From a virus: a stretch of 64,000 nucleotides of DNA. Positions 1 through 64,000 of this stretch are shown here, one piece after another. A program made the position numbers and the translations under genes. The stretch is taken from IMG/VR virus record IMGVR_UViG_3300045988_165521, one strand, 5' to 3'. The notes under the pieces were generated by a model. It was not told the DNA's origin. It saw only the letters and a program-made list of their open reading frames with translations, and made no database searches. Numbering within the stretch: the stretch's first letter is position 1; every line of letters starts with the position of its first letter.

Positions 1-195
1 TATTTTCCTGAAATAAAGTGTTGTATACAAGCAGTTAGATCTCTAAAACAAAACCATTGTAGTAATAATCAATGCTATAAGTCAACCAATTATTGTATTT
101 TGTTTTTACCTGCTTTCAATAAAAGTTGTCTTAAATATTATTTTTGGAGAGTTTCTTATCGTGTATTCTTAGAAGCTTCTTATGATAGAATATAA
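1..195 (+). CDS. Cys-rich small protein, tRNA-array paralog family (3' part; 5' end outside window)
   Basis: Frame 1 is open from the window edge to TAA 193-195. The tail ...CLKYYFWRVSYRVFLEASYDRI matches the Cys-rich body plus aromatic-Y-R-I/V tail of ORFs 291, 690, 928, 1145 and 10837. Confidence 0.5.
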   Translation, partial: YFPEIKCCIQAVRSLKQNHCSNNQCYKSTNYCILFLPAFNKSCLKYYFWRVSYRVFLEASYDRI

Positions 196-203
196 AATAT
201 AAT

Positions 204-276
204 TGGAATGTGGCTGAGTGGTTGAAGCACCAAACTGTTAATTTGGGTTACGTGGGTTCGAGCCCCACCGTTCCAG
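204..276 (+). tRNA. tRNA-Asn (anticodon GTT)
   Basis: Cloverleaf by eye: acceptor TGGAATG/CGTTCCA, anticodon arm CCAAA-CTGTTAA-TTTGG, T-arm GTGGG-TTCGAGC-CCCAC. Confidence 0.85.
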
Positions 277-290
277 CTAATATTAAACTT

Positions 291-551
291 ATGCAACAGA
301 TAAATACTTATGCAGAACTTAGAAAACTTAAACTAAATAAGTTATTCAAACATCCAACTTATAATATATATCAAGTTATTAAAAATAGAAATGCAGGATT
401 TTGTCAGGGTGGATCTAGTAATATTAACCAGTGTGGTTTTATGTATCGTACTAGTTTTAATAAGCCATTTTGTTATAGAGCATGTGTACAAGGAAAACAA
501 TATTTCTGGTATATAAAAATCAAATATAGAATTATACTAGATGATAAATAA
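291..551 (+). CDS. Cys-rich small protein, tRNA-array paralog family
   Basis: ATG 291 is used because the track start 210 lies inside tRNA-Asn. The N-terminus ELRKLKLNKLFKH parallels ELNKIKLNQLFKY of ORF 690. Four Cys, then YFWYIKIKYRIILDD. Confidence 0.6.
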   Translation: MQQINTYAELRKLKLNKLFKHPTYNIYQVIKNRNAGFCQGGSSNINQCGFMYRTSFNKPFCYRACVQGKQYFWYIKIKYRIILDDK

Positions 552-588
552 TTTGCTACAAATTTATTAACTTTTTGTGTTAAAATAC

Positions 589-679
589 GGAGGATTGAGC
601 CAAGTTGGACTAATGGCAGCACTCTTGAAAAGTGTAGGTCGCTTAAAACGGCGTGGGGGTTCGAGTCCCTCATCCTCCG
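589..679 (+). tRNA. tRNA-Ser (anticodon TGA, reads UCA)
   Basis: Acceptor GGAGGAT/ATCCTCC, anticodon arm GCACT-CTTGAAA-AGTGT, long variable arm, T-loop TTCGAGT. Confidence 0.85.
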
Positions 680-689
680 CAATAAATAT

Positions 690-935
690 ATGAAAACAGT
701 AGAAGATCTTACAGAACTTAACAAAATCAAGTTAAATCAACTATTTAAATATATAAATAACTATATATTCCAGGCTATTCGAAGTAAAAAACATTTCTAT
801 TGTTTTGATAATAAGAAGAATATTGGATGTAATTTATATAAGATTGGTCGTAGATGTAGCTTAGTTTGTATAAAATCTAAAGAAGAAAATTTCTGGTATA
901 TAAGAATCATATATAGAATTAGACTAGATGAGTAG
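690..935 (+). CDS. Cys-rich small protein, tRNA-array paralog family
   Basis: 81-aa ORF with four Cys and the tail NFWYIRIIYRIRLDE. Confidence 0.6.
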   Translation: MKTVEDLTELNKIKLNQLFKYINNYIFQAIRSKKHFYCFDNKKNIGCNLYKIGRRCSLVCIKSKEENFWYIRIIYRIRLDE

Positions 936-1161
936 AGATATTGTATTAAAATATTGGAAAATAATTAGATATAAAACTTTAATTATTCAATGTGTACCTG
1001 AAGGAACACCTATAAAAAGATTTTGTTATGAATCTTCTGTTGGAAAGCCATGTGCTTTTACAGGAAAGGCTTGTAGTGATTTTAAATGTATAGATAGAGT
1101 AGATGGTCTTCGAGTTAGGTATATTAAAATAGATCATAGAGTTTATGTCAGCAAAACATAG
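928..1161 (+). CDS. Cys-rich small protein, tRNA-array paralog family
   Basis: 77-aa ORF with multiple Cys and the tail LRVRYIKIDHRVYVSK. Confidence 0.55.
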   Translation: MSRDIVLKYWKIIRYKTLIIQCVPEGTPIKRFCYESSVGKPCAFTGKACSDFKCIDRVDGLRVRYIKIDHRVYVSKT

Positions 1162-1405
1162 AGTTTCTCAAATAATTCTATTATTTGGTTATAGATATCG
1201 ATTACATCAGGTTATTCTAGGTATACAAGGAGAATCATCGTGTTATATGAGTGTTATTAAAGGTAAATCTTGTATATTTCGTGAGTATAATAGAATAAAT
1301 GGTAAGACATGTTGTGTCGATATTGCATGTACTCCTTTAGAACGAAAAGATGATATTAGAGTACGTTATATTAAATTAGACTATCGAATTTATTTGTTTA
1401 AATAA
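1145..1405 (+). CDS. Cys-rich small protein, tRNA-array paralog family (start uncertain)
   Basis: Cys-rich ORF with the tail IRVRYIKLDYRIYLFK. The stop abuts tRNA-Trp. Confidence 0.5.
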   Translation: MSAKHRVSQIILLFGYRYRLHQVILGIQGESSCYMSVIKGKSCIFREYNRINGKTCCVDIACTPLERKDDIRVRYIKLDYRIYLFK

Positions 1406-1477
1406 GCACTCTTGATGTAACTGGTAACATGACAGTCTCCAAAACTGTTCTTTGGGGTTCGAATCCTTAAGAGTGTG
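1406..1477 (+). tRNA. tRNA-Trp (anticodon CCA)
   Basis: Acceptor GCACTCT/AGAGTGT (G1-U72), anticodon arm ACAGT-CTCCAAA-ACTGT, T-loop TTCGAAT, discriminator G. Confidence 0.85.
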
Positions 1478-1491
1478 CTTATATATAATTA

Positions 1492-1563
1492 GGGCTGTTA
1501 GTATAGTGGCTATTACATCTGGTTTGCAACCAGAAAACAGGGTTTCGATTACCCTACGGTCCA
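1492..1563 (+). tRNA. tRNA-Ala (anticodon TGC)
   Basis: Acceptor GGGCTGT/ACGGTCC contains the G3-U70 Ala identity pair. Anticodon arm TCTGG-TTTGCAA-CCAGA; T-arm AGGGT-TTCGATT-ACCCT. Confidence 0.85.
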
Positions 1564-1705
1564 CAATCTTCTGTAGATTAGGATTCTATACAGAAAGAGT
1601 ACTGTAATCTGTTAAGAGCTTATAAATCAGACGTTAAAGAAAAAAGTTTTCGGGGCTGAAGAGCCCTGCTATGAATCTAATCCTAGTAGAAATACTAGGA
1701 TTTTT

Positions 1706-1778
1706 GGAACTGCGGTGTGCTAGGTGCGCTCGCTGGACTGAAAATCCAGAGGTAAATGTTCGACTCATTTCAGTTCCG
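1706..1778 (+). tRNA. tRNA-Phe (anticodon GAA)
   Basis: Acceptor GGAACTG/CAGTTCC, anticodon arm CTGGA-CTGAAAA-TCCAG, T-arm AAATG-TTCGACT-CATTT. The D-arm region is irregular. Confidence 0.7.
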
Positions 1779-1867
1779 CACTATCGTCTTCCTTATTAAG
1801 TTTGGTAACACGTGCACTGCCTGTAAATCTTAATAATAGATATGCTTAGTACTTGTTTTTATTAATG

Positions 1868-1939
1868 GATGTATTAGCTCAGTGGTAGAGCTCTGGCAAG
1901 GAGTGCCAGAAGTCATAGGTTCGAATCCTATATGCATCC
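1868..1939 (+). tRNA. tRNA-like gene with aberrant anticodon loop AAGGAGT (nominal anticodon GGA, no U33); isotype undetermined
   Basis: Acceptor GATGTAT/ATGCATC, D-arm GCTC-AGTGGTA-GAGC, anticodon stem CTGGC/GCCAG, T-arm ATAGG-TTCGAAT-CCTAT. The variable loop is short, so it is not Ser-type. Confidence 0.6.
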
Positions 1940-2149
1940 CTTAAATCAAAAAATTATGATTATACCTCCAAATTTTTTAGTTAAAACTATTCCACTATAT
2001 AGTGAAGGAGATGTATCTACTCCACATGTAGTAATAAATTATCTTACAAGAAGTCTATTTTTATTCTTTTAAAATTTCCTCCGAATTGGAAATTGATAAA
2101 AGTTAAAGAAATAAAAGATAGAATTTTTATTAAAAATCTTGATTATAAG

Positions 2150-2245
2150 ATGACTATGGGTCTTATGGAAGCAAAACGAATTGTAGATGAATTAACTATA
2201 GAATATGATATGAATAATATCTATAGAATACGATTGGTAGAATAG
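2150..2245 (+). CDS. Possible mini-ORF carrying only the paralog-family tail (IYRIRLVE)
   Basis: ATG 2150 to TAG 2243-2245, overlapping the first 10 nt of the tRNA at 2236. Its tail resembles that of ORF 690. Confidence 0.25.
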   Translation: MTMGLMEAKRIVDELTIEYDMNNIYRIRLVE

Positions 2246-2307
2246 CCAAGTTGATAAGGCAGTGGTCTGCAACACCACGATCGCAGGTTTGAGTCCTGCT
2301 TCTACCT
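2236..2307 (+). tRNA. tRNA-Cys (anticodon GCA)
   Basis: Acceptor GGTAGAA/TTCTACC, anticodon arm GTGGT-CTGCAAC-ACCAC, T-arm GCAGG-TTTGAGT-CCTGC. Confidence 0.75.
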
Positions 2308-2310
2308 CTA

Positions 2311-2383
2311 AGCGAGTTGGAGAAGATGGTTACCTCGAGAGTTTCATAAGCTCTAGACCTCGGTTCAAATCCGAGACTCGCTA
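2311..2383 (+). tRNA. tRNA with anticodon CAT (Met, or Ile if lysidine-modified)
   Basis: Acceptor AGCGAGT/ACTCGCT, anticodon arm AGAGT-TTCATAA-GCTCT, T-arm CTCGG-TTCAAAT-CCGAG. Confidence 0.8.
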
Positions 2384-2400
2384 CACAAAATTTTAAAGTT

Positions 2401-2718
2401 ATGAGAAATATATTTAACGTACTTATATGGAATTTTAATACACAAACAATAGAAGAATATAATGTTATTCCATATTTTGTAAGAGAATGGAAAGAAGAAA
2501 AAGATAAATCTAAATTTAAGTCTTTTGATGATATTAAAGAATTTGTTAGAAGTAAATCTTTATATCAATTCTGGTCTCGATGTGAATATGAAATGATTGT
2601 TAAAGGATGGCCTGTAACTAAAAGAGAAATTAAATTAGATGTACATGAACAAATCATGATGAATCTTGATTTAGTTACACAAGTTTTTATAAATACTATT
2701 GGATGGAAAGTAAAGTAA
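2401..2718 (+). CDS. hypothetical protein
   Basis: 105-aa ORF, ATG to TAA, packed in the same orientation as its neighbours. Confidence 0.5.
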   Translation: MRNIFNVLIWNFNTQTIEEYNVIPYFVREWKEEKDKSKFKSFDDIKEFVRSKSLYQFWSRCEYEMIVKGWPVTKREIKLDVHEQIMMNLDLVTQVFINTIGWKVK

Positions 2719-2867
2719 AGAATATTTTGTTACTTTTAGAACAAAATGGATGATCTGATCTTATCGATAGTCGATGGGAACAACAGGTTAGAGAGGAAAT
2801 ATTAACAGCTTATCCTGATATTGATATAGATACTTTAGATAAGGTATTAGAAATTGTATTAATTTAA
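2703..2867 (+). CDS. hypothetical small protein (one in-frame TGA at 2751)
   Basis: ATG 2703 to TAA 2865-2867 is open only if TGA 2751-2753 is read through: MESKVKNILLLLEQNGWSDLIDSRWEQQ... Confidence 0.35.
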
Positions 2868-2879
2868 TTAGGATTACAA

Positions 2880-3155
2880 GTGAAAATAATTGTAAGTCCA
2901 GTTGACTATAATCACGATGAAACTGCAATTATATTTTACTGTAGAGCAAAAGATCGTGAGGATTATATGCGAGTATATGGTATTTTTGATACAGAACAAT
3001 TTGAAATTATTGAATCAAGAATTACTGATATAACTATTTTTAGAAAAATGGTTGAAAAACTTAACGATTTTGGATTTGAAAATGAAAAATATAAAGAAAA
3101 TAATCCTAATTTTGATATTAATATTGTTAAGCTCATGTGCAACAACAAAGTTTAA
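2880..3155 (+). CDS. hypothetical protein
   Basis: 91-aa ORF with a GTG start. Confidence 0.4.
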   Translation: MKIIVSPVDYNHDETAIIFYCRAKDREDYMRVYGIFDTEQFEIIESRITDITIFRKMVEKLNDFGFENEKYKENNPNFDINIVKLMCNNKV

Positions 3156-3221
3156 CTTAATGGTTGGTCCTACAGGTGAGGAACAGAAAACATATATAGA
3201 AAATATAAAACAGTATAAATA

Positions 3222-3470
3222 ATGATAATTATTATTTTCATTTTATTTTATTTACTTCCTATATTTTTAATTCATATCGTTGGATTATATTTTTGGAAGA
3301 AGCGCACTGATTGTGGGAAAACAATAGGAGATATGTATGAATATTATGATGCAGCTGATGGAAATCCTTTAGTAATTTTTACTTGGGTTCCTCTCGCTAA
3401 TATTTTTATATTATTAGCAGGACTTATTATATTTTTTATAAATTTAATGAGTAATATAAAAATTCGATAG
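3222..3470 (+). CDS. small membrane protein (paralog of 3472)
   Basis: Two hydrophobic helices. The central IGDMYEYYD motif parallels IGKIFEYWND in the next ORF. Confidence 0.5.
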   Translation: MIIIIFILFYLLPIFLIHIVGLYFWKKRTDCGKTIGDMYEYYDAADGNPLVIFTWVPLANIFILLAGLIIFFINLMSNIKIR

Positions 3471-3471
3471 G

Positions 3472-3735
3472 ATGTATACTTTTTTTGTTATTATTTTATG
3501 TTATATTATTCCTGTATTTATTAATGCTTTTCTTTTTGTTTTTGCTTATAAAGTAAGTCATAAAGAAAAGATTGCTATTGGAAAAATATTTGAATATTGG
3601 AATGATAAGTTTAGGGATAGTGATGGTGATAGTAGTCTTTGTCTATTTCTTTTTATTCCTGGAATGAATATACTATTTATACTCTATACCTTTTTCTTAT
3701 CATTGTATAACATATTTAAAAATATAGAAGTCTAA
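3472..3735 (+). CDS. small membrane protein (paralog of 3222)
   Basis: Same architecture as ORF 3222. Confidence 0.5.
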   Translation: MYTFFVIILCYIIPVFINAFLFVFAYKVSHKEKIAIGKIFEYWNDKFRDSDGDSSLCLFLFIPGMNILFILYTFFLSLYNIFKNIEV

Positions 3736-4115
3736 TGTTTACTTTTATTACAGGTCTAATTGCAGTTTTGGTATGTGGAGCTCTTATAGGATATGAACGA
3801 CAATTTAAATCTAAAATAATTGGAATTAGAACCTGTATATTAATTATGTTAGGTTCTTTTGTTTTTACATATATCTCAATTAAAATAGGTGGAGATCCGT
3901 CTAGAGTTGCTGCACAAATTGCTTCTGGTGTTGGTTTTATTGGCGCAGGTATAATATTTAAGAATGGAATTGATGATATTCGGCATTTAACTACAGCTGT
4001 ATTAGTTTGGGTATTAGCGGCTTTAGGTAGTTTAATTTCTCTTGGATATTTATTTGAATCGTTAATGATAACTGGAATAATCTATATAATCCTTAAAATA
4101 AAAATACTAAAATGA
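3735..4115 (+). CDS. mgtC: MgtC/SapB-family membrane protein
   Basis: GYERQ...IGIRT...GSF...QIASGVGFIGAGIIF...LTTA..VW..AALG matches MgtC family motifs. It ends at a TGA inside an ATGA overlap; if that TGA is read as Trp, the frame runs 17 more codons to a TAA. Confidence 0.7.
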   Translation: MFTFITGLIAVLVCGALIGYERQFKSKIIGIRTCILIMLGSFVFTYISIKIGGDPSRVAAQIASGVGFIGAGIIFKNGIDDIRHLTTAVLVWVLAALGSLISLGYLFESLMITGIIYIILKIKILK

Positions 4116-4369
4116 ACAAAATTGAAAAGCTGTACAGGTCTATGTATGAAAATGAATTACGTAAACTAAGAAAATGTGCAGAATCTGTTCAAAAACCTTC
4201 TCAATATGTTGTATTTAAAGCATGGAGTAAGGAAGTAATGGCTTACTTGTTTTTTAAAATAGATCGTTTAGATTATACTTGGGAATGGGAATATAAGGAT
4301 AAAATTGCAATGTTTATTCAGGATTGTCAAGAAATTGCTTTGCGAAAAGTAAAACTTAGTTCTAAATGA
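4112..4369 (+). CDS. hypothetical protein
   Basis: 85-aa ORF ending at a TGA within an ATGA overlap. Confidence 0.5.
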   Translation: MNKIEKLYRSMYENELRKLRKCAESVQKPSQYVVFKAWSKEVMAYLFFKIDRLDYTWEWEYKDKIAMFIQDCQEIALRKVKLSSK

Positions 4370-4613
4370 CAGAAGAAAGAAAACTTTGGTTATCAATATG
4401 TAATAATGATTTAAAGAAATTAGAAGCTTGTGCTGAATCTATTCAAACTGAAATTCAAAGAAATGTGTTTTGAATTGGAGCGAAAAGGTAAAGTGGAATA
4501 TTATCTTTAAATTAGATAAAGCTACTCGTTGGGGGCATAGTCCTCATAGAAGAGAAATTTCTTATATTATTTCTGTATATCAACAAAGAGTTAGAGAAAT
4601 GATGCTAGAATAA
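4366..4613 (+). pseudogene. Disrupted paralog of ORF 4112 (in-frame TGA 4471 plus a -1 frame change)
   Basis: The N-terminal part (KKLEACAESIQ) and the frame-shifted C-terminal part (NWSEKVKWNIIFKLDKA) both align to ORF 4112 (RKLRKCAESVQ, KAWSKEVMAYLFFKIDRL). The frames join at GTG TTT TGA. Confidence 0.4.
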
Positions 4614-4626
4614 ATATTAATGGTTT

Positions 4627-4698
4627 GCGTCGTTGGTGTTAGTGATAGCATATTAGACTTCCAATCTAAAGGGGAGAGTTTGAATCTCTTACGACGCT
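4627..4698 (+). tRNA. tRNA-Gly (anticodon TCC)
   Basis: Acceptor GCGTCGT/ACGACGC, anticodon arm TTAGA-CTTCCAA-TCTAA, T-arm GAGAG-TTTGAAT-CTCTT. Confidence 0.85.
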
Positions 4699-4720
4699 CT
4701 AAAGTGAATAATGAATATTG

Positions 4721-5449
4721 ATGAAAACTATTAAAGAACTTTCAGATAGACAAATTAAACTTGCGTGAATTAGTAGTAAAAGTTTATATGAAATTTGTAA
4801 AAAATTAGAAATTCACGATAATACTTATAATAGAAAATATTTAAGAGTTTGAGGAGTTAAGGAAGGACTAAAAATTCCTGTTTTTACACGATTTACTAAA
4901 ACAGATTATATAAAAAATCCTAAATTGTGTAAAAAATGTAAAAAACCTATTCCTTGAAATCAAAGAGAAAATAACTTCTGTTCTCACTCTTGTGCAACTA
5001 GTTATACAAATATAAAAAGAGGTGCTATAACTAGTGGTAAATATGTCAAAAATGCAACTAGTAAATGCTTAAATTGTGGAAAGGAAATTTTTGCAAGAAA
5101 TAAATATTGTAGTATTATTTGTCAAGTTGAATTTAAATATAAGGAGTATATTCAAAGGTGGAAAGACGGGAAAGAAACAGGAATGTCTGGTACAGATGGT
5201 CTTTCAAATCATATAAGAAAATATTTATTAGATAAGACTAATTATACTTGTGAAATTCCAGGGTGTGGATGCAATTTTATTAATCCTTATACTGGATTAT
5301 CTATTTTGCAAATTCATCATATAGATGGAGATGCAACTAATAATAAAGAGCAAAATCTTCAGGTTTTATGTCCTAATCATCATGCTATGACAGAACATTT
5401 TGGCTCCAGAAATAAAAATAGTACTAGAAAGTATCGTTATAAAAAGTAA
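4721..5449 (+). CDS. HNH homing endonuclease (free-standing; 3 in-frame TGA)
   Basis: A single frame from ATG 4721 with TGA at 4766, 4850 and 4955. Zn-ribbon CxxC pairs and the C-terminal HHIDGD...N...LCPNHH motif. Confidence 0.75.
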
Positions 5450-5476
5450 TTACCCACTCTAATAAATTTTAAAAAC

Positions 5477-6346
5477 ATGAAATCCTTATCTAAAATTTTT
5501 AATGCAATATATTTGTGTATAAGATTTCCATTCTTATATCCAAGAAATAGATTTTCAGATAAACATACAGTTTATATAAGATGGATGTCTAATTTAGTAT
5601 ACAAATACTATAGTAAGTCTTATTATGATATCAGTTTAGCTTATAAGTTTTATAAAGATCCTCAAGAATGTACTACTATTACAAAGCAAGTAATCTTCAA
5701 GGATAAATACAATTTTAAAGCAAGGCTTATACGTAATAATACTATTTTAAGATTTTATAGTGATATATTGAAAGAACCTTATGATTTTAATATACAAAAG
5801 TATGTGGGTGATAATTTTAAGATTTCAGGAATTACTGTAAGTAAATCAACCTTCAATAATATACCTGTTTTATATTATCATATACATAAAAAGGAAGTTA
5901 CTAATACTAATTATGGATTTAGTTATAAGAAGTTAGAATTTGTAGCTGATACCAAAAGTGTCAAGATCTATACTATTCTAAACTATATTTACGAAAATAT
6001 AATTCCTAAAATTTGTTTTATTCCAACTTATACAGAACTTAATAGTATGCCAATTGGTTGGAGAAAAGCATTTGGCATTCAAATGTGTAAAGAAATAAAA
6101 CAAGCTCTTAAAAAGCATAATTATTTATATAATTATAGAATTATGCAGATTAAAGAGAAGTACGGTTCTCTTCGTTGGTATGATGCAGGAGCTCCAGAAG
6201 AAATACAGACTATAATTAATAAGTATGAAGATATTTCTTATCATACATGTATAAGTTGTGGAAAACCTGCTAAATATTTAAGTACAGGGTGGATATGTCC
6301 TTATTGTGAAAAATGTGCTCCAAGGGGCAGTAAGTTAATGAAATAA
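5477..6346 (+). CDS. hypothetical protein with C-terminal CxxC...CxxC zinc ribbon
   Basis: 289-aa ORF with no TGA. Confidence 0.55.
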   Translation: MKSLSKIFNAIYLCIRFPFLYPRNRFSDKHTVYIRWMSNLVYKYYSKSYYDISLAYKFYKDPQECTTITKQVIFKDKYNFKARLIRNNTILRFYSDILKEPYDFNIQKYVGDNFKISGITVSKSTFNNIPVLYYHIHKKEVTNTNYGFSYKKLEFVADTKSVKIYTILNYIYENIIPKICFIPTYTELNSMPIGWRKAFGIQMCKEIKQALKKHNYLYNYRIMQIKEKYGSLRWYDAGAPEEIQTIINKYEDISYHTCISCGKPAKYLSTGWICPYCEKCAPRGSKLMK

Positions 6347-6678
6347 TGACTTTTAAAGAATTTTGTAAAGAACTATTAGAGGAGTATGGATATATAATAT
6401 TTCAATATGATAGTGTTATTTCTTTTACTCAAACTTTTCCTGATACAACTTGTGGATTAGGTGGAATAGGAGGACAAGCATTTACTGATGCTCAAATATT
6501 TATATTTGTTGATCAAAGTAATAGAAATGCTATTGTAATTGGTCCTGCATGGAGTTATTACATAGAAGGTATTACTGAAAAATTTTCAGTAGATTGTTGT
6601 AACCATCATATGGCTGGAATTAATAATATTGCAAGAATTAAAAAATATGGTGACATTAAAGAAATTAAAAGAGCTTAA
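6346..6678 (+). CDS. hypothetical protein
   Basis: 110-aa ORF. Confidence 0.5.
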   Translation: MTFKEFCKELLEEYGYIIFQYDSVISFTQTFPDTTCGLGGIGGQAFTDAQIFIFVDQSNRNAIVIGPAWSYYIEGITEKFSVDCCNHHMAGINNIARIKKYGDIKEIKRA

Positions 6679-7051
6679 GCAGATTAAGCGAGATAATAAG
6701 GTAATTTATAATTTGTTAAATACTATCATTGGAGAGTGTGAACAGATTAGTAAAGATCCTTCTTGTAGTCAGGTTATGGATGTTATACAGAAAATGTATA
6801 AAGATAATAAACAGACTATTAGTGAATGTTCGGTGGATAGAGTTGATCAACTTAATACCCTAAACGAAGAAAATGCTTTCCTTGAGAGTTATTTACCTCA
6901 ACCTCTTACTAAGGAGGAATTAACTGCACTTATTGGTTCACAATTAACTGCAGGTAACAATATGTCAAAAATTATGAAATATCTTTCAGAAGAATATAAA
7001 GGAAGATATGATGGCAAAGTTGCAGTAGAAATTATTAAATCCTTACAATAA
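6629..7051 (+). CDS. YqeY/GatB C-terminal-domain-like protein (start uncertain; ATG 6650 possible)
   Basis: FLESYLPQPLTKEELTALI......NMSKIMKYL....KGRYDGKVAVEIIKSL fits the YqeY family pattern. Confidence 0.65.
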   Translation: MQELKNMVTLKKLKELKQIKRDNKVIYNLLNTIIGECEQISKDPSCSQVMDVIQKMYKDNKQTISECSVDRVDQLNTLNEENAFLESYLPQPLTKEELTALIGSQLTAGNNMSKIMKYLSEEYKGRYDGKVAVEIIKSLQ

Positions 7052-7413
7052 TGTTAATTGTATTTATTATAATATTCATAGCTTTATATGAACTAATAAC
7101 AGTTATGTATTATGAAAGTCTTAAGATAAGACTTGTCAAAGTAGGCGCTTTTATAGATCATCTTAATACTTTTGGTTCTACAGAAGATAAACAAATTTTC
7201 TATAAGTTTTTAAAAGAAGTTAATACAGAATCTATTAGATGCAATGCTAAACTTGATATAACTATAGAAAATGCAAGTAAACCTGAACTTTGGTACAGAT
7301 ATCCTTCAAATCCTAATACCTTTAAAGAGTGTTTCAAACTTTTTAATTTATGTTTTTATCGAAATGTAGTTAAAGATTCAGTTGATAAAATAATTAACTG
7401 GTTTAAGAAATAA
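7051..7413 (+). CDS. hypothetical protein (N-terminal TM helix)
   Basis: 120-aa ORF. Confidence 0.5.
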   Translation: MLIVFIIIFIALYELITVMYYESLKIRLVKVGAFIDHLNTFGSTEDKQIFYKFLKEVNTESIRCNAKLDITIENASKPELWYRYPSNPNTFKECFKLFNLCFYRNVVKDSVDKIINWFKK

Positions 7414-7417
7414 AAAT

Positions 7418-7636
7418 ATGAAATTTTTACTTTGTCTAATTTGTTTAATTACAGTTAGTTGTAATGCTGTAATTGATCCTAAGTCAGAAACTATAAGATC
7501 TGAAGATGGATACTATATTGGTACTGCACATAAATTTAAGTTTGAAGGACATGATTATATTAGTTTTACTAAAGGTCATGGTGTAGCAGTTGTTCATAAT
7601 CCTAAATGTCATTGTAATCTAAATGAAGACTATTAA
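7418..7636 (+). CDS. putative lipoprotein
   Basis: Signal peptide with lipobox-like LITVSC. Confidence 0.5.
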   Translation: MKFLLCLICLITVSCNAVIDPKSETIRSEDGYYIGTAHKFKFEGHDYISFTKGHGVAVVHNPKCHCNLNEDY

Positions 7637-7811
7637 AACATATTGCCCAGAATGTGACAAAGAAACAGTTCATATAATTTGGACGGAGGATGCATATGGA
7701 GCTTCTGGTGTAGCTAGAATCTTTTCAACTTTACTTTCTGTTGGAATGTCAAACTTAGCTTGTACTACATACAGTAAGTGTATTAGTTGTGGAAATACTA
7801 AAGAATTATAA
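7623..7811 (+). CDS. small zinc-ribbon protein
   Basis: CPEC...CISC pairs. Confidence 0.45.
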   Translation: MKTIKTYCPECDKETVHIIWTEDAYGASGVARIFSTLLSVGMSNLACTTYSKCISCGNTKEL

Positions 7812-7812
7812 A

Positions 7813-8076
7813 ATGATTAATGACCAAATTAAAAAGTTAGCTAATAAAAAGATTCCATTATATAATAACTCTTCTAGTTTATATGATATTTTGGATTGGC
7901 TGCGGGAGAAAAAATTCCTACATGTAGAGATACAATGGTATCCTCATGGTTGGATGTTTGTTATTTATAAAATTGATTCTCAAGAGGATGAACCATATGA
8001 TACTTTCTCTGAAGTATATACTAGTTATCTAAATTGTTTAGAAGCTGGAATTATAAGAGCATTAAATATTATATAA
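7813..8076 (+). CDS. hypothetical protein (tandem paralog of 8079)
   Basis: LYDILDWLREKKFLHVEIQWYPHGW parallels LHDILDELRDKESLHVEIGWHPNGY. ATG 7813 was chosen to avoid overlap. Confidence 0.55.
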   Translation: MINDQIKKLANKKIPLYNNSSSLYDILDWLREKKFLHVEIQWYPHGWMFVIYKIDSQEDEPYDTFSEVYTSYLNCLEAGIIRALNII

Positions 8077-8078
8077 TT

Positions 8079-8294
8079 ATGAAAAATACAGGTTTACATG
8101 ATATTCTGGATGAACTAAGAGATAAAGAGTCTTTACATGTAGAAATCGGATGGCATCCTAATGGATATGCATACTCTATTTATAGAATTAATAGGCGAGA
8201 TACAGAGCCGTGTTATGCTTCTTCTGAAAGATACCATAATTATCGGGAATGCTTAGGAGCGGCAATTGTAAAAGCAATGAACTTGGCGGATTAA
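8079..8294 (+). CDS. hypothetical protein (tandem paralog of 7813)
   Basis: See 7813. Confidence 0.55.
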   Translation: MKNTGLHDILDELRDKESLHVEIGWHPNGYAYSIYRINRRDTEPCYASSERYHNYRECLGAAIVKAMNLAD

Positions 8295-8299
8295 TAAAA

Positions 8300-8719
8300 A
8301 TGAAAACATTACTTTGGGTGGACGATGCTCGTAATCCTCTTGAGAATGATTGGTTAAATTTTAGTCCTATCGGTCGAAACTGTTTTGTAATATGGGCGCA
8401 AACTTATCAAGAAGCAATACAATTTCTTGAAAAAGACTGGCCTGATGCAATTTGTCTTGATCACGATTTAGGAGAAGAAGAAAGCGGTTATGATATAGCT
8501 AAATATATTGTAAATCGTTGTATTGATGAGGGAAAGAAACTTCCATTATTTGCAAGTCAATCTGCAAATCCTGTAGGTAGAGAGAATATCTTAAGATTGT
8601 TTAAAAATTATCAAAAACAGGAATTATTAGAACATGTTCAAGAAGCAGTTCAATATAAACATGATTGGTTAAATGCTGTTGAAAATGGTACAGAAATTCC
8701 CAAAAAGAGACGAATGTAG
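8300..8719 (+). CDS. receiver(REC)-like domain protein
   Basis: LLWVDD...DAICLDHDLG...GYDI pattern. The assignment is weak. Confidence 0.4.
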   Translation: MKTLLWVDDARNPLENDWLNFSPIGRNCFVIWAQTYQEAIQFLEKDWPDAICLDHDLGEEESGYDIAKYIVNRCIDEGKKLPLFASQSANPVGRENILRLFKNYQKQELLEHVQEAVQYKHDWLNAVENGTEIPKKRRM

Positions 8720-9032
8720 AATTCTTTATCATATAACCTTAAAAGAAAATTTAGATAGTATTTTAGATAAAGGACTTATTCCAGATATTGGTTCTCAGTG
8801 TACTCATTGTAAAAATGATAATCCAACTGAGAAGTTAGTTTATATGACTGATTTAGAAGGAATTGCTAAATGGAAGAAAGCGTTATATGGTAATAGTAAT
8901 TCTTGTGTAATTCTTGAAGTTAATACTCTTAATCTTGAAATAATCTATCGCAGAAAGTTTGTTGAAGGAACTGAATATGCATGTAAAGAAACTATTTTAC
9001 CTGACAGATTAAAGATTATAACTCTTAAATGA
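8685..9032 (+). CDS. hypothetical protein
   Basis: ORF ending at a TGA within an ATGA overlap. Start uncertain. Confidence 0.4.
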   Translation: MVQKFPKRDECRILYHITLKENLDSILDKGLIPDIGSQCTHCKNDNPTEKLVYMTDLEGIAKWKKALYGNSNSCVILEVNTLNLEIIYRRKFVEGTEYACKETILPDRLKIITLK

Positions 9033-9217
9033 AAAATTTTATTCAACATGTTGTTTATAGTCATAGAGAGGGATTACGTTGGTACTTTAAATCAACAGAG
9101 CGTAAAGGTACATTTGTAATTTCTTTATATCCTTGGGATATTAGACTTTTAAAATATGGACTTTATTTACTAATTCCACCTCTTAAAGAGACTCATATTA
9201 AAGGCAACTGGAATTAA
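9029..9217 (+). CDS. hypothetical protein
   Basis: 62-aa ORF. Confidence 0.35.
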   Translation: MKNFIQHVVYSHREGLRWYFKSTERKGTFVISLYPWDIRLLKYGLYLLIPPLKETHIKGNWN

Positions 9218-9226
9218 AAAAGGTAT

Positions 9227-9309
9227 GCCCACGCAGCAGAGTTGGAGATCTGCACGAAACTGTAAATTTCGCGTCTCAGACTAATGAGGTTCGAATCCTC
9301 ACGGGGGCA
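9227..9309 (+). tRNA. tRNA-Tyr (anticodon GTA)
   Basis: Anticodon arm CGAAA-CTGTAAA-TTTCG, long variable arm (bacterial type II), T-arm TGAGG-TTCGAAT-CCTCA. There is one A-G mismatch in the acceptor stem. Confidence 0.8.
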
Positions 9310-9332
9310 CAAAATAATAAAAATTGCAAATA

Positions 9333-9854
9333 ATGAAAAATTTTCAAGTAACTTCAAAAGAAGATAATCAAAAATACTGGATTTCGAGGTCTTGTGCAGT
9401 TGCTATGTTTCTATTTTCTAGAGATAAATTTGGAAACTTATGTATTTTAGCAAATAAACGTGGTACTGGAACTCCTGATTTTCAAGGATATTGGAATTGT
9501 CCTTGTGGTTATATAGACTTTGATGAAACTGGAGAAGATGCCGTTTGCAGAGAAATTATGGAAGAAACAGGATATGTAATTACTCCTGAAGTTCCTAAAT
9601 TTGTAGAGGTTGAAACAAGTCCAAAGGCTAATAAGCAAAATATTACTCTTAGATATACTGCTTTAGTACCTTATAAATTACTTTCTCAAGTTAAACCTAT
9701 TGGAGGCGAAGATAATGAAGTTGAAGAGGTTAAATGGATTGATATAAGAAAATTAAACAACTATAAATGGGCATTTAATCACAACAAAATAATTGAAAGA
9801 ATTATACTTTTAAAACAATATATACAAAATGACAGACATAAACACTTTAGCTAA
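9333..9854 (+). CDS. NUDIX hydrolase
   Basis: Nudix box GYIDFDETGEDAVCREIMEETGY. Confidence 0.8.
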   Translation: MKNFQVTSKEDNQKYWISRSCAVAMFLFSRDKFGNLCILANKRGTGTPDFQGYWNCPCGYIDFDETGEDAVCREIMEETGYVITPEVPKFVEVETSPKANKQNITLRYTALVPYKLLSQVKPIGGEDNEVEEVKWIDIRKLNNYKWAFNHNKIIERIILLKQYIQNDRHKHFS

Positions 9855-10386
9855 AAGTGGTTGGTATGAAACTAATCACGATAAGTATAAGTATGTTTAC
9901 TTAGAGCTTGATTATAGTAAAAAAATTAACAAGTTTGTATTTTCAGGCTGTTTAAGCCCTCAAGGGTTAGCTTATTTTCCACTTCCTAATCAAATTTATA
10001 GAGAACCAGATAGTGGAAATATGTTTTGTATCCCTTTTACATTATTTTCGCTTGTAAAATTTTGTGACGGGACTTTACTTCCACTAGTTTTAACTGAAGA
10101 CTTAGTAAAAAGGTACGCAGATCCTGAAAATATTGTTCTAACTTCTTTATGTATTAATATCTCTCGTTATGCAAGTAGTTTAGACTTTAGTACTATTCAT
10201 CTTACTCGAGATACTCCTTTAAGAAATCTCTTGAGTGAAGAGGCATTAAGAGTTGTTACTGGTAGTATGTTTGATTATTTTATGATAAGTGTATTAGAAC
10301 ATAAGAAGGAGTTTGATGAGCTTAACACTTCTCATTCAAATATAGAGTCTTTCATTAAGGTAATCTTAAAAATAATAGACTTATAA
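9829..10386 (+). CDS. hypothetical protein
   Basis: 185-aa ORF. Confidence 0.5.
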   Translation: MTDINTLAKSGWYETNHDKYKYVYLELDYSKKINKFVFSGCLSPQGLAYFPLPNQIYREPDSGNMFCIPFTLFSLVKFCDGTLLPLVLTEDLVKRYADPENIVLTSLCINISRYASSLDFSTIHLTRDTPLRNLLSEEALRVVTGSMFDYFMISVLEHKKEFDELNTSHSNIESFIKVILKIIDL

Positions 10387-10387
10387 A

Positions 10388-10705
10388 ATGTTTACTTTTA
10401 TTATTCTTTATTTTTTAAACTTAGTTCTAGATTATCCATTGCAAGGAACATTTCTTGCAGAATATAAATGTAAAAATAATTATATTTTATTTGTTCATTG
10501 TGCTATTTGGGCATTAGGTATTTATATTGCTTTATATTTTCTAGGGCTAGCTACAGTTTGGAAACTTGTAATGTTATTAGTTGGACATTATCTTATTGAC
10601 TACTGGAAATGTAGAGGCTTATATAAGAAATATATGAAAGACTTTACCGCTTATTATATTGATCAAAGTCTTCATATTGTTCAGGTTCTACTTTGTTTAA
10701 TATAA
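10388..10705 (+). CDS. hypothetical membrane protein
   Basis: Three hydrophobic segments. Confidence 0.5.
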   Translation: MFTFIILYFLNLVLDYPLQGTFLAEYKCKNNYILFVHCAIWALGIYIALYFLGLATVWKLVMLLVGHYLIDYWKCRGLYKKYMKDFTAYYIDQSLHIVQVLLCLI

Positions 10706-10732
10706 AACAAGTTCTATAAAAACTTGTTTTTT

Positions 10733-10821
10733 GGAGAGTTGGGGGAGTTGGCTTAACCCATCGTCCTGCTAAGACGACGTACCTCAAAAGGGTGCCACTA
10801 GTTCGAATCTAGTACTCTCCG
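10733..10821 (+). tRNA. tRNA-Ser (anticodon GCT)
   Basis: Acceptor GGAGAGT/ACTCTCC, anticodon arm TCGTC-CTGCTAA-GACGA, long variable arm. Confidence 0.85.
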
Positions 10822-10836
10822 CAAATTTAAAATAAC

Positions 10837-11103
10837 ATGAGTAAACTAATAATTAATAAACATCAAATTTGTTATATACCAGAATACAATTTATATTTAC
10901 AGAGAGTAGGAGTAGATAATACAAGCGTTCGTCATACTTGTGAACGTATATGTTCGATTTATCAGATCTGTAGGTATGGTTATTGTCGTAATAAGACTAT
11001 AGACCCACATTATGGTAATCATGGTTGCGCAGATAACGGAGAGCAAGACGCTTATAAAATTATTTGTTATAGAATATACTTAGAACCTATAGAATGGAAA
11101 TAG
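10837..11103 (+). CDS. Cys-rich small protein, tRNA-array paralog family (distal copy)
   Basis: Many Cys and the tail AYKIICYRIYLEP. It lies directly after tRNA-Ser. Confidence 0.5.
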   Translation: MSKLIINKHQICYIPEYNLYLQRVGVDNTSVRHTCERICSIYQICRYGYCRNKTIDPHYGNHGCADNGEQDAYKIICYRIYLEPIEWK

Positions 11104-11852
11104 CAAATTTAAAGGTATATAATGATAATATGCGAAAATCACTTTTAGATAAAGCATATTTTCTATCTTTTGTAGATTCGGATACGTTCATTGATTTTGG
11201 ATGTGCTGATGGATCTTTATTAAAATATATTCATGAGATGTTTCCTGATAAGAAACTAATTGGATATGATATATCTCCTGAAATGCTTCAAGTTGCAGAA
11301 AAGAATCTTGAAGGATGTAATGTTTCTTTATATAATAATTTTGAAAACGTTATATCCTTAAAGTTAGATAATGCTACTTTAATACTTTCTTCTGTTATTC
11401 ATGAAGTTTATAGTTACGGTGATAATCAAAGTGTAAATGAATTTTGGAGACAAGTTTTTAATGAAAACTTTAGATATATTGCTATTCGAGATTTAACTCC
11501 TCGAAAATCAATTGATAGAATGTCTGATATTAATGATGTTTCTAGAGTTTTACATAATGCTAATCCCACACATTTAGCTGAGTTTCAATCTATTTGGGGA
11601 AATATTAGTAACAATAAAAATCTAGTTCATTTCCTTATGAAATATAAATGGGTTGAAAATTGGGCTAGAGAAGTTAGAGAAAATTATTTTCCAATAACTA
11701 TCGAAGAGTTTTTATCAAAAGTTCCTAATAACTATGTTATTGATTATTTTTACGAATTTATTATGCCTCAAACTCAGCAAGGAATTCTTAAAGATTTTAA
11801 TATCCTATTAAAGGATACAACACACTTCAAATGCATTTTAAGAAAAATATAA
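11094..11852 (+). CDS. SAM-dependent methyltransferase
   Basis: Motif I FIDFGCADGSL. Confidence 0.6.
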   Translation: MEIANLKVYNDNMRKSLLDKAYFLSFVDSDTFIDFGCADGSLLKYIHEMFPDKKLIGYDISPEMLQVAEKNLEGCNVSLYNNFENVISLKLDNATLILSSVIHEVYSYGDNQSVNEFWRQVFNENFRYIAIRDLTPRKSIDRMSDINDVSRVLHNANPTHLAEFQSIWGNISNNKNLVHFLMKYKWVENWAREVRENYFPITIEEFLSKVPNNYVIDYFYEFIMPQTQQGILKDFNILLKDTTHFKCILRKI

Positions 11853-11853
11853 T

Positions 11854-12144
11854 ATGAAAGTAGTACAAGTAAATGTGGATTACACTGAAGAAGTTAATTC
11901 TTCGAATAAGAATTGGTTAAATTCTGATTCTAGGCATTGTGATATCTTAGTTAGAAGTGATGATGCAGAAACTATTAAGTATAGTGGAACTTTATCTCAA
12001 TCACAAGTAGAACATATCGTGTTTCTAATTCAAGATAATTATTCTGGAAAAGATATTAAAGATCAAATTATCGAATATGAAGTTCAAAATCTATCTCCTA
12101 CAGTAACTTCTCAGATTGGAGATCCTGAATTTTTAGAAGAATAA
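11854..12144 (+). CDS. hypothetical protein
   Basis: 96-aa ORF. Confidence 0.45.
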   Translation: MKVVQVNVDYTEEVNSSNKNWLNSDSRHCDILVRSDDAETIKYSGTLSQSQVEHIVFLIQDNYSGKDIKDQIIEYEVQNLSPTVTSQIGDPEFLEE

Positions 12145-12166
12145 TAGAGAGATTTACTCTCTATTT

Positions 12167-12253
12167 GCCCTCGTGATGGAACTGGCAGACATGCCGCTCT
12201 TAGAAAGCGGTCTGAAGTAATAGTAGGGTGCAGGTTCAAATCCTGTCGAGGGC
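12167..12253 (+). tRNA. tRNA-Leu (anticodon TAG)
   Basis: Acceptor GCCCTCG/CGAGGGC, anticodon arm CCGCT-CTTAGAA-AGCGG, long variable arm, discriminator A. Confidence 0.85.
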
Positions 12254-12298
12254 ACTCTAATAGCTTCCTATCTTGGAGGCATTTTCTATTTTATAGAT

Positions 12299-13042
12299 AT
12301 GTTTAAGTTTATTAAAAAGATGTTTAACAATAGAAATATTCTAACTAAAAACTTATATAAAGTAAAGTTAGATAAATATGATGAAGCTCTGATTATTATT
12401 TGTAAAGCTTTAGGAGTAAACTTACTAAAAGCAAATTTCTTCCATATAGATTCTTATACAAAAGTAATGAAATCATATGGCTCTTTGATAACTATTATTG
12501 ATTTTGATAATGCTATTGATTTAATTTTTGGTAATTTAAGTTCTAAAAGAAATCATGACGAAATTGTTTTACAATACATGATTAAGGTTATGCAGCTTCC
12601 TTCTAGTGTTATTGATAATGATAGATTTTATCGTAGTATTCATAGGACCTTTAATAAGATTTCTGTGTATTATTCTAAAGAAGATAAATTTACATGGTTT
12701 CAAGAATATTGTCAAAAATTTATAAAACCTGAATGGTCTAATTCTTTTTGCTTTTACTATAAATCTGCAGAATTTTATGTAACTTTTTATCAAGGATATT
12801 TTAAATATAAACGTAAACAGGAAGACTATCGAAGAAAAAGTAGAGAGAATTATCAATCTCAAAAACAACCTAATATAAATGAGTATTATAGAATACTTGG
12901 AATTAATATTACTAAAGATAAGGCTATTATCAAAACTGCTTATCGTAAGTTGTGTTTTCAGTATCATCCTGATAAAGGAGGCTCTAAGGAAAAGTTTATT
13001 GAAATTAATCAAGCATATGAATATTTAATTACACATGTCTAA
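12299..13042 (+). CDS. J-domain (DnaJ-like) protein
   Basis: C-terminal YYRILGI...AYRKLCFQYHPDKGG with the HPD motif. Confidence 0.8.
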   Translation: MFKFIKKMFNNRNILTKNLYKVKLDKYDEALIIICKALGVNLLKANFFHIDSYTKVMKSYGSLITIIDFDNAIDLIFGNLSSKRNHDEIVLQYMIKVMQLPSSVIDNDRFYRSIHRTFNKISVYYSKEDKFTWFQEYCQKFIKPEWSNSFCFYYKSAEFYVTFYQGYFKYKRKQEDYRRKSRENYQSQKQPNINEYYRILGINITKDKAIIKTAYRKLCFQYHPDKGGSKEKFIEINQAYEYLITHV

Positions 13043-13295
13043 AATGTATAAATTAATGAGTCTTAAAGGCTATAACGGGCCTGAAGATGTAATAAAACTT
13101 CAAGAATGGTTAGCTATAGAAAAACAAATATTTATTGAGACAAGAGTGTGTTGGAATAAAGAAGGAACTTTCCCTATTGGATATAGTGCAAGAGCTTGGA
13201 TGCCTCCGTATATATTATATACAGTAGCTCCAACAGAATTAACTATTGAAGAAGCAGTTATGGCAATTCTAGCAAGAATTTATGATTATATTTAA
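13035..13295 (+). CDS. hypothetical protein
   Basis: 86-aa ORF. Confidence 0.45.
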   Translation: MSKMYKLMSLKGYNGPEDVIKLQEWLAIEKQIFIETRVCWNKEGTFPIGYSARAWMPPYILYTVAPTELTIEEAVMAILARIYDYI

Positions 13296-13346
13296 ATAAT
13301 CTTGCTCCCGTAGTTCAAGGGATAGAAATTAATTTTTGATTCGAAC

Positions 13347-13378
13347 TTTGTATTTTTAATAAAATTTTTGTATCTTTG
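13347..13378 (+). promoter_or_regulatory. Bacteroidota-type promoter (TTTG-N20-TATCTTTG) for the HNH gene
   Basis: TTTG 13347-13350 and TAnnTTTG box 13371-13378, 28 nt upstream of ATG 13406. Confidence 0.55.
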
Positions 13379-13405
13379 TGTACGAAAATTTTAAATATAA
13401 AATAT

Positions 13406-14017
13406 ATGATAAGTTGAAAATTAGAAAAAGAAAATTTAATTAAGTTCCTTATTGATGAAAAATTAAGTTTTGAAGAAGTAGGTCGTAAGTATAAATGTAG
13501 TGGTAGCAATATTAGAAAAGTAGCACAACGTTTAAATATAATTGTTCCTTCTAGAAGAGCAGTAAATCCATGCGAAACTTTTAGAAGAGGAACTGCTAAA
13601 AAAGGTATCTGTAAGAACTGTGGAAAAGAATTTATATTATATTTATCTCATAGCGGAATTTATTGTAGTAGTAAATGTCAACAAGAGTACCAATCTAAGA
13701 AAAGATATGAATTAATTCTTAATGGAGATCCTTCTATTATGAGAGCTAATTATAACCCTAGATCATCTAAGAAGTATATATTAGAGGAACAGAATAATAA
13801 ATGTGCCATTTGTGGGATGGAACCCAGTTGAAATGGGAAAGAGTTAGTTTTTATTTTAGATCATATTGACGGTCATGCTTCTAATAATAAAAGAGATAAT
13901 TTAAGATGTATATGTCCTAATTGCGATTCTCAGTTGGATACTTACAAATCTAAAAATAAAAACGGAGACAGATATTATTATAGATACTATAAAAGTAGGA
14001 GTGACCAGAATGGATAA
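13406..14017 (+). CDS. HNH homing endonuclease (free-standing; 2 in-frame TGA)
   Basis: A single frame with TGA at 13415 and 13829. LDHIDGHASNN...NLRCICPNCDS motif. It is a paralog of ORF 4721, and its 3' end overlaps tRNA 13995 by 23 nt. Confidence 0.75.
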
Positions 14018-14081
14018 TGGACCAGACTTCTAATCTGGCGAGCTGCAATGCTCATTGCGGGTTCGACTCCCGCCTCCTATA
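13995..14081 (+). tRNA. tRNA with anticodon TCT (nominally Arg) but a type II long-variable-arm architecture
   Basis: Acceptor GTAGGAG/CTCCTAT (G1-U72), anticodon arm CCAGA-CTTCTAA-TCTGG, 18-nt variable region containing hairpin GAGC-TGCAAT-GCTC, T-arm GCGGG-TTCGACT-CCCGC, discriminator A. Confidence 0.7.
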
Positions 14082-14097
14082 CTAAATAAATATAACT

Positions 14098-14370
14098 ATG
14101 ATATTATATAAAGTTCAGAAATACTTTCCTACAGATTTTTCACAAAATTTTATAGAATGTAATATTTGTTCTATAGACAATTTTGAAAGAGAAAGTATAA
14201 AACATGCTATTCGCGATGGTCTTAAACCACATATTTGTTCAGGCATGTGTAGAGAATGTAATAATTTTATAGGTTTGATTGGAGTAGATCTTGAAAAACG
14301 AACAGGAACTGTAATATGTTCTCATAAAAATTATTACAGACTTGAATTTGATGAAAACGAAGGTGCATAA
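14098..14370 (+). CDS. hypothetical Cys-rich protein
   Basis: 90-aa ORF. Confidence 0.45.
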   Translation: MILYKVQKYFPTDFSQNFIECNICSIDNFERESIKHAIRDGLKPHICSGMCRECNNFIGLIGVDLEKRTGTVICSHKNYYRLEFDENEGA

Positions 14371-14380
14371 ATTATTATAT

Positions 14381-15238
14381 ATGAAATTATACGATTCAAC
14401 TGAAAACACATTTCATTGGGAAAAATTAGATTTAATCCCTGAAATAGAAAAACTAAAACGAATACCTCAAAATGAAATATGGCACAAAGAGGGTAATGCT
14501 TTTGTACATACTTGTATGGTTGTACAAAGTGCATTAGATCATATTTCAAATGAAACTATTGATTATTTAGCATCACCTGAAATTAGAGAAATTTTAGTAT
14601 ATGCTGCTTTATTGCATGATGTTGGCAAAGCTTTTACAACAAAGAAAGGAGAAGATGGCCTATATCATGCAAGTAACCATGCAATTAAAAGTGCAGAAAT
14701 TGCAAAAGATTTATTAGTTAAGTTAGAAGTAGATAAACATTTACATACAGCAATTATTTCATTAGTTCGCTGGCATATGCAGCCTATGTATATTCTTGAA
14801 CAGACAAATCCTGAAAAAGCTATACTAAAACTAGCTAATAATCTTAATGAAGTAAATGTAGAACTTTTAATTCTACTAAAACAATGTGATTGTGAAGGTT
14901 CAATCTACGATAAGGATGATCATCGAGACGAAATACTCCAAAAGGTAAGAGAGATTTATTATGATAAAATTACTTACAAACGTGGAGAAACCGTTAAAAT
15001 TACTAAGTTATCAGATAATGATACTTGTAGTTATGTTCCAGGACATCATCCTAATGGAATTAATACTGGATATGAAAAAATAGGTAGGCTAATTGAACCT
15101 ATTACAAAAGGACATAGAGTATATCTAGGACTTGGATTCTCTACATCTCCTGTTGTAGAAATTGTTAGCAAAAATTGTTTTAAAACAAGAAATTCTGTAT
15201 ATGAAATTACAGAAGTTTGTAAAACTACAGAAAAATAA
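14381..15238 (+). CDS. HD-domain phosphohydrolase
   Basis: H...LLHDVGK...H motifs. ATG 14381 was chosen. Confidence 0.6.
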   Translation: MKLYDSTENTFHWEKLDLIPEIEKLKRIPQNEIWHKEGNAFVHTCMVVQSALDHISNETIDYLASPEIREILVYAALLHDVGKAFTTKKGEDGLYHASNHAIKSAEIAKDLLVKLEVDKHLHTAIISLVRWHMQPMYILEQTNPEKAILKLANNLNEVNVELLILLKQCDCEGSIYDKDDHRDEILQKVREIYYDKITYKRGETVKITKLSDNDTCSYVPGHHPNGINTGYEKIGRLIEPITKGHRVYLGLGFSTSPVVEIVSKNCFKTRNSVYEITEVCKTTEK

Positions 15239-15249
15239 AATTTAATATA

Positions 15250-16029
15250 ATGCGTTATTTATTAGTAAAAACCGAAAACATGCCTATTTTGGCTCTGGCT
15301 CTTGGAAGTCTAGATTACAAAGCTGGAAACTCACCTATTTTTCCTATTGCATTTGGAGAATTCTCAATTTTAATTGATAAGGAGGATAAAACATTCTTCT
15401 ATGTTAAAGGTCGAAAAGAAATTGATAAATTTGTTGAAGATCATGCTAAAATCTATACAACTAATGATTTATCACATGCTCTTGAATTTCTTAAGGAAGA
15501 CGAAGATGAGGAAACCGATAAGTCTGAAGAAGATAAAGAGGAGATCGATCTTAAAACTATTTTTGAACATCCTTTAATGCAGGTTTTTAGTCGGCATATT
15601 CCTAAAGAGATTTTGGCTAAGTGTATTATGGAAGCTAAAGAAGAACGAGAACAGGAAGAAGAAAACGCTGCAGAGGAAAAATCTGAAGATAAAGAGTCTA
15701 ACTTCCATAAAGAGTTGGTACCTGGACGAATCGTTCAGTTTGAAAATGCAGGTATGATTCGGTATGGAATTGTACTTAGTAATGGTACAGTAATGCACTT
15801 TTCAGGAAGTAATTTAGCTGCTTCAGGATATATTAATAATATTACTGAAGATCGTCCTTATAGAGTTGTACGTATTCTTAAGCCTACAAGTAAATATTAC
15901 AATCTAAAGGATGTAAGTAATATGGAAGTAGCTTGGGAACGTAAAGTTCGCAAACCTAAAGTTACTAAAACAATAACCGAGATTGAAAAGGAATTAGGGC
16001 TTGCTCCTGGTTCGTTAGTCATTGAATAA
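15250..16029 (+). CDS. hypothetical protein with an acidic low-complexity centre
   Basis: 259-aa ORF. Confidence 0.5.
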   Translation: MRYLLVKTENMPILALALGSLDYKAGNSPIFPIAFGEFSILIDKEDKTFFYVKGRKEIDKFVEDHAKIYTTNDLSHALEFLKEDEDEETDKSEEDKEEIDLKTIFEHPLMQVFSRHIPKEILAKCIMEAKEEREQEEENAAEEKSEDKESNFHKELVPGRIVQFENAGMIRYGIVLSNGTVMHFSGSNLAASGYINNITEDRPYRVVRILKPTSKYYNLKDVSNMEVAWERKVRKPKVTKTITEIEKELGLAPGSLVIE

Positions 16030-16057
16030 GAGGGATTAATTCCCTCTTTTTGTTTTT
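16029..16057 (+). terminator. Rho-independent terminator
   Basis: AGAGGGA-TTAAT-TCCCTCT followed by TTTTTGTTTTT. Confidence 0.7.
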
Positions 16058-16063
16058 ATAAGT

Positions 16064-16201
16064 ATGGGTAAGTTTATTCGGGATTATCAAGTTGGTAAGA
16101 CATTTAGTAAAGAAGAGGAAACTTTTAAGCCTAATCGTAAAAAGGTAAAAAAGTTTAAAGACCCTGAAAAACGTGAAAAGAAACAATCTAAAAAAGATTA
16201 A
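16064..16201 (+). CDS. small basic protein
   Basis: 45-aa Lys-rich ORF. Confidence 0.35.
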   Translation: MGKFIRDYQVGKTFSKEEETFKPNRKKVKKFKDPEKREKKQSKKD

Positions 16202-16204
16202 AAG

Positions 16205-17245
16205 ATGACATATGGATTGAACGATATTTGTTTAGTACCTGCTAGGATTAGTGATATTGAACATCGTGAACAATGTAATCCATATAATGCTGATAATATG
16301 CTCCCGTTGTTTACTGCTCCTATGAGTTCAGTAATTAACGAGAGCAATTATCAGGTATTTATGGATAATAAAATAAATACTATAATTCCTCGTTCAGTAG
16401 ATTTATCTACTAGATATGAGTTAATGTCAAAAACTTTTGTGGCCTTAAGTTTATCTGAATTTGAAACATTTGCAGGTCTAGAATTAGGTGAAATTAAGGA
16501 GGAAGAAATATTTTATATATGCGTAGATATTGCTAATGGTCATATGCGTAAGCTTATTGATCTTTGTAAATCTGTAAAACAGAAATATGGAGGTCATGTT
16601 ATACTAATGGCAGGCAATATTGCAAATCCTGATACTTATATAGATTATGCCTTAGCTGGTATTGATTTTGTACGTGTTGGAATTGGTGGTGGATCAGTAT
16701 GTACTACTTCTGCAAATGGAGGAGTTCATTATGCTATGGCTTCTTTAATTAAAGAGGTTGTAGATCGTAAGTGGGAGATAGAAAAAGCAATTAAAGATGC
16801 AGAAGCTATGCGTATTTCCCATAAATATGAGTCTTTGCCATTTATTGTAGCTGATGGAGGATTTGATAATTATGATAAGATTATTAAAGCGTTAGCATTA
16901 GGTGCAGATTATGTAATGGTAGGCAAAATCTTTGCTCAAGCAGAAGAAGCTTGTGGTAAAGTAATAGAACATTGGGTACGAGGAGAGTATATTGCTCGAG
17001 ACCGAGTTTATTATGGGATGTCTACTAAAAAAGCTCAAGTAGAAACTGGAAGTCAAAAATTAAAAACAGCAGAAGGAATAGAAGTTACAGTACCTATTTT
17101 GTATCCTTTAAGTGGATGGTGTGAGAATTTTGTTCATTATCTTCGATCAATGATGAGTTATACAAACTCTTTTACACTTAGTGATTTTAAAAATACAGAA
17201 TATCGTATTGTTAGTCCTTCTGAATATTTATCATATTATAAGTAA
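16205..17245 (+). CDS. guaC: GMP reductase-like (IMPDH/GMPR family)
   Basis: 346 aa, with CVDIANGH, VGIGGGSVCTT, ADGG, GADYVMVG, YYGMS and AEG matching GuaC landmarks. Confidence 0.7.
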   Translation: MTYGLNDICLVPARISDIEHREQCNPYNADNMLPLFTAPMSSVINESNYQVFMDNKINTIIPRSVDLSTRYELMSKTFVALSLSEFETFAGLELGEIKEEEIFYICVDIANGHMRKLIDLCKSVKQKYGGHVILMAGNIANPDTYIDYALAGIDFVRVGIGGGSVCTTSANGGVHYAMASLIKEVVDRKWEIEKAIKDAEAMRISHKYESLPFIVADGGFDNYDKIIKALALGADYVMVGKIFAQAEEACGKVIEHWVRGEYIARDRVYYGMSTKKAQVETGSQKLKTAEGIEVTVPILYPLSGWCENFVHYLRSMMSYTNSFTLSDFKNTEYRIVSPSEYLSYYK

Positions 17246-18420
17246 TGGCAGAGATAATTTATTGTAAATTAACTGAAACTAGATCTCGAAGAACTTGGCA
17301 AATATTGCCTAAGCAGTATTTTCCTGACAAAACTCCTGTTTATGAATTAGCTGTATCTATTTCTCAGTATACAATTGATAGGGTACAACATCCTTTTGAT
17401 TGTATAGTTGGATTATATGCTAAACAGCTAAATTTTGCATCAACACAAAAGTATTATTCTTATTCTGGAGACGTATATTCAATAGCGGATAATCCTGAGG
17501 CAGATTCTGGATATCAAAAATACCTTAAAAATAGGGATAAGACTCCTGAAGAAATAGAAGAGGAAGAAGCTAAATTAAAGTCAAAAGTTTTATATCAAAT
17601 TAAAAATAATCCTGATATAGTTCCTATGTCTATTGATAAAGATGGTTTCTATATTAAGGATGAAACTTTTTATCTACTTACTCGAAATATTTATAAACGT
17701 GTAAATACAATGCTAACTGGTCCTACTGGATCTGGTAAAACACAAGTAGTAGAATTAATTTGTAAGCAATTAGGACTTCCTTGTACTATTTATGATATGG
17801 GTGCCATGCATGATCCTATATCAGACTTACTTGGTGTTCATCGTCTCGAAGAGGGGAAGTCTATCTTCGACTATGCTAAATTTACTCAAGATGTTCAAAA
17901 ACCTGGAGTTATTGTTTTAGATGAGCTGTCGCGTGCGCCTGCTACCTGCCTCAATATACTTTTTCCTGCTCTTGACCATCGTAGGACTTTGCCTGTAGAA
18001 ATTGCAGGTTCTAAGGATATTCGTGAAATTCCTATTCATCCTGAAGTATGCTTTATATCAACTTGTAATATTGGTATTGAATATACTGGTACCTCAACTC
18101 TTGATAAAGCATTAAAGAATCGTTTCTTCCCAATTGAATTTACATATCTTCCTGCAGACATTGAAGCTCGAGTTCTCATGAAGAGATGTGATATTGAGAA
18201 ACAGGATGCTGATATGATTACTTCTATTGCTGCTAAACTTCGTAGGATGGCAGAAAATGCAGAGGCTGCAACTACAGTATCAACTCGAGAAACTTTAATG
18301 ATTGCAGAATTAATTCATGATGGATGGTCAACATTAGATGCATTAAATTATGTATTAATTCCACTATGTGATAGTAAAGAGTCTCGAGAATTAGTACGAA
18401 AATTGTTAATGAGTAAATAA
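17245..18420 (+). CDS. AAA+ ATPase, CobS/MoxR-like
   Basis: Walker A GPTGSGKT, Walker B VLDELSRA. Confidence 0.6.
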   Translation: MAEIIYCKLTETRSRRTWQILPKQYFPDKTPVYELAVSISQYTIDRVQHPFDCIVGLYAKQLNFASTQKYYSYSGDVYSIADNPEADSGYQKYLKNRDKTPEEIEEEEAKLKSKVLYQIKNNPDIVPMSIDKDGFYIKDETFYLLTRNIYKRVNTMLTGPTGSGKTQVVELICKQLGLPCTIYDMGAMHDPISDLLGVHRLEEGKSIFDYAKFTQDVQKPGVIVLDELSRAPATCLNILFPALDHRRTLPVEIAGSKDIREIPIHPEVCFISTCNIGIEYTGTSTLDKALKNRFFPIEFTYLPADIEARVLMKRCDIEKQDADMITSIAAKLRRMAENAEAATTVSTRETLMIAELIHDGWSTLDALNYVLIPLCDSKESRELVRKLLMSK

Positions 18421-18421
18421 T

Positions 18422-20368
18422 ATGTCATTTACTGACTGGTTTGGGCGTAAAGGTAAGAATTATACATCTACTTATAAAGGATCTACTCGTTTAGGGTGGG
18501 ATACTAAAGTAAGTGGATCGTATTCTTCTTTCTTTGCACCTGATTTAAACAAAAGAAAGCTTTTAAGAGATTCCTATCGTCACGCATGTGATATTAGGGA
18601 TATTATGGATATTCCAAGAAATATTCGAATACAGTTAAATGTAGACACAGAAACTTCATGTACAGATGGAAAAACAGTTATTGTTTCTACTAAAGTATAT
18701 GATGATAATAAAATCGATAATAATGTTAAATTAGATGTATTCTTAGGTACAACTATTCATGAATTTTCTCACATATTATATACAGATATGGCAGAAATTC
18801 GTAAAAATAGACCTAATAAGTTCCTTTTTAATCTGTTCAATACTATTGAAGATGAACGAATTGAATACAATACTACACAAAATTATCCTGGGTATGCTAA
18901 TTTTATTGGGCAAGCAAAATATTATTATTTTGATTTGTTATATAAAAAAGCTGAAAAACAGGATGATTTAATGGATGTATTACAAAACATTTTATATATT
19001 GTAAGATATCCTGCAAGAGTAGATACTAAGGTTATTTATCGACATCAGGTTTTGTTTGATAAAATTAAGAAAGTTCTTTGTGACTTTGGAAATAATTCTA
19101 AAGAAGCTTATGATAAAGCAGAAAAAATTTATAAGCTATTACTAGATTACTTTAAGTTCCCACCTCCTCCGCCTGAAGAACAACAAGAAGGAGATGAAGA
19201 ACAAGATCAATCTGATTCTAGTGAAGGACAGTCTGATTCAGGTGAAGGCCAAGAAGGATCAGACGGAAGTTCTGACCCTCAAAATTCTAAACAGTCTTCT
19301 CAAAAACAAGATTCTAAAGATAATGAAGGATCAGATAAGAATAGTAAAACACAAAGTTCTCCCAAAAGTGGTTCTGATGAGGGATCTGCGGGCAAAAAGA
19401 AACAAGAACCTATTAAAGCATATACTCAAGAAGAAATAAAACAGGCAGCTGAGAAATTAGCTGAACAAATGCGACGTTTAATTACTTCTAATACTTCTTT
19501 AAATAGTAATGAAATTAAAGATGAGTGGGATTCTAAAGAAATTGCTGATGAGTGTAAGCAAATAAAAGATGATGTTTTTATTGTAAAACAAGAAGATTAC
19601 GAAAGACGTTATAAAGCGGATTTTGATACAGTAAAACAACATATTAATGGTTTAGTTAATACTTTTAGCAAATTCTTTGTTGAACAGGAATATCGTTTAA
19701 CAGGAATGCGAAGAGGTGTGCTAGATACTAATAAATTAGCTGAAGCTTATCAAGCAGTAGAAACTGTCTATTCAAATAAGTTTAAACGTACTACTCCTGG
19801 TTTAGATGTTTGTGTATTGATTGATGAGAGTGGCTCTATGAGCGGAACTAATATCGCATCTGCAAGAAAATGTGCAATATTACTTAATGAGGTATTTTTA
19901 CGTTTAAAGCAATGTGACTTTTATGTTTATGGTCATACTGCAGATAATCGACATATGGGAGAAGTTACTATTAATGTATATCGTGATCACTGGAATAGGA
20001 ACCGTTATGCTTTAGGTAAAGTTGAAAGTTATTCTAATAACAAAGACTCTGTTGCTATTGAAGAGACATATAAAATGGTTAGAAAGCAAACTTCGAAACC
20101 ACTTTTAATGTTTGTAATTTCTGATGGAGCACCTAATGCATATGGTTTAAGAGGACAACCTGCTGTAGAGGAAGTTAAAAAGGTAGTAAATAGAATTGAA
20201 TCAAATGGAGATACTCTAGTTTGTCAAATTGCTATTGAAAGCCACTTCCGACCTCAGGATATGTTTAATCATTATGTTGTCATGACAGATATGAATACTT
20301 TTCCAAGTGACTTATCTGGATACGTTATGAATACGTTAATATCTAAACTTAAAAGAGTAGATGTTTAA
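18422..20368 (+). CDS. vWA-domain protein, CobT-like
   Basis: A central acidic Ser/Gln-rich tract and a C-terminal MIDAS DESGSMSG. Confidence 0.6.
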   Translation: MSFTDWFGRKGKNYTSTYKGSTRLGWDTKVSGSYSSFFAPDLNKRKLLRDSYRHACDIRDIMDIPRNIRIQLNVDTETSCTDGKTVIVSTKVYDDNKIDNNVKLDVFLGTTIHEFSHILYTDMAEIRKNRPNKFLFNLFNTIEDERIEYNTTQNYPGYANFIGQAKYYYFDLLYKKAEKQDDLMDVLQNILYIVRYPARVDTKVIYRHQVLFDKIKKVLCDFGNNSKEAYDKAEKIYKLLLDYFKFPPPPPEEQQEGDEEQDQSDSSEGQSDSGEGQEGSDGSSDPQNSKQSSQKQDSKDNEGSDKNSKTQSSPKSGSDEGSAGKKKQEPIKAYTQEEIKQAAEKLAEQMRRLITSNTSLNSNEIKDEWDSKEIADECKQIKDDVFIVKQEDYERRYKADFDTVKQHINGLVNTFSKFFVEQEYRLTGMRRGVLDTNKLAEAYQAVETVYSNKFKRTTPGLDVCVLIDESGSMSGTNIASARKCAILLNEVFLRLKQCDFYVYGHTADNRHMGEVTINVYRDHWNRNRYALGKVESYSNNKDSVAIEETYKMVRKQTSKPLLMFVISDGAPNAYGLRGQPAVEEVKKVVNRIESNGDTLVCQIAIESHFRPQDMFNHYVVMTDMNTFPSDLSGYVMNTLISKLKRVDV

Positions 20369-20387
20369 TTTGTATATTTTCAGATTT

Positions 20388-20422
20388 TTTACTACCTTTG
20401 CTGTATAACTAAAGGTAGTAAA
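20388..20422 (+). other. 12-bp hairpin immediately upstream of the suppressor tRNA
   Basis: TTTACTACCTTT-(11 nt)-AAAGGTAGTAAA with no T-run after it. It could be a processing or regulatory element. Confidence 0.4.
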
Positions 20423-20424
20423 AT

Positions 20425-20862
20425 GCGAGCTTAGTGTAATGGTAGCACAGCGGTCTTCGAATTGGAGCACGCTTGGCGTGAAAATTGTGGCAAATTCGGT
20501 AAAAGCGAAATAAGATGATAAAAATCATGCGAATCAGCTTTCTAAGAAAGTCTAAGGTCCCGAAATATGGATAGCTGATAATACCGAGCTAAATTAGAGT
20601 AAAATACAGTAGAGAACATAGGCTGTCTATGCCGTGTAAAATAGGCGGAGTGCTTAGTAGGTCGAAAATTAAAGCCGTACACTTCTCTATGTATCCTACT
20701 TTACTCTATAAATGTGTAGAGACTAAATGCCACACTTGTATATCAAGCTGATATAGTCCAGACCACAAACAGTAAAACTGGTAGTGAAAACTATAGTGGT
20801 AAGCAAAACCGTATTGTAGGGCTCCAAACCCTACGGTCTCTGTTCGAATCGGAGAGCTCGTG
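20425..20862 (+). tRNA. Intron-containing opal-suppressor tRNA (anticodon TCA after splicing; exons 20425-20457 and 20804-20862)
   Basis: 5' half: GCGAGCT TA GTGT-AATGGTA-GCAC A GCGGT CTT. 3' half: CAAA ACCGT, 25-nt extra arm, CTCTG-TTCGAAT-CGGAG, AGCTCGT, G. The spliced anticodon loop is CTTCAAA. Confidence 0.8.
20458..20803 (+). mobile_element. Group I intron (IC3-like, ORF-less) in the tRNA anticodon loop
   Basis: The 5' exon ends in U and the intron ends in G. Guide TTGGAG (20462-20467) pairs with CTT (P1, U-G wobble) and CAA (P10). Core-like motifs CAAATTCGG (20491) and GTGTAGAGACTAAATGCCAC (20714). Confidence 0.75.
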
Positions 20863-20876
20863 CTAATAAGTTGATT

Positions 20877-21446
20877 ATGAGTAAGTTAAAGGAACAAATT
20901 CTTATTTTAAGAAGTGATAATAAAAGTTATAATGAAATTGCTAAGATACTTGGATGTAGCAAAAGTATTGTTGGATATTATTGTAATGATATAACTAATA
21001 GTAAACAACGAAAATCTACTTCATTATGACGTAATACACTTAAGGGGAGAATTAAATCTAGACTATGTACTTTTTGTGCTAGAATCTCTCATGGAGGTAG
21101 AAGAATCTCTAATAGAACATGACGTAAACGTTTAAGGAGATATATTGAACATTTTCAAAATAGAGGAACGAAGAGTTTAAATAAAATTAAGACTTTAGAT
21201 ATTATTAATAAATTTGGTACAAAAACAAAGTGCTATTTAACAGGTACTCCTATAGATTTAGAAAAAGATAATTATTGTTTTGATCATATAGTTCCTGTTT
21301 CTAAAGGTGGAACAAATGATTTGTCAAATTTAGGTATTACAATTCCTATTGCTAATTATTCTAAATCTGATTTAACAGTAGAAGAATATTTAGAATTATG
21401 TAAGAAAGTACTTGAACATTATGGTTATACCGTTAATAAGATATAA
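20877..21446 (+). CDS. HNH homing endonuclease (free-standing; 2 in-frame TGA)
   Basis: A single frame with TGA at 21027 and 21120. DHIVPVSKGGTNDLSNL...N motif. Confidence 0.75.
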
Positions 21447-21448
21447 CA

Positions 21449-21613
21449 ATGCAACATAGTCCTTATAAGATAAAGTATGAGCAATATTTTGTAATGTATT
21501 CTGATAGATTAAAAAGAAGGTATTATCAAGGAAAGCCTTGGGCAGAAGCAGGCTCTTATACAGTTTGAAATCTTCATTATATTAATAAAACTTATCGAAT
21601 TGTTATACAATAG
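21449..21613 (+). CDS. hypothetical small protein (1 in-frame TGA)
   Basis: ATG 21449 to TAG 21611. Confidence 0.35.
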
Positions 21614-21645
21614 GCATCTAGAGTAATCTAGGTGCCTTTATTTTT
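21612..21645 (+). terminator. Rho-independent terminator
   Basis: AGGCATCTAG-AGTAAT-CTAGGTGCCT followed by TTATTTTT. Confidence 0.7.
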
Positions 21646-21660
21646 AAAACGAAGAATATT

Positions 21661-21744
21661 ATGGTAATTGGAGTATTAATTTTAGGAACATTAGTTGCTT
21701 TGGATAGTTTGGCAATTATAGAATATTTTATAGATAAAAAGTAA
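21661..21744 (+). CDS. 27-aa single-TM peptide
   Basis: MVIGVLILGTLVALDSLAIIEYFIDKK. Confidence 0.3.
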   Translation: MVIGVLILGTLVALDSLAIIEYFIDKK

Positions 21745-21745
21745 A

Positions 21746-22351
21746 ATGAAATCAATTTTAATAAAAATTGGGATATTAGCTGTTTTAGGTTTAACAATAT
21801 TTTTCATGGGACAAAGAATTCATGATTTAAATATTGCATTAGATAATTCAGTTAATAACGAAAAGGCTTATGCTGCAGAAAATTCTGGTTTAAAAGAAAG
21901 TAATCGAGTATTTAAATTAACTATTGAACAATTAGATTATTATAATGATTCACTTATGTTAGCTATGAAAAAAATAGCTAATGATAATGGTATTAAAGAT
22001 AAAAAAATTAAGTCTTTACAGTATCAATTAGAACATTATTCTAAAAGAGATACTTTAATTCTTAGAGATACTGTATTTAAAGATCCTAATTTTGTTCTTG
22101 ATACATGTATTATTGATCGTTGGAATAAGAGCTGTTTACACTTACAATATCCTGGTACAATTGCTCTAAGTAATGAGTATGAAAATGAAAAGTTTATTAC
22201 TTTAAGTTCTCATCGAGAACCTATTAAACCTCGTAAATGGTTTTTACCTAGATGGTTTACTAAGAAACAAACTGTAGTAGAGGTTTTAGTAGTTGATGAA
22301 AACCCTTATGTTAAAACAAAACAACAAAGATTTGTTGAAATTATAGACTAA
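21746..22351 (+). CDS. hypothetical membrane-anchored coiled-coil protein
   Basis: N-terminal TM helix; 201 aa. Confidence 0.5.
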   Translation: MKSILIKIGILAVLGLTIFFMGQRIHDLNIALDNSVNNEKAYAAENSGLKESNRVFKLTIEQLDYYNDSLMLAMKKIANDNGIKDKKIKSLQYQLEHYSKRDTLILRDTVFKDPNFVLDTCIIDRWNKSCLHLQYPGTIALSNEYENEKFITLSSHREPIKPRKWFLPRWFTKKQTVVEVLVVDENPYVKTKQQRFVEIID

Positions 22352-22352
22352 T

Positions 22353-22661
22353 ATGAAAGCTGCACTTCCAAGAGATGTTTCTTTAAATATATTATTTGTA
22401 ATAGATATCTGTAAATTAACTTTAGAAGAAAAAGGTAAACTCCAGGAAGATTTATTTGGAGTAGGAGCTTATTGGAGTAATAGTCAGAGAGTTATTATTG
22501 AAGAGGGCACGGATAATTCAGTTGGATATTATTTTATATATCCTAATCGAAGAATAACTTATTTACAAAAAGATCATAATATTTTTGATTTTACCTTTGA
22601 TCGTATTGTAGATAAAGATACTGCGCTAAATCTTTTAAGATATAGAATTTTTCTAAAGTAA
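22353..22661 (+). CDS. hypothetical protein
   Basis: 102-aa ORF. Confidence 0.45.
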   Translation: MKAALPRDVSLNILFVIDICKLTLEEKGKLQEDLFGVGAYWSNSQRVIIEEGTDNSVGYYFIYPNRRITYLQKDHNIFDFTFDRIVDKDTALNLLRYRIFLK

Positions 22662-22825
22662 TGAAAAAGAAAGCTATTGCATTAATAGATTATATTGATG
22701 ATGATGGAATGATTGCATTTCAAGTTAATCAAAGAGTTAATATAATTGAATTTACAGATAATTGTCTAGTTAAAACTAAGTATGGTTATATAAAAATCTC
22801 TAAAGAATATTTAAAAATATTATAA
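22661..22825 (+). CDS. hypothetical small protein
   Basis: 54-aa ORF with a TAATG overlap. Confidence 0.35.
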   Translation: MKKKAIALIDYIDDDGMIAFQVNQRVNIIEFTDNCLVKTKYGYIKISKEYLKIL

Positions 22826-22826
22826 A

Positions 22827-23114
22827 ATGTCTGAAAAATCTCTTTCAATTAAAATTCGAAGAGCTAGAAAAGAGCTAAGAATAATGCAAGGTGAAGCTAC
22901 TAATATTTATTCTTATCTTACTGTAATAAAGAATATTGATAAAAATAATCATATGGCTCGCAATATATATGTAAGTTTAATAGCTGACAATTTAGAGCAA
23001 TACTCAGTTAAAAGTATTACTGAACTAGAAAAACTTATTCGAAAACAGAAAAGTAAAATACGTAAATATGATCAAAGAATATGCAAATTACGGTCAACAC
23101 AAAATATGAAATAG
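22827..23114 (+). CDS. hypothetical protein
   Basis: 95-aa ORF. Confidence 0.45.
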   Translation: MSEKSLSIKIRRARKELRIMQGEATNIYSYLTVIKNIDKNNHMARNIYVSLIADNLEQYSVKSITELEKLIRKQKSKIRKYDQRICKLRSTQNMK

Positions 23115-23341
23115 GACAGCAGGTATATCTTTGTAAAACAAAGTTAAAATTTAAAGATGGAGATTTTGTAAACGCAAGTGTACCTAATTTGAATCCTTTT
23201 ACTGTAACTTCTATTCGGATTCATCAACATCCTAATTCTCAGAGTATTTATTATCGCTTAGATGGCTTACAAAAATCTATTCGAGAAGATCAGATTTTTG
23301 AATCTATTGAAGCAGCTAAAAAATTTTGTCATGAGCAATAG
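23081..23341 (+). CDS. hypothetical protein
   Basis: 86-aa ORF. Confidence 0.45.
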   Translation: MQITVNTKYEIGQQVYLCKTKLKFKDGDFVNASVPNLNPFTVTSIRIHQHPNSQSIYYRLDGLQKSIREDQIFESIEAAKKFCHEQ

Positions 23342-23840
23342 TTTTAATCATCAATCTTTTTTAAAAGCAGGAGCTGAAAAAGAACAAGAATTTGCTAATT
23401 TATTAGTTCTTAGGAATGGTGGGGTCATTTCACATTCTGATAGAAGTACAGATATTAAAGATCATATAGATCTTTTCTGAACTAAAGACAATAAAACATT
23501 TTCTTTTGATGTTAAGGGCTTAAAAAAGAGTAATTGATCAGATATTAATACCGATAGTAGTATTCATTGGATTGAAATTAGTAATGTAAGAGGAAATCCA
23601 GGCTGGTTATACGGAAAAGCAGATTATATTGCTTTTGAGACAGATAAAGAATGGCTTTTAGTAAAAAGACGTAAGTTAATTGATTTAATCAATTCGAAAG
23701 TAACAGATACTGCAGTTAAAAATACTAAAGAATTATATACTTACTATCAAAGATATGGTAAAAAAGATATAATTGTTAAGGTTTTAACTAAAGATTTAGC
23801 TGAAATAGCTTCAAAAACTATTAGTAAATGAGAAAATTAA
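23331..23840 (+). CDS. PD-(D/E)XK-like nuclease (in-frame TGA codons)
   Basis: A single frame through 2 internal TGA codons. DHIDLFW...FSFDVKGLKK resembles a D...D/ExK motif. A terminal TGA sits in an ATGA overlap with mgsA, with a TAA 3 codons later. Confidence 0.45.
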
Positions 23841-24313
23841 ATATAGCATTAGTTGCACACGATGCTAGAAAACAAGAATTAGTAGACTGGGTTAAGTTCA
23901 ATAAACAAGTTTTATTTCCACATCATTTAATAGCTACTGGAACTACCGCAAAGTTACTAAGTGAGATTAATATTGATGAGATCAGTCCAGACTGGCCAGG
24001 TAAAGGAGATTATTATAATACTTATTTAGCTGTAACTCCTGTTCTTTCAGGACCACTTGGAGGAGATCAAATGATAGGAGCTATGATTGCTCAAGGACAA
24101 ATTGATGTATTAATTTTCTTTTGTGATAATCTTATTACTCAAGGGCATCAAACTGATATATCTGCATTAACTCGTTTAGCATCATTATACAATATTGCTT
24201 TTGCAACAAATAGAACTACTGCGGACATGATTCTTACATCCTCATTATTTGGAAATGAAGATTATGTTCCTATTAAACAAGATTTTAGTTCTTATTTAAA
24301 TAGAAAATTATAG
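23828..24313 (+). CDS. mgsA: methylglyoxal synthase
   Basis: IALVAHD..K......ATGTT...SGPLGGDQ..GA.I..G.IDVLIFF.D......H..D..AL.RLA...NI..ATN..TAD aligns along its length with E. coli MgsA as recalled. Confidence 0.85.
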   Translation: MRKLNIALVAHDARKQELVDWVKFNKQVLFPHHLIATGTTAKLLSEINIDEISPDWPGKGDYYNTYLAVTPVLSGPLGGDQMIGAMIAQGQIDVLIFFCDNLITQGHQTDISALTRLASLYNIAFATNRTTADMILTSSLFGNEDYVPIKQDFSSYLNRKL

Positions 24314-24334
24314 ATAATTTAAAAATAAGAAGAT

Positions 24335-24733
24335 ATGAGTAAAGTAGTTAAATTTTATTACACTAGACCTCTTTCCTTTCTTGAAGTAGCAATTGTGCCA
24401 ATTCGAGAAACTGTAGCAGTACCTCAGCAAAAAACTCGTATGAGTGAGCGATATACAATTGCTGCAATATACGATGAGGAAGCTAAAACTATTAAGTTTG
24501 GTCTTGCAACATGTGTTCCTGCCGATCCTTTTGTTAAAAAGATTGGTCGAGAAATTGCTGAAAAGAGAGCAGAAACTGAACCTTTCTTTGAAGTAAAAGA
24601 TTTTGATGGAACTTTTGCAGATTTTAGGCGTTTGGTTATAGAGGTTGGTACTAATAAAGAAGAGGAATTACTTTATCGGAAGTATAACCGTTATATGCAG
24701 GCTGCTGATGAAAATCCTAGATCTAGCATTTAA
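24335..24733 (+). CDS. hypothetical protein
   Basis: 132-aa ORF. Confidence 0.5.
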   Translation: MSKVVKFYYTRPLSFLEVAIVPIRETVAVPQQKTRMSERYTIAAIYDEEAKTIKFGLATCVPADPFVKKIGREIAEKRAETEPFFEVKDFDGTFADFRRLVIEVGTNKEEELLYRKYNRYMQAADENPRSSI

Positions 24734-24870
24734 AGGGAAGGTAACCCTTTCTTTGGAAAAAGAACAAGACTTCTTAAAAGATTTCGAAGACTTACTAGCT
24801 AAATACGATGCCTATTTTGATGGCACAATTAGGTCTTATGAATTTGACGATTGTGAAATTATAGAAGAAA

Positions 24871-25212
24871 TTGAAGAAGTGAGAAGTTAATATTCCAATT
24901 TTTGATAAAGATATTTTAGTTATTCAGGATGAAGATATAAGTAAGATCACATCTTATTTAGAAGATATGTATTCTGTGCATCTTGAGTACCAATCTAATC
25001 TAACAGATGGTATTACTTGTATACTACCTAACGGATTAATTGTTATTGGATTAACCAATAACGATCCATATATTGCTTTACATGAATGTACTCATGCTGT
25101 ATTTGCTTTAAAAGAGATAATAGGATGATCAGATAACGATGAAGAAGTATTTTGTTATACTTTAGAATGAGTCTATAAGCATGTAACAAAGTATATAAAT
25201 TCTCATGATTAG
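24871..25212 (+). CDS. HExxH-motif protein (putative metallopeptidase-like; start uncertain; in-frame TGA)
   Basis: Frame open from 24865 to TAG 25210. HECTHAV motif. TGA at 24880 plus two more. Confidence 0.35.
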
Positions 25213-25645
25213 AGTATATACAGATGGTAGTTATAAACCAACATTAAATCAAGGTGGATATTCTTCAGTTATAACTGAAGATGGAAAAGTAATTAAAATT
25301 CTTTATCAAGGTTTTAAAAATACTACTAATAATAGACAAGAACTAAAAGGAGTTTTAGAAGCCTTAAAGTATTTTAAAACTCCTCAAGTTCTTGAAATTT
25401 ATTCTGATTCAAGCTATGTAGTTAGTAGTATAAATAATGGCCATGTGGCTAGATGAATCGAAGAAAAAGACGATTCAAAGAAAAATATGGATTTATGAAC
25501 TGAAATCTACAAGTTAATTCAGTTTCATAAAGTTACATTTGTCTGAGTAAAAGGACATAATAACAATGAATTTAATGAACTTGCAGATTTATATGCACAA
25601 CATGCTGCAGAATGTTTAGAATTAACAGAAGATGAAAAGTTTTAA
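25205..25645 (+). CDS. rnhA: ribonuclease HI (3 in-frame TGA)
   Basis: YTDGS...NNRQEL...YSDSSYV...W...DLW...VxWVKGH..N..NE.AD. TGA at 25454, 25496 and 25544 occupy positions that are Trp in RNase HI. Confidence 0.85.
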
Positions 25646-25991
25646 ATTAAGAAAAATTGGAAATCATTGGTATCCTTGTATTGATCATGAACTTGGAGAT
25701 CCTATTAATCTTACTGAAAAAGTTGACCGATATTTAAATATATTAGATCTCTCTAAATCAGGAGAAATTACAGTAGAACTAGAAGAATTAGGAATTTTAT
25801 TTGGAGGTATAAATATTATCTATTTTAACGAAGAGGATATTGTTCGATATTTGACTACTGATGATAATTTTGATATTCGTTTTGTTGTAAACGAACATGA
25901 GTTTCTTATATCTTCTGATGTTTATTGGTTATTGGAAAATCAATTTAATTTTAATTTTCATAAGACTAGTTATAAAATTCATATTTATTAG
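25632..25991 (+). CDS. hypothetical protein
   Basis: 119-aa ORF. Confidence 0.5.
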   Translation: MKSFKLRKIGNHWYPCIDHELGDPINLTEKVDRYLNILDLSKSGEITVELEELGILFGGINIIYFNEEDIVRYLTTDDNFDIRFVVNEHEFLISSDVYWLLENQFNFNFHKTSYKIHIY

Positions 25992-26030
25992 AGATAGCAG
26001 AAATGCTTTGTATTTTTAACCATTATAATT

Positions 26031-26606
26031 ATGGTAGTTAAAGAAACTGCAAAAGATCCTACTGGACCTAAAGATATTAGTAGGAGAGAATGTACATTAA
26101 GTAAAGAAATTCAAGAGTTATTACTTCGACAGCTTAAACATGAATTACAAAATCATAATATATACATGAATTTTGCTAATTATTTTGGAGTTCGTGGATT
26201 TGTAGTTCTCGAAGAGTATTTTAAATTAAGAGCCGATGAAGAATATTTGCATCATAGTTGGATTCGTAAGTATTTAAATGAAAATGATGCAGAATATATT
26301 TATCCTACTATTGATCAATTTGATAAAAAGATAGTGGATATGGTTGATCCATTCAAGATGACTGTTGATCTTGAAATTGAAACTACTCAAATGATCTATG
26401 AAATAGTTGATCAAGCTGCTGCTGAATGTGATTGGGCAACGTTTAACTGGCTTAATGGTCATGATCCTGTAACAGGTATGCTTGTAAATGAGCAAGTTGA
26501 GGAAGAATCTATTAGTCGTACAGCTTTAGATATTGCAGAATCAGAAGGTTCTTGGCTTCGGAAAGAGAAGTCTATTATGAACGCTTATAAAGGCGATACT
26601 GATTAA
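26031..26606 (+). CDS. ferritin-like protein
   Basis: Helical protein with ferritin-like E...EE..H spacing. The assignment is moderate. Confidence 0.5.
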   Translation: MVVKETAKDPTGPKDISRRECTLSKEIQELLLRQLKHELQNHNIYMNFANYFGVRGFVVLEEYFKLRADEEYLHHSWIRKYLNENDAEYIYPTIDQFDKKIVDMVDPFKMTVDLEIETTQMIYEIVDQAAAECDWATFNWLNGHDPVTGMLVNEQVEEESISRTALDIAESEGSWLRKEKSIMNAYKGDTD

Positions 26607-26617
26607 TAGTTAAATCT

Positions 26618-27418
26618 ATGTTAATTCAACTTCCAGATACAATTAAAGACTTATACTTTGTTGGCGATGTTCATGCTGGATGAAATATAGTTACTTATTA
26701 TATTCGACAATACAAAATTAAGGACTCTGTTTTTATTTTTTGTGGAGATGTTGGTATTGGATTTGAAAGTCTAATGCATTATGCTAATTGTGTAGTTCCT
26801 CAACTTCATAAGACATTAAAGAAATTTAATGACATATTTATTTGGGTTAGAGGTAATCATGATGATCCATCCTATTTTGAACAAAGGCTAATTGATACTA
26901 AATACGTAAAATGTGTTTCAGATTATGATATTATTAATGTTTGTAATTTAAACGTTTTATGTATAGGTGGAGGTATTAGTATTGATAGACAGTTTCGTAT
27001 GCAAAATGATAGTGTTAGTATAGTTAGATATATGAAATATCATAATTGTGACTATCAAACTGCAGAACTGAGTTGTCTTAAATCATATTGGCCTGATGAG
27101 CCAGTAATATATCGTCCAAAAGTAGAAGAACACATTGATATTATTTGTAGTCATTCCGCTCCTTCTTTTTGTTATCCAAATGATAAAGGAGGAATTGTAA
27201 AAGACTTTGCAGCATACGATTCTGAGTTATTAAATGATATTGACAATGAGCGAGCTGTATTAGATCGAGTATATGAGGATTATAAGAATGAAGTAACACA
27301 TTGGTATTATGGTCATTTTCATAAAAACCAAATGCAGACTATTAATAATACAATGTTTAAACTTTTAAATATTGGCGAAATTGTTCGACACTACTCAGAC
27401 AATAACAATACATTGTAA
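26618..27418 (+). CDS. metallophosphoesterase (1 in-frame TGA)
   Basis: GDVHAGW...GDVG...RGNHD...H..P...GHFH motifs. In frame with track ORF 26774. Confidence 0.7.
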
Positions 27419-27710
27419 GATAGTTGCTATTGAAGATGGTCAGTATACAGCTATTGTAGTAGAAGATCTGAATCGAATAGAAACAGATGATCTTAAATAT
27501 GTTACTGTTGTTAAATGTCCAAACTGAGATATTTCTACTTTTGAAATTGGAGATATAGGTTATCTTCAATTTCAATATGTAGAAGGAGGAAAGACACAAT
27601 GATACAACAAAGATTCAAAAGATTTTGAAATTTATAAATATACAAATAATTATTTTATAAGTTTTATTAAAGAAAAAGATATATGTAATCAAAAAGAATT
27701 TAATTTTTAA
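27372..27710 (+). CDS. hypothetical protein (start uncertain; 2 in-frame TGA)
   Basis: The frame is open to TAA 27708. There is no ATG, so a TTG start is possible. Confidence 0.3.
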
Positions 27711-27712
27711 AT

Positions 27713-28555
27713 ATGCGTAAAGAGACAGAATTTGGCGAGAAGTTACGTAGCGTGTTAGAATCAATTGATTCCTTAACATGGAGAGACAAAAGTGGGAATG
27801 ATGTTAAACTTGTTGATGCATCTGTAGAGGACTTACGTAAATGATATAAGCACTGTTATGAGATGTTACATAACGTTAGTCCTTGGAATCCTGGTAAGTT
27901 TATAGTTAGAGAAAACATTCATCGAACTTGAGATTCATGTAATACGGAACTATTTGTTAGATACATTCTTCATGAATGCGAAACAGATATCAAAACTAAG
28001 AAAGATATCTTAGATTATATTAATAAACAAAGAGCAGCATCTGAAAAAGATATACTAAATGATTCAATAGCAAGTATATTTAATGGTGTTCCTCCTATTT
28101 TTGAAAAAGTAACAGTAAATCGTCTTATGGATGCTTGTTTTGATAAACTTGACGTTCTTAATAAGAAAATGATTACTGATAAATTCATTTTAGCACAAGG
28201 AATTTGGCTAACGGACGAGGAAAAAATTGAGCTAACTGAAGTTGGCAAAGACGGCAAAGCAAGAAATAGAATGGAAGTTATTAAGGAACGATTGTGTTTA
28301 AATCCTGATATCAAATTAAGAGTTAGTCCTACAGGGTTATCTTTTACAGAATTTAGATCTTTAGTTCAACTTAGCTCTTTACCAAAAATTTCTTCTTTAA
28401 CTACAATTGCACTGAAAACACTAAGAGATAAGATCTTATTACTTTTAGATAACGATCTCGATTATCATATAAATAAATGAAGTACATTAATGTCTAATAT
28501 TCAACGAGTTGCGGATGCTCGAAATATTGAAATTAATCCTCCTGCAGGAAATTAA
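27713..28555 (+). CDS. hypothetical protein (3 in-frame TGA)
   Basis: ATG 27713, in frame with track ORF 28127, to TAA 28553. Confidence 0.5.
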
Positions 28556-28592
28556 TTAGTACTAAAAATTTTATTTTTTAAATAAAAATTTG

Positions 28593-28600
28593 TATCTTTG
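28593..28600 (+). promoter_or_regulatory. TAnnTTTG box (TATCTTTG) abutting the helicase ATG
   Basis: The octamer is identical to those at 13371 and 55145. There is no clear -33 TTTG, and its position directly before the ATG makes its role uncertain. Confidence 0.3.
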
Positions 28601-29824
28601 ATGAACAGAACGGAACGTCAAAAGCTTGCTATTAGACGTTGATTAGATAGTAATGGGATAGGCACAATTGTTGCTGCAACTGGATTTGGTAAGACCTATA
28701 TGACTTGCATGTTGATAAAGGCACTATATAATAAAAATCCTAGACTATCTGTATTAATTGGAGTTCCTACAGAGGTTCTAAAAGAACAATGACTTAGAGA
28801 GTTGGCTAAAAACCAACTCTTTTCTGTCTGTAAGGTAGAGATATTTAACACTATTGTTAAAAATCAGTATACAGTTGATTTATTTGTAATTGATGAAATT
28901 CATTGCGCATGTAGTGAAAATAACATCAATATGTTTAAAGCTGTAAAATATCGTTATTTTTTAGGATTAACTGCTACATTTGAGAGATTAGACGGAAAAG
29001 AAGACCGATTATCTGAGTTTACTTATGTTTGTGATCGTATAAATATAAAGGAAGCAGTTGATAATAATTGATTATCTGATTATAGAAATTATAAAGTTTT
29101 AATTGATGTAGACTTATCTCTATATCATGAATGAAATCAGAAATTTCAAAATCTATTTTCTATATTTAATTTTGAATTTAATACAGTAATGAATTGTATT
29201 AGTCGTCCTGGTTTTGCAAGTAAATATGCAAAGAAAACAGGATGAAGTGAATCTCAAGTTAAAGGATTTGCAGCAGCTTGAATGAGAATGTTAAGAAAAC
29301 GTAAGTCTTTTGTAATGTCTCATCCTAAGAAATTTGAAATAGCAGATAAGATATTAGATGCAAGAAGTAATAAAAAAGCAATTACTTTTTCAGCTACTAT
29401 TAAAGATGCAGAATATTTTAAGAAACGAGGATATGTTTTACATAGTAAACAGAAAAAGAAGGAAAATAATACCATTATAGAAAGTTTTAACCAACAAACT
29501 ATAGGTGTATTAAGTACTTCAAAATCTTGCGACGCAGGTGTAGATATAAAAGGGTTAAGTGTTGGAATTATATTAAGTGGAGATAGTTCAAAGACAAGGA
29601 CTACGCAGAGGATTGGAAGAATTTGTCGATTCGAACAAGGTAAACTCGCAGAAATGTTTACACTAGTTATTAAGGGAACTATAGAAGAAACCTGATATAA
29701 TAACTCTAATTCAAACCAACAGTATATAACTATTGATGAATCACAATTAGATATAGTGTTAAGTGGAAAGGAGATTTCTACTAGACCAAAAAAAGGCATA
29801 ATAGATATAGAACATAGATTTTAA
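28601..29824 (+). CDS. SF2 (DEAD/DEAH-like) helicase (7 in-frame TGA)
   Basis: ATGFGKT, DEIH, TATFER and QRIGR motifs. Track ORFs 28802 and 29282 lie in the same frame. Confidence 0.7.
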
Positions 29825-29870
29825 TAAATAGATCTAACGTAGTACGTTTGTTTATTTTTTATCGTATTAT

Positions 29871-30476
29871 ATGGAGTTAGATACGATTCTTAATATTATG
29901 GCTAAATATAAACTAACAGCTGATGAGTTACTGTTAGTTTATTTAACGTTTATTGCTCAAACAGAAAATGGAGATCCTAAAATAAATAGGAACTATTTTC
30001 GAAGGTGATATGAAGGGGGCGGCAAAGAAAGATTACGAGAATTATTCAATTCACTAAAAGAGAAAGGAGTAATCAGGAAAAACTATAACCCAAGTACTTA
30101 TGATCCTGATGAAATTGAATTTAATCAGAATTTTATAAAACAATATTTTAAACTTTCTGGAGAGCTTGGCATGGAATTAGAGGATGCTTATCCAACTAAT
30201 TTATACTTTAATGGGAAAACAGTTAGTTTAAAAAATATTGCAAAGAAATTCTTAAATATGTCAGAATTCTACTTCTGATATTCCTCTACTATTGGACATA
30301 GTATTGAAAAGCATCGTGAAATATTAGAGATACTAGAATGAGCTAAATCTAAAGATCTTGTACAAGTTTCTATGATTGAATTTGTTTCCAGTCAAAAATG
30401 GAAAGAGTTTAAAGAAATGCGAGATAAAGGAATTAATGGCAAAGTTAGTACTGAACAACTTTACGATACTGCTTAA
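29871..30476 (+). CDS. hypothetical protein (3 in-frame TGA)
   Basis: ATG 29871 to TAA 30474. Confidence 0.45.
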
Positions 30477-31600
30477 TGTCTATTGTAGATGAATTATATT
30501 CTGAAATTGACAATGGTAGAGAAGGTAGAAACTTAGGTTTAAAAACTGGATTGCCAAAGTTGGATTGATATACAGGCGGATTCCAAAAAGGAGTTTACAA
30601 ATTAATATTTGGACAAAGTGGTTCAGGTAAAAGTTCATATGTAATATATTCTGATTTATATCGTATATTACGAGATTATCCAGATAGAGATATTGTACAT
30701 GTATATTTTAGTCTGGAAATGAGTTCGAAAGTTTTACTTGCTAAATTGCTTAATCTATATATATATGATACTTATGGAATAGAAATTTCTTATATGACAC
30801 TAATGTCCGTTCGAGAAAAACTATCTGATAAATATTATAAGTATATTCAAGAGTCCAGAGTATGACTAAACTCAATCATACATAAGCTTATTATCTTTGA
30901 TAAACAGCTAAGTTCTAATACTTTCTATGGTAATATGAAAGAACTTCTAAAACAATGAGGTACTTTTCAAGATATTGATGAAGGTAGAAGAAATATTTAT
31001 ATTCCAAGTAATCCCGATAAAATAATAAATGTAATAATTGATCATGCTGGTTTATTAACTCCAGTTGATGGTAGAACTAAAAAACAGGAAATTGATCAAA
31101 CCTCGCAATACTGCGTTTATTTTAGAGAAAAGTGTGGAATATCTATTGACTTTATTATGCAAGAAAATAGAAACACAAGTGATGTAAATAGATTAAAAAT
31201 GGATCTTGCAGAGCCAACCCTTGATGATGTTAAGGATTCTGGTAATGCAGGTAATGACTGTAATATTTGTGTTGCAGTATATAATCCTATAAAACATCAA
31301 CGTAGTACTTATAGAGGATATACTATCATTAATAAAGAATATCCAGAAGAATCTTTAGGTTCTGCTATGCGTGGATTAATATTATTAAAACATCGATTTG
31401 GAGTTGCAAATAAAGTTTTTTGTACTGGCTTTCAAGGTAGTTTAGGACGATTTGAGGAACTTCCTGATCCAGGAAGTATTAATTATGAAGTATATCAATC
31501 TTGAAAAGATGAGAAGTTAGAAGATGAAATAACAAAAGATACAGCTGCAAAAGATGCAGAAGAAAAAGATAGCTTACAAAAACCAATATTCAAATTTTAA
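30476..31600 (+). CDS. DnaB-like replicative helicase (RecA-fold domain; 4 in-frame TGA)
   Basis: Walker A GQSGSGKS and Walker B-like IIDHAG. Track ORF 31157 is in frame. Confidence 0.6.
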
Positions 31601-31602
31601 AT

Positions 31603-33479
31603 ATGGCTATCACATTACCAACAAACAAAATTCCTGCAGAAACTCAGGACCCAAGAAATTTAATTATTTTCTCAAAACCAAAATACGGTGGCTTTCGCCG
31701 TGTATTATAGTAATATAATACTTATGAATGGGCAAAAACGGTGAATTCTAAAAATTTGCCATATATTTACATTCTTAGTTGGAATTTCCAGAATCTTTAT
31801 GTAAATTTGCATTATTAATTTTTAAACTAAAATAATTATTATGCAAATTAAAAGACAAAAATATTCGTATGAATTATTACAAGAGTGTTCAAATTATTTA
31901 AATACACACTCTCTTAAGGAAACAGCTATACACTATAACCTTAGTTATAAAACAATGATAAATGGGTTAATTAGGTTTGGATTTTATACTCCAACTAGAA
32001 AACACAAAATAACTAAGAACAACTGCTATAATCAAAATTTCTTTAGTAAAATTGATTCTCATGATAAAGCATACTTTTTAGGATTTTTAATGGCAGATGG
32101 GTATATTTGTACAACTCCTTACAATAAACAAATAGGAATTGGGATTCAGACAAAAGATAAATATATATTAGAATACTATAAAAATTTAATAGGTAAAAAA
32201 TTAAATATAAAACAATATAAAAATTCTAGTAAACTAACTATTACTAGTACTATAATGTATAGTGATCTAACTAAATTAGGATTTATAGAAAATAAATCTC
32301 ATAATGACTATCATTTTCCAGATATTCCTGATGAATTTAAATCATCTTTCATTTGTGGATATTTTGATGGAGATGGGTGTATAACTATAAAATCTACAGG
32401 ATTTAGTGTATGTTCAATATGTTGTAATTCTAAAATATTCTTAGAAGATTTAAAATCTATATTGGCAAAATATAACATACTATGTAGACCTATCTGTAAA
32501 GAAATAAAAAATAGAAAAAATTCAATATATGTTTTATATTTATCAGGAAGATCCAACCAATTAAAATTTAAGGATTTTATATATAAGAGCGTTAATGTTT
32601 ATCTTGTACGTAAATATGATAAATTTATGAAAATACCGTGCTAACTGTTGTAATAATATATAATGGTAGTGTAACGCGTAGGAAGTGAACCTGTTATACA
32701 GAATATAATCTTCCCAAGAGTGTCCATTATCCTTATGGGATAAAAATGTACGCTGAACTATAAGGAAACTTATAGAAGTAGAGATAAAAAGCTCTACGAT
32801 AACAAAATTGAAAAGCACAGCTTGTGCTAATCTTCCTGGAGCATTATGTATCGACCTTGAAGGGGGTGGATATGATTATATTGATGCTGTAAAGGTAAAA
32901 GCATCTTCTGTTAAAGATTTAAAAGAAATTTGTGCTGCAATTAAGGAAGCTAAATATCCTTATAAGTTTATTGTATTGGATACAATTACTAGACTTGAAG
33001 AAATGGTTAAACCATTAGCTTTAAAGTTATATTTAAATAGTCCTGCAGGACAAAAGTTTACAGGAGATGACGTACTTGATGCACCAATGGGAGCAGGATA
33101 TAGCGCTCTTCGTAAGGCATTAGAGATGGTTATTGATATGGTATCTAAATGTGCACCTAATATTATTCTTATTTGTCATACAAAGGATTCAGCAATCGGT
33201 AATACTGATATGACTGCAAAGACTATTGACTTATTTGGAAAAGCAGGTAGAATTCTTGCTTCAAAGTCAGATGCTATTGGTTATTTAGATAGAGATGAAG
33301 ATTCAAATACTATTCTAAGTTTTAATACAAATGATAAATTTGTAGAATGTGGTGCTAGACCAGAACATTTACGAAATGCAGATGTAGTATTAGGAGAAAT
33401 GAAGGAAGATGGAAATATTGAATTTCATTGGGAAAGAATTTATCCTTCACTTTTAAATCCTGTAGAAGTTAATATATAA
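31603..33479 (+). CDS. Sak4-like/RecA-fold ATPase, split by a group I intron: join(31603..31689,32811..33479)
   Basis: Exon 1 ends ...IIFSKPKYG and exon 2 starts KSTACANL, so the join restores Walker A G-KS/T. Confidence 0.65.
31802..31809 (+). promoter_or_regulatory. TAnnTTTG box (TAAATTTG) upstream of the LAGLIDADG ORF
   Basis: 32 nt upstream of ATG 31841. The -33 element is imperfect. Confidence 0.35.
31841..32644 (+). CDS. LAGLIDADG homing endonuclease (double-motif)
   Basis: YFLGFLMADGYI and FICGYFDGDGCI. Confidence 0.85.
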   Translation: MQIKRQKYSYELLQECSNYLNTHSLKETAIHYNLSYKTMINGLIRFGFYTPTRKHKITKNNCYNQNFFSKIDSHDKAYFLGFLMADGYICTTPYNKQIGIGIQTKDKYILEYYKNLIGKKLNIKQYKNSSKLTITSTIMYSDLTKLGFIENKSHNDYHFPDIPDEFKSSFICGYFDGDGCITIKSTGFSVCSICCNSKIFLEDLKSILAKYNILCRPICKEIKNRKNSIYVLYLSGRSNQLKFKDFIYKSVNVYLVRKYDKFMKIPC

Positions 33480-33489
33480 TCTAAGGATT

Positions 33490-33945
33490 ATGCTAAAGGT
33501 ATCTTTTGAATTTGACGAAGAATCGAAGGCTGTTACAAATGTTAAAGTTGTTAAAGTGCCTTCAAAATATGATAATATAGATTTACCAATTGTAGAGATA
33601 GGAGATAGTAAGTTAATTATGTCTCCTAAAGCCGTTAGTTTATTATCTGCACAATGCGGAGATCGGATAGCAGTTAATTATATCCAAAAAAGTAACGAGC
33701 TTACAATCCCAGTTATCGGTAAAGCTGAAGTATTTTCAGATCCTGAAAATGGGAACAAATTAACAAAAAGTAATACAGTCTCTTTTAAAGGGACTCAAAA
33801 AACAATTTTATCTAAATATGGTCAACTCTTTAAAATAGAGGAATGTAGACCTGGTATGTTTAAAATGATTAAGATTGATGAATCAGATCTTTCTAAAGCT
33901 GATACCGATTTAGATACAGAAAATTCAGATTTATTAAAAATTTAA
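33490..33945 (+). CDS. hypothetical protein
   Basis: 151-aa ORF. Confidence 0.5.
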   Translation: MLKVSFEFDEESKAVTNVKVVKVPSKYDNIDLPIVEIGDSKLIMSPKAVSLLSAQCGDRIAVNYIQKSNELTIPVIGKAEVFSDPENGNKLTKSNTVSFKGTQKTILSKYGQLFKIEECRPGMFKMIKIDESDLSKADTDLDTENSDLLKI

Positions 33946-33957
33946 AATTATAAGAAT

Positions 33958-34623
33958 ATGTCAATGTTTGATTTTAGTGTAGCAAAGAATGCAAATCAAG
34001 TAACTTCTACTTTCCTTCGTGGAGGAATCCATAATGTAACCTATAAAGGTATTGAATGAGTAGCTAGTCAGAGTGAAGGTAATTCTGATGCTTTTGTTTT
34101 GTTATTTGAAACAAAGGACGGTATCCAGCATCGAGAAACTATTTTTGATCCAAGTAATATAAGTAATTGTACTCAGAGAGCTACAACTCAGTATGGAGAA
34201 AATCCATCTGAAATGGAAAACTTTATGGTTAAGATTACTCAAATCATTAATGCTCTTAATCCTGAATTAGGTGCAAAAATTGCTGCAGGAGAAAAGATTG
34301 AAGTAAGTAGCTTTAAGGCTCTTGCTAAATATTTAAAGGAAAACTTAGCAAGTTCTGTTGGTAAGGAAACTCAAATCAAGTTAATTCCTTATAAAGGTTT
34401 TGCTAATATGCCTAAGTATGTTGCATCAGTAGGTAAAGATGGAGTAGTTCGTAGTAAAACAAAAGTTATTGGTGAAGATTTAACTTTAACTGCTAGAGAA
34501 AAGACTGATATTGAGAATGCTAACTCTGCACAACCTACTAACATGAAAGAACGGGATAAGGATTTAGACGATCTTAAGGAAACGTTTAATGTAAAAGGCT
34601 CAGAAGACGACTTGCCATTCTAA
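33958..34623 (+). CDS. possible ssDNA-binding protein (1 in-frame TGA)
   Basis: Acidic C-terminal tip ...EDDLPF resembles the SSB tail. It sits within the replication gene cluster. Confidence 0.4.
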
Positions 34624-34645
34624 AAAATAATATAGTTAAATTTTA

Positions 34646-35674
34646 ATGGTCTTTACATTAGAACCGATAAATATCACTAAAGAACTTATTTTAAGTAAAG
34701 TTAGTGAAGAAACTTTAATGGAGCATTACTTGGGCATTCCTGTAAAAAAAGGATTGTTCAAGTCTCCATTAAGGCAAGATAGTAAACCTACCTGCGCATT
34801 TTATAGGAATAGGAAAGGAGATTTAATATTTAAAGATTTTCGTGGAGACTTTTATGGAAATTTTATTTCGGTTGTAATGTATAAATTCGATTGTCCTTAT
34901 GGCAAGGCTTTACAAATAATTGCTAATGACTTTGGAATAGTTTCCCGCAAAAATTTAACTATAAATAAACCTCTTATTAAATATACAAATCAAAAGTTTA
35001 ATGATACTACTCAAGCTGTTATTCAAATTGAAGATAAGTCTTGAGAAGATTATGAACTTGAATGGTGATCTAAATATGGTATAGATAAAACTATACTAAA
35101 AAAGTTTCATGTATTTTCATGTAAAAATGTATTTTTAAATGGAAGTATATTTAGTTTACATAAAGATCGGCAATTAGTATTTGGATATTATGGAGGTATT
35201 CGAGAAGATATAGAACGTTGACGTATATATTTTCCTGGAAATATAAAGTATAAGTTTATTTCAAATTGAAAGTCATTTAGATTACAAGGTGCTCATGCAC
35301 TTCCAAAAAATGGAGGAGAATATTTAGTTGTAACGAAATCTTTAAAGGATGTTATGACTCTTTATTCATGTGATAAAATTCCTGCAATAGCTCCAATTTC
35401 TGAAAATTGTTTTTTAACTGAAGCTCAATATACAAAGTTAAAGTCTAAATTCAACAAGATAATTTTATTCTATGATAATGACCTTGCTGGAATTGAAAAC
35501 ATGAATAAAATTCGTAAGAAATTTCCTGACGTACATGTATTATTTATACCTAGACATTATAAAGCTAAGGATATATCAGATTTTTATAAAATGTATGGAA
35601 GGACTAAAACTTTAGAATTAATTGAAAAAGCAAAAAACTACATCTCAGAAAAAGAAAACAGGAGCATACTGTAG
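34646..35674 (+). CDS. DNA primase (Toprim; 4 in-frame TGA)
   Basis: Toprim-like VVTKSLKD...YDNDLAG. Track ORFs 34646 and 35354 lie in the same frame. Confidence 0.6.
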
Positions 35675-36017
35675 AAATAAAGGACATAGATATGAGACAA
35701 AAATTGCTCAGGAACTTAGAAATCTTGGATTTACAGATGTAGTTACATCAAGATCTGAGTCTAAGAGTATGGATGACAAAAAAGTGGATTTAGTTGATCG
35801 CAGTGGTAAGTTACCATGTTATATACAATTGAAAAATACTGTTAATACACCTCAATATCATGCTATTAAAAAAGAATGTCCTTTAAAAGATAAACCTTTT
35901 ATTGTAATTTGAAATAAACAAGTTAAGAAAGAAAAAGTATTTGGTTCTGCAGGAGAAGTAGTAATCATGGATAAAGACTTTTTCTATGAACTCTTATCAA
36001 AATTAATTAATGGATAG
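35622..36017 (+). CDS. PD-(D/E)XK / resolvase-like nuclease (1 in-frame TGA)
   Basis: GHRYE...VDLVD...IQLK pattern. Confidence 0.4.
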
Positions 36018-36216
36018 TTGTAGAGTAGTGTTCACCTCTGCTTCTGGACAAAAAATCATTATTGTATTTACATATGATGAAGAGAAGGATGAATTAAATT
36101 ACGTCCCTCGATTTGAACCTCAAGTTGATGCAAAAACTCAATTAGGTTTGTCTGGAAAGTTATGTGAAATATTTTTAGAAGCATTATCTAGCAAAGATGG
36201 AACAACAAAAGATTAG
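36010..36216 (+). CDS. hypothetical protein
   Basis: 68-aa ORF. Confidence 0.4.
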   Translation: MDSCRVVFTSASGQKIIIVFTYDEEKDELNYVPRFEPQVDAKTQLGLSGKLCEIFLEALSSKDGTTKD

Positions 36217-37769
36217 ATACGATTTGACTCCACAATATGGAATTGAGGAGGTCAACAAAATTCTTACAAGTAAATTAAGTAAGTACCAAGAAAACGAATG
36301 GAAAAGAGGTATGAAGTGGACGGATGTTCTCTCATCTCTTAAAAAACACTTGAATCAGTTCGAACGAGGTATTGATTATACAAACGAGGGACTTTTAGAA
36401 ATGGCTGAAGTAGCTACTAATGCATTGATATTATGTGAATTTTATCATATATATCCTCAAGGAGATGATAGAGTTATGGCCCCTATCGATAAGCCTATTG
36501 TTGGATTAGATCTCGATAATGTAGTATTTGATTTCAATAAAGCTTATGAAGACAAGTTTGGTGTTGCTATGAATCCTTACTGGAATGCAAACTATCAGAT
36601 GTCTGAACATCTACATGAATTAGAATCAGATAAAGAGTTTTGGATTAATATTCCTGTATTACATAGACCCTCTTTTGAAGTAGACTATTATGTAACTGCA
36701 AGAAATATTCCAACTGAATGGATTCAGGAAAGTTTACAGAAGAATGGTTTACCATGTGCTCCTGTAATTACAGTACCTTGGAATGCTAGTAAAGTTGAGG
36801 CAATTAAAAGTAGGGGAATTACGATTATGATTGACGATTAAAAATATTACTTCAACTAATCCAGTCGTCATTAAATCGCATGAATTGCTGGAAACTCCAG
36901 AGATGGACAATCAGCAGCCAAGCACACCTTTAACAAAGTGTGAAGGTTCAACGACTAACTAATGAAACTATGTTAACATTAATTTTAATAATACTATTTA
37001 GTTGTAGAATATATTATAATCCTAGTCCATTGTTTGAAGAGTATAAAAATTATAGAAATCAAAAACATGAATTAGAATTAGTACAATGTGCTAATACAGA
37101 TAAGAAAATTAAGCAGCTATTATCTATATACTTAGATAAGTACCAGGGAAATCGAATATGGATAATACAGTATCATAGAGGGATCAATGACTACATGTGT
37201 GGTTCTATGAGATTTGAACTTTATGATAAACAAACTAAACCTATTAAATATCAGTATACTGATTTTAACCTAAGTTGGTATACTCTACCCGATTATTTAA
37301 GAATCCATGATAGTTTTATAGGAAAACTTGAAGAGGTTGATCCTGTTTTATCTATAAGTAATAGTGCAAAATATATTATTTGTAAATTAATAAGAGATTA
37401 CAATAATGTTTCTATTGGTATATTTGGTATATCTTATTTAGATAAGCTTCCTAACAAATTGTTAGAAACAGATCTGCAACAAGATTATATTGAATTACAA
37501 AAATTAATGTTAGAATAGAATATAATTTAGACACGAGCGTGCGACATCTAGAAATAGATGATGATATAGTCTGAACTACAGATATAATCTAAAAATGAAA
37601 CTGTAGAATTAACAGATAAAGAACTGTTAAGTTAACATAATTGAAATATGATAATTATAAAGAAATTACTAATGCGGGAATATTCTGTTATTTAATGGAT
37701 GCTCCTCATAATCAGTATTATCAAGTAGGACATCGTAGAATTTATGATCTTAAAATACCTATTAAGTAA
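36197..37769 (+). CDS. 5'(3')-deoxyribonucleotidase (HAD/NT5C-like) with an N-terminal extra domain, split by a group I intron: join(36197..36838,37644..37769)
   Basis: DLDNVVFDF HAD motif. Exon 1 ends ...ITIMIDD and exon 2 reads KYDNYKEITNAGIFCYLMDAPHNQ... to TAA 37767. Confidence 0.6.
36839..37643 (+). mobile_element. Group I intron (phage IA2-like core) with an unrecognised ORF
   Basis: P1: exon TGACGAT (36832-36838) pairs with GTCGTCA (36864-36870), with a U-G wobble. It shares TGAATTGCTGGAA, AATCAGCAGCCAAGC, GGTTCAACGACT, ACACGAG and GATATAGTCTGAAC with the introns at 51581 and 55102. It ends ...ATAATTG. Confidence 0.75.
36970..37518 (+). CDS. intron-encoded protein of unknown function (N-terminal hydrophobic helix; no endonuclease motif seen)
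   Basis: ATG 36970; 182 aa: MLTLILIILFSCRIYYNPSPLFEEYKNY... Confidence 0.5.
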   Translation: MLTLILIILFSCRIYYNPSPLFEEYKNYRNQKHELELVQCANTDKKIKQLLSIYLDKYQGNRIWIIQYHRGINDYMCGSMRFELYDKQTKPIKYQYTDFNLSWYTLPDYLRIHDSFIGKLEEVDPVLSISNSAKYIICKLIRDYNNVSIGIFGISYLDKLPNKLLETDLQQDYIELQKLMLE

Positions 37770-38062
37770 TGAACTTAAAGGATAAATTAGAACTGGCCTT
37801 ACATGAAGCCTATATAAAAGCCTATAAATTAGCTGAACCTTCTGCAGACTTTGATATTTTAGTTGAAAATGCAGAAATTATGTCAGATGGCAAGAAGAAC
37901 ATTCATTTTGAAAACTACTTTTTAGATGATGATATTGCAGAAAATATCTTAAATGAAGTAGCTAAGAAATATAAGTTATCTAAATACATGAAAAGCCAGC
38001 TTCATATAGCTTATTATTTAGGTTGTAGTCCAGCGACAAAACGCAAGGAAAATGACAATTAA
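37769..38062 (+). CDS. hypothetical protein
   Basis: 97-aa ORF. Confidence 0.5.
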   Translation: MNLKDKLELALHEAYIKAYKLAEPSADFDILVENAEIMSDGKKNIHFENYFLDDDIAENILNEVAKKYKLSKYMKSQLHIAYYLGCSPATKRKENDN

Positions 38063-39071
38063 CTTAAATGATATAAAACTTAGTCCAGTCTTAGAAAGTG
38101 TATATAGAAGTAAAATAAGTGATGCAGAATATTTCTCAAGCTCTTATTCTAATTATATATCAAATTCTAGATTAAAGTATATAAATCCCGATCAGGGTGG
38201 TAGTCCAAGTTTATATAATAAAGGTATAGAAAATAAATCAACTAATTCTTTAGAATTAGGAACAGCTATACATGAATTATTTTTACAACCAGAGTCTTTT
38301 AAATTAGGTGATTCATATAATAAGCCTACAGCAAAATTAGGTATGGTAATAGATAGTATTATTAAATATAGAAAACAAGGTTATACTATTAGAGAATCTA
38401 TTACTAAAAGCTGTATTGATATAGATTATTATAAAAATAATTTAAATGAGAGTAGAATCCAAAATATAATAAAATCTGGATTAAATTATTATCAAAACTG
38501 CAAAGATTTAATAGAAGGCGATTTAGTAATTTTAAATGATAAACATCGTACAATTTGCAGTAATTGTTTAGAATCGTTATCTAACAATCCTTCAATAGTA
38601 AACTTAGTAAGACCTGAAGGTCTTGAAGCTTATAATGAAGATGCTTTGTTCATAGATATTATTGGCGAATATAATAATAGTAAATGTATATTAAAATTAA
38701 AAATGAAAGCTGATAATTGGACGATTGATAAAGATAATAAAATAATTACTCTTAATGATTTAAAGACTACGGGTCATTTACTTGAACAATTTATGAATGG
38801 AAGTTTTTGGAATTTTCATTATCATAGACAGATGGGAATGTACCTATGGATGTTACTTCAATTCTGTAAAAAAGAATATGGATACACTCCTAAAGACTGG
38901 ACTTTTCAAGCTAATATTATTGCCGTTGAAACTACAGGCTCTAACAGAGCTAGTGTTTTTAATATTGATTCAGATATACTTAATATAGGTAGATTAGAAT
39001 TTTGTAGACTTCTAAAAATGGTTGCATATTGTGAAATCAATGGTTATTCTGATGATGTTACATTTATTTAA
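38052..39071 (+). CDS. PD-(D/E)XK exonuclease-like protein
   Basis: LGTAIHELFL ... KADNW...LNDLKTTG motifs. Confidence 0.45.
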   Translation: MTINLNDIKLSPVLESVYRSKISDAEYFSSSYSNYISNSRLKYINPDQGGSPSLYNKGIENKSTNSLELGTAIHELFLQPESFKLGDSYNKPTAKLGMVIDSIIKYRKQGYTIRESITKSCIDIDYYKNNLNESRIQNIIKSGLNYYQNCKDLIEGDLVILNDKHRTICSNCLESLSNNPSIVNLVRPEGLEAYNEDALFIDIIGEYNNSKCILKLKMKADNWTIDKDNKIITLNDLKTTGHLLEQFMNGSFWNFHYHRQMGMYLWMLLQFCKKEYGYTPKDWTFQANIIAVETTGSNRASVFNIDSDILNIGRLEFCRLLKMVAYCEINGYSDDVTFI

Positions 39072-39073
39072 AT

Positions 39074-39625
39074 ATGCGCAAATTAGAAATTCAGGCTTAT
39101 ACCTTAGATGAAGCTAAAATTAATGCTTTTAAACAAGGTATAACTGTAGTACAAGATGCTACCAGAAGCTGAAAAAAATCTGGATCTCCAGTTCTAACTA
39201 AAGATATGAATATATTTGCTGCAGATTTTCTTGAACAAAAAGGAATGTTTGATTTTGAAGGTGCTGGTATTATTATTGCTATAAAATCTGGCACTAAAGA
39301 TACTCGTAAGAAACCTTATAAAGTTATTAGTTCAAGACGTAAAGGACGTTGTAAGCTTTATCGAACTATTGAAATTCGTTTAAAACGTAATCATGAAGTG
39401 ATTGGAGAAGCAGTAAACAAAACTGAAGCGTTAAATCTAGCTAAAAGTTTAATTCGTAACTTTCGTGAAAATGTGTATGCAAAAACTGTATACAATACTA
39501 AAGATATTGATTTTGAACTTGAATATATGCCTTCTACTAAGGCAGAAAAAGGGCAATATATTGTCTTTGGAGTAGAACAATCTGATGTAAAACTCAGTAA
39601 AAGAAAGAATAGAGGGGCAGAGTAA
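39074..39625 (+). CDS. hypothetical protein (1 in-frame TGA)
   Basis: ATG 39074, in frame with track ORF 39206. Confidence 0.45.
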
Positions 39626-39637
39626 TCTGCCTCTTTT
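39614..39637 (+). terminator. Rho-independent terminator
   Basis: GGGGCAGA-GTAA-TCTGCCTC followed by TTTT. Confidence 0.6.
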
Positions 39638-39666
39638 ATTCTCTTTATATATAAAATTATATATAA

Positions 39667-41910
39667 ATGACTATAGAAGAATGGTTAAATAAAGACGAAC
39701 TTGCAATAACAATTTGAAATAATAAATATAGATTTGAAAATGAATCATTAGACGCGTGGTTTAAACGAGTAAGTAATAATAATCCTGAAGTCGAAAAACT
39801 AATCAGAGAAAAGAAATTTATTTTTGGAGGACGAATTTTAGCAAATAGAGGTTTGAATTCTAAAAATAAAAAAATTACTTATTCAAATTGCTATGTAATT
39901 GCTCCTCCACAAGATAATCTTGAATCTATTTTTGAATGTGGATCTAAGCTAGCTCGTACTTTTAGTTATGGAGGTGGATGTGGAATTGATATTTCAAATC
40001 TCCGTCCAACAGGATCTAAAGTAAACAATGCAGCAAAAACAACATCTGGTGCAGTTAGCTTTATGGATTTTTATTCATATATTACTGGATTGATTGGACA
40101 ATCTGGAAGACGTGGGGCATTAATGATCTCAATATCTTGTGATCATCCAGATCTTGAAGAATTTATTGAACTTAAGTCAAATTTAGATAAAGTTACAAAA
40201 GCTAATATTTCTGTTAGAGTTAGTGATAACTTTATGAAATCTGTTATTAATGCAGAAACTTTGATTCTTAAGTTTATTACAGATACAGGAGAAGTTATAA
40301 CTAAAGAAGTTGAAGCTTATCCTATTTTTAGAAAATTAGCAGAGATGAATTGAGATTATGCAGAGCCTGGAATTTTATTCTGGGATGCTATTAAAAATTG
40401 AAATCTTCTCTCAAATAACCCTGATTTTTCTTTTGCTGGAGTAAATCCATGTGCAGAAGAACCACTTCCTGCAGGCGGTAGTTGTTTATTAGGAAGTATA
40501 AATCTTGCAGAATTTGTTACAGAATGTGAAACATTTGACTTTGTAGGATTTAAAGATACTGTTAAAAAAGCAGTAGTTGCATTAAATGAAGTACTTGATG
40601 AAGGTCTTCCATTACATCCTCTTATTGAGCAAAGAGAATCTGTTAAAAATTGGAGACAGATTGGACTAGGAGTAATGGGATTAGCAGATATGTTTATAAA
40701 ACTAGGTATTAAGTATGGCAGTGAAGAATCTATTAAATGGATTAATATGATTGGAACTGAAATGATCTTTTCAGCTTTGGAAAGTTCTAATGAACTAACA
40801 ATAAGTAAAGGAGCATATCCAATGTTTAATACAAAAGTTGTAGATACACCTTTCTTTCAAGCGCTTAATACTAAGGAAAATAATCTTCGATATCAGGAAT
40901 TAAGAAGTAATGTTCTTTTAAGAGGATTATGTAATTCTCAGTTATTAACTTGTGCTCCTACAGGTAGTATTGCTACTATGTTAGGAATTTCAACAGGTTG
41001 TGAACCTATTTTTGCAACTTCTTATACAAGAAAAACAGAATCTTTAGTTGATAAAGAGAAACTTTATAAAGTATATACTCCAATTATCCAGAATAATTTC
41101 ATTTCAAAAGGAGTTCCTGAAAATCAACTTCCAGAATATGTAGTAACTTCAGAGAACATTCCTTATACAGAGAGAATTCAAGTTCAAGCTGCTTTACAAA
41201 GATATATAGATGCTTCAATTTCCTCAACAATAAACTTACCTGAATCTGCTACAATAGATGATGTTGAAAGAATTTATAGACTTGCATGAGAGTATCATTT
41301 AAAAGGCGTAACTGTTTATAGAGCAGGTTGTAAAAGAGGAGCTATTTTATCTAAGAAACCTATGGGAAGTAAAGAATTAATGAAGCGTCCAGAATCAATT
41401 GATGCTAAATTAATTAGATTTAAAAATGGAACTGAAAACTGGATTGCATTTGTAGGTTTAGTTGATGATAGACCTTATGAAGTATTTACAGGAATTAATA
41501 ATATTGAGGATTTTCCAATTCCCTCAACTATTACCGAAGGTAAAATTATTAAGGTAAAAGATGAATTTGGTAAACGATATGATTTTCAATATGTCGATAA
41601 GTATGGATATACAAATCGATTAGGAGGATTGTCTCGCATCTTTAATCAAGAATACTGGAATTATGCTAAATTAATATCTGCTCTATTAAGAGGAGGAATT
41701 GAATTAGATAAAGTAGTCAAGATTATTGATGGTATGCATTTTGAATCTGATACTTTAAATACCTGGAAGAATGGAGTAAAAAGAGCAATAAAAACATTTA
41801 TTGTTAATGGAACAGAATCTCACGAACTTTGCCCAGATTGTGGTGACCATTTAATATATGAAGGTGGTTGTACTATATGTAAGAGTTGTGGATTTAGTCG
41901 TTGTGTATAA
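39667..41910 (+). CDS. nrdJ: ribonucleotide reductase, class II-like single chain (4 in-frame TGA)
   Basis: Track ORFs 39853, 40675 and 41362 lie in one frame, joined by TGA at 39715, 40351, 40399 and 41287. NPCAEEPLPAGGSCLLGSINL active-site loop, GVTVYR, and a C-terminal CPDC...CTICKSC zinc ribbon. Confidence 0.8.
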
Positions 41911-41951
41911 TTGTAAATAATAAAATATTAATAGATTAAAATTTAAGAGAT

Positions 41952-42314
41952 ATGAAGACAGAAAGAATCGTTTCCGCTCACGGATTAGAAGGTTATCGTG
42001 TAACTGATAGTGGTAAACTTATTGGTAAGAGAAATTGTCAGTTAGTTGGATGCTTAAGTAATGGTTATACTCGATATACTGTTAGAGTAAATAAGAAAAC
42101 TAAGAGTATTAATGGAGCTCGTGTAGTTTGGGAAAGTTTTTATGGTCCGATTTCTAAAGGCTTTGAGATTGACCACATTAATGGAGATCGAAGTGATAAT
42201 CGTTTGTCTAATCTTAGAGTAGTAACTCATAAGGAAAATATGGCAAATCCTATTACTCGTGCTAGAATGGGTAAACCTCGTAAGCGTTATTCAGTAAAAT
42301 ATGAAAAAGTATAG
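41952..42314 (+). CDS. HNH homing endonuclease (free-standing)
   Basis: EIDHINGDRSDNRLSNLRVVTHKEN. Confidence 0.75.
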   Translation: MKTERIVSAHGLEGYRVTDSGKLIGKRNCQLVGCLSNGYTRYTVRVNKKTKSINGARVVWESFYGPISKGFEIDHINGDRSDNRLSNLRVVTHKENMANPITRARMGKPRKRYSVKYEKV

Positions 42315-42855
42315 TGAAGAATTTCGTGATGCAATGACCGATGTTGAAGTAGTTAATATTTCTAAAAATACTCTTCCAGAGTATACTGAAGAATGAGATG
42401 CTGGTTGTGATGTTAGAGTCGACTTTAGTAGAATAACTTCAGATGAACCACTAAAAACAAAAGGAGATTGCCAATTTCTATTTGAAAACGAAGTTAATCC
42501 ATTAAAATCTTTTATTCTTGAACCTAGATCTCGAGCAATTATACCTACAGGTTTATTTGTTTGTATTCCAAAAGGATATGAAATACAAGTACGCCCAAGA
42601 TCTGGTTTAAGTTTTAAGGTTGGTCTTACTTTAATTAATTCTCCAGGTACAATTGATGCAAGATATCGGGACGAAGTAGGTTTACTTGTTGTTAATAATG
42701 GTTCTGAACCTGTTGTAATAACAGATGGAGAACGTATTGGACAGCTAGTACTTAAGCGTGTTGAATTTATTAATTGGATTGTAAAACGTTCTGTTAAAGA
42801 ATTCTCTGATCAATCTGATAGAGGTGGAGGAACAGGACATTCTGGAGTAAATTAA
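42301..42855 (+). CDS. dut: dUTPase (1 in-frame TGA)
   Basis: RSG...NSPGTIDARYRDEV...GERIGQLV...RGGGTGHSG motifs. Confidence 0.8.
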
Positions 42856-42856
42856 A

Positions 42857-44242
42857 ATGATTTTAAACTATGATTTACCAAAATTAGAATCTGAATTACT
42901 TTCATTTCAACTAGATTCTAAGCAAAAAGAAGTACTTGAATCAGCTCTAAACTATATTAAAAGTGATATTAAGATTAATTCTGATACTAAACATTTGTGC
43001 ATATCAGGTAGAGCAGGTACTGGAAAAACTCAAATATGTGCTTTAATTGTGAAGATATTGAAGGATAATAATATTCCATTTTTGGTAATTACTCCTACAA
43101 ATAAGTCAAAGAACGTAATAGCTTCTGTAGTTGATTCAGAAGCTATTACTGTTCATAGACTATTAAGTTTATCTCCACAAGTTGATATACTTGAATTAGA
43201 TCTTAAAGAGTTAAACTTTATACAAAAAAATGCTATATATTTACAATATAAAGCAGTTTGGATTATTGATGAATGTAGTATGGTTAATGATAATTTATAT
43301 AAATTAATTATTGATCAAGCTACTGATCATCAATGTAAAATTATATGGCTTGGAGATGAAAAACAGTTAAGCCCTGTAAGTCAAAAACAAGTATCTAAAA
43401 CATTTAGAAATTCTACTAAATACACTTTAGATAAAGTATATCGTCAATCTTCAGATTCTCCAATTGGAAAAATATTAGAAACGTTACGTTCTAAGCCAAT
43501 TAGTAGATTTGAATCTACGCCAGATAGTGATTCTGGATCTTTAAAAGTATACAATAATATTCGAGAAATGTTAGAAGAGCATTGCTATCTATTTAAGGTT
43601 GGAATGAATCTTGAAGATCAACATATTATAAAATTAGTCACATATACTAATAAAAGGATTGAAGCTTTAAATCAAATTATTAGACGTTTAGTTTTTAATG
43701 ATGATGAGGAGTATCATTTTGGAGAGGTCTTAACTGGGTATGATTCTTGTATGTATAAAAATCAAGGTATTATTGAAAACTCATCTGATTATTTAGTTAG
43801 AGAAGTTGAAGATACTACATTTCAAGGATTAAAAGCATATAAATTAACTTTATATGATCCTTCTAAAGAGTGTGATATTGAGATTACTATAATTTCAAGA
43901 TATAATAGTAGTTATGATATTGCTAATTTAGCAGCTCGAATTGATAATATGAGAGTTAAAGCTGTAAAAAGTAAAAATGGCAAAGATTGGAGAGCTTATT
44001 ATCAATTTCGAGAAGCGTTTCTTACTCCCTTTGATTTAGTACATGAAGGAAGAGTTATAAAGAGAAAATCTTTAGACTATGGATATTGTATATCTGCACA
44101 TAAATCACAATCTTCTTCATATTTAGCAGTATTAGTTGATATGGAAAATATTTTGCAATGTACAGATCCTGAGGAATTACGACAATTACAATATGTAGCT
44201 TTATCTCGAACTACTAATGATATATATTTATATCAAAGATAA
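42857..44242 (+). CDS. SF1 Dda/RecD-like DNA helicase
   Basis: GRAGTGKT, IIDECSMV, YCISAHKSQSS. Confidence 0.75.
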   Translation: MILNYDLPKLESELLSFQLDSKQKEVLESALNYIKSDIKINSDTKHLCISGRAGTGKTQICALIVKILKDNNIPFLVITPTNKSKNVIASVVDSEAITVHRLLSLSPQVDILELDLKELNFIQKNAIYLQYKAVWIIDECSMVNDNLYKLIIDQATDHQCKIIWLGDEKQLSPVSQKQVSKTFRNSTKYTLDKVYRQSSDSPIGKILETLRSKPISRFESTPDSDSGSLKVYNNIREMLEEHCYLFKVGMNLEDQHIIKLVTYTNKRIEALNQIIRRLVFNDDEEYHFGEVLTGYDSCMYKNQGIIENSSDYLVREVEDTTFQGLKAYKLTLYDPSKECDIEITIISRYNSSYDIANLAARIDNMRVKAVKSKNGKDWRAYYQFREAFLTPFDLVHEGRVIKRKSLDYGYCISAHKSQSSSYLAVLVDMENILQCTDPEELRQLQYVALSRTTNDIYLYQR

Positions 44243-44243
44243 T

Positions 44244-45449
44244 ATGACAAATTACTTCTTTAAAAGAGACAATAATAATAAGATTCGAGTAGTTCAACTA
44301 AATTTAAATGAACATACTGATATTCAATCGAATGAAAAATTCTATTCAATAACTGGAGAAACTGGCGTATTGAATGGAAAAATGGTTAAACGACCTTTAG
44401 TTACTATTGAACAAGGTAAAGTTAAAAGAACTGTCAAAGAACAAGCTGAATTACAATATAATAGCTTATGCAATAGCTATTTAGATAAAGGGTATAAATC
44501 TCAAGAGGAACTTAAAATAAAAGATATAACAGATGAATCAGAAGTAGATTTAAAAGTTCCTAAACAGAATACCGACGCAAAAGGAAACTTAAAGCCTATG
44601 TTGGCTCTTAGTGTTGATAGTCTCCCAAAATCTAAACAAAATATATTAGACAATAAATGATATGCTTCAACTAAGCTAGATGGAGTAAGGTGTCTAATGT
44701 ATTATAAGGATAAGGAAGTTTATACTTCTTCTAGAGGAGGTAAAGATTATGATACTCCTACAACTTATATTCGTAAGAATACATTCTTAAATCAATTTTT
44801 TAATAATAATCCAAATGTAGTATTAGATGGAGAATTATATATTCATGGAAAGCCTCTATCTTATATTAGTGGAATTGTTAGATTACAAGATCTTTGTGAA
44901 AAACACGAAGAACTTCAATATTATGTTTATGATATAGTTGATGAAACTAAAACTTTTCAGGAAAGACTAAAAATTCTAACTGAGTTAGATAAATGTATGA
45001 GTTTAAGTTCTATTATTCCTAATAGAGTTGTAGTAGTTAATCATGAAAGTGTATCTGGAAAGGATGCAATTGTTCAACTTCATAATCAGTATATATCTGA
45101 AGGTTATGAAGGTTTAGTTATTAGAGATCCAAATGAAAAATATAAATGTGGAGCTCGAGATAAGCGAATGCTAAAAGTAAAAATGTTCCAGGATGATGAA
45201 TTTGAAATAACTGGAATGACTGATGGCCTTCGAGAAGAGGATTTTGTTTTTAATATGAAAACAAAGGACGGATATCCATTTGAAGCTAAGCCTATGGGAG
45301 ATAGAGCTTTAAAGAAGTGATATCGAGAAAATATAGACAAATTAATAGGACAAATGGGTACAGTAAAGTATTTTGGATATACTGCAACAGAAAATGCAGT
45401 TCCAAATCTTCCAGTATTCAAAAGTCTACGAGATAAAACTGATTTATAA
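44244..45449 (+). CDS. ATP-dependent DNA ligase (2 in-frame TGA)
   Basis: KLDGVR (motif I), DGELY, EGLVIRDP, LKVK. TGA at 44658 and 45318 join the track ORFs. Confidence 0.75.
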
Positions 45450-45847
45450 TGAAACTTACATTAAAGCAACTTAAAGATTTAATTTCAAGTTATCGTACTG
45501 CTTTAAATGAAGCAGAGAATTTTGAAAGACTAGGTTTTGATATTAGAAGTAGTGAGATGTGGTATTATTTAGAACATGCTCTTGATATAGCTTTAACGTT
45601 GTATTTTGGAGAGAATGTTTCTGAAAAAATATGGAATTTTATTTTAAATGATTCTGTAAATGAATTTGCTACTATTGAGGAATTATTTGAATTTGTATCA
45701 GATAAATATTCAGAATTAGTTAATAAAGATACAGCACTTACACTTGATCAACTTCAAACATTATTTCCTCAGGAAGAAATGTTTAAGTATTTTGATAAAG
45801 TAATTAAAGAACAAACTAAACAAAAAGAAAATGAAACAACCGTTTAA
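45449..45847 (+). CDS. hypothetical protein
   Basis: 132-aa ORF. Confidence 0.5.
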   Translation: MKLTLKQLKDLISSYRTALNEAENFERLGFDIRSSEMWYYLEHALDIALTLYFGENVSEKIWNFILNDSVNEFATIEELFEFVSDKYSELVNKDTALTLDQLQTLFPQEEMFKYFDKVIKEQTKQKENETTV

Positions 45848-46280
45848 CCTATCTCAAGAAAAAATTGATCAACTTTTTCGACATTGTATATTCGATCTAA
45901 CTCCAAAAGCTATAGGTAATAAATATATGTATTATCATACTTCTGATAACGCTTATCGATATAGAATTCAATGGACTGAAAAAGATGATAGATCTTATCA
46001 TTCTTATCCATGTAGCGATATTACAGAAGATCTTTTTGAATCAGATAACTTAAAATTTAGGATAATTATATATCGTACTTTTGAAGATACTGTATTTGGA
46101 GCGTATCCATGTACTAGTATTGCTCTTGAAGTATCTGATTTAGATTTTGAAGAACTTCAAAAAGTTAAATTAGAAATATATAATACATATAAGGAATTTT
46201 ATAATGATTTATTAGAAAGTGCTCCTTGTGAACTTTCATCTATTGAAGCACATCCTAGAGTTATAAAACCTAATGAATAA
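45831..46280 (+). CDS. hypothetical protein
   Basis: 149-aa ORF. Confidence 0.5.
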   Translation: MKQPFNLSQEKIDQLFRHCIFDLTPKAIGNKYMYYHTSDNAYRYRIQWTEKDDRSYHSYPCSDITEDLFESDNLKFRIIIYRTFEDTVFGAYPCTSIALEVSDLDFEELQKVKLEIYNTYKEFYNDLLESAPCELSSIEAHPRVIKPNE

Positions 46281-46776
46281 AGAAGAGATTAAGGAATTAA
46301 AAGAGAACAAGGATATTAAGTATATTTATAAAATTCCTTGTTCTCTTTTTGAAACTGATCTTTTAGTTATCATTGGAAACATTAAAACCAAATATGATAA
46401 AGAAAAACATTGTTTATATTTTTCTTTTGAAGATTGGTTTCAAAGAACTGATTGTGGGGATCTTTTACCATATGTATGTTCTACACTTAATAAAAAAGGA
46501 AAGATAAAAGAATATCTTAATGTTTATGTAAAACCTGATTTAGTTAAGTTTAGAAATTATATTATTAAAGATCCTAGTATTACTCCTTTAGAAAAGTATA
46601 TAGAAGTTAATTGGGCATTACAAATTCTTAGAGAGTTTAAAGTAAATCGTCCAGATGTGTTTTCTAGAGAATCTAATCTTGAAGAACTTATGAAAAATAA
46701 GTACCAAAAAGATTTAAGTACTTTTCTAACAGAAGTCCATCCTATGTATATAAAGCAATTTTATGACAAAAAATAA
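46273..46776 (+). CDS. hypothetical protein
   Basis: 167-aa ORF. Confidence 0.5.
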   Translation: MNKEEIKELKENKDIKYIYKIPCSLFETDLLVIIGNIKTKYDKEKHCLYFSFEDWFQRTDCGDLLPYVCSTLNKKGKIKEYLNVYVKPDLVKFRNYIIKDPSITPLEKYIEVNWALQILREFKVNRPDVFSRESNLEELMKNKYQKDLSTFLTEVHPMYIKQFYDKK

Positions 46777-47209
46777 ATTAACAATAATTGTAATGGTTGG
46801 ACCTCCAGCTAGTGGCAAAACTTCGTGGTCTAAAGAGTTCGTGAAGGGAAAGTCTACTTGGATTCGGGTGAATAGGGACGATCTCCGACTTATGTGCGGT
46901 GATTATTGGATTCCGTCTCGGGAAAAGTTAATTAATACTCTTGAGGAAACAACTATTACCTCTGCTTTAGAGCAAGGTTATAACGTTATAATTGATGCTA
47001 CTAATCTTAACCCTAAAACTAGGGCTAAATGGGAAGAAATTGCCTCAAATTTCGATGCAAATATTGAATATAAGGAAATAGTTATTCCATATAAAGAAGC
47101 TGTTAAACGGGATAAAAATAGGGATTTACAAGTAGGTGAAGATACAATACGTATATTTTATCGAAAATATTATCCTGAGCTACTAAAACAAGAATTAGAC
47201 GAAATATAA
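46763..47209 (+). CDS. polynucleotide 5'-kinase-like P-loop kinase (T4 Pnk kinase-domain-like; no phosphatase domain)
   Basis: GPPASGKTSW...VNRDDLR...DATNLNPKTRAKWEE...KRDKNR parallels the T4 Pnk N-terminal domain as recalled. Confidence 0.65.
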   Translation: MTKNKLTIIVMVGPPASGKTSWSKEFVKGKSTWIRVNRDDLRLMCGDYWIPSREKLINTLEETTITSALEQGYNVIIDATNLNPKTRAKWEEIASNFDANIEYKEIVIPYKEAVKRDKNRDLQVGEDTIRIFYRKYYPELLKQELDEI

Positions 47210-47210
47210 T

Positions 47211-47375
47211 ATGAAATATATACTTATTGAGTGGCCTGAAGTTCAAGAATTAATGAGTTATGATGATTTTGATTGTCATGCGCATCTTGTTAATGATGAA
47301 GGTTGAATTGATCAGTATGGCCCTTCTTCATACTTTGTAGAAGAGGATTGATTAAAAAAGTTAAAGAAATGTTAA
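47211..47375 (+). CDS. hypothetical small protein (2 in-frame TGA)
   Basis: ATG 47211 to TAA 47373. Confidence 0.35.
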
Positions 47376-47477
47376 GAATATATAATATTTATATCCAGAT
47401 ATACAATAAATTGTGTTTACTCAATAATATAGTTCTACAGGAAAATTTATTGTATTTAACACTAATACTACAATCTT

Positions 47478-47828
47478 ATGTCCACTAGATCTAGAATAGG
47501 AATGATAAATCCATATGGTAGTGTTAGTTCAATTTATTGTCATTTTGATGGATATCCAGAAGGTGTTGGGAAAACTCTACATGATAATTGGAATGATATA
47601 AACGATATTATTGAACTAATTGCTAATGGAGATATATCTTGTTTAGGAACAGATTTAGATATAACAAGTTTTTATGCAGATGGATCTGGCGCAATTATAT
47701 CTCCAACTGAAGAAGATTACTATAATTTAGATCCAATAATGATTGAGTATCATTATTTACATAAAAATGGAGAATGGATATGTAAAGAGGTAAACCTTAA
47801 GGAACGTTTTAATGAAAGCTCGAGTTAA
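47478..47828 (+). CDS. hypothetical protein
   Basis: 116-aa ORF. Confidence 0.5.
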   Translation: MSTRSRIGMINPYGSVSSIYCHFDGYPEGVGKTLHDNWNDINDIIELIANGDISCLGTDLDITSFYADGSGAIISPTEEDYYNLDPIMIEYHYLHKNGEWICKEVNLKERFNESSS

Positions 47829-48009
47829 GAATTTTGATGTAGAGGTAGAACCTATGACTAAATATGAATTTTATGATAGAATTAAGAAAATTCAGTTACA
47901 ACATCCTGAAAATAAATGAGTCAAAGGTTATTATATTAACTGGAATGGATATGAATTCTGGTTAATGGAAGAAAATTTTAATAAATTATATGAAATAATA
48001 GAATGTTAA
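47812..48009 (+). CDS. hypothetical small protein (1 in-frame TGA)
   Basis: ATG 47812 to TAA 48007. Confidence 0.35.
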
Positions 48010-49952
48010 TCCGAGGTAAAACTGTATATGTTTATGATATTGAGATATTTCCAAATGTATTTCACTGTACAGTAAAAAATTCTGAAACAGGAGAATATTT
48101 ATATTTTGAAATTTCTGAAAGACGAAATGATCTTCTAAAACTAGTTGATTTCTTTTGAACTATTCAAGAAGAACCTCAAGATGGCATTTGAGCAAAAAAC
48201 TATACTACAGATCTACAATTCTTTACAGATAAAATATTTTGTGGATATAATAATTTACATTATGATAATCCTATAATTAATTATATTATTGATTATCATA
48301 AGAAATTGTCAACACTTGATTATCTTAGTGTTTGCAAATCTTTATATAATCTTAGTAATGAAATTATTAGATCTACAGATAGTAACTTTACTTCTTGGAG
48401 TAAATGGAAATATAAAATTTATTTTGAAACCTTGGATTTGCTTACAATGTTATATTCTCAAAAATTGCGAGTGGGATTAAAAGAAATGCAAGTAACTATG
48501 CAATTTCATAATGTTCAAGAATATGAAGGAGATTTCCAAACCTGACTTCCTGCATCTGAAATTCCTAATATGATAAAATATAATATTAACGATGTTGATT
48601 CTACTGAGGAATTATTAAATCGGTGTAAAAAGGATATAGAATTACGATTAGCAATCGAAGATGAATATGGAGTAAAAGTATTAAATAAAGATGGTGTAAA
48701 CATTGGAATGAAGATTATTACTCAAAAATATCTTGAGAAAACAGGTCAAACTTGAAATCAAATCAAGGATTTACGTTCTCCTTGTGATATGATTGATCTA
48801 AGTAAAGTTATTCTTCCAATTGTTAAGTTTGATACACCGATTCTCCAAGAAGTTCTAAAAGATATGAAAAGTCAAACTGTTTCACCTGGTAGAAAAGGTT
48901 ATGAAAAACATTTTATACTAGATGGATTAGAATATTGCGTGGGCGTGGGAGGGATTCATACAGTAAATAAACCTGAAGAAGTTATACCTTCTAATGATCA
49001 GATACTCAGTGACATAGATGTAGCTTCTCTATATCCGAGTATGATAATTGAACATGAATTTTATCCTCAACATCTTGGTAGAGAATTCCTTGAGGTTTAT
49101 TCCCAAATTAAAAATGAGCGTATTGAGGCTAAACATAATGGAAATAAAATAAAAAATGAAACATTAAAACTTGCTCTTAACGGATTAAGTGGAAATTTGC
49201 AAAATGAACACAACTTTTGTTATAGTCCGTTTACCGTTATGCAAATTAGAATTAACGGACAATTATTATTATTAATGTTAGCCGAACGATTAATTGCAAT
49301 AGGTTGTAAAATTGTTCAAGCTAACACTGATGGCTTATTTGTTCTGCGCCCAAAAAATAAAGAGCAGGAGTTTCAAGATGTTTGTAAAGATTGGGAAAAG
49401 TTAACTAAACTTAATCTTGAAGAAGATCGTTTTGAAGCTATGTTCCAATTTGCAATTAATGATTATTTAGCAATTAAAGAAGGATATTCTAAAACTAAAA
49501 ATCCTGATTTGTTAAAAACTAAAGGAATGTTTATTGATAAAGTTAAACTTGGTAAAGGTATGGATGCTACTATTATACCTGAAGCTATTAACAAATGTTT
49601 AGCTGACGGAATTCCTGTTGAAGAGACAATTCGAGGATGTAAAGACATTAATAAGTTTATTACTTATCAGAAAGTAAGTAAAGATTATTCTGTTGAATAT
49701 GATGGTAAAATTATTCAAAGAATTAATCGTTATTATATTTCTACTGATGGTCCTTGGTTATATAAGTGTAAAATTGATAGTAATGGTCGTCGATATAATT
49801 ATATCAAGTTGTTAACTGATTCTGGAGTAACAATTATGAATACTATTGACGATAAGACAAAGATTCCAAATAATATTAATTATCCATTTTATATTGCGTC
49901 TGCTCAAAAGATAGTATATTTATTTAAACATAAGCAATTGAGCTTATTCTAA
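48003..49952 (+). CDS. DNA polymerase with 3'-5' exonuclease domain (4 in-frame TGA)
   Basis: Exo motifs YDIE, GYNNLHYDNPI, YNINDVDST. Polymerase motifs DVASLYPS, KLALNGLSGN, QANTDGLF. TGA at 48156, 48189, 48543 and 48753 join four track ORFs in one frame. Confidence 0.8.
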
Positions 49953-49972
49953 AATATAAAATTTTAATGTAA

Positions 49973-50004
49973 TTTGGTGTTTTAAATATAAATTTATATA
50001 TTTG
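49973..50004 (+). promoter_or_regulatory. Bacteroidota-type promoter (TTTG-N20-TATATTTG) for the GIY-YIG gene
   Basis: TTTG 49973-49976 and TATATTTG 49997-50004, 32 nt upstream of ATG 50036. It is embedded in a 20-nt inverted repeat. Confidence 0.5.
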
Positions 50005-50035
50005 TAACATCAAATTACATTAAAAATAATATACT

Positions 50036-50824
50036 ATGAAAAATAACAAATGATGCGTTTATAAACATACAAGTCCTTCCAAAGGAGTTTATATTGGAAT
50101 AACTAAACAAAATCCAGTAATTAGATGAAGTAACGGTTCTGGATATAAAAGAAATCCATATTTTTATAAAGCTATACAAAAGTATGGATGGGATAATTTC
50201 AAACATGAAATACTTTTCTCTAACTTAACACAAGAAGAGGCAGAAAGATATGAAAAAAACTTAATATCTGAGTATAGAAATGGAGGTAAATGCTATAATA
50301 TTCTAGATGGAGGGTTAGCTGCAGTAGTAGATACTTCTAAAAAAGTCTACCAATACACTTTAGAAGGTAAGTTTTTAAAAGAATGAACTTCAGCTACGGA
50401 AGCAGCAAAATTTTACAAAGTCACACAAAGTACTATTACAAATTGTTGTAATCCAAATTACAGAACTAAAACTGCTTGTGGATTTATTTTTAGTTATAAT
50501 AAAACTTCTAAAAAAGATCCTATTATCTCTGTTTCTACAAAAGCAGTAAATCAATATGATTTACATATGAATTTAATAAAAAAATGGCCATCTAGAAGAA
50601 AAGTCCAAAAAAACTTCCCAAATTGAAGAATTGGGGCATGTTTAAATGGTAAGGTTAAATCTTGTAACGGTTATATATTTAAATATACTGATGACGCTAT
50701 ATCAGAAAAACCTGTACATAAAGGAAAATTAGTTACTATTAATGGAATTACTTATCAATCATTAAAGCATGCTTCTACTGCTTTAGGAATTACTGTATAT
50801 AAAATAAAAAAATTGTTATGTTAA
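50036..50824 (+). CDS. GIY-YIG homing endonuclease (free-standing; 4 in-frame TGA)
   Basis: CVYKHTSPSKGVYIGIT...R...GY...NYE-like N-terminal module plus repeated DNA-binding modules (VYQYTLEGKFLKEW; VNQYDLHMNLIKKW). Confidence 0.7.
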
Positions 50825-51078
50825 AATTATTGAAATTCGGAGCATCTTATTGTGCTCCATGTAGAGCTATGGCTCCTATTTTAGAAGAATTAAAATCTAA
50901 AATTGATATACAAGATATAGACGTAGACGAAGCAGATCCTGTAGTACTTACTAATTATAAGATTAGAAATATTCCTGTATTAGTCTTATTAAAAGATGAT
51001 AAAGAAGTTTGAAGACATGTTGGAAGTATTTCAAAATCTGACTTAGAAAAAGAAATTGAAAAATATGAAGCTAATTAA
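50818..51078 (+). CDS. thioredoxin (1 in-frame TGA)
   Basis: FGASYCAPCRAMAP CxxC site, and IRNIPVLVLLKD. Confidence 0.7.
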
Positions 51079-53168
51079 ACCTTATTTTGAAATTATAGAA
51101 CAGGAATCTGGACTTGAAGGTATTTATAAACAAATTGAACTCGCAGGAAGAACTTGTTATAAATCAGAAGATAAAATAACTCCTGATTCTGCTAAAGGAT
51201 TTGTCGATAGAATGATCAAATCTGGTCATGGCGCTATGCTAGAACATGGTACTGTATATTTAAAAGCTGATTCTGAATTTTATAATCCTTTTATTCAACC
51301 AGAAGACGGAGAGGAAGAAGAATACAATGATTTATTTAAATATGGCGATAATAACTATTCGGTTTGTCATGAACAAAGAAGTGTAAATGGAAATACGATT
51401 TATGTCACCACTAATCTTAGAGTATTAGTAGAAAATAACTGGCTTGATGATCTAAAATATCTCTGTGAACCTACTGAATATCATGAAAAACGAATTACAG
51501 TAAAGTTTATTTGTGATCGTGGTGTATCTCATGAATTTGTAAGACATAGAGTATTCTCTTTTGCTCAGGAATCTACCCGTCAAGAAACAATGGCGGCTTA
51601 AATAAGTAATTATTTATGCATAACCCAGTGAATTGCTGGAAGGCTAAAATTTATTAAACTTTTCTACAAGTTTGGATATATCCAAATTTATCATTAACTT
51701 TGTTACAGTAATAAATATAAAATTTTTAAGCTATGAGAAAAATGGATATTAACGTAGGTGATAAATTTGGAGATTGGACTGTAACAAATATAAATGTTCT
51801 ATCAAAGAATAAAAGTAGATATGTATTATGTCAGTGTAAATGTGGCTATATGGGAGAAGTTAATGCCTCAGCCCTTAGAACTGGAAGGAGTTCTAGCTGT
51901 AAATCCTGTGCCAAAAGGAAAAATACCACAATTTTAAAAGTAGGAAGTAAATACAAACATTGGACTATACTAGAAGGTCCAATATACAAAAATTCTACTG
52001 CTTATTACAAAGTTAGATGTGATTGTGGGACTGAAACCTATAAGTTACCTATAGAACTTCTTTATAAAGATAGGGACTTTCAATGTGAAAAATGTGCTCA
52101 TAAAGAGAATATGGAAAATATTAGAAAGAAAAATGGAGAAGTTGGAGAACTTACTAAAACTGAATATACTAGGCTTAAGAGGTCTGCTGAAAAGAGAGCT
52201 TATGTTTTTGAGGTTTCTATAGAATACTTATGGAATCTATTTCAAGAACAAAAACAAATTTGTGCTATTACTGGGGATTATATCCCTAATATAGAAGAAG
52301 CTTCTCTTGATAGAATAGACTCCTCTAAAGGGTATATTGAAGGTAATGTTCAATGGGTAACTTATCAAGCTAACTTAAGTAAACATGTTATGACAATGGA
52401 ACAATTATACGAGTTTTGTAGAAAAGTATTAAATCATGCTAATCAGCAGCCAAGCCAGAGGTTAACAACTCTGGAAGGTTCAGAGACTAATTGATGAAAC
52501 TATGTCTAAAATAATTTTTGAATGTCCTGTATTGCAGGAATTTTGGGACAAATATATAGCCAATAGAGATTGGAATAAAACTTGTAAAGAGATTAGTACA
52601 ATTCTTGATGGCTTAGAGTATTTTAGTGTAGAATATAATTCAAACACGAGTGCTGGACATCCTTTATAGGATGATGATATAGTCCGATACTCTGAGGAAA
52701 CTCAGAGAGTTCAAGATAAAGAGCTTGAACATTAACTAATTGTACTGTAATTATAGCAAAGATAAGTTTGGAAGTGAGCTTACTTTTATTATTCCTTATT
52801 GGACAAATATTCCAGAAGGACAAAGTTATTGGCATGATGGCATTGGGTATCGCGTAGGAGCAGATATTCAAAATAAAGATTTTGGATATATTGAGAAGTC
52901 TCCAAACTATTTTAATTTCTTATCTTCTTTAGAAGAATCAGAAAAATGTTATCTTAGACTATTAAATGAAGGATGGGTTCCTCAACAAGCTCGTTCTATA
53001 CTTCCAAATTCTCTCAAAACAGAGTTAGTAATGACTGGAACTCTTGAACAATGGAAAGGATTCTTTAAGTTACGTAGTCCATTATATGGAGCAATAGGAG
53101 CTCATCCTCAAGCAGCAGAACTAGCAGATAAACTGTATATACAGTTTAAGGAGAAAAATTATATTTAA
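51065..53168 (+). CDS. thyX: flavin-dependent thymidylate synthase, split by a group I intron: join(51065..51580,52743..53168)
   Basis: Exon 1 ends ...RHRVFSFAQESTR and exon 2 starts YCNYSK..., so the join restores the ThyX RHR-x7-8-S-x-R-Y signature. Confidence 0.85.
51581..52742 (+). mobile_element. Group I intron (same family as 36839 and 55102) with an HNH gene
   Basis: Shared core motifs at 51629, 52441, 52644 and 52676. The 5' exon ends in T and the intron ends ...CTAATTG. P1 is only about 4 bp by eye (weaker). Confidence 0.7.
51733..52494 (+). CDS. HNH-type homing endonuclease (intron-encoded)
   Basis: Zn-finger CxxC pairs, then SLDRIDSSKGYIEGNVQWVTYQANLSK. The 3' end of the ORF runs into the intron core element AATCAGCAGCCAAGC. 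Confidence 0.7.
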   Translation: MRKMDINVGDKFGDWTVTNINVLSKNKSRYVLCQCKCGYMGEVNASALRTGRSSSCKSCAKRKNTTILKVGSKYKHWTILEGPIYKNSTAYYKVRCDCGTETYKLPIELLYKDRDFQCEKCAHKENMENIRKKNGEVGELTKTEYTRLKRSAEKRAYVFEVSIEYLWNLFQEQKQICAITGDYIPNIEEASLDRIDSSKGYIEGNVQWVTYQANLSKHVMTMEQLYEFCRKVLNHANQQPSQRLTTLEGSETN

Positions 53169-53169
53169 A

Positions 53170-53397
53170 ATGAGCCATTATAAAGAAACAGTACAGTATG
53201 ATCATATAGATGAAGAACAAGAACATTCTTTTAGACATCTTTATGCAGATTGAAATTCTAAAACAAATACTGTAACTGTATGAAATAAAGAAGGTATAGT
53301 TATATATAGTGGATACGATGATGAAGCTAAAGCTTTAGGTTGTTTATTATCTAATATTAGATGTCAAAAAATCGATAAATTTCCACATGAAGATTAA
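53170..53397 (+). CDS. hypothetical small protein (2 in-frame TGA)
   Basis: ATG 53170 to TAA 53395. Confidence 0.35.
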
Positions 53398-53409
53398 AAA
53401 ATTTAAGAT

Positions 53410-54603
53410 ATGCAACTCATTAAAGCATGTAAAGAATTAATGATTAGAGAGCCCTTTTATGGGCTCTTTCTTCTTAATTTAAATAAAGAAATATCTGATA
53501 CATATGTAGATACAGCTTGTGTTTCTAGAAATGGAGTAAATTCTAAACTAGTTATAAATCCTAATTACTGAGATAAATTAACTGACAATCAGCAGTTAGG
53601 TTTATTAAAACATGAGCTAATTCATATATGTTTTAACCACATGTTTATTGAATCAGAACTTCGAATTAGTGACCACAAACTATTCAATATTGCTTGCGAT
53701 TTAGTTTGTGATCAATATATAAAAGATGTTCCTGATAATATGTGGGATCAACTAAAAGATAAATATCCTGATTTAGTAAAAAACTTAGAAAAGGACAAAG
53801 GTGCAAAATATTATTATGAAGAGCTAATAAAATATGCACAAAAAAATTCTCAATCTGGACAGAAAGGATCAGGTAGTGGGAATAGAGGCACAATACAAGG
53901 TCTTGATGGAATTAGTGGAGGAGCTGATGATCATAAGTCTTGGAAAGAATATCAAAATCTTGATGAAGCAGGAAAAAAATTAATGCAAAATCAAACTGAG
54001 CATCAATTAAAAGAAGCAGCTACAGCTACTACTAAAAGTAGAGGTAGCATTCCAAGAGAATTTCAATCAATAATTGATGCATTATTTAAAGTAGATCCTC
54101 CTATATTTAATTGGAAAATGTATTTCCGAAGATTATTAGGAAATTCATTTAAAACGTATACAAAAAAATCTCTTCGAAAAGAGTCTAATAGATTTGTTGG
54201 AAGTGCTGGAATCAAAGTAAAGCATAAACAACATATTCTTGTTGGAATTGATACATCTGGATCTGTAAGTGATTCAGAATTACAAGATTTCTTTAGTGAA
54301 ATCTATCACATATATAAAACTGGGTCTATGGTAACTATTGTAGAATGTGATGCCGATATTCATAAAATATATGAATATAAAGGAAAGTTTGATGGAAAAA
54401 TTACAGGTAGAGGAGGTACAGATTTTAAACCTGTAATAGATTATTATAACGCTAATCTAAATAAATATACTACCTTAGTATTTTTTACTGACGGTTATGC
54501 TCCATTAGACACATTCAAACCTATGCGACAAATGATGTGGGTTATTACAAGTAATGGGCATAAAACCCAAAAATATCCAGGACATACTATTTTTATACCA
54601 TAA
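53410..54603 (+). CDS. vWA-like protein with N-terminal metallopeptidase-like domain (1 in-frame TGA)
   Basis: HELIHI motif, then DTSGSVS MIDAS-like and FTDG. ATG 53410 is in frame with track ORF 53641. Confidence 0.55.
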
Positions 54604-54606
54604 AAT

Positions 54607-56931
54607 ATGAAGAAAAATATAAATACAATTAATATTGAAGAATTAAAAACATTAGCTAGTTATATTATTGATAATAATAAACGATTATATAATGAGCATA
54701 AAAAGACTACTGCAATTGAAGTAGTAGGTGAATCTGGTTTAGGTAAAACTTCTGCTATCATTCAGTTAGCTCAAGAAAGAGGAATGGACTGTATTAAACT
54801 TAATCTTTCTCAGTTAGAGGAATTAGGTGATCTTATTGGTTTTCCAATTAAAGAGTATTATGTTTGTACAGAGCGTCCTAGACTTGATGATGATGGAATG
54901 CCTGTTGTAGAAAATGAAATAGTAATTAAGGATGAGGAATGTCTTTGGGTATCTGCAGATGTACTAGATTCTTATATTGCAGAGGGTTATAGAATTAAAG
55001 ATAATATATCTCGAATGGGATACGCTCTTCCTGCATGGGTTCCTACTTCTCGAAATGAAAATGGCACAATTTTAATTCTTGATGACTTTAATCGTGCGGA
55101 TTAAAAAATATATTGTAAAGTTTTGTTTCCCTGAATAAATTTAGTATCTTTGATATAAATTTAAAAATATGGAAAAACTAACATTACAAAAGATTAAAGT
55201 TTATAAAAAAGTTTGTGGAATTTATAAAATAAAGATCCACGATAAAGAATATATAGGAAGTTCAAAAAATATTCAGCATAGATTAAGACAACATCTAATT
55301 ACTTTAAAACAAAATAAACATCACAATCATACTATGCAAAATTTGTATAACAAGTATGGCATTGATAATATTTATTTTGAAGTTATAGAAACTTGTCTTG
55401 AGGAAAATAGAATTAGTAGAGAAAAATACTATATAAATAGTATTAAACCTTATATAAATCATATTTTAGACCCTGAGAATATCATTAGAGATAAAGAATA
55501 TAAACATAGAATAAGTATCTCTAAAAAGAAATATTATGAGACACATTCTCCAGTTAATATAAAAATGGTATATCAGTATAGTTTAGAAGGAAAATATCTT
55601 CAAAGTTATAAATCGATAACAGATGCAGCTATATCTACTAACCAAGATACTACTGCAATATGTAGTGTATGTAATAATCGTAGTTATACTGCTGGTGGAT
55701 ATAGATGATCATTTGAATTAAAAGAAAATCTTTCTAAACTAAAAAAGAAATATAAGAAAATACCTGTTATTCAATATTCACTTGATAATGTTTTTATTAA
55801 AGAGTGAGATTCTAAAACAGATGCTGAAAAAGAACTAAAAATTTGTAATATATCTCGCGCTATAAGAAAAAATCTTACTGCAGGAGGATATAAATGAAAG
55901 TATAAAATCTAGAGGTCCGCATAAAATAGCGTGAATTGCTGGAAAAGCCTGAGGAGGTCAATCAGCAGCTAAGCTAATTAGTAATAATTAGAAAGTTCAA
56001 CGACTAGTACATGGAGTCCAGGAATGGATGGTAAAGTACCACGAGTGCGCTACACTATTTATATAGTGAAGATATAGTCTGAACTACGTTATAACCTAAG
56101 AAAAGACGTAGAAGTATAGGATAAAGAGCCTATACGATAACAATAATGCCTAGATTTATACAAGCTACCATGGAGCTTATTGACCGAGGAGAATATATTT
56201 CATGGAGTCTTCCTCCTAATTGTACAATTATATTAACATCAAATCCTGATAATGGTGATTATAATGTTAATTCTATGGATAATGCCCAAAAGACTCGATA
56301 TATTAGTTTCGAATTAGGTTTTGATAAAGATGTATGGGCTCGTTGGGCTGAGAAAGAGGGTATTGATGGTCGTTTTATCAATTTCGTATTATCTTATCCT
56401 GAGATTATGAACAAGGAGGGAGGAGTACAAAAAGTTAATCCTCGAAGTTTAGTAACCTTTGCAAATACTATTTCAGGTTTTAAAGATTGGTCAGATACTA
56501 ATACTTTAGGTTTAATTCTTAATATTGCTCAAGGTTGTTTTACTTCTGAAGAAAACGTTATTGGAAACTTATTTACTACATTTATTGCTAATAAGTTAGA
56601 TAAATTAATGGACCCAGATACAATGTTAAATAAAGATTGGGATTATGTTAAAGGAGAATTAGCAAAACAAGTATATGATGGTACTAACTATCGTGCAGAT
56701 ATTGCTGCAGTTTTAACAACTCGATTCTGTAATTTTGTAAATCTATATTTTGATACAAAAGGTAGTAAAACAGAAGTAGCTGTTGATAGAATTCTTAAAA
56801 TTATTGAGCATGATAAGATGTTATTTTCTGAGGATTTGATTTTCAGTTTAATTAAAACTCTCCAAAAAAATCATCCTACAAGATGTAATAAATTATTATT
56901 GAATCCTAAAGTAGCTAGAAAGTTAATATAA
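54607..56931 (+). CDS. AAA+ ATPase (MoxR-like), split by a group I intron: join(54607..55101,56149..56931)
   Basis: Walker A GESGLGKTS. Exon 1 ends ...ILILDDFNRAD and exon 2 starts PRFIQATMELIDRGEY, a continuous Walker B / sensor region. Confidence 0.7.
55122..55152 (+). promoter_or_regulatory. Bacteroidota-type promoter (TTTG-N19-TATCTTTG) inside the intron, for the GIY-YIG ORF
   Basis: TTTG 55122-55125 and TATCTTTG 55145-55152, 17 nt upstream of ATG 55169. Confidence 0.55.
55169..55912 (+). CDS. GIY-YIG homing endonuclease (intron-encoded; 3 in-frame TGA)
   Basis: GIYKIKIHDKEYIGSSKNIQHRLRQH...N...YG motif. The frame continues through TGA to TAG 55910. Confidence 0.75.
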
Positions 56932-56932
56932 T

Positions 56933-58132
56933 ATGTTATTTAATTTAAGTAATACAAAATTAAGAATAGTTGTTTGCGACTATTATAGAAGACAAGGAAA
57001 TAGTAATAATGGTTACTGTTATAACAACATAAGTAACACTTGCCTTGCAGATATGATTGTTGTTTATGATGTTAATGGGAGTAAAAAACATATTGGAGAC
57101 GATTGCTATTATACTAGTCCTTTTTGTGCAGAAAAAGTATTTGGTATGTATTTAGGAGATAGTGATAGTATAGAAACTATCATTTCTTCTAAAACTTTAA
57201 CAAGTTTAGCTGGAGTGAAAAGAGTATATTTTGATCCTAAATCTAAATATCCTCGATTTAAACTAAGCGAAGCTACCACTATAAAACGTAGTTTAACTGC
57301 TGCAAAAGCAGATGTTTGTATATTGCCAAAAGTAGAATATAGTGTATATACGCCTAAATATAGTTCAGGAGGTGCTCCAAGGGATAAAAACATTAAATTA
57401 TATTATTCTCCATCAGAAGATACTTATTATCTAATTGATCATAAACCTGGAGCTTGTTATCAAAGTAGTTCTACTAAAGACTTAAACAACTTTATTAATA
57501 AAGCGATAAATACTAGCTCTTCAGATCCTCTTGAACAGTTTGCTTCAGCAGTAATGGCTGAGGGAATTATTCCTGCAGACTGTACATTATTTTATTCAGG
57601 CAAATGCTGTTTCTTTACAGATAATTCAGAGTATGAGCAAGTTAATAATATTTTAAATAATTATATGAAAGTAATATATGATACAGAATTAGATAAATTT
57701 GTAAGTAATAATTTATCTAATCTTACAGAGGACGATCTTAAATCTTTATCTGGAATGTTAGGTTCTCAAGATCCTACTGTTGTAGGTATGGGTATTAAAT
57801 TACTCTCTGGATATAATATTCCAGATTCAGTTTGTTCTGTAGGTATTCTACTTATGAGTAACTGGAATACTATTACAAGTAATTCTGCTTTTAAAAGTGT
57901 AGGATTTCAACAAATTTTAAATACATTAGGAATTTCTGAAAGAGAGGTTTATAGTGGCATTACTGATAATATTATAAATAAACTTTATAAAAGTAGTACA
58001 AATGATGCAGATAAAGAAAAGGCTAGAAAGATAGTTATAGACAAACTCAAGAAAAGTTTTGAAAAGAAATGGGCTGAACATAAGTCGCAACTTGATGCTA
58101 TACCTATGAACTTCGATTTTACATTAGAATAA
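56933..58132 (+). CDS. hypothetical protein
   Basis: 399-aa ORF with no TGA. Confidence 0.55.
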   Translation: MLFNLSNTKLRIVVCDYYRRQGNSNNGYCYNNISNTCLADMIVVYDVNGSKKHIGDDCYYTSPFCAEKVFGMYLGDSDSIETIISSKTLTSLAGVKRVYFDPKSKYPRFKLSEATTIKRSLTAAKADVCILPKVEYSVYTPKYSSGGAPRDKNIKLYYSPSEDTYYLIDHKPGACYQSSSTKDLNNFINKAINTSSSDPLEQFASAVMAEGIIPADCTLFYSGKCCFFTDNSEYEQVNNILNNYMKVIYDTELDKFVSNNLSNLTEDDLKSLSGMLGSQDPTVVGMGIKLLSGYNIPDSVCSVGILLMSNWNTITSNSAFKSVGFQQILNTLGISEREVYSGITDNIINKLYKSSTNDADKEKARKIVIDKLKKSFEKKWAEHKSQLDAIPMNFDFTLE

Positions 58133-58858
58133 GTGAAAAATATAATAGCTATTCAAGGTTTTAAAGGAAGTGGAAAAGATGAAGTTGCTAAATATCTAAA
58201 CTATTTATTAAATACTCCAACTTGTTTACATTCTTATAATATTGCTTCTGCATTAAATTTTACTCCTGTACCGTTTATGATTTCAAAGCGTTGAAAGATA
58301 GTACATTATGCAGATAAACTAAAGGAAATGTTATCTATTATGATGAATGTAGATAAGAGTAAGTTTGATGATAGAGAATTTAAAGAATATTATCATTTTG
58401 ATTTTCAGAAGTTTTTACTTTACGATAGTAGAGTAAAAACTTTTGGAAACGAACCTACAGATAAAGTATTTGCTAGAGAATTAAAAAAAGAAAATAGAAA
58501 TTTAGCTATAGAATATAATTTATCTATTAGACAAATATTACAATATTTTGGTACAGATATAATGCGTAAATATTTTGGAGATAAATTATGAATATATTCA
58601 ACACTTCAAAGTGGAAATAAAAGTAATATTGTAATTGCAGATCAAAGATTTGCAATTGAAAATGAAGTAGTAAAAGAATACAATACCTTTATTATTCATG
58701 TAACAAGAAAAGGTTGTAGTATAGGTTTACATTCTTCAGAAAGAGAACTAGATACTCTTTATAAAAAACATAAATTTGATATATCGTTAGTAAATAATGG
58801 TACATTAAAAGAATTATTTAATAAATGTAAAAATATTGTATATGGCTACTGAAATTAA
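58133..58858 (+). CDS. deoxynucleoside monophosphate kinase (T4 gp1-like; in-frame TGA)
   Basis: GTG start. GFKGSGKD P-loop, QYFGTD, ADQRF..E, IIHVTR, HSSE, NNGTLKELF parallel T4 gp1 as recalled. A TGA is penultimate to TAA 58856. Confidence 0.7.
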
Positions 58859-59006
58859 GTTTTGTAAAAACTGCGCAGATAATAAAATTACACATGAGTT
58901 TCAAGATGAAAAATACGGAAAATTTATTCGTGTTTTTAATATTGGAGAGAAATCAGGTACTTCTACTTGTACCATTTGTAATGGCGGTAAAAAAGCTAAG
59001 AAATAA
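58842..59006 (+). CDS. small zinc-ribbon protein
   Basis: CKNC...CTIC; 54 aa. Confidence 0.4.
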   Translation: MATEIKFCKNCADNKITHEFQDEKYGKFIRVFNIGEKSGTSTCTICNGGKKAKK

Positions 59007-59314
59007 TGAATAAAATTATATATAAATATCCTCTAGATTTTACTTATCCTCAAACGATTAAGTTACCTAGTAGTGCAGAAATTTTATATGTTGATAGCCA
59101 AAGAAATACACCTACAATTTGAGCTATAATAGATACAGATGATAAATCAACAATAGAGGTTGATGTTTATATAATTGGTACTGGTCAAGCTTTTGATGCT
59201 AGTAATAAATTATATGTTGGTTCATGTATAACTGAAAACGGACTCTTTGTTTGGCATATATTTATTGATTATTCTAAGAGCGAAAATATAATATTACCAG
59301 GTGTTGATCTTTAA
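59006..59314 (+). CDS. hypothetical protein (1 in-frame TGA)
   Basis: ATG 59006 to TAA 59312. Confidence 0.45.
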
Positions 59315-59340
59315 AAAATAAATTGTTTTACTTCTATGAA

Positions 59341-59420
59341 AAATCCCCTTACTTGCTTAATTGCGAGTAAGGGGATTTCTTTTGCCTCTATCTGCTTATG
59401 CGGATAGAGGTTATTTTTTT
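59341..59420. terminator. Two back-to-back hairpins at the convergence of + and - strand transcription
   Basis: AAATCCCCTTACT-(12 nt)-AGTAAGGGGATTT, then CCTCTATCTGC-TTAT-GCGGATAGAGG plus TTATTTTTTT. T/A-runs lie on both sides. Confidence 0.7.
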
Positions 59421-62400
59421 AATCTAATTTATCTCCAATATACTTAAGATCACTCATAAATCCAAATGTACTTGTAGCTCCTTCCCAGAGATTTTTATCT
59501 CCAGTAATAACAGCTGTACTTTGATTTACAATATTCTTAATAATAGAGTATGCAGGTGGATTTAAGTCTCCTGCAAATTGTGCAACAATATTTTGAATTG
59601 GACCATCTTGAAATGATGTATATAAAGCCATAGCTCCTAAGTGTCCTAATGCTCCTAATTCTTCTTTATTTTCTTCTGAAAGGAATACTGCATATATCAT
59701 CCACATTATTAGACTCATAAATATTAAATCAGTTAAGAATAAATAAAAATTAGCCTTTTTAGTTGGATTAGCTCATAATGCTTTAAATTCATTATAATCC
59801 ATTTTACCTATAGCTTTTAGAAAATCAATCATAGAATAAGCAATACCTTCAATAAATCTTCCTTGCCATTCTACATAAGGAGTAGCTGTTTCTCCTTCTT
59901 TTACATTTGTTTCAAGATCAACTCTTGTAGTAGGTAACCCATTTTCTCCTGTTGATTGAATCATTACATAACGAACTCCATTTTCATCAAATTTTTCTAC
60001 AAACTTACCTTGATCATAAGTTCCAGGTTTAAGAATCCATTGTTCAAGTTTAGCAGAAAGGAATGTACGGAATTGTAACATCATAGCTCCCATAAACATA
60101 CTTTTAGCAAGCATCTGAGTATTTTTATCATAGTGTCCAAAACAAAGTTCTGCAAAAGACTTAATACTTGTTGCTTCTCTAACAGTATAGGCTCTAGGTA
60201 ATGGTTGTCCTTTTTCAATATTTCATCCTTCTTGATTGAATTGCTGTCTATAAGCTTCATATAATCCTTCTTGTCTCTTATAAGCTTCAGAATTTACATC
60301 AGCTCCTGCAGCAGTAAACACATTAAAACGTTTATCCTTCTTAAAGTCATATACTAATTCATCATCTGAATTTAAACTATATGCTTCTCAGCATCCATCA
60401 TGAATCATTTTTGCAATTAATAAGCCCATTCTATGATATACATCAGGAGCTCTATTACAAACATATAACATATCAGAATTAAAGTTCTTAATACCATTAC
60501 GAGATTGACTGAGTTCTTTTTGAACTATGTCGGCGTCCATATTAGCCATACCAAAGTCTGCATTTAAAGCTTCAACTTTTGTTAAAGTAGCAATACGCTT
60601 TGGACTATCTTTAAAGATAATTCCTCAAGCTTCAGCTAAATCCTTTCCAGAAAATTGATCTTTTCCATAAGCATTTGTCATAGCTCTACTAATATGAATT
60701 CACATACCTTGCATCATTTCTCGAAGTCCAGATCTTAAGTTAAGACCTAAAGCAGTAGCAGTAGTAAATTTCTTAATTGCAGCTAAAGTTTTATAAACAG
60801 GTTGTAAACCTTTATCCATAATAGGTTTATTATAGATATTAACTGTTAGATACTTATCAAGAAATTCAAGTAAGTTTTCTGCTTCTTGTCCATACATTGC
60901 TTGATTATACTGTAATGCTATTTTAATTCCTTGAATTTGAGGAATAATATCATTGTATTCTGCTTCTGCAACATATGCATGAATATAGCTTCTTAATAAA
61001 TCTTCGAGTTGAGTTTCAAGACTATTTATTCCATGATTTGATATAATTTGCTCTCGGGTATCATTTCCAATTTTAAATTTGTTATATACTCTTTGCGCAT
61101 CTTTAGCAAGATCAAAATCCTTCATTTGTTCCTCAAACAGCCTTAACATATTAGTAACTTTTTGATACTCCATTTTAAGACCTTCTTTAAAACCTTTATT
61201 ATGGAATTGAGACTTCATAGAACCAATAGTTACAGGAACTTGATAATAAGTTCCGTCTTCTATTGCTTGTTGATAACGTCCAGGATTTCCTTCAAAACGA
61301 AGTTGGTTTACAATTTCTGTAAATGTTTTTATTAACGCTTTTTCTTCTTTAGCTAAAGAACTATCATTAATGTCTTTTAACATAAAATCTTTTGTAATAT
61401 TACCATTTTCATCTCTTCTAAATAGATTATCAAAATATTTTACTTCTCCACCTATTAAACGGTTTTGATCTTTAAATTTATAAAATTCCTTAAATACTTT
61501 TCTAATCTTAGAATCCCAAGCTAATTCTTGTCTACGTATCTTAGTTTCTGTTACTGCAACAATACGTCCAACTTCTTGAGCTGTTAATGAAGGAGAATTA
61601 TTAATACTTGTAATATTAGTTCCTGCGTGAAAACTACCTGTTACACTAACTCATTTTGCAGGGTCTGGTTCAATATAAACTTCATATCCTCTTACTTTGT
61701 TAAGAGCTTTTCCAAGTAACATATAGGAAGTTTGTAAAGGATCATCAAAATTTCATTGCCCAGTATGTATTGCTTTACGCAATCCCTGAGCGTTATCTAG
61801 TTTCCTAAGTTCTTCCATTCTATTTTTTAGAAATTCTCCACCTTTAATAACATCATCGGCACTAAATGTAACAGCTCAATTTCCAATATGTTTTAGTTTT
61901 TCAGGACCACATATATCAGTAATTGTACTTACCACAGATTCAAGAGTTGAACTAAAGTTTGATCTTTTAAGATTTATAGGAACATTGTGTATTCTACATA
62001 ATTCTACAAAGTTATCATATAACTTATCAAAATATTGCTCTGAACCAGTTTGTTGCCAAATATTAATACTTTCAATTTTATTAATTCGATAATTTTCATA
62101 TTTAATAGCATCGCTATTTAGTAATGCCATTACTTTAATTAAGTCAATATTTCCATTTGTCGCAGACATTATTTTATGTTCATCAACATCTCGATTAGCT
62201 ATTGTTGAACCTAAAATATTTGTTCCCTTTTCAAGTTTAACTGTTTGATGAGTAACATTATTTGTAATAGATACTATTTCTAATACTTTATTTTTTGTAA
62301 ATACTAGTAAACCTGCAGAAATAAATGATGGATTATTTTCAAATTGCCATTCTCCTTCAATATATTTTTCAATATGTCTACGTAAAAAGTCTCCTTTATA

Positions 62401-63855
62401 TGGATTATCCTTTGCAATATCGTTAATATCCATCGATCCCTGCTGGACATTTATAATATCCTGAGCAATATCAGCTAACTCATTTCCACGTCGCTCATTA
62501 ATACTTTTTATATAGTCCTCTAACTTTTTATCAAGTTCTTCTTCCGTTTGAGCATATTCTCACCTACTTTTTACAGAATCTTTAGGTTTATATTCATTTC
62601 AGAATCTATATTTTCCATATCCTGCTTCAGGAGCAGAAGAACTAATATATTGAACGATTTTTTCTTTATAAAACTTAAAGTTTGCGTTCTTTCTTTGAAC
62701 TTTTGAAGATAGTTCATAATTAGGAAAGAACTTACTCATAGGTTCTTCAATAGTTTTAATAATATCAAATGAATCTGTTAAACGTCTAATAGGAATAATT
62801 TCTCTAACTCTATCATAATATTTTCCAATTGTATTAGATGGATTTACTATAATATTATCAGAATCAATGTATACACTCGATAAATTATCAATTTGAGATA
62901 AATTATCATTTCCTGAATTATCTTTTTTATAATCAATATCAAGTTTAACAGGAATAATTCCTACTGTAGCTACATTAATACCTTGTTGTTCTAACATAGC
63001 TTTATAGAAGTTTAACTGATATGCTGCACCTAATTTTTTAGTAGAAGCTCATACATTATTTAATAATGCATTTCTAGTTTCATCTCAAGCTCCTACTGCT
63101 TTTCGAGATACTTTAAAATCTCGAATATGAGCATTACCATTTTTATCTACAATTAATAAGTCAATTCTACCATTAATTGAATTTAATCCTGCTGCTTTAT
63201 AAGGTTCAGCTATATCTTCAGAAACAATTGGTATTTCAGTAATGAATTTACAGTCTCTTCCAAATTTTTCTTTAGTGTCTTCTATAAAATCTCTTAATTG
63301 GTTTTGTAACAATGATACTTGCTCTTCATTTAATAATTTTGGAGTATATTCTATTTCAGGATTAATTACAGATTCAAAAAGTTTATGTACTTCTGTACCA
63401 TAATCGGTTAGTTGAGTTCAACTCTTTTGTAGATCCTCCAAATATTTATCTGCTTCGTTCGAAGTCATGCCTTTTTTCATTAGTCTTTCTTTTTCTCTTT
63501 TCAGATACTCTTCAAGATTAAATTTTGTAACTAATACTTTAGCTAAATCAAAAGGATCTCCATAGGTTGTAAGGAACTTAGTAACACCCATTGATTTATC
63601 TAATTTTAGAGCAATTTCCTTTTCTCCGTCTTCATTTGTTATTTCAAACTCTGTAGCAAGTGATTTATATTTTTTTATAGCTTCACTTATTTTATCTACA
63701 GTGACTTGTTGTTGATCTACTTGTAGTGTTGCATCAACATTATCAACTACCATATTTTGAGCGTAGTTGTCAAGAAACGTGTCCAACTCCATTTCGGAGT
63801 TGAACACTTTCTTTTCACCGTTTATCGTAATTTCGTATGTACAATTTCTTGCCAT
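59419..63855 (-). CDS. large hypothetical protein, 1478 codons with 13 in-frame TGA (possible virion/cargo protein; weak N-terminal PD-(D/E)XK-like motif)
   Basis: All seven minus-strand track ORFs share one frame. I scanned the gaps triplet by triplet and found only TGA (59773, 60223, 60388, 60625, 60700, 61651, 61753, 61876, 62560, 62599, 63049, 63085, 63418), no TAA or TAG. TAA stop at 59419-59421. Confidence 0.7.
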
Positions 63856-64000
63856 TATTTACAATCTTCTTTTATAATATCATCATTCATTAATTTATTC
63901 TTGATTGTAGCTACTTTTTGACTAAGTTTATAGTTTTCATGAATAAAACTATCATAGAATGGCATGATTTCTCCACTATTAATAATAGCTTTAAGTTCAG
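63855..64000 (-). CDS. hypothetical protein (3' end only; continues beyond window)
   Basis: Open frame ending ...NKLMNDDIIKEDCK with TAA 63855-63857 overlapping the ATG of the downstream gene. Confidence 0.4.
   Translation of the reverse strand, partial: ELKAIINSGEIMPFYDSFIHENYKLSQKVATIKNKLMNDDIIKEDCK

What the first reader, a model, noticed from the sequence alone, without database searches (positions are those of the whole stretch)
36839..37643. Three related phage-type group I introns (nucleotidase, thyX, AAA+ ATPase) carry different cargo ORFs at different positions
Introns 36839-37643, 51581-52742 and 55102-56148 share blocks in the same order. TGAATTGCTGGAA lies at 36881, 51629 and 55932. 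AATCAGCAGC(C/T)AAGC lies at 36909, 52441 and 55960. GGTTCA(A/G)(C/A)GACT follows in each. ACACGAG-type elements lie at 37531, 52644 and 56039. GATATAGTC(T/C)GA lies at 37563, 52676 and 56071. All three end in A-T-G or T-T-G just before the 3' exon. These resemble the T4 td/nrdB-type core as I recall it. Each join restores a conserved motif exactly: MIDD|KYDN, QESTR|YCNY (ThyX S-x-R-Y) and NRAD|PRFIQ. The ORF is downstream of GGTTCAACGACT in the first intron. It is upstream of AATCAGCAGC (HNH) in the second and upstream of the guide sequence (GIY-YIG) in the third. The thyX intron also keeps a 55-codon ORF (52503-52670) whose start region ACTAATTGATGAAACTATG mirrors ACTAACTAATGAAACTATG of the first intron. 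This points to one intron lineage that spread within the genome and was invaded independently by different ORFs. With the tRNA intron and the ATPase intron at 31690, this makes five group I introns in 64 kb.
Basis: partly seen in the sequence, partly recalled or inferred. Interest (0 to 1): 0.68.

Follow-up and report, generated by a model that had tools for sequence, protein, structure and literature searches.

The report
Three related self-splicing phage introns
Three genes of a gut crAss-like phage are each interrupted by a related group I self-splicing intron, which is expected for this phage group, but one intron carries a holin-like membrane protein instead of the usual DNA-cutting enzyme.

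Summary
The shared blocks are the classical P, Q, R and S elements of group I introns, and they occur only at these three loci. Each intron follows an exon-terminal U that pairs with an internal guide G, and each ends in G. Each excision gives an in-frame protein.

- **Boundaries:** sixteen related strains carry an intron-less nucleotidase gene joined exactly at 36838|37644.
- **Family membership:** Rfam's group I model scores the third core at 65.7 bits (cut-off 50). It scores 74.6 bits on the thyX intron of a more distant relative, which has no HNH gene.
- **Structure:** 27 of 51 helix pairs show compensatory changes.
- **Cargo positions:** as claimed, P7.1/P7.2 region, L5 (HNH) and L1 (GIY-YIG).
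- **Context:** the window uses TGA as Trp and looks like a Zeta-group crAss-like phage, a group already known to be intron-rich.

What is new is the first intron's cargo. It is not a nuclease. It is a conserved protein (dN/dS 0.2-0.4) with a membrane helix and a GAF-like domain, resembling T4-type holins in fold. It sits in a swappable cassette and also occurs in thyX and polA introns.

A fourth intron (31690-32810) is supported. The tRNA intron was not found.

The parts
36197..36838 (+). 5' exon of the nucleotidase gene (dGTP_diPhyd_N plus a C-terminal region with weak deoxyribonucleotidase/polynucleotide-kinase PHROG matches); ends ...GACGAT
   Evidence: Pfam PF18909. phrog_37590 covers residues 4-250 across the join. 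Intron-less alleles are 99.8% identical up to 36838.
36839..37643 (+). Intron I1 (805 nt). Group I, no P2, cargo in the P7.1/P7.2 region.
   Evidence: Sixteen strains join 36838|37644 directly. The allele in L164, which carries the 48-codon ORF instead of the 182-aa one, scores 44.4 bits on RF00028, E 3.4e-10. Helices covary.
36864..36869 (+). I1 internal guide GUCGUC, pairing with exon GACGAU (U.G at the splice site)
   Evidence: Coordinates; the pairing is read from the sequence.
36970..37518 (+). I1 cargo ORF, 182 aa: N-terminal hydrophobic helix, long helix and GAF-like domain; resembles T4-type (class III) holins in fold
   Evidence: No Pfam, PHROG, NCBIfam or PDB sequence hit. AF2 pLDDT 94.9. 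Foldseek matches GAF domains and T4 holin T (6PSK, 6PXE, 6PX4), and phage proteins named holin or class III holin. dN/dS 0.22-0.41.
37532..37574 (+). I1 3' core: CACGAG, P3' TGCGA (37540-37544), P8 hairpin (37545-37560), S element/P7' (37563-37574)
   Evidence: Segment table. P3 and P8 covary.
37644..37769 (+). 3' exon of the nucleotidase gene
   Evidence: Spliced product of 255 aa is 100% identical to the intron-less alleles.
51065..51580 (+). thyX 5' exon; ends ...QESTR (CCCGT)
   Evidence: Pfam Thy1. Gap-free alignment over ESTR|YCNY with intron-less ThyX of L125 and cr106_1.
51581..52742 (+). Intron I2 (1162 nt). Group I with P2; HNH gene in L5 and a 55-codon ORF in the P7.1/P7.2 cassette.
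   Evidence: Same-site orthologs match RF00028: L073 74.6, L085 83.3 bits. The related L001 intron, at a neighbouring thyX site, scores 71.8 bits. Covariation.
51591..51596 (+). I2 internal guide UGGCGG, pairing with CCGU|CA
   Evidence: Coordinates; the pairing is read from the sequence.
51659..52433 (+). HNH insertion into loop L5 (775 nt), flanked by a TATTAAA repeat. The ORF 51733-52494 runs on into Q, P6 and R, and to 52509 if TGA is Trp.
   Evidence: Boundaries from comparison with the HNH-less L001 intron. phrog_3322, phrog_374 and other endonuclease families. Orthologous HNH genes in L041 (68%) and L087 (60%).
52502..52669 (+). 55-codon ORF in the I2 cassette; shares its start context with the I1 ORF
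   Evidence: 100% aa identity in six strains and 96% in the more distant L073. No family hit. Whether it is translated is unknown.
52743..53168 (+). thyX 3' exon; starts YCNY
54607..55101 (+). 5' exon of the AAA ATPase gene; ends ...NRAD (GCGGAT)
   Evidence: phrog_1297 covers residues 34-350 across the join.
55102..56148 (+). Intron I3 (1047 nt). Group I with the GIY-YIG gene in loop L1; the core is contiguous.
   Evidence: RF00028 65.7 bits (cut-off 50), E 9.3e-17, for 55880-56100. Present in every strain locus that spans the site; no intron-less allele was seen among the 25 loci.
55169..55912 (+). GIY-YIG/NUMOD1 homing endonuclease gene (247 aa), with three in-frame TGA codons read as Trp
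   Evidence: Pfam PF01541 and PF07453. The TGA codons are conserved in the strains checked.
55915..55921 (+). I3 internal guide GUCCGCA, pairing with exon UGCGGAU. UCUAG just upstream can pair with the 3' exon CUAGA (P10).
   Evidence: Coordinates; the pairings are read from the sequence.
56149..56931 (+). 3' exon of the AAA ATPase gene; starts PRFIQ
31690..32810 (+). Fourth group I intron, with a different core, in an AAA_24 ATPase gene. LAGLIDADG ORF at 31841-32644. It shares the P9.1 loop and 3' tail with I1-I3.
   Evidence: P1 ACGGU|...GCCGU and a terminal G. Shared GATAAARAR hairpin and tail. The spliced product matches AAA_24 over residues 18-204, E 8.6e-24. The ORF matches LAGLIDADG_3.

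Best explanation
**What they are.** The three stretches are paralogous group I self-splicing introns of the phage IA type. They have the P, Q, R, S core and extra P7.1/P7.2 structure between P7 and P3'. They interrupt the nucleotidase, thyX and AAA ATPase genes of a TGA=Trp, roughly 170-kb gut phage of the Zeta crAss-like kind.

**How splicing would work (inferred, not shown).**
- Each exon-terminal U pairs with a guide G in P1.
- The ribozyme core folds from P3 to P9.1 around loops that hold ORFs.
- Guanosine-initiated splicing joins the exons and restores MIDD-KYDN, QESTR-YCNY and NRAD-PRFIQ.

**How they move and where.**
- Homing endonucleases drive mobility: HNH in L5 of I2, GIY-YIG in L1 of I3, and LAGLIDADG in some I1 variants.
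- Among near-identical strains, I1 and I2 are present or absent.
- I3 is present in every locus that spans its site.

**How they recombine.** The conserved core blocks act as recombination points.
- Whole cores move between genes; the nucleotidase and polA introns are 97% identical.
- The cassette between P7 and P3' is exchanged between introns.

**The I1 cargo.** In I1 the cassette holds a selected, membrane-anchored GAF-fold protein. It is a diverged, N-terminally shortened paralog of a gene that lies next to endolysin genes in related phages. I infer that it is a holin- or antiholin-like passenger, not the intron's mobility enzyme.
For: **Core and splice sites**
- Core elements and splice-site rules are met.
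- RF00028 scores:
  - 65.7 bits for I3;
  - 44.4 bits, E 3e-10, for the shorter I1 allele in L164, which lacks the 182-aa ORF;
  - 74.6 and 83.3 bits for same-site thyX orthologs (L073, L085), and 71.8 bits for the related L001 intron at a neighbouring site.
- RNAalifold recovers P3, P4, P5, P6, P8, P9 and P9.1 on its own.
- With P7 added, 95.1% of cells pair, against 26-40% when the partners are slid. 27 of 51 pairs show changes on both sides, and 0 of 500 shuffles reach the observed values.

**Junctions and population data**
- Intron-less nucleotidase alleles join exactly at 36838|37644.
- Intron-less ThyX aligns without a gap over the junction.
- thyX varies between strains: some have no intron, some the HNH intron, some an intron with the I1-type ORF.

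**Cargo**
- HNH and GIY-YIG domains are detected.
- The polA and nucleotidase introns are 97% identical over 800 nt.
- The I1 cargo has dN/dS of 0.22-0.41.
- The AF2 model is confident, pLDDT 94.9.
- The fold matches GAF domains and T4 holin T.
- Free-standing homologs lie next to Peptidase_M15_3 genes.

**Context**
- Published descriptions of Zeta crAss-like phages match the context: PMC7886860 and PMC12386605.
Against: - No RNA data exist here, so splicing itself is inferred.
- Rfam found none of the introns when the whole window was scanned. The full-length I1 and I2, with their ORFs, were never scored directly.
- The shorter I1 allele stays below the Rfam cut-off (44.4 against 50 bits).
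- Core identity among the three is only 57-66%. A common origin inside this genome, rather than separate arrivals, is therefore not shown.
- The holin reading rests on fold, architecture and the neighbours of distant homologs.
  - The best PDB matches are ordinary GAF domains.
  - There is no sequence-level match to T4 holin T or to any Pfam holin family.
  - The hydrophobic helix is shorter than in full-length relatives.
Confidence: 0.9

Rival explanations
1. The three introns arrived separately from other phages' pools of the same widespread intron family. Their shared blocks reflect family-wide conservation, not spread within this genome.
For: - The Q...R pattern alone hits more than 120 viral contigs.
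- Seventy distinct compact cores in those contigs share the same P, Q, R and S elements.
- I3's core is 70-75% identical to introns in other viral contigs (L089, L066, L057). That is at least as close as it is to I1 or I2, at 57-62%.
Against: - All four window introns share a specific P9.1 loop (GATAAARAR) and 3' tail. That hairpin occurs nowhere else in the window.
- I1-type cores and cassettes have demonstrably moved between nucleotidase, thyX and polA genes in this phage group.
- The two readings do not exclude each other.
Confidence: 0.4
2. The 182-aa ORF of I1 is a new kind of homing endonuclease or maturase that serves the intron.
For: - It is found only inside introns of this lineage, in three different host genes.
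- It travels with the intron core.
- The wider family has invariant or nearly invariant His, Arg, His, Glu and Asp residues.
Against: - The fold is GAF-like with a membrane helix, not a known nuclease fold.
- Most family members are free-standing genes of about 230 aa; two of those examined lie next to an endolysin-type gene (Peptidase_M15_3), and one next to a DUF5675 gene of unknown function.
- I1 is in the minority: four of the 20 strain loci that span the site, plus the window. Identical empty sites persist.
- Some I1 variants carry an additional LAGLIDADG gene.
Confidence: 0.1
3. The short cassette ORFs (55 codons in I2, 48 codons in other alleles) are not genes. They are the extended P7.1/P7.2 RNA structure, and the open frames are accidental.
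For: - No family hit for either ORF.
- The region lies where IA introns have structural helices, and a closing stem CUAUG/CAUAG is predicted.
- The 55-codon ORF and its L073 copy differ at only two bases, so selection cannot be measured.
Against: - Both frames stay open in introns of different genes and phages.
- The two 48-codon copies differ at about a dozen bases with no stop or frameshift, and most amino-acid changes are conservative.
- All cassette ORFs start at the same ATG.
Confidence: 0.4
4. The genes are truly split, or interrupted by inteins or plain insertions, and no RNA splicing occurs.
For: No transcript data were available.
Against: - The insertions carry a complete ribozyme core with covariation.
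- I1 and I3 begin with a stop codon, and I2 reaches one after seven codons.
- The insertions sit inside conserved motifs, and exact empty alleles exist.
Confidence: 0.03

Closest known systems
T4 td, nrdB and sunY introns and Staphylococcus phage Twort orf142 introns (subgroup IA2 phage group I introns; from my own knowledge)
   Same: - The same P, Q, R, S consensus.
- Extra P7.1/P7.2 structure between P7 and P3'.
- A U.G pair at the 5' splice site and a terminal G.
- Location in nucleotide-metabolism and replication genes.
- Endonuclease genes held in peripheral loops.
   Different: - The ORFs sit in L1, L5 and the P7.1/P7.2 region. In T4 they sit in P6a or P9.1.
- I1 and I3 lack P2.
- One cargo is not a nuclease.
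- Formal subgroup models (GISSD) could not be run.
Group I introns of Zeta and Delta crAss-like phages (Yutin et al. 2021, PMC7886860; Lera phage, PMC12386605)
   Same: - Genome size of about 145-192 kb. Related contigs here reach 174 kb.
- TGA read as Trp.
- A forward block of tRNA and nucleic-acid metabolism genes, and a reverse block that in the window holds one long TGA-recoded ORF.
- Many introns and homing endonucleases that differ between close genomes.
   Different: - Those papers found introns through endonuclease domains. As far as I read them, they did not describe the ribozyme cores, the ORF positions or non-nuclease cargo.
- The window's membership of the Zeta group is inferred; it was not tested with TerL or MCP trees.
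Jug (jumbo gut) phage introns (PMC12880540)
   Same: Gut Bacteroides-type phages with about 18 group I introns per genome. Splicing was confirmed there by metatranscriptome reads.
   Different: - A different phage group, with genomes of 360-402 kb.
- Most of its introns are about 206 nt, and most endonuclease genes stand alone.
T4 holin T (class III holin; PDB 6PSK, 6PXE, 6PX4)
   Same: - One N-terminal membrane helix followed by a globular alpha/beta domain.
- Foldseek E 4e-5 to 8e-4, TM-score 0.65-0.72 per target length.
- Phage proteins named 'Holin' and 'Class III holin' match over their whole length.
- Free-standing homologs sit next to endolysin genes.
   Different: - No sequence similarity, and no Pfam holin hit.
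- Ordinary GAF domains score slightly better.
- The intron copy lacks the roughly 35-residue N-terminal segment and part of the membrane helix.
- The function is untested.

Membership tests
Group I intron (Rfam RF00028) | Covariance-model score at or above the curated cut-off of 50 bits | tested here: met
   - I3 core: 65.7 bits, E 9.3e-17.
- Same-site thyX orthologs of I2: L073 74.6 bits (no HNH gene) and L085 83.3 bits (no ORF was detected in its L5 loop). L001, at a neighbouring site, scores 71.8 bits.
- The I1 allele that lacks the 182-aa ORF: only 44.4 bits, E 3.4e-10.
- Full-length I1 and I2 cannot be scored across their ORFs.
- Whole-window scans found nothing.
Group I intron | Conserved P, Q, R, S elements in order, forming P4 and P7 | tested here: met
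   P4 is invariant. P7 is paired in all eight sequences, with one A-U to G-C swap.
Group I intron | P1: the exon-terminal U pairs with a G of an internal guide sequence | tested here: met
   - GACGAU with GUCGUC.
- CCGU|CA with UGGCGG.
- UGCGGAU with GUCCGCA.
Pairings read from the sequence; coordinates. New guides also fit the new sites in L123 and L170.
Group I intron | Terminal G at the 3' splice site | tested here: met
   All three introns, and the fourth, end in G.
Group I intron | P3-P9 helices with the P3/P7 pseudoknot, supported by covariation | tested here: met
   51 pairs; 95.1% of cells paired; 27 pairs with changes on both sides; 0 of 500 shuffles reach this. Caveat: only eight sequences, and the ORFs were cut out by hand.
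Group I intron | Excision restores an intact host gene | tested here: met
   The intron-less nucleotidase alleles are 100% identical to the predicted spliced product. ThyX and ATPase homologs align without interruption across the joins.
Group I intron | Guanosine-dependent self-splicing | not testable with these tools
   Needs RNA data or an in vitro assay.
Subgroup IA (T4 td-like) | Extra P7.1/P7.2 helices between the P7 5' strand and P3' | tested here: met
   The Rfam alignments place an insertion exactly there. In I3 it is a 33-nt segment that can be drawn as a hairpin by eye. In I1 and I2 it is a stem closing the cassette. Subgroup-specific models were not available, so IA2 as opposed to other IA types was not tested.
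Mobile intron with a homing endonuclease | An intron-encoded nuclease of a known homing family | tested here: met
   - I2: HNH (PHROG).
- I3: GIY-YIG plus NUMOD1 (Pfam).
- I1 in the window: not met; no nuclease domain.
- Some I1 variants carry LAGLIDADG_2 ORFs.
Mobile intron with a homing endonuclease | Presence or absence at an identical site among close relatives | tested here: met
   - I1: 16 loci without the intron and 4 with it, plus the window.
- thyX: some strains have no intron, some the HNH type, some the I1-ORF type.
- I3: present in every locus that spans the site, so no polymorphism was seen.
Class III (T4 T-type) holin, for the I1 cargo | One N-terminal membrane helix plus a large C-terminal globular domain, about 220 aa in total | tested here: inconclusive
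   Full-length relatives of about 225-250 aa fit this. The intron copy starts inside the helix and lacks the N-terminal 35 residues.
Class III (T4 T-type) holin, for the I1 cargo | Structural similarity to the holin T soluble domain | tested here: inconclusive
   6PSK_T E 4.1e-5, TM-score 0.56/0.68. However, cyanobacteriochrome GAF domains score better, E 2.6e-6. BFVD matches include proteins named holin.
Class III (T4 T-type) holin, for the I1 cargo | Sequence membership of a curated holin family | tested here: not met
   No Pfam, PHROG or NCBIfam holin hit. The family profile does not find holin T among PDB sequences.
Class III (T4 T-type) holin, for the I1 cargo | Location in a lysis cassette; hole formation | tested here: inconclusive
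   Free-standing homologs abut or lie near Peptidase_M15_3 genes. The intron copy does not. Its activity cannot be tested here.

The most novel reading that the evidence does not exclude
Group I introns of these gut phages carry more than homing endonucleases. A defined cassette site sits in the P7.1/P7.2 region, bounded by the R element with GAAACUAUG on the left and UAGAAUAUAAU...CACGAG on the right. It holds interchangeable ORFs. One is a selected, holin-like membrane protein that is carried from gene to gene (nucleotidase, thyX, polA) and may alter lysis timing. On this reading the introns act as vehicles for passenger genes that affect phage fitness.
Probability: 0.35. Interest if true: 0.75.

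Novelty: new variant of a known kind. Interest (0 to 1): 0.55.

Why it matters
Dense group I introns are already described for Zeta crAss-like and Jug gut phages, so the three introns by themselves are ordinary new members.

Two points add value:
- **Population evidence.** Public metagenomes give direct evidence for intron gain, loss and movement between genes. There are empty sites identical to occupied ones. Three thyX insertion sites lie within 45 nt. One strain has twin introns separated by a 33-nt exon. A polA intron is 97% identical to a nucleotidase intron.
- **Non-nuclease cargo.** One intron carries a conserved holin-like membrane protein in a swappable cassette. If it is expressed, self-splicing introns in abundant human-gut phages would move functional genes, not only their own mobility enzymes.

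There is also a practical lesson. Standard Rfam scans and code-11 ORF calling miss all of this.

Tried and rejected
- **Rfam scans.** The whole window at the gathering threshold, and 30-58 kb at E<=10, found no group I intron. The match appeared only when the I3 core was searched alone. The misses are filter and insertion artefacts, not evidence of absence.
- **Phage database by DNA.** Megablast of 36-44 kb against GenBank phages found nothing.
- **First structure model.** The AF2 model of the I1 ORF from 13 close sequences was unusable, pLDDT 45.7. Only the 51-sequence alignment from the exhaustive HMMER search gave a confident model.
- **Sequence searches for the I1 ORF.** Pfam, PHROGs, NCBIfam and PDB gave nothing. 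tblastn of two family members against GenBank phages gave nothing.
- **Locus search with a divergent alignment.** The search for related loci failed for lack of a conserved stretch.
- **Recoding limited to late genes.** I first suspected this, with the GIY-YIG gene as the exception. I rejected it because helicase, primase, RNR and DNA polymerase genes on the forward strand also need TGA=Trp.
- **Suppressor tRNA.** I checked whether the tRNA at 4627-4698 is a suppressor. Its anticodon is UCC (Gly).
- **tRNA intron.** None was found.
Full report
**1. Observation**

- TGAATTGCTGGAA occurs three times at up to one mismatch. Shuffles give a mean of 0.19, and none of 100 reaches three.
- With two mismatches allowed, the ordered set of four blocks exists only at 36.9, 51.6-52.7 and 55.9-56.1 kb.
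- The blocks are the classical P, Q, R and S elements of group I introns (established knowledge). P pairs with Q to form P4, and R pairs with S to form P7.
- Each 5' exon ends in T and each intron ends in G.
- The three joins give uninterrupted proteins:
  - a 255-aa dGTP_diPhyd_N/nucleotidase fusion;
  - a 313-aa ThyX;
  - a 425-aa AAA ATPase.

**2. Are they group I introns?**

- *Rfam.*
  - A scan of the whole window found nothing.
  - The contiguous I3 core searched alone scores 65.7 bits on RF00028 (cut-off 50), E 9.3e-17.
  - For I2, same-site thyX introns of other phages score 74.6 bits (L073, no HNH gene) and 83.3 bits (L085). The related L001 intron, at a neighbouring site, scores 71.8 bits.
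  - For I1, a natural allele that lacks the 182-aa ORF (L164) scores 44.4 bits, E 3.4e-10, which is below the cut-off.
- *Structure.* I aligned eight introns after cutting out the ORFs (A2).
  - RNAalifold recovered P3, P4, P5, P6, P8, P9 and P9.1 without guidance.
  - With the P7 pseudoknot added, 95.1% of cells pair, against 26-40% for slid partners.
  - 27 of 51 pairs change on both sides, and no shuffle of 500 reaches the observed values.
  - P3 takes four different forms: TCGCA/TGCGA, CCAG/CTGG, TAGCG/CGCTA and CTCCG/CGGAG.
- *P1.* The pairings are GACGAU with GUCGUC (36864-36869), CCGU|CA with UGGCGG (51591-51596) and UGCGGAU with GUCCGCA (55915-55921).

**3. Boundaries from natural alleles**

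- The spliced ATPase and nucleotidase proteins recovered 25 and 21 loci. Nearly all come from one phage species, with contigs of up to 174 kb.
- Sixteen loci carry an intron-less nucleotidase gene that encodes the predicted product at 96-100% identity. Its DNA is joined exactly at 36838|37644. Some of these have flanks identical to the window's around the empty site.
- Four loci carry I1.
  - Three (L164-L166) hold a 48-codon hydrophobic ORF in place of the 182-aa ORF.
  - One (L167) has an extra insertion of about 870 nt near the 5' end. A related contig (L169) has LAGLIDADG_2 ORFs in that position.
- thyX varies between strains.
  - Ten loci have an uninterrupted but divergent allele, about 54% aa identity.
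  - Six have the HNH intron.
  - Four have an intron that carries a homolog of the I1 ORF.
  - Exon identities are mosaic between strains.
- Across phages there are three thyX insertion sites within 45 nt: SH|EF, VRH|RV and STR|YC. One strain (L140) has two introns separated by a 33-nt exon.
- I3 with its GIY-YIG gene is present in every locus that spans the site; no intron-less allele was seen.

**4. Cargo positions**

- *I2.* Comparison with the HNH-less L001 intron shows a 775-nt insertion (51659-52433) in L5, flanked by TATTAAA. The HNH frame runs on through Q, P6 and R.
- *I3.* The GIY-YIG gene lies in L1, between the splice site and the guide sequence.
- *I1.* The ORF lies between the P7 5' strand and P3', in the P7.1/P7.2 region.
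- That site behaves as a cassette. In I1, I2 and most of their relatives the ORF starts at the ATG of GAAACTATG and ends near TAGAATATAAT. The contents differ: 182 aa, 55 aa, 48 aa, or another ORF in Kehishuvirus.

**5. One lineage?**

- The three cores are 57-66% identical. Introns from other viral contigs are about as close.
- The core type is very widespread, with more than 120 contigs and 70 distinct compact cores.
- On the other hand, all four window introns share a P9.1 loop and a 3' tail that occur nowhere else in the window.
- Movement between genes is directly seen for the I1 type.
  - A polA intron (L170) is 97% identical over 800 nt, from P3 to the 3' end, to a nucleotidase intron (L167). 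Only the P1/P2 region differs, and a new guide fits the new site.
  - The I1 ORF with its core flanks (666 nt) is 91-93.5% identical in thyX introns of other strains.
- I conclude that this is one intron family that recombines at its conserved core blocks. An origin inside this genome is not proven.

**6. The I1 cargo**

- The ORF has no match in Pfam, PHROGs, NCBIfam or PDB sequences.
- Close homologs occur only in introns of nucleotidase, thyX and polA genes.
- dN/dS is 0.22-0.41, with dS of up to 0.8, so it is a selected gene.
- An exhaustive profile search found 82 representatives.
  - Most are free-standing proteins of about 225-250 aa.
  - They have an extra segment of about 35 residues at the N-terminus, one membrane helix and an alpha/beta domain.
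- With 51 sequences the AF2 model reaches pLDDT 94.9.
- Foldseek matches GAF domains best and also the T4 holin T periplasmic domain (6PSK, 6PXE, 6PX4; E 4e-5 to 8e-4).
- In BFVD it matches phage proteins of similar length named GAF protein, Holin, Class III holin and T holin lysis mediator.
- Free-standing relatives sit next to lysis-type genes.
  - One overlaps a Peptidase_M15_3 gene.
  - One lies beside a DUF5675 gene.
  - On the very contig that also carries an I1 intron, a full-length paralog lies about 1 kb from a Peptidase_M15_3 gene, among small membrane proteins.
- There is no sequence-level link to holin T.
- I read the cargo as a holin- or antiholin-like passenger. This is an inference from fold and context.

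**7. Context and novelty**

- Many forward-strand genes and a 1480-aa reverse-strand ORF are intact only with TGA=Trp.
- thyX is 70-80% identical in DNA to Crassvirales thyX.
- This fits Zeta crAss-like phages.
  - Those phages are known for genomes of 145-192 kb, recoding, and up to 14 introns per genome (PMC7886860).
  - The same features are described for the Lera phage (PMC12386605).
- Jug phages show the same intron density, with splicing confirmed by RNA reads (PMC12880540).
- The introns are therefore new members of a known kind. The cassette and its non-nuclease cargo appear to be new; a literature search found no intron-encoded holin.

**8. Side claims**

- The intron at 31690-32810 is supported.
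  - It has a P1 pairing and a terminal G.
  - It carries a LAGLIDADG_3 ORF.
  - Its spliced product matches AAA_24 at E 8.6e-24 across the join.
- No tRNA intron was found.

Noticed in passing
window 28586-29824, 30449-31600, 34640-35674, 39667-41910, 47985-49952 (+); 59419-63858 (-): The window uses genetic code 4. Helicase, DnaB-like, primase, RNR and DNA polymerase genes, and a 1480-aa reverse-strand ORF with 13 TGA codons, are intact only if TGA is Trp. None of the window's 13 tRNAs has a UCA anticodon.
   Followed up: partly
window 36197-37769, 51065-53168, 54607-56931 versus 55169-55912: Trp codon usage is uneven. The nucleotidase, ThyX and ATPase exons use only TGG. The GIY-YIG gene inside I3 uses only TGA, three times, and these codons are conserved in other strains. 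The helicase uses only TGA. This may reflect different origins or different expression timing.
   Followed up: partly
window 31690-32810: A fourth group I intron with a different core and a LAGLIDADG_3 ORF (31841-32644) splits the P-loop of an AAA_24 ATPase gene. It shares the P9.1 loop and 3' tail of I1-I3.
   Followed up: yes
L140:1282-1430; L123:1783-2583; L001:1978-2382: thyX has three intron insertion sites within 45 nt across related phages. One strain has twin introns separated by a 33-nt micro-exon that encodes RVFSFAQESTR.
   Followed up: yes
L170:2934-3732 versus L167:4044-4843: A DNA polymerase A intron and a nucleotidase intron, from different samples, are 97% identical from P3 to the 3' end, and their ORFs are identical. 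Only the P1/P2 guide region differs.
   Followed up: yes
window 50030-50824: A free-standing GIY-YIG endonuclease gene, with TGA codons in frame, lies just upstream of thyX. GIY-YIG-like sequence is also seen upstream of thyX in several strains. It could drive exchange of thyX alleles.
   Followed up: no
window 52492-52509: The HNH ORF ends in TGA TGA. With TGA=Trp it would read on to TAA at 52507-52509 and overlap the start of the 55-codon ORF.
   Followed up: no
L164:3249-3430; L085 (thyX intron cassette): A 48-codon, very hydrophobic ORF (MIKYIFNYIWYLIQLPIYFILMCCVFTIPLAAM...) fills the cassette in introns of two different genes. Its frame is kept open across about a dozen substitutions.
   Followed up: partly
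window 4627-4698, 9227-9310, 10733-10822: The two tRNA finders disagree. Rfam calls a tRNA with anticodon UCC at 4627 that ARAGORN misses. ARAGORN calls tRNA-Tyr at 9227 and tRNA-Ser at 10733, which Rfam misses.
   Followed up: partly
L073:4090-5153: The closest more distant relative has an additional insertion of about 1 kb in thyX near codon 33 that the window lacks. It is probably another intron.
   Followed up: no

Follow-up and report, generated by a model that had tools for sequence, protein, structure and literature searches.

The ORFs of phage group I introns are generally assumed to encode homing endonucleases. This holds for the introns of T4 td/nrdB/nrdD, SPO1, Twort and the Zeta-group crAss-like phages, which resemble the locus described here in that their host genes belong to the same nucleotide-metabolism and replication setting and in that the ORF is looped out of a peripheral element. 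Whereas those ORFs encode homing endonucleases, the intron described here carries a membrane protein, usually with no endonuclease at all. A cargo of another kind is rps3, found in a group I intron of the fungal mitochondrial rnl gene. Both rps3 and the present ORF are conserved genes that appear to serve the host rather than intron mobility; however, rps3 stays at one organellar location and its product is an essential ribosomal protein, while the present cargo is a duplicated membrane protein that occurs in three host genes.

The phage lysis systems closest to the function proposed below also differ from it in how the inhibitor arises. The holin-antiholin pair S107/S105 of phage lambda is produced from one gene through dual starts, and, as we propose here, two products have membrane and interaction parts in common while the N-terminus decides between hole-former and inhibitor; in our case, though, the short form comes from a diverged gene copy of its own, which sits in an intron. 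The T4 antiholins RI and RIII are unrelated small proteins, in contrast to the putative modulator at this locus, which is a truncated paralog of a holin-like protein. The full-length relatives of our ORF share, in structural models, the four-part layout of the class III holin T of T4 (PF11031; PMC12162936), and the globular domain of the ORF product superposes on the T periplasmic domain (6psk_T, E 2e-5). Nevertheless, T has no significant sequence similarity to the ORF family, and the intronic protein lacks the amphipathic helix as well as some of the TM helix. The N-terminal cytoplasmic helix of T is needed for hole formation and not for self-association, such that T minus its 22 N-terminal residues retains assembly but does not permeabilise the membrane (PMC12162936). 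Up to 14 introns have been reported in Zeta-group crAss-like genomes, in a survey of crAss-like phages that located introns by their endonuclease domains (Yutin 2021, PMC7886860); an intron with a membrane-protein cargo would therefore escape that survey.

The interrupted nucleotidase gene and its intron RNA

The window (the whole 64,000-nucleotide stretch of virus record IMGVR_UViG_3300045988_165521 that was analysed) contains a split dNTP-diphosphohydrolase/nucleotidase gene interrupted by an 805-nt intron at 36839–37643; this and all features below lie on the + strand. Exon 1 (36197–36838) belongs to a dATP/dGTP-diphosphohydrolase and 5'-nucleotidase-like gene (Pfam PF18909, E 1e-16) and ends in IMIDD, and exon 2 (37644–37769) encodes KYDNYKEITNAG through to a terminal PIK and the stop codon. 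The PHROG 37590 profile continues from exon 1 (profile positions 51–296) into exon 2 (positions 297–332), and the reading frame is open across 36838/37644 once the intron is removed. Comparison genomes were the virus records nearest to the window. In the nearest of these, G002, the junction is uninterrupted, with ATGATTGACGAT followed directly by AAATATGATAA, and the exons flanking this empty site are both colinear with those of the window and 96–99% identical to them. The 5' splice site follows U36838 and the final intron base is G37643.

An E-value scan of the region with Rfam gave a partial match to RF00028 at 36882–36968 (model positions 56–151; 40.9 bits, relative to a gathering score of 50; E 1.1e-8), while a scan at gathering thresholds returned tRNAs only. 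Coverage was partial; the model is unable to bridge the 575-nt insertion of the ORF. Three group I hallmarks were present: P1 places a U.G pair at the 5' splice site, the last base is G, and the element is precisely absent from an otherwise colinear allele. We conclude that 36839–37643 is a real group I intron, for which self-splicing is predicted.

The internal guide sequence GTCGTCA (36864–36870), read from the sequence, forms P1 with the exon end TGACGAT (36832–36838), and in the polA copy the intron's own guide, GTGGC, fits its own exon end, GCCAT. The P3 5' strand TCGCATG (36876–36882) pairs with CGTGCGA (37538–37544) downstream of the ORF, and the thyX copies have the compensatory pair CTCCGTG/TGCGGAG. 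The RF00028 match corresponds to the conserved P3-P4-P5-P6-P7 (5' strand) core, which is near-invariant in all copies and includes the P7 5' strand GACTA (36953–36957); its complement TAGTC (37567–37571) lies in a conserved GATATAGTC element that is invariant in all copies. A P8-type hairpin, CATCTA-GAAA-TAGATG (37545–37560), is compensated in thyX as CATCCA-GAAA-TGGATG. At 37576–37630 there are two further hairpins, P9 (CTACAG...CTGTAG, 37576–37606; changed in polA to CTATGG...CCATAG) and P9.1 (TTAACAG...CTGTTAA, 37609–37630), both of which were in the MFE fold of the ORF-deleted intron. Overall, compensatory changes between intron copies occurred in P1, P3, P8 and P9.

The ORF is located in the loop between P7 and the P3 3' strand, which is the site of P7.1/P7.2 in subgroup IA introns. 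It is looped out of the intron by a 13-bp RNA helix, the 5' strand of which, TAACATTAATTTT (36974–36986), encodes L-T-L-I-L and is a perfect complement of the 3' strand, AAAATTAATGTTA (37500–37512), within the last codons of the ORF. This helix imposes part of the conservation at the N-terminus of the ORF.

An intronic gene with full-length relatives

The ORF spans 36970–37518 (ATG 36970; TAG 37516–37518) and encodes 182 aa beginning MLTLILIILFSCRIYYNPSPLF; we annotate its product as a truncated TM + GAF-like (T-holin-like) protein. Judged on sequence, 182 open codons in DNA so AT-rich are not a product of chance. Some gene callers place the start at GTG 36940, which was dropped, being TGG in most thyX copies and situated inside the P6 stem; the start conserved among copies is ATG 36970. 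The GTG start would yield a textbook lipoprotein signal peptide. Homologs of the ORF (n = 12) were 63–99% identical to it. Pfam and PHROG scans of the ORF gave no significant family, nuclease or other, at E up to 1, and the positive control for the nuclease scan, a LAGLIDADG_2 ORF from the same intron in L001, was recovered at a Pfam E of 2e-34. Megablast and tblastn searches of the phage collection gave no match, and a profile search of PDB sequences returned noise only.

Relatives of greater length were found by phmmer, which gave 47 matches; the distant full-length relatives among them are 215–257 aa long, with ~35 extra N-terminal residues and a full TM helix. Elsewhere in the genome, the related phages encode a full-length protein of 227–238 aa in which an amphipathic helix at the N-terminus is followed by a single TM helix, a long bridge helix and, lastly, the GAF-like globular domain. 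Of the five related virus records searched, four had one close full-length copy of this size and one intronic copy; in the fifth (G004, 83% complete) the intronic copy was accompanied only by a distant family member of 247 aa. G002 had the full-length copy only, the intronic copy being apparently absent. In the tree, the intronic copies formed a single clade (support 100/99) on a long stem branch, and this clade fell within the full-length proteins of the same phage group (96/94). The start of the intronic copy falls within the TM helix, so that the amphipathic helix and roughly one third of the TM segment, at its N-terminal end, are missing. What remains comprises the bridge helix and the globular domain, together with all near-invariant residues of the family; across the family, a His, an Arg, a second His, a Glu and an Asp are conserved. 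The wider TM + GAF-like phage family gave weak matches to PHROG 38864 and 30125.

Codon use at five conserved Trp positions was also recorded. The full-length copies have TGA at 3–5 of the five; the intronic copies have none, with TGG at two, Tyr at two and one deleted. The absence of TGA was weighed as a timing signal; however, the host nucleotidase gene likewise has no TGA codons and regional TGA use varies from gene to gene, so that the pattern stands as a bare observation.

Across the ORF copies dN/dS was 0.24–0.48, and in the central 155 codons, which lie outside the RNA helix, it was 0.24–0.45; these ratios indicate that the ORF is under purifying selection. Such selection bears on whether the ORF might be a non-functional relic left by the capture of a gene fragment and kept open by chance or by RNA-structure constraint. 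A relic would be consistent with the shortening of the ORF relative to the family, with the overlap of its ends with the 13-bp helix and with the missing intronic copy in G002. However, the low dN/dS was obtained outside the helix, all distinct copies examined were intact with indels in frame only, every near-invariant family residue was kept and the ORF model has a confident fold, which together make decay very improbable.

The first-pass annotation had described a 182-aa ORF starting at ATG 36970 inside a nucleotidase intron, with a hydrophobic N-terminus and no endonuclease signature. The coordinates and the empty site in G002 agree with this placement, the hydrophobic N-terminus corresponds to a predicted helix (residues 2–16) that is a remnant of the family's TM helix, and there was no nuclease among the Pfam, PHROG or Foldseek matches. 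It had left three readings side by side: a novel endonuclease, a degenerate one, or a hitch-hiking accessory or membrane gene. The first two can be treated together as a novel or degenerate homing endonuclease or RNA maturase that mobilises the intron or aids its splicing. The ORF does lie in the intron loop where homing endonuclease genes usually reside, most intron copies (the window's included) have no second ORF and no endonuclease, and the conserved His, Arg, His, Glu and Asp of the family could be cited in favour of catalysis. Against this, no nuclease family or fold was matched, the closest relatives are free-standing membrane proteins, the product has a hydrophobic membrane helix, and in some copies the same intron holds a true LAGLIDADG ORF (Pfam E 2e-34) or an HNH/EndoVII-like ORF in another loop. 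Sequence, fold and context thus lend nothing to the two endonuclease readings, the least credible of all those we weighed; the accessory gene is supported by its membership of a TM-anchored GAF-like phage family, by purifying selection and by the real LAGLIDADG/HNH-type ORFs alongside it in some introns. It is very likely that the ORF is a real cargo gene in a group I intron loop, not a homing endonuclease, and a truncated paralog of the 227–238-aa membrane protein.

Predicted fold and resemblance to holin T

The AlphaFold (AF2) model of the ORF product (pLDDT 94) has a T-like arrangement: a short hydrophobic N-terminal helix (codons 2–16, LTLILIILFSCRIYY, 36973–37017), a long bridge helix (codons 19–57, 37024–37140) and a GAF-like alpha/beta globular domain (codons 58–182, 37141–37515). 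The model of a full-length relative, P0013 (pLDDT 90.8), has helices at 8–25, 27–48 and 51–90 followed by the alpha/beta domain; the first of these is the amphipathic helix that is missing from the intronic ORF, and the third is equivalent to the bridge helix. In alignment with the full-length relatives, codons 2–16 of the ORF cover the C-terminal two thirds of their TM helix. The topology of the ORF product is uncertain because its hydrophobic segment is ~15 residues long and is not preceded by N-terminal positive charge.

The top Foldseek matches in the PDB were GAF domains (7lsd, 7lsc and 6mgh; E 3e-6, TM 0.63/0.75), with NreA also among the matches, and T4 holin T was matched by 6psk_T (TM 0.57/0.69) and the further entries 6pxe and 6px4 (E 2e-5 to 7e-4 for the three). 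In BFVD, the ORF model matched phage 'GAF domain' proteins of ~205–245 aa (E 2e-11) and proteins of Proteus and Serratia phages annotated as 'Holin', 'Class III holin' or 'T holin' (E 2e-7 to 7e-5), and matches of the full-length model to annotated T-type/class III holins covered ~220 columns. All significant matches of the ORF model were to GAF-like or holin T domains and none was to a nuclease, so that a structural search for a remote endonuclease fold, as had been suggested, came back empty. The Pfam GAF profile was absent among the matches of the ORF and of every sequence in alignment A3.

Profile comparisons with holin T were weaker. The PF11031 (Phage_holin_T) profile did not match the ORF, and among the 38 sequences of alignment A3 it matched a single one, at E 0.057. 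Aligned by hhalign with 24 T holins, the family was colinear over the N-terminal 85 columns at 23% probability, and comparison with T4 T alone gave no significant homology. Since hhalign gave no significant homology to T4 T or to the T-holin alignment, we left the ORF outside PF11031.

Weak support for a holin-like role comes from the position of the full-length gene, which is ~1.9 kb from an M15-like peptidase (a putative endolysin) and a 131-aa membrane protein. Another holin candidate adjoins the M15-like peptidase of this phage. Around three distant family members the neighbouring genes showed no connection to lysis; the sole annotation there was a weak DUF6808 in the downstream neighbour of two of the three. 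The protein might be a membrane-anchored GAF-like accessory protein unrelated to holin control, such as a sensor, a superinfection exclusion factor or a host-envelope modifier, in which case the full-length family and the intronic copy would share only fold and topology with T4 T. GAF domains are the best structural matches and fit the ORF at least as well as holin T does, which is in keeping with such a role, as are the failed PF11031 membership, the separate holin candidate and the absence of lysis genes near distant family members. On the other hand, the entire four-part architecture, beyond the globular fold, is common to T-type holins (PMC12162936), annotated class III holins were matched across their full length and the putative endolysin lies close to the full-length gene. 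We consider a role unrelated to holins unlikely on balance, yet serious enough to be kept in view.

The N-terminus could also be read as the signal peptide of a cleaved periplasmic or lipid-anchored form, with a lipobox-like L-F/L-S-C at residues 9–12 and a mature start at Cys12. Such a form would mimic the holin-like globular domain as a decoy in the periplasm, at a location comparable to that of T4 RI. With the start at ATG 36970 there are no positive charges ahead of the hydrophobic run, the GTG 36940 start, which would provide such charges, is not conserved, lipobox position -2 is F or L, which is atypical, and the Cys is missing from the wider family. Cys12 is nonetheless present in 12 of 13 intronic copies behind a short hydrophobic run, and the signal peptide of T4 RI is now regarded as cleavable (PMC8385771). 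We judge this form improbable.

Our preferred explanation, for identity and mechanism together, is that the ORF is a hitch-hiking holin-like membrane cargo that modulates the full-length protein, to which we assign a probability of roughly 45%. By analogy with N-terminally shortened T4 T, the intronic protein would make no hole; at the membrane, it would bind the full-length protein or its partners, and the outcome would be a dominant-negative, antiholin-like modulation of lysis timing. Either the excised intron or the transcript prior to splicing could serve as its mRNA, in each case from the nucleotide-metabolism and replication genes. The functional part on its own, that the intronic protein is an antiholin-like modulator of the full-length protein and not pore-forming, is proposed tentatively. 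The antiholin idea is directly testable, as the truncation mirrors the engineered T4 mutant that assembles without hole formation. It is more doubtful still that an intron family of abundant gut crAss-like phages captured and shortened the phage's own holin-like gene, which would now be an antiholin-type decoy.

Spread among host genes and biological meaning

The first-pass annotation had also proposed looking for homologs in introns elsewhere, and the intron core with its ORF was found in three host genes: nucleotidase, polA and thyX. Between one polA and one nucleotidase intron, the P3-to-P7' module is identical at 722 of 727 positions, with unrelated flanks. Comparison of the copies indicates that the ORF is a mobile gene, travelling with the intron core among these three replication/nucleotide-metabolism genes. 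The module may have spread by recombination between related introns, with core and ORF moving together and independently of any nuclease activity of the ORF product, and the cargo may supply a selective reason to keep the intron.

A holin-like membrane protein is an unusual cargo for a group I intron. Here, the place of the expected endonuclease is taken by a conserved membrane protein that is under purifying selection. Its gene duplicates, in shortened form, a full-length phage gene whose product has the T4 holin T layout. The locus therefore offers a tangible example of a selfish RNA element that may earn its keep through host-beneficial or competitive cargo. In addition, the large TM + GAF-like phage family provides candidate class III holins in Bacteroidota phages, for which lysis systems are poorly known. 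If the intronic protein is an antiholin-type decoy, the presence of the intron would alter the time of lysis or how co-infections end, and this would be the first self-splicing intron with a lysis regulator, not a nuclease, as its cargo, and one that spreads by swapping a core-plus-cargo module between the introns of different genes.

The interrupted nucleotidase gene and its intron

The nucleotidase gene of the window is split on the plus strand into exon 1 (36197-36838; positions 51-296 of phrog_37590, and Pfam dGTP_diPhyd_N) and exon 2 (37644-37769; positions 297-332), which together match this single PHROG family end to end. In G002, the nearest virus record (86% of the window's sampled words in common), the gene is 96-99% identical to that of the window and the insert is absent. 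The G002 junction, between ATGATTGACGAT and AAATATGATAA, joins window position 36838 exactly to 37644; thus, the intron is 36839-37643 (plus strand, 805 nt), with an empty site in G002, and the reading frame is open across the spliced exons. These data bear out the first-pass annotation, which had placed a 182-aa ORF inside a nucleotidase intron. This ORF runs on the plus strand from ATG 36970 to TAG 37516-37518 and starts MLTLILIILFSCRIYYNPSPLF.

At the gathering threshold, Rfam returned tRNAs alone across the whole window, and a local E-value scan located an RF00028 group I core at 36882-36968 (model positions 56-151; 40.9 bits, E = 1.1e-8). P1 pairs the exon end TGACGAT (36832-36838) with GTCGTCA (36864-36870) and places a U.G pair at the splice site; the intron ends with G37643. 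Since P3 pairs TCGCATG (36876-36882) with CGTGCGA (37538-37544), its 3′ strand is positioned downstream of the ORF, which occupies the gap between P7 (GACTA 36953-36957 with TAGTC 37567-37571) and that strand. Subgroup IA introns carry P7.1/P7.2 at this place. The ORF loop is shut by 13 perfect base pairs (36974-36986 with 37500-37512), a helix that starts 2 bases past the ATG and ends 3 bases ahead of the stop; because it overlaps the ORF ends, RNA structure places an extra constraint on codons 2-6 (L-T-L-I-L) and on the closing codons (K-L-M-L). Intron copies from other genes have compensatory substitutions in P3 (CTCCGTG/TGCGGAG), the P8 hairpin (CATCCA-GAAA-TGGATG vs CATCTA-GAAA-TAGATG) and P9 (CTATGG...CCATAG vs CTACAG...CTGTAG), and the polA copy has the guide sequence GTGGC, which pairs with the polA exon end GCCAT. 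An ORF-less relative of the intron, with a core ~75% identical, was found at ~55910-56125 of the window and at 31880-32330 of G002. There, the gap from P7 to the P3 3′ strand holds only small hairpins (~38 nt), which gives a picture of the cargo-free site.

Movement and conservation of the intronic ORF

Homologs were sought inside introns elsewhere, and the intron core was found together with the ORF in genes for nucleotidase (the window, L001 and L011), DNA polymerase A (L002) and thyX (L004-L010 and L012, with Thy1 matches in both exons). Subclades of the ORF tree did not track the host gene, with the window copy joining thyX copies and the polA copy joining nucleotidase copies. Over the stretch from P3 to the P7 3′ strand, with the ORF counted in, the polA intron of L002 and the nucleotidase intron of L011 were identical at 722 of 727 positions, whereas their P1-P2 regions, with 33/110 identities, were unrelated and the 3′ ends showed only partial likeness (51/80). 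This near-identity between unrelated flanks argues that a core-plus-cargo module was swapped between introns, most simply through recombination between their conserved cores.

The majority of intron copies, including that of the window, contained no ORF besides the cargo. In L001 (3061-3993) and L011, the P1 loop housed a LAGLIDADG_2 ORF (E = 2e-34), the motif of which (A-I-W-F-M-D-D-G) requires TGA to encode Trp; therefore, intron endonuclease genes use the recoded codon, whereas the TM and GAF cargo does not. L004 had a 259-aa HNH/EndoVII-like ORF in the P5 loop (PHROG 1035, 3322 and 374). At this locus (4591-8251, record G003) two related group I introns interrupt thyX in tandem, each with such an ORF in P5; the TM and GAF ORF is in the first only, and its position in the second is taken by an unrelated frame of 67 codons.

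Among eight distinct intronic copies, pairwise Nei-Gojobori dN/dS was 0.24-0.48; the range was 0.24-0.45 once the 22 initial and 14 final codons had been excluded because of their overlap with RNA structure. Indel lengths were multiples of three and none of the copies was broken; that the ORF is a decaying relic is thus very improbable. Together with the full-length phage paralogs described below, these intact copies favour the earlier suggestion of a hitch-hiking accessory gene. With a confidence of about 0.9, we identify the ORF as membrane-type cargo, conserved and not a nuclease gene, that a mobile group I intron carries and that stems from a gene of the phage's own lineage.

Family and fold of the encoded protein

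Pfam and PHROG searches matched the ORF to no family, in keeping with the first-pass view that it has no recognisable endonuclease motif. Metagenomes yielded 12 homologs (63-99% identity), and phmmer, run exhaustively against 1.8 billion cluster representatives, returned 47 matches. Distant full-length matches (215-257 aa) could be aligned to the entire ORF and have ~35 additional N-terminal residues and a complete transmembrane helix, within which the ORF start falls. As no nuclease family matched and the relatives are full-length transmembrane proteins, the proposal of a novel or degenerate endonuclease was not upheld, and a novel nuclease or maturase is hardly credible. The hydrophobic N-terminus was borne out: it aligns inside the family's transmembrane helix and is modelled as a helix (residues 2-16), but the hydrophobic run is only ~15 residues (Kyte-Doolittle mean ~2.0 over residues 2-16), with no N-terminal positive charge, and membrane topology is uncertain. 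A cleaved, lipoprotein-type periplasmic form would be another reading of this segment, and is improbable.

An AlphaFold2 model built on the phmmer-family alignment (pLDDT 94) comprised helices 2-16 and 19-57 and an alpha/beta domain; that of P0013, a full-length relative (44% identical; pLDDT 90.8), had helices 8-25, 27-48 and 51-90 ahead of the same domain. Foldseek, one of the checks proposed at first pass, matched PDB GAF domains (7lsd, 7lsc and 6mgh at E = 3e-6; also NreA) and the periplasmic domain of T4 holin T (6psk_T, E = 2e-5, TM 0.57/0.69; also 6pxe and 6px4). Among predicted viral structures, the matches were phage 'GAF domain-containing' proteins (~205-245 aa, E = 2e-11), proteins of crAss-like, Tenacibaculum and Polaribacter phages, and, from Proteus and Serratia phages, proteins that bear the annotation 'Holin', 'Class III holin' or 'T holin lysis mediator' (E = 2e-7 to 7e-5); the full-length model aligned with annotated holins over ~220 columns. 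At the sequence level, homology to T was not supported: the Pfam profile of T (PF11031) did not match the ORF, a sequence search of the PDB was negative, and hhalign against 24 T holins gave a probability of only 23%, although with an alignment colinear through the amphipathic helix, TM helix and domain start. A membrane GAF-like protein with a role unconnected with lysis would fit the GAF matches, and is only slightly less likely than the role proposed below.

According to a 2025 study (PMC12162936), T4 T begins with a short amphipathic helix and continues into a single TM helix, a bridge helix and a globular domain with a regulatory role; without 22 N-terminal residues it loses permeabilisation and keeps self-association. 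The same order of amphipathic, TM and bridge helices ahead of a GAF-like domain is seen in full-length family members, which are possible class III holins of phages that infect Bacteroidota. The intronic copies retain every near-invariant residue of the family (H33, R62, H69, E83, G118 and D124). The full-length members (215-257 aa) are widespread, unannotated phage proteins, several of which weakly match PHROG 38864 and 30125.

Full-length paralogs and a possible role

G002 encodes a single full-length family member, of 233 aa, in which TGA occurs in frame five times. Of the five related records searched, four (G003, G005, G006 and G007) each had one close full-length copy (227-238 aa, 3-5 TGA codons within the gene) and one truncated intronic copy with 0 TGA; in G004 (83% complete) an intronic copy and a distant family member were found, and a close full-length copy was not. 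The distant member (L028, G004 133790-134473) is very divergent, full-length (247 aa) and free of TGA codons. From these close relatives we infer a full-length paralog in the window's own genome. Code 4 (TGA = Trp) is supported in this phage group because the LAGLIDADG motif requires it and because the full-length gene stays open under that code alone. At 35622-36014 of the window, the table 11 frame ends at TGA 35910-35912 and would gain ~33 codons if TGA were Trp; TGA and TGG usage differs gene by gene across 20-64 kb. Related genomes are 140-174 kb, and their sizes, intron density and recoding fit published Zeta group crAss-like phages (PMC7886860).

In a maximum-likelihood tree, intronic copies grouped in a single clade (100/99) with a long stem (0.96), and this clade fell within the full-length proteins of the group's phages (96/94, 95/92); we read this pattern as a single capture and later divergence. 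The full-length gene of G002 is ~1.9 kb from, and on the opposite strand to, an M15-like peptidase, whose Pfam match (E = 7e-4) falls short of the curated cut-off, and a membrane protein of 131 aa, a candidate second holin; this proximity faintly hints at a link to lysis. The latter two genes are consecutive (L032 4212-5081, G002, outside the window), and the membrane protein contains KDHEWGHTRQS. Directly 3′ of the full-length gene (L014 2186-3667/L032 7638-9566, G002) is a gene that weakly resembles PD-(D/E)XK nucleases (E = 0.005, again short of curated significance) and is split by a LAGLIDADG-type intein (LGCWLGDGS ... GLMDTDGY).

By analogy with T4 T, the truncation would take away precisely the part needed for hole formation and the shortened protein would retain the parts for association and regulation; on these grounds we favour an antiholin-like role. 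We tentatively propose that the ORF product may work against the full-length protein as its dominant-negative, antiholin-like partner, and that it would come from transcripts of replication-phase genes.
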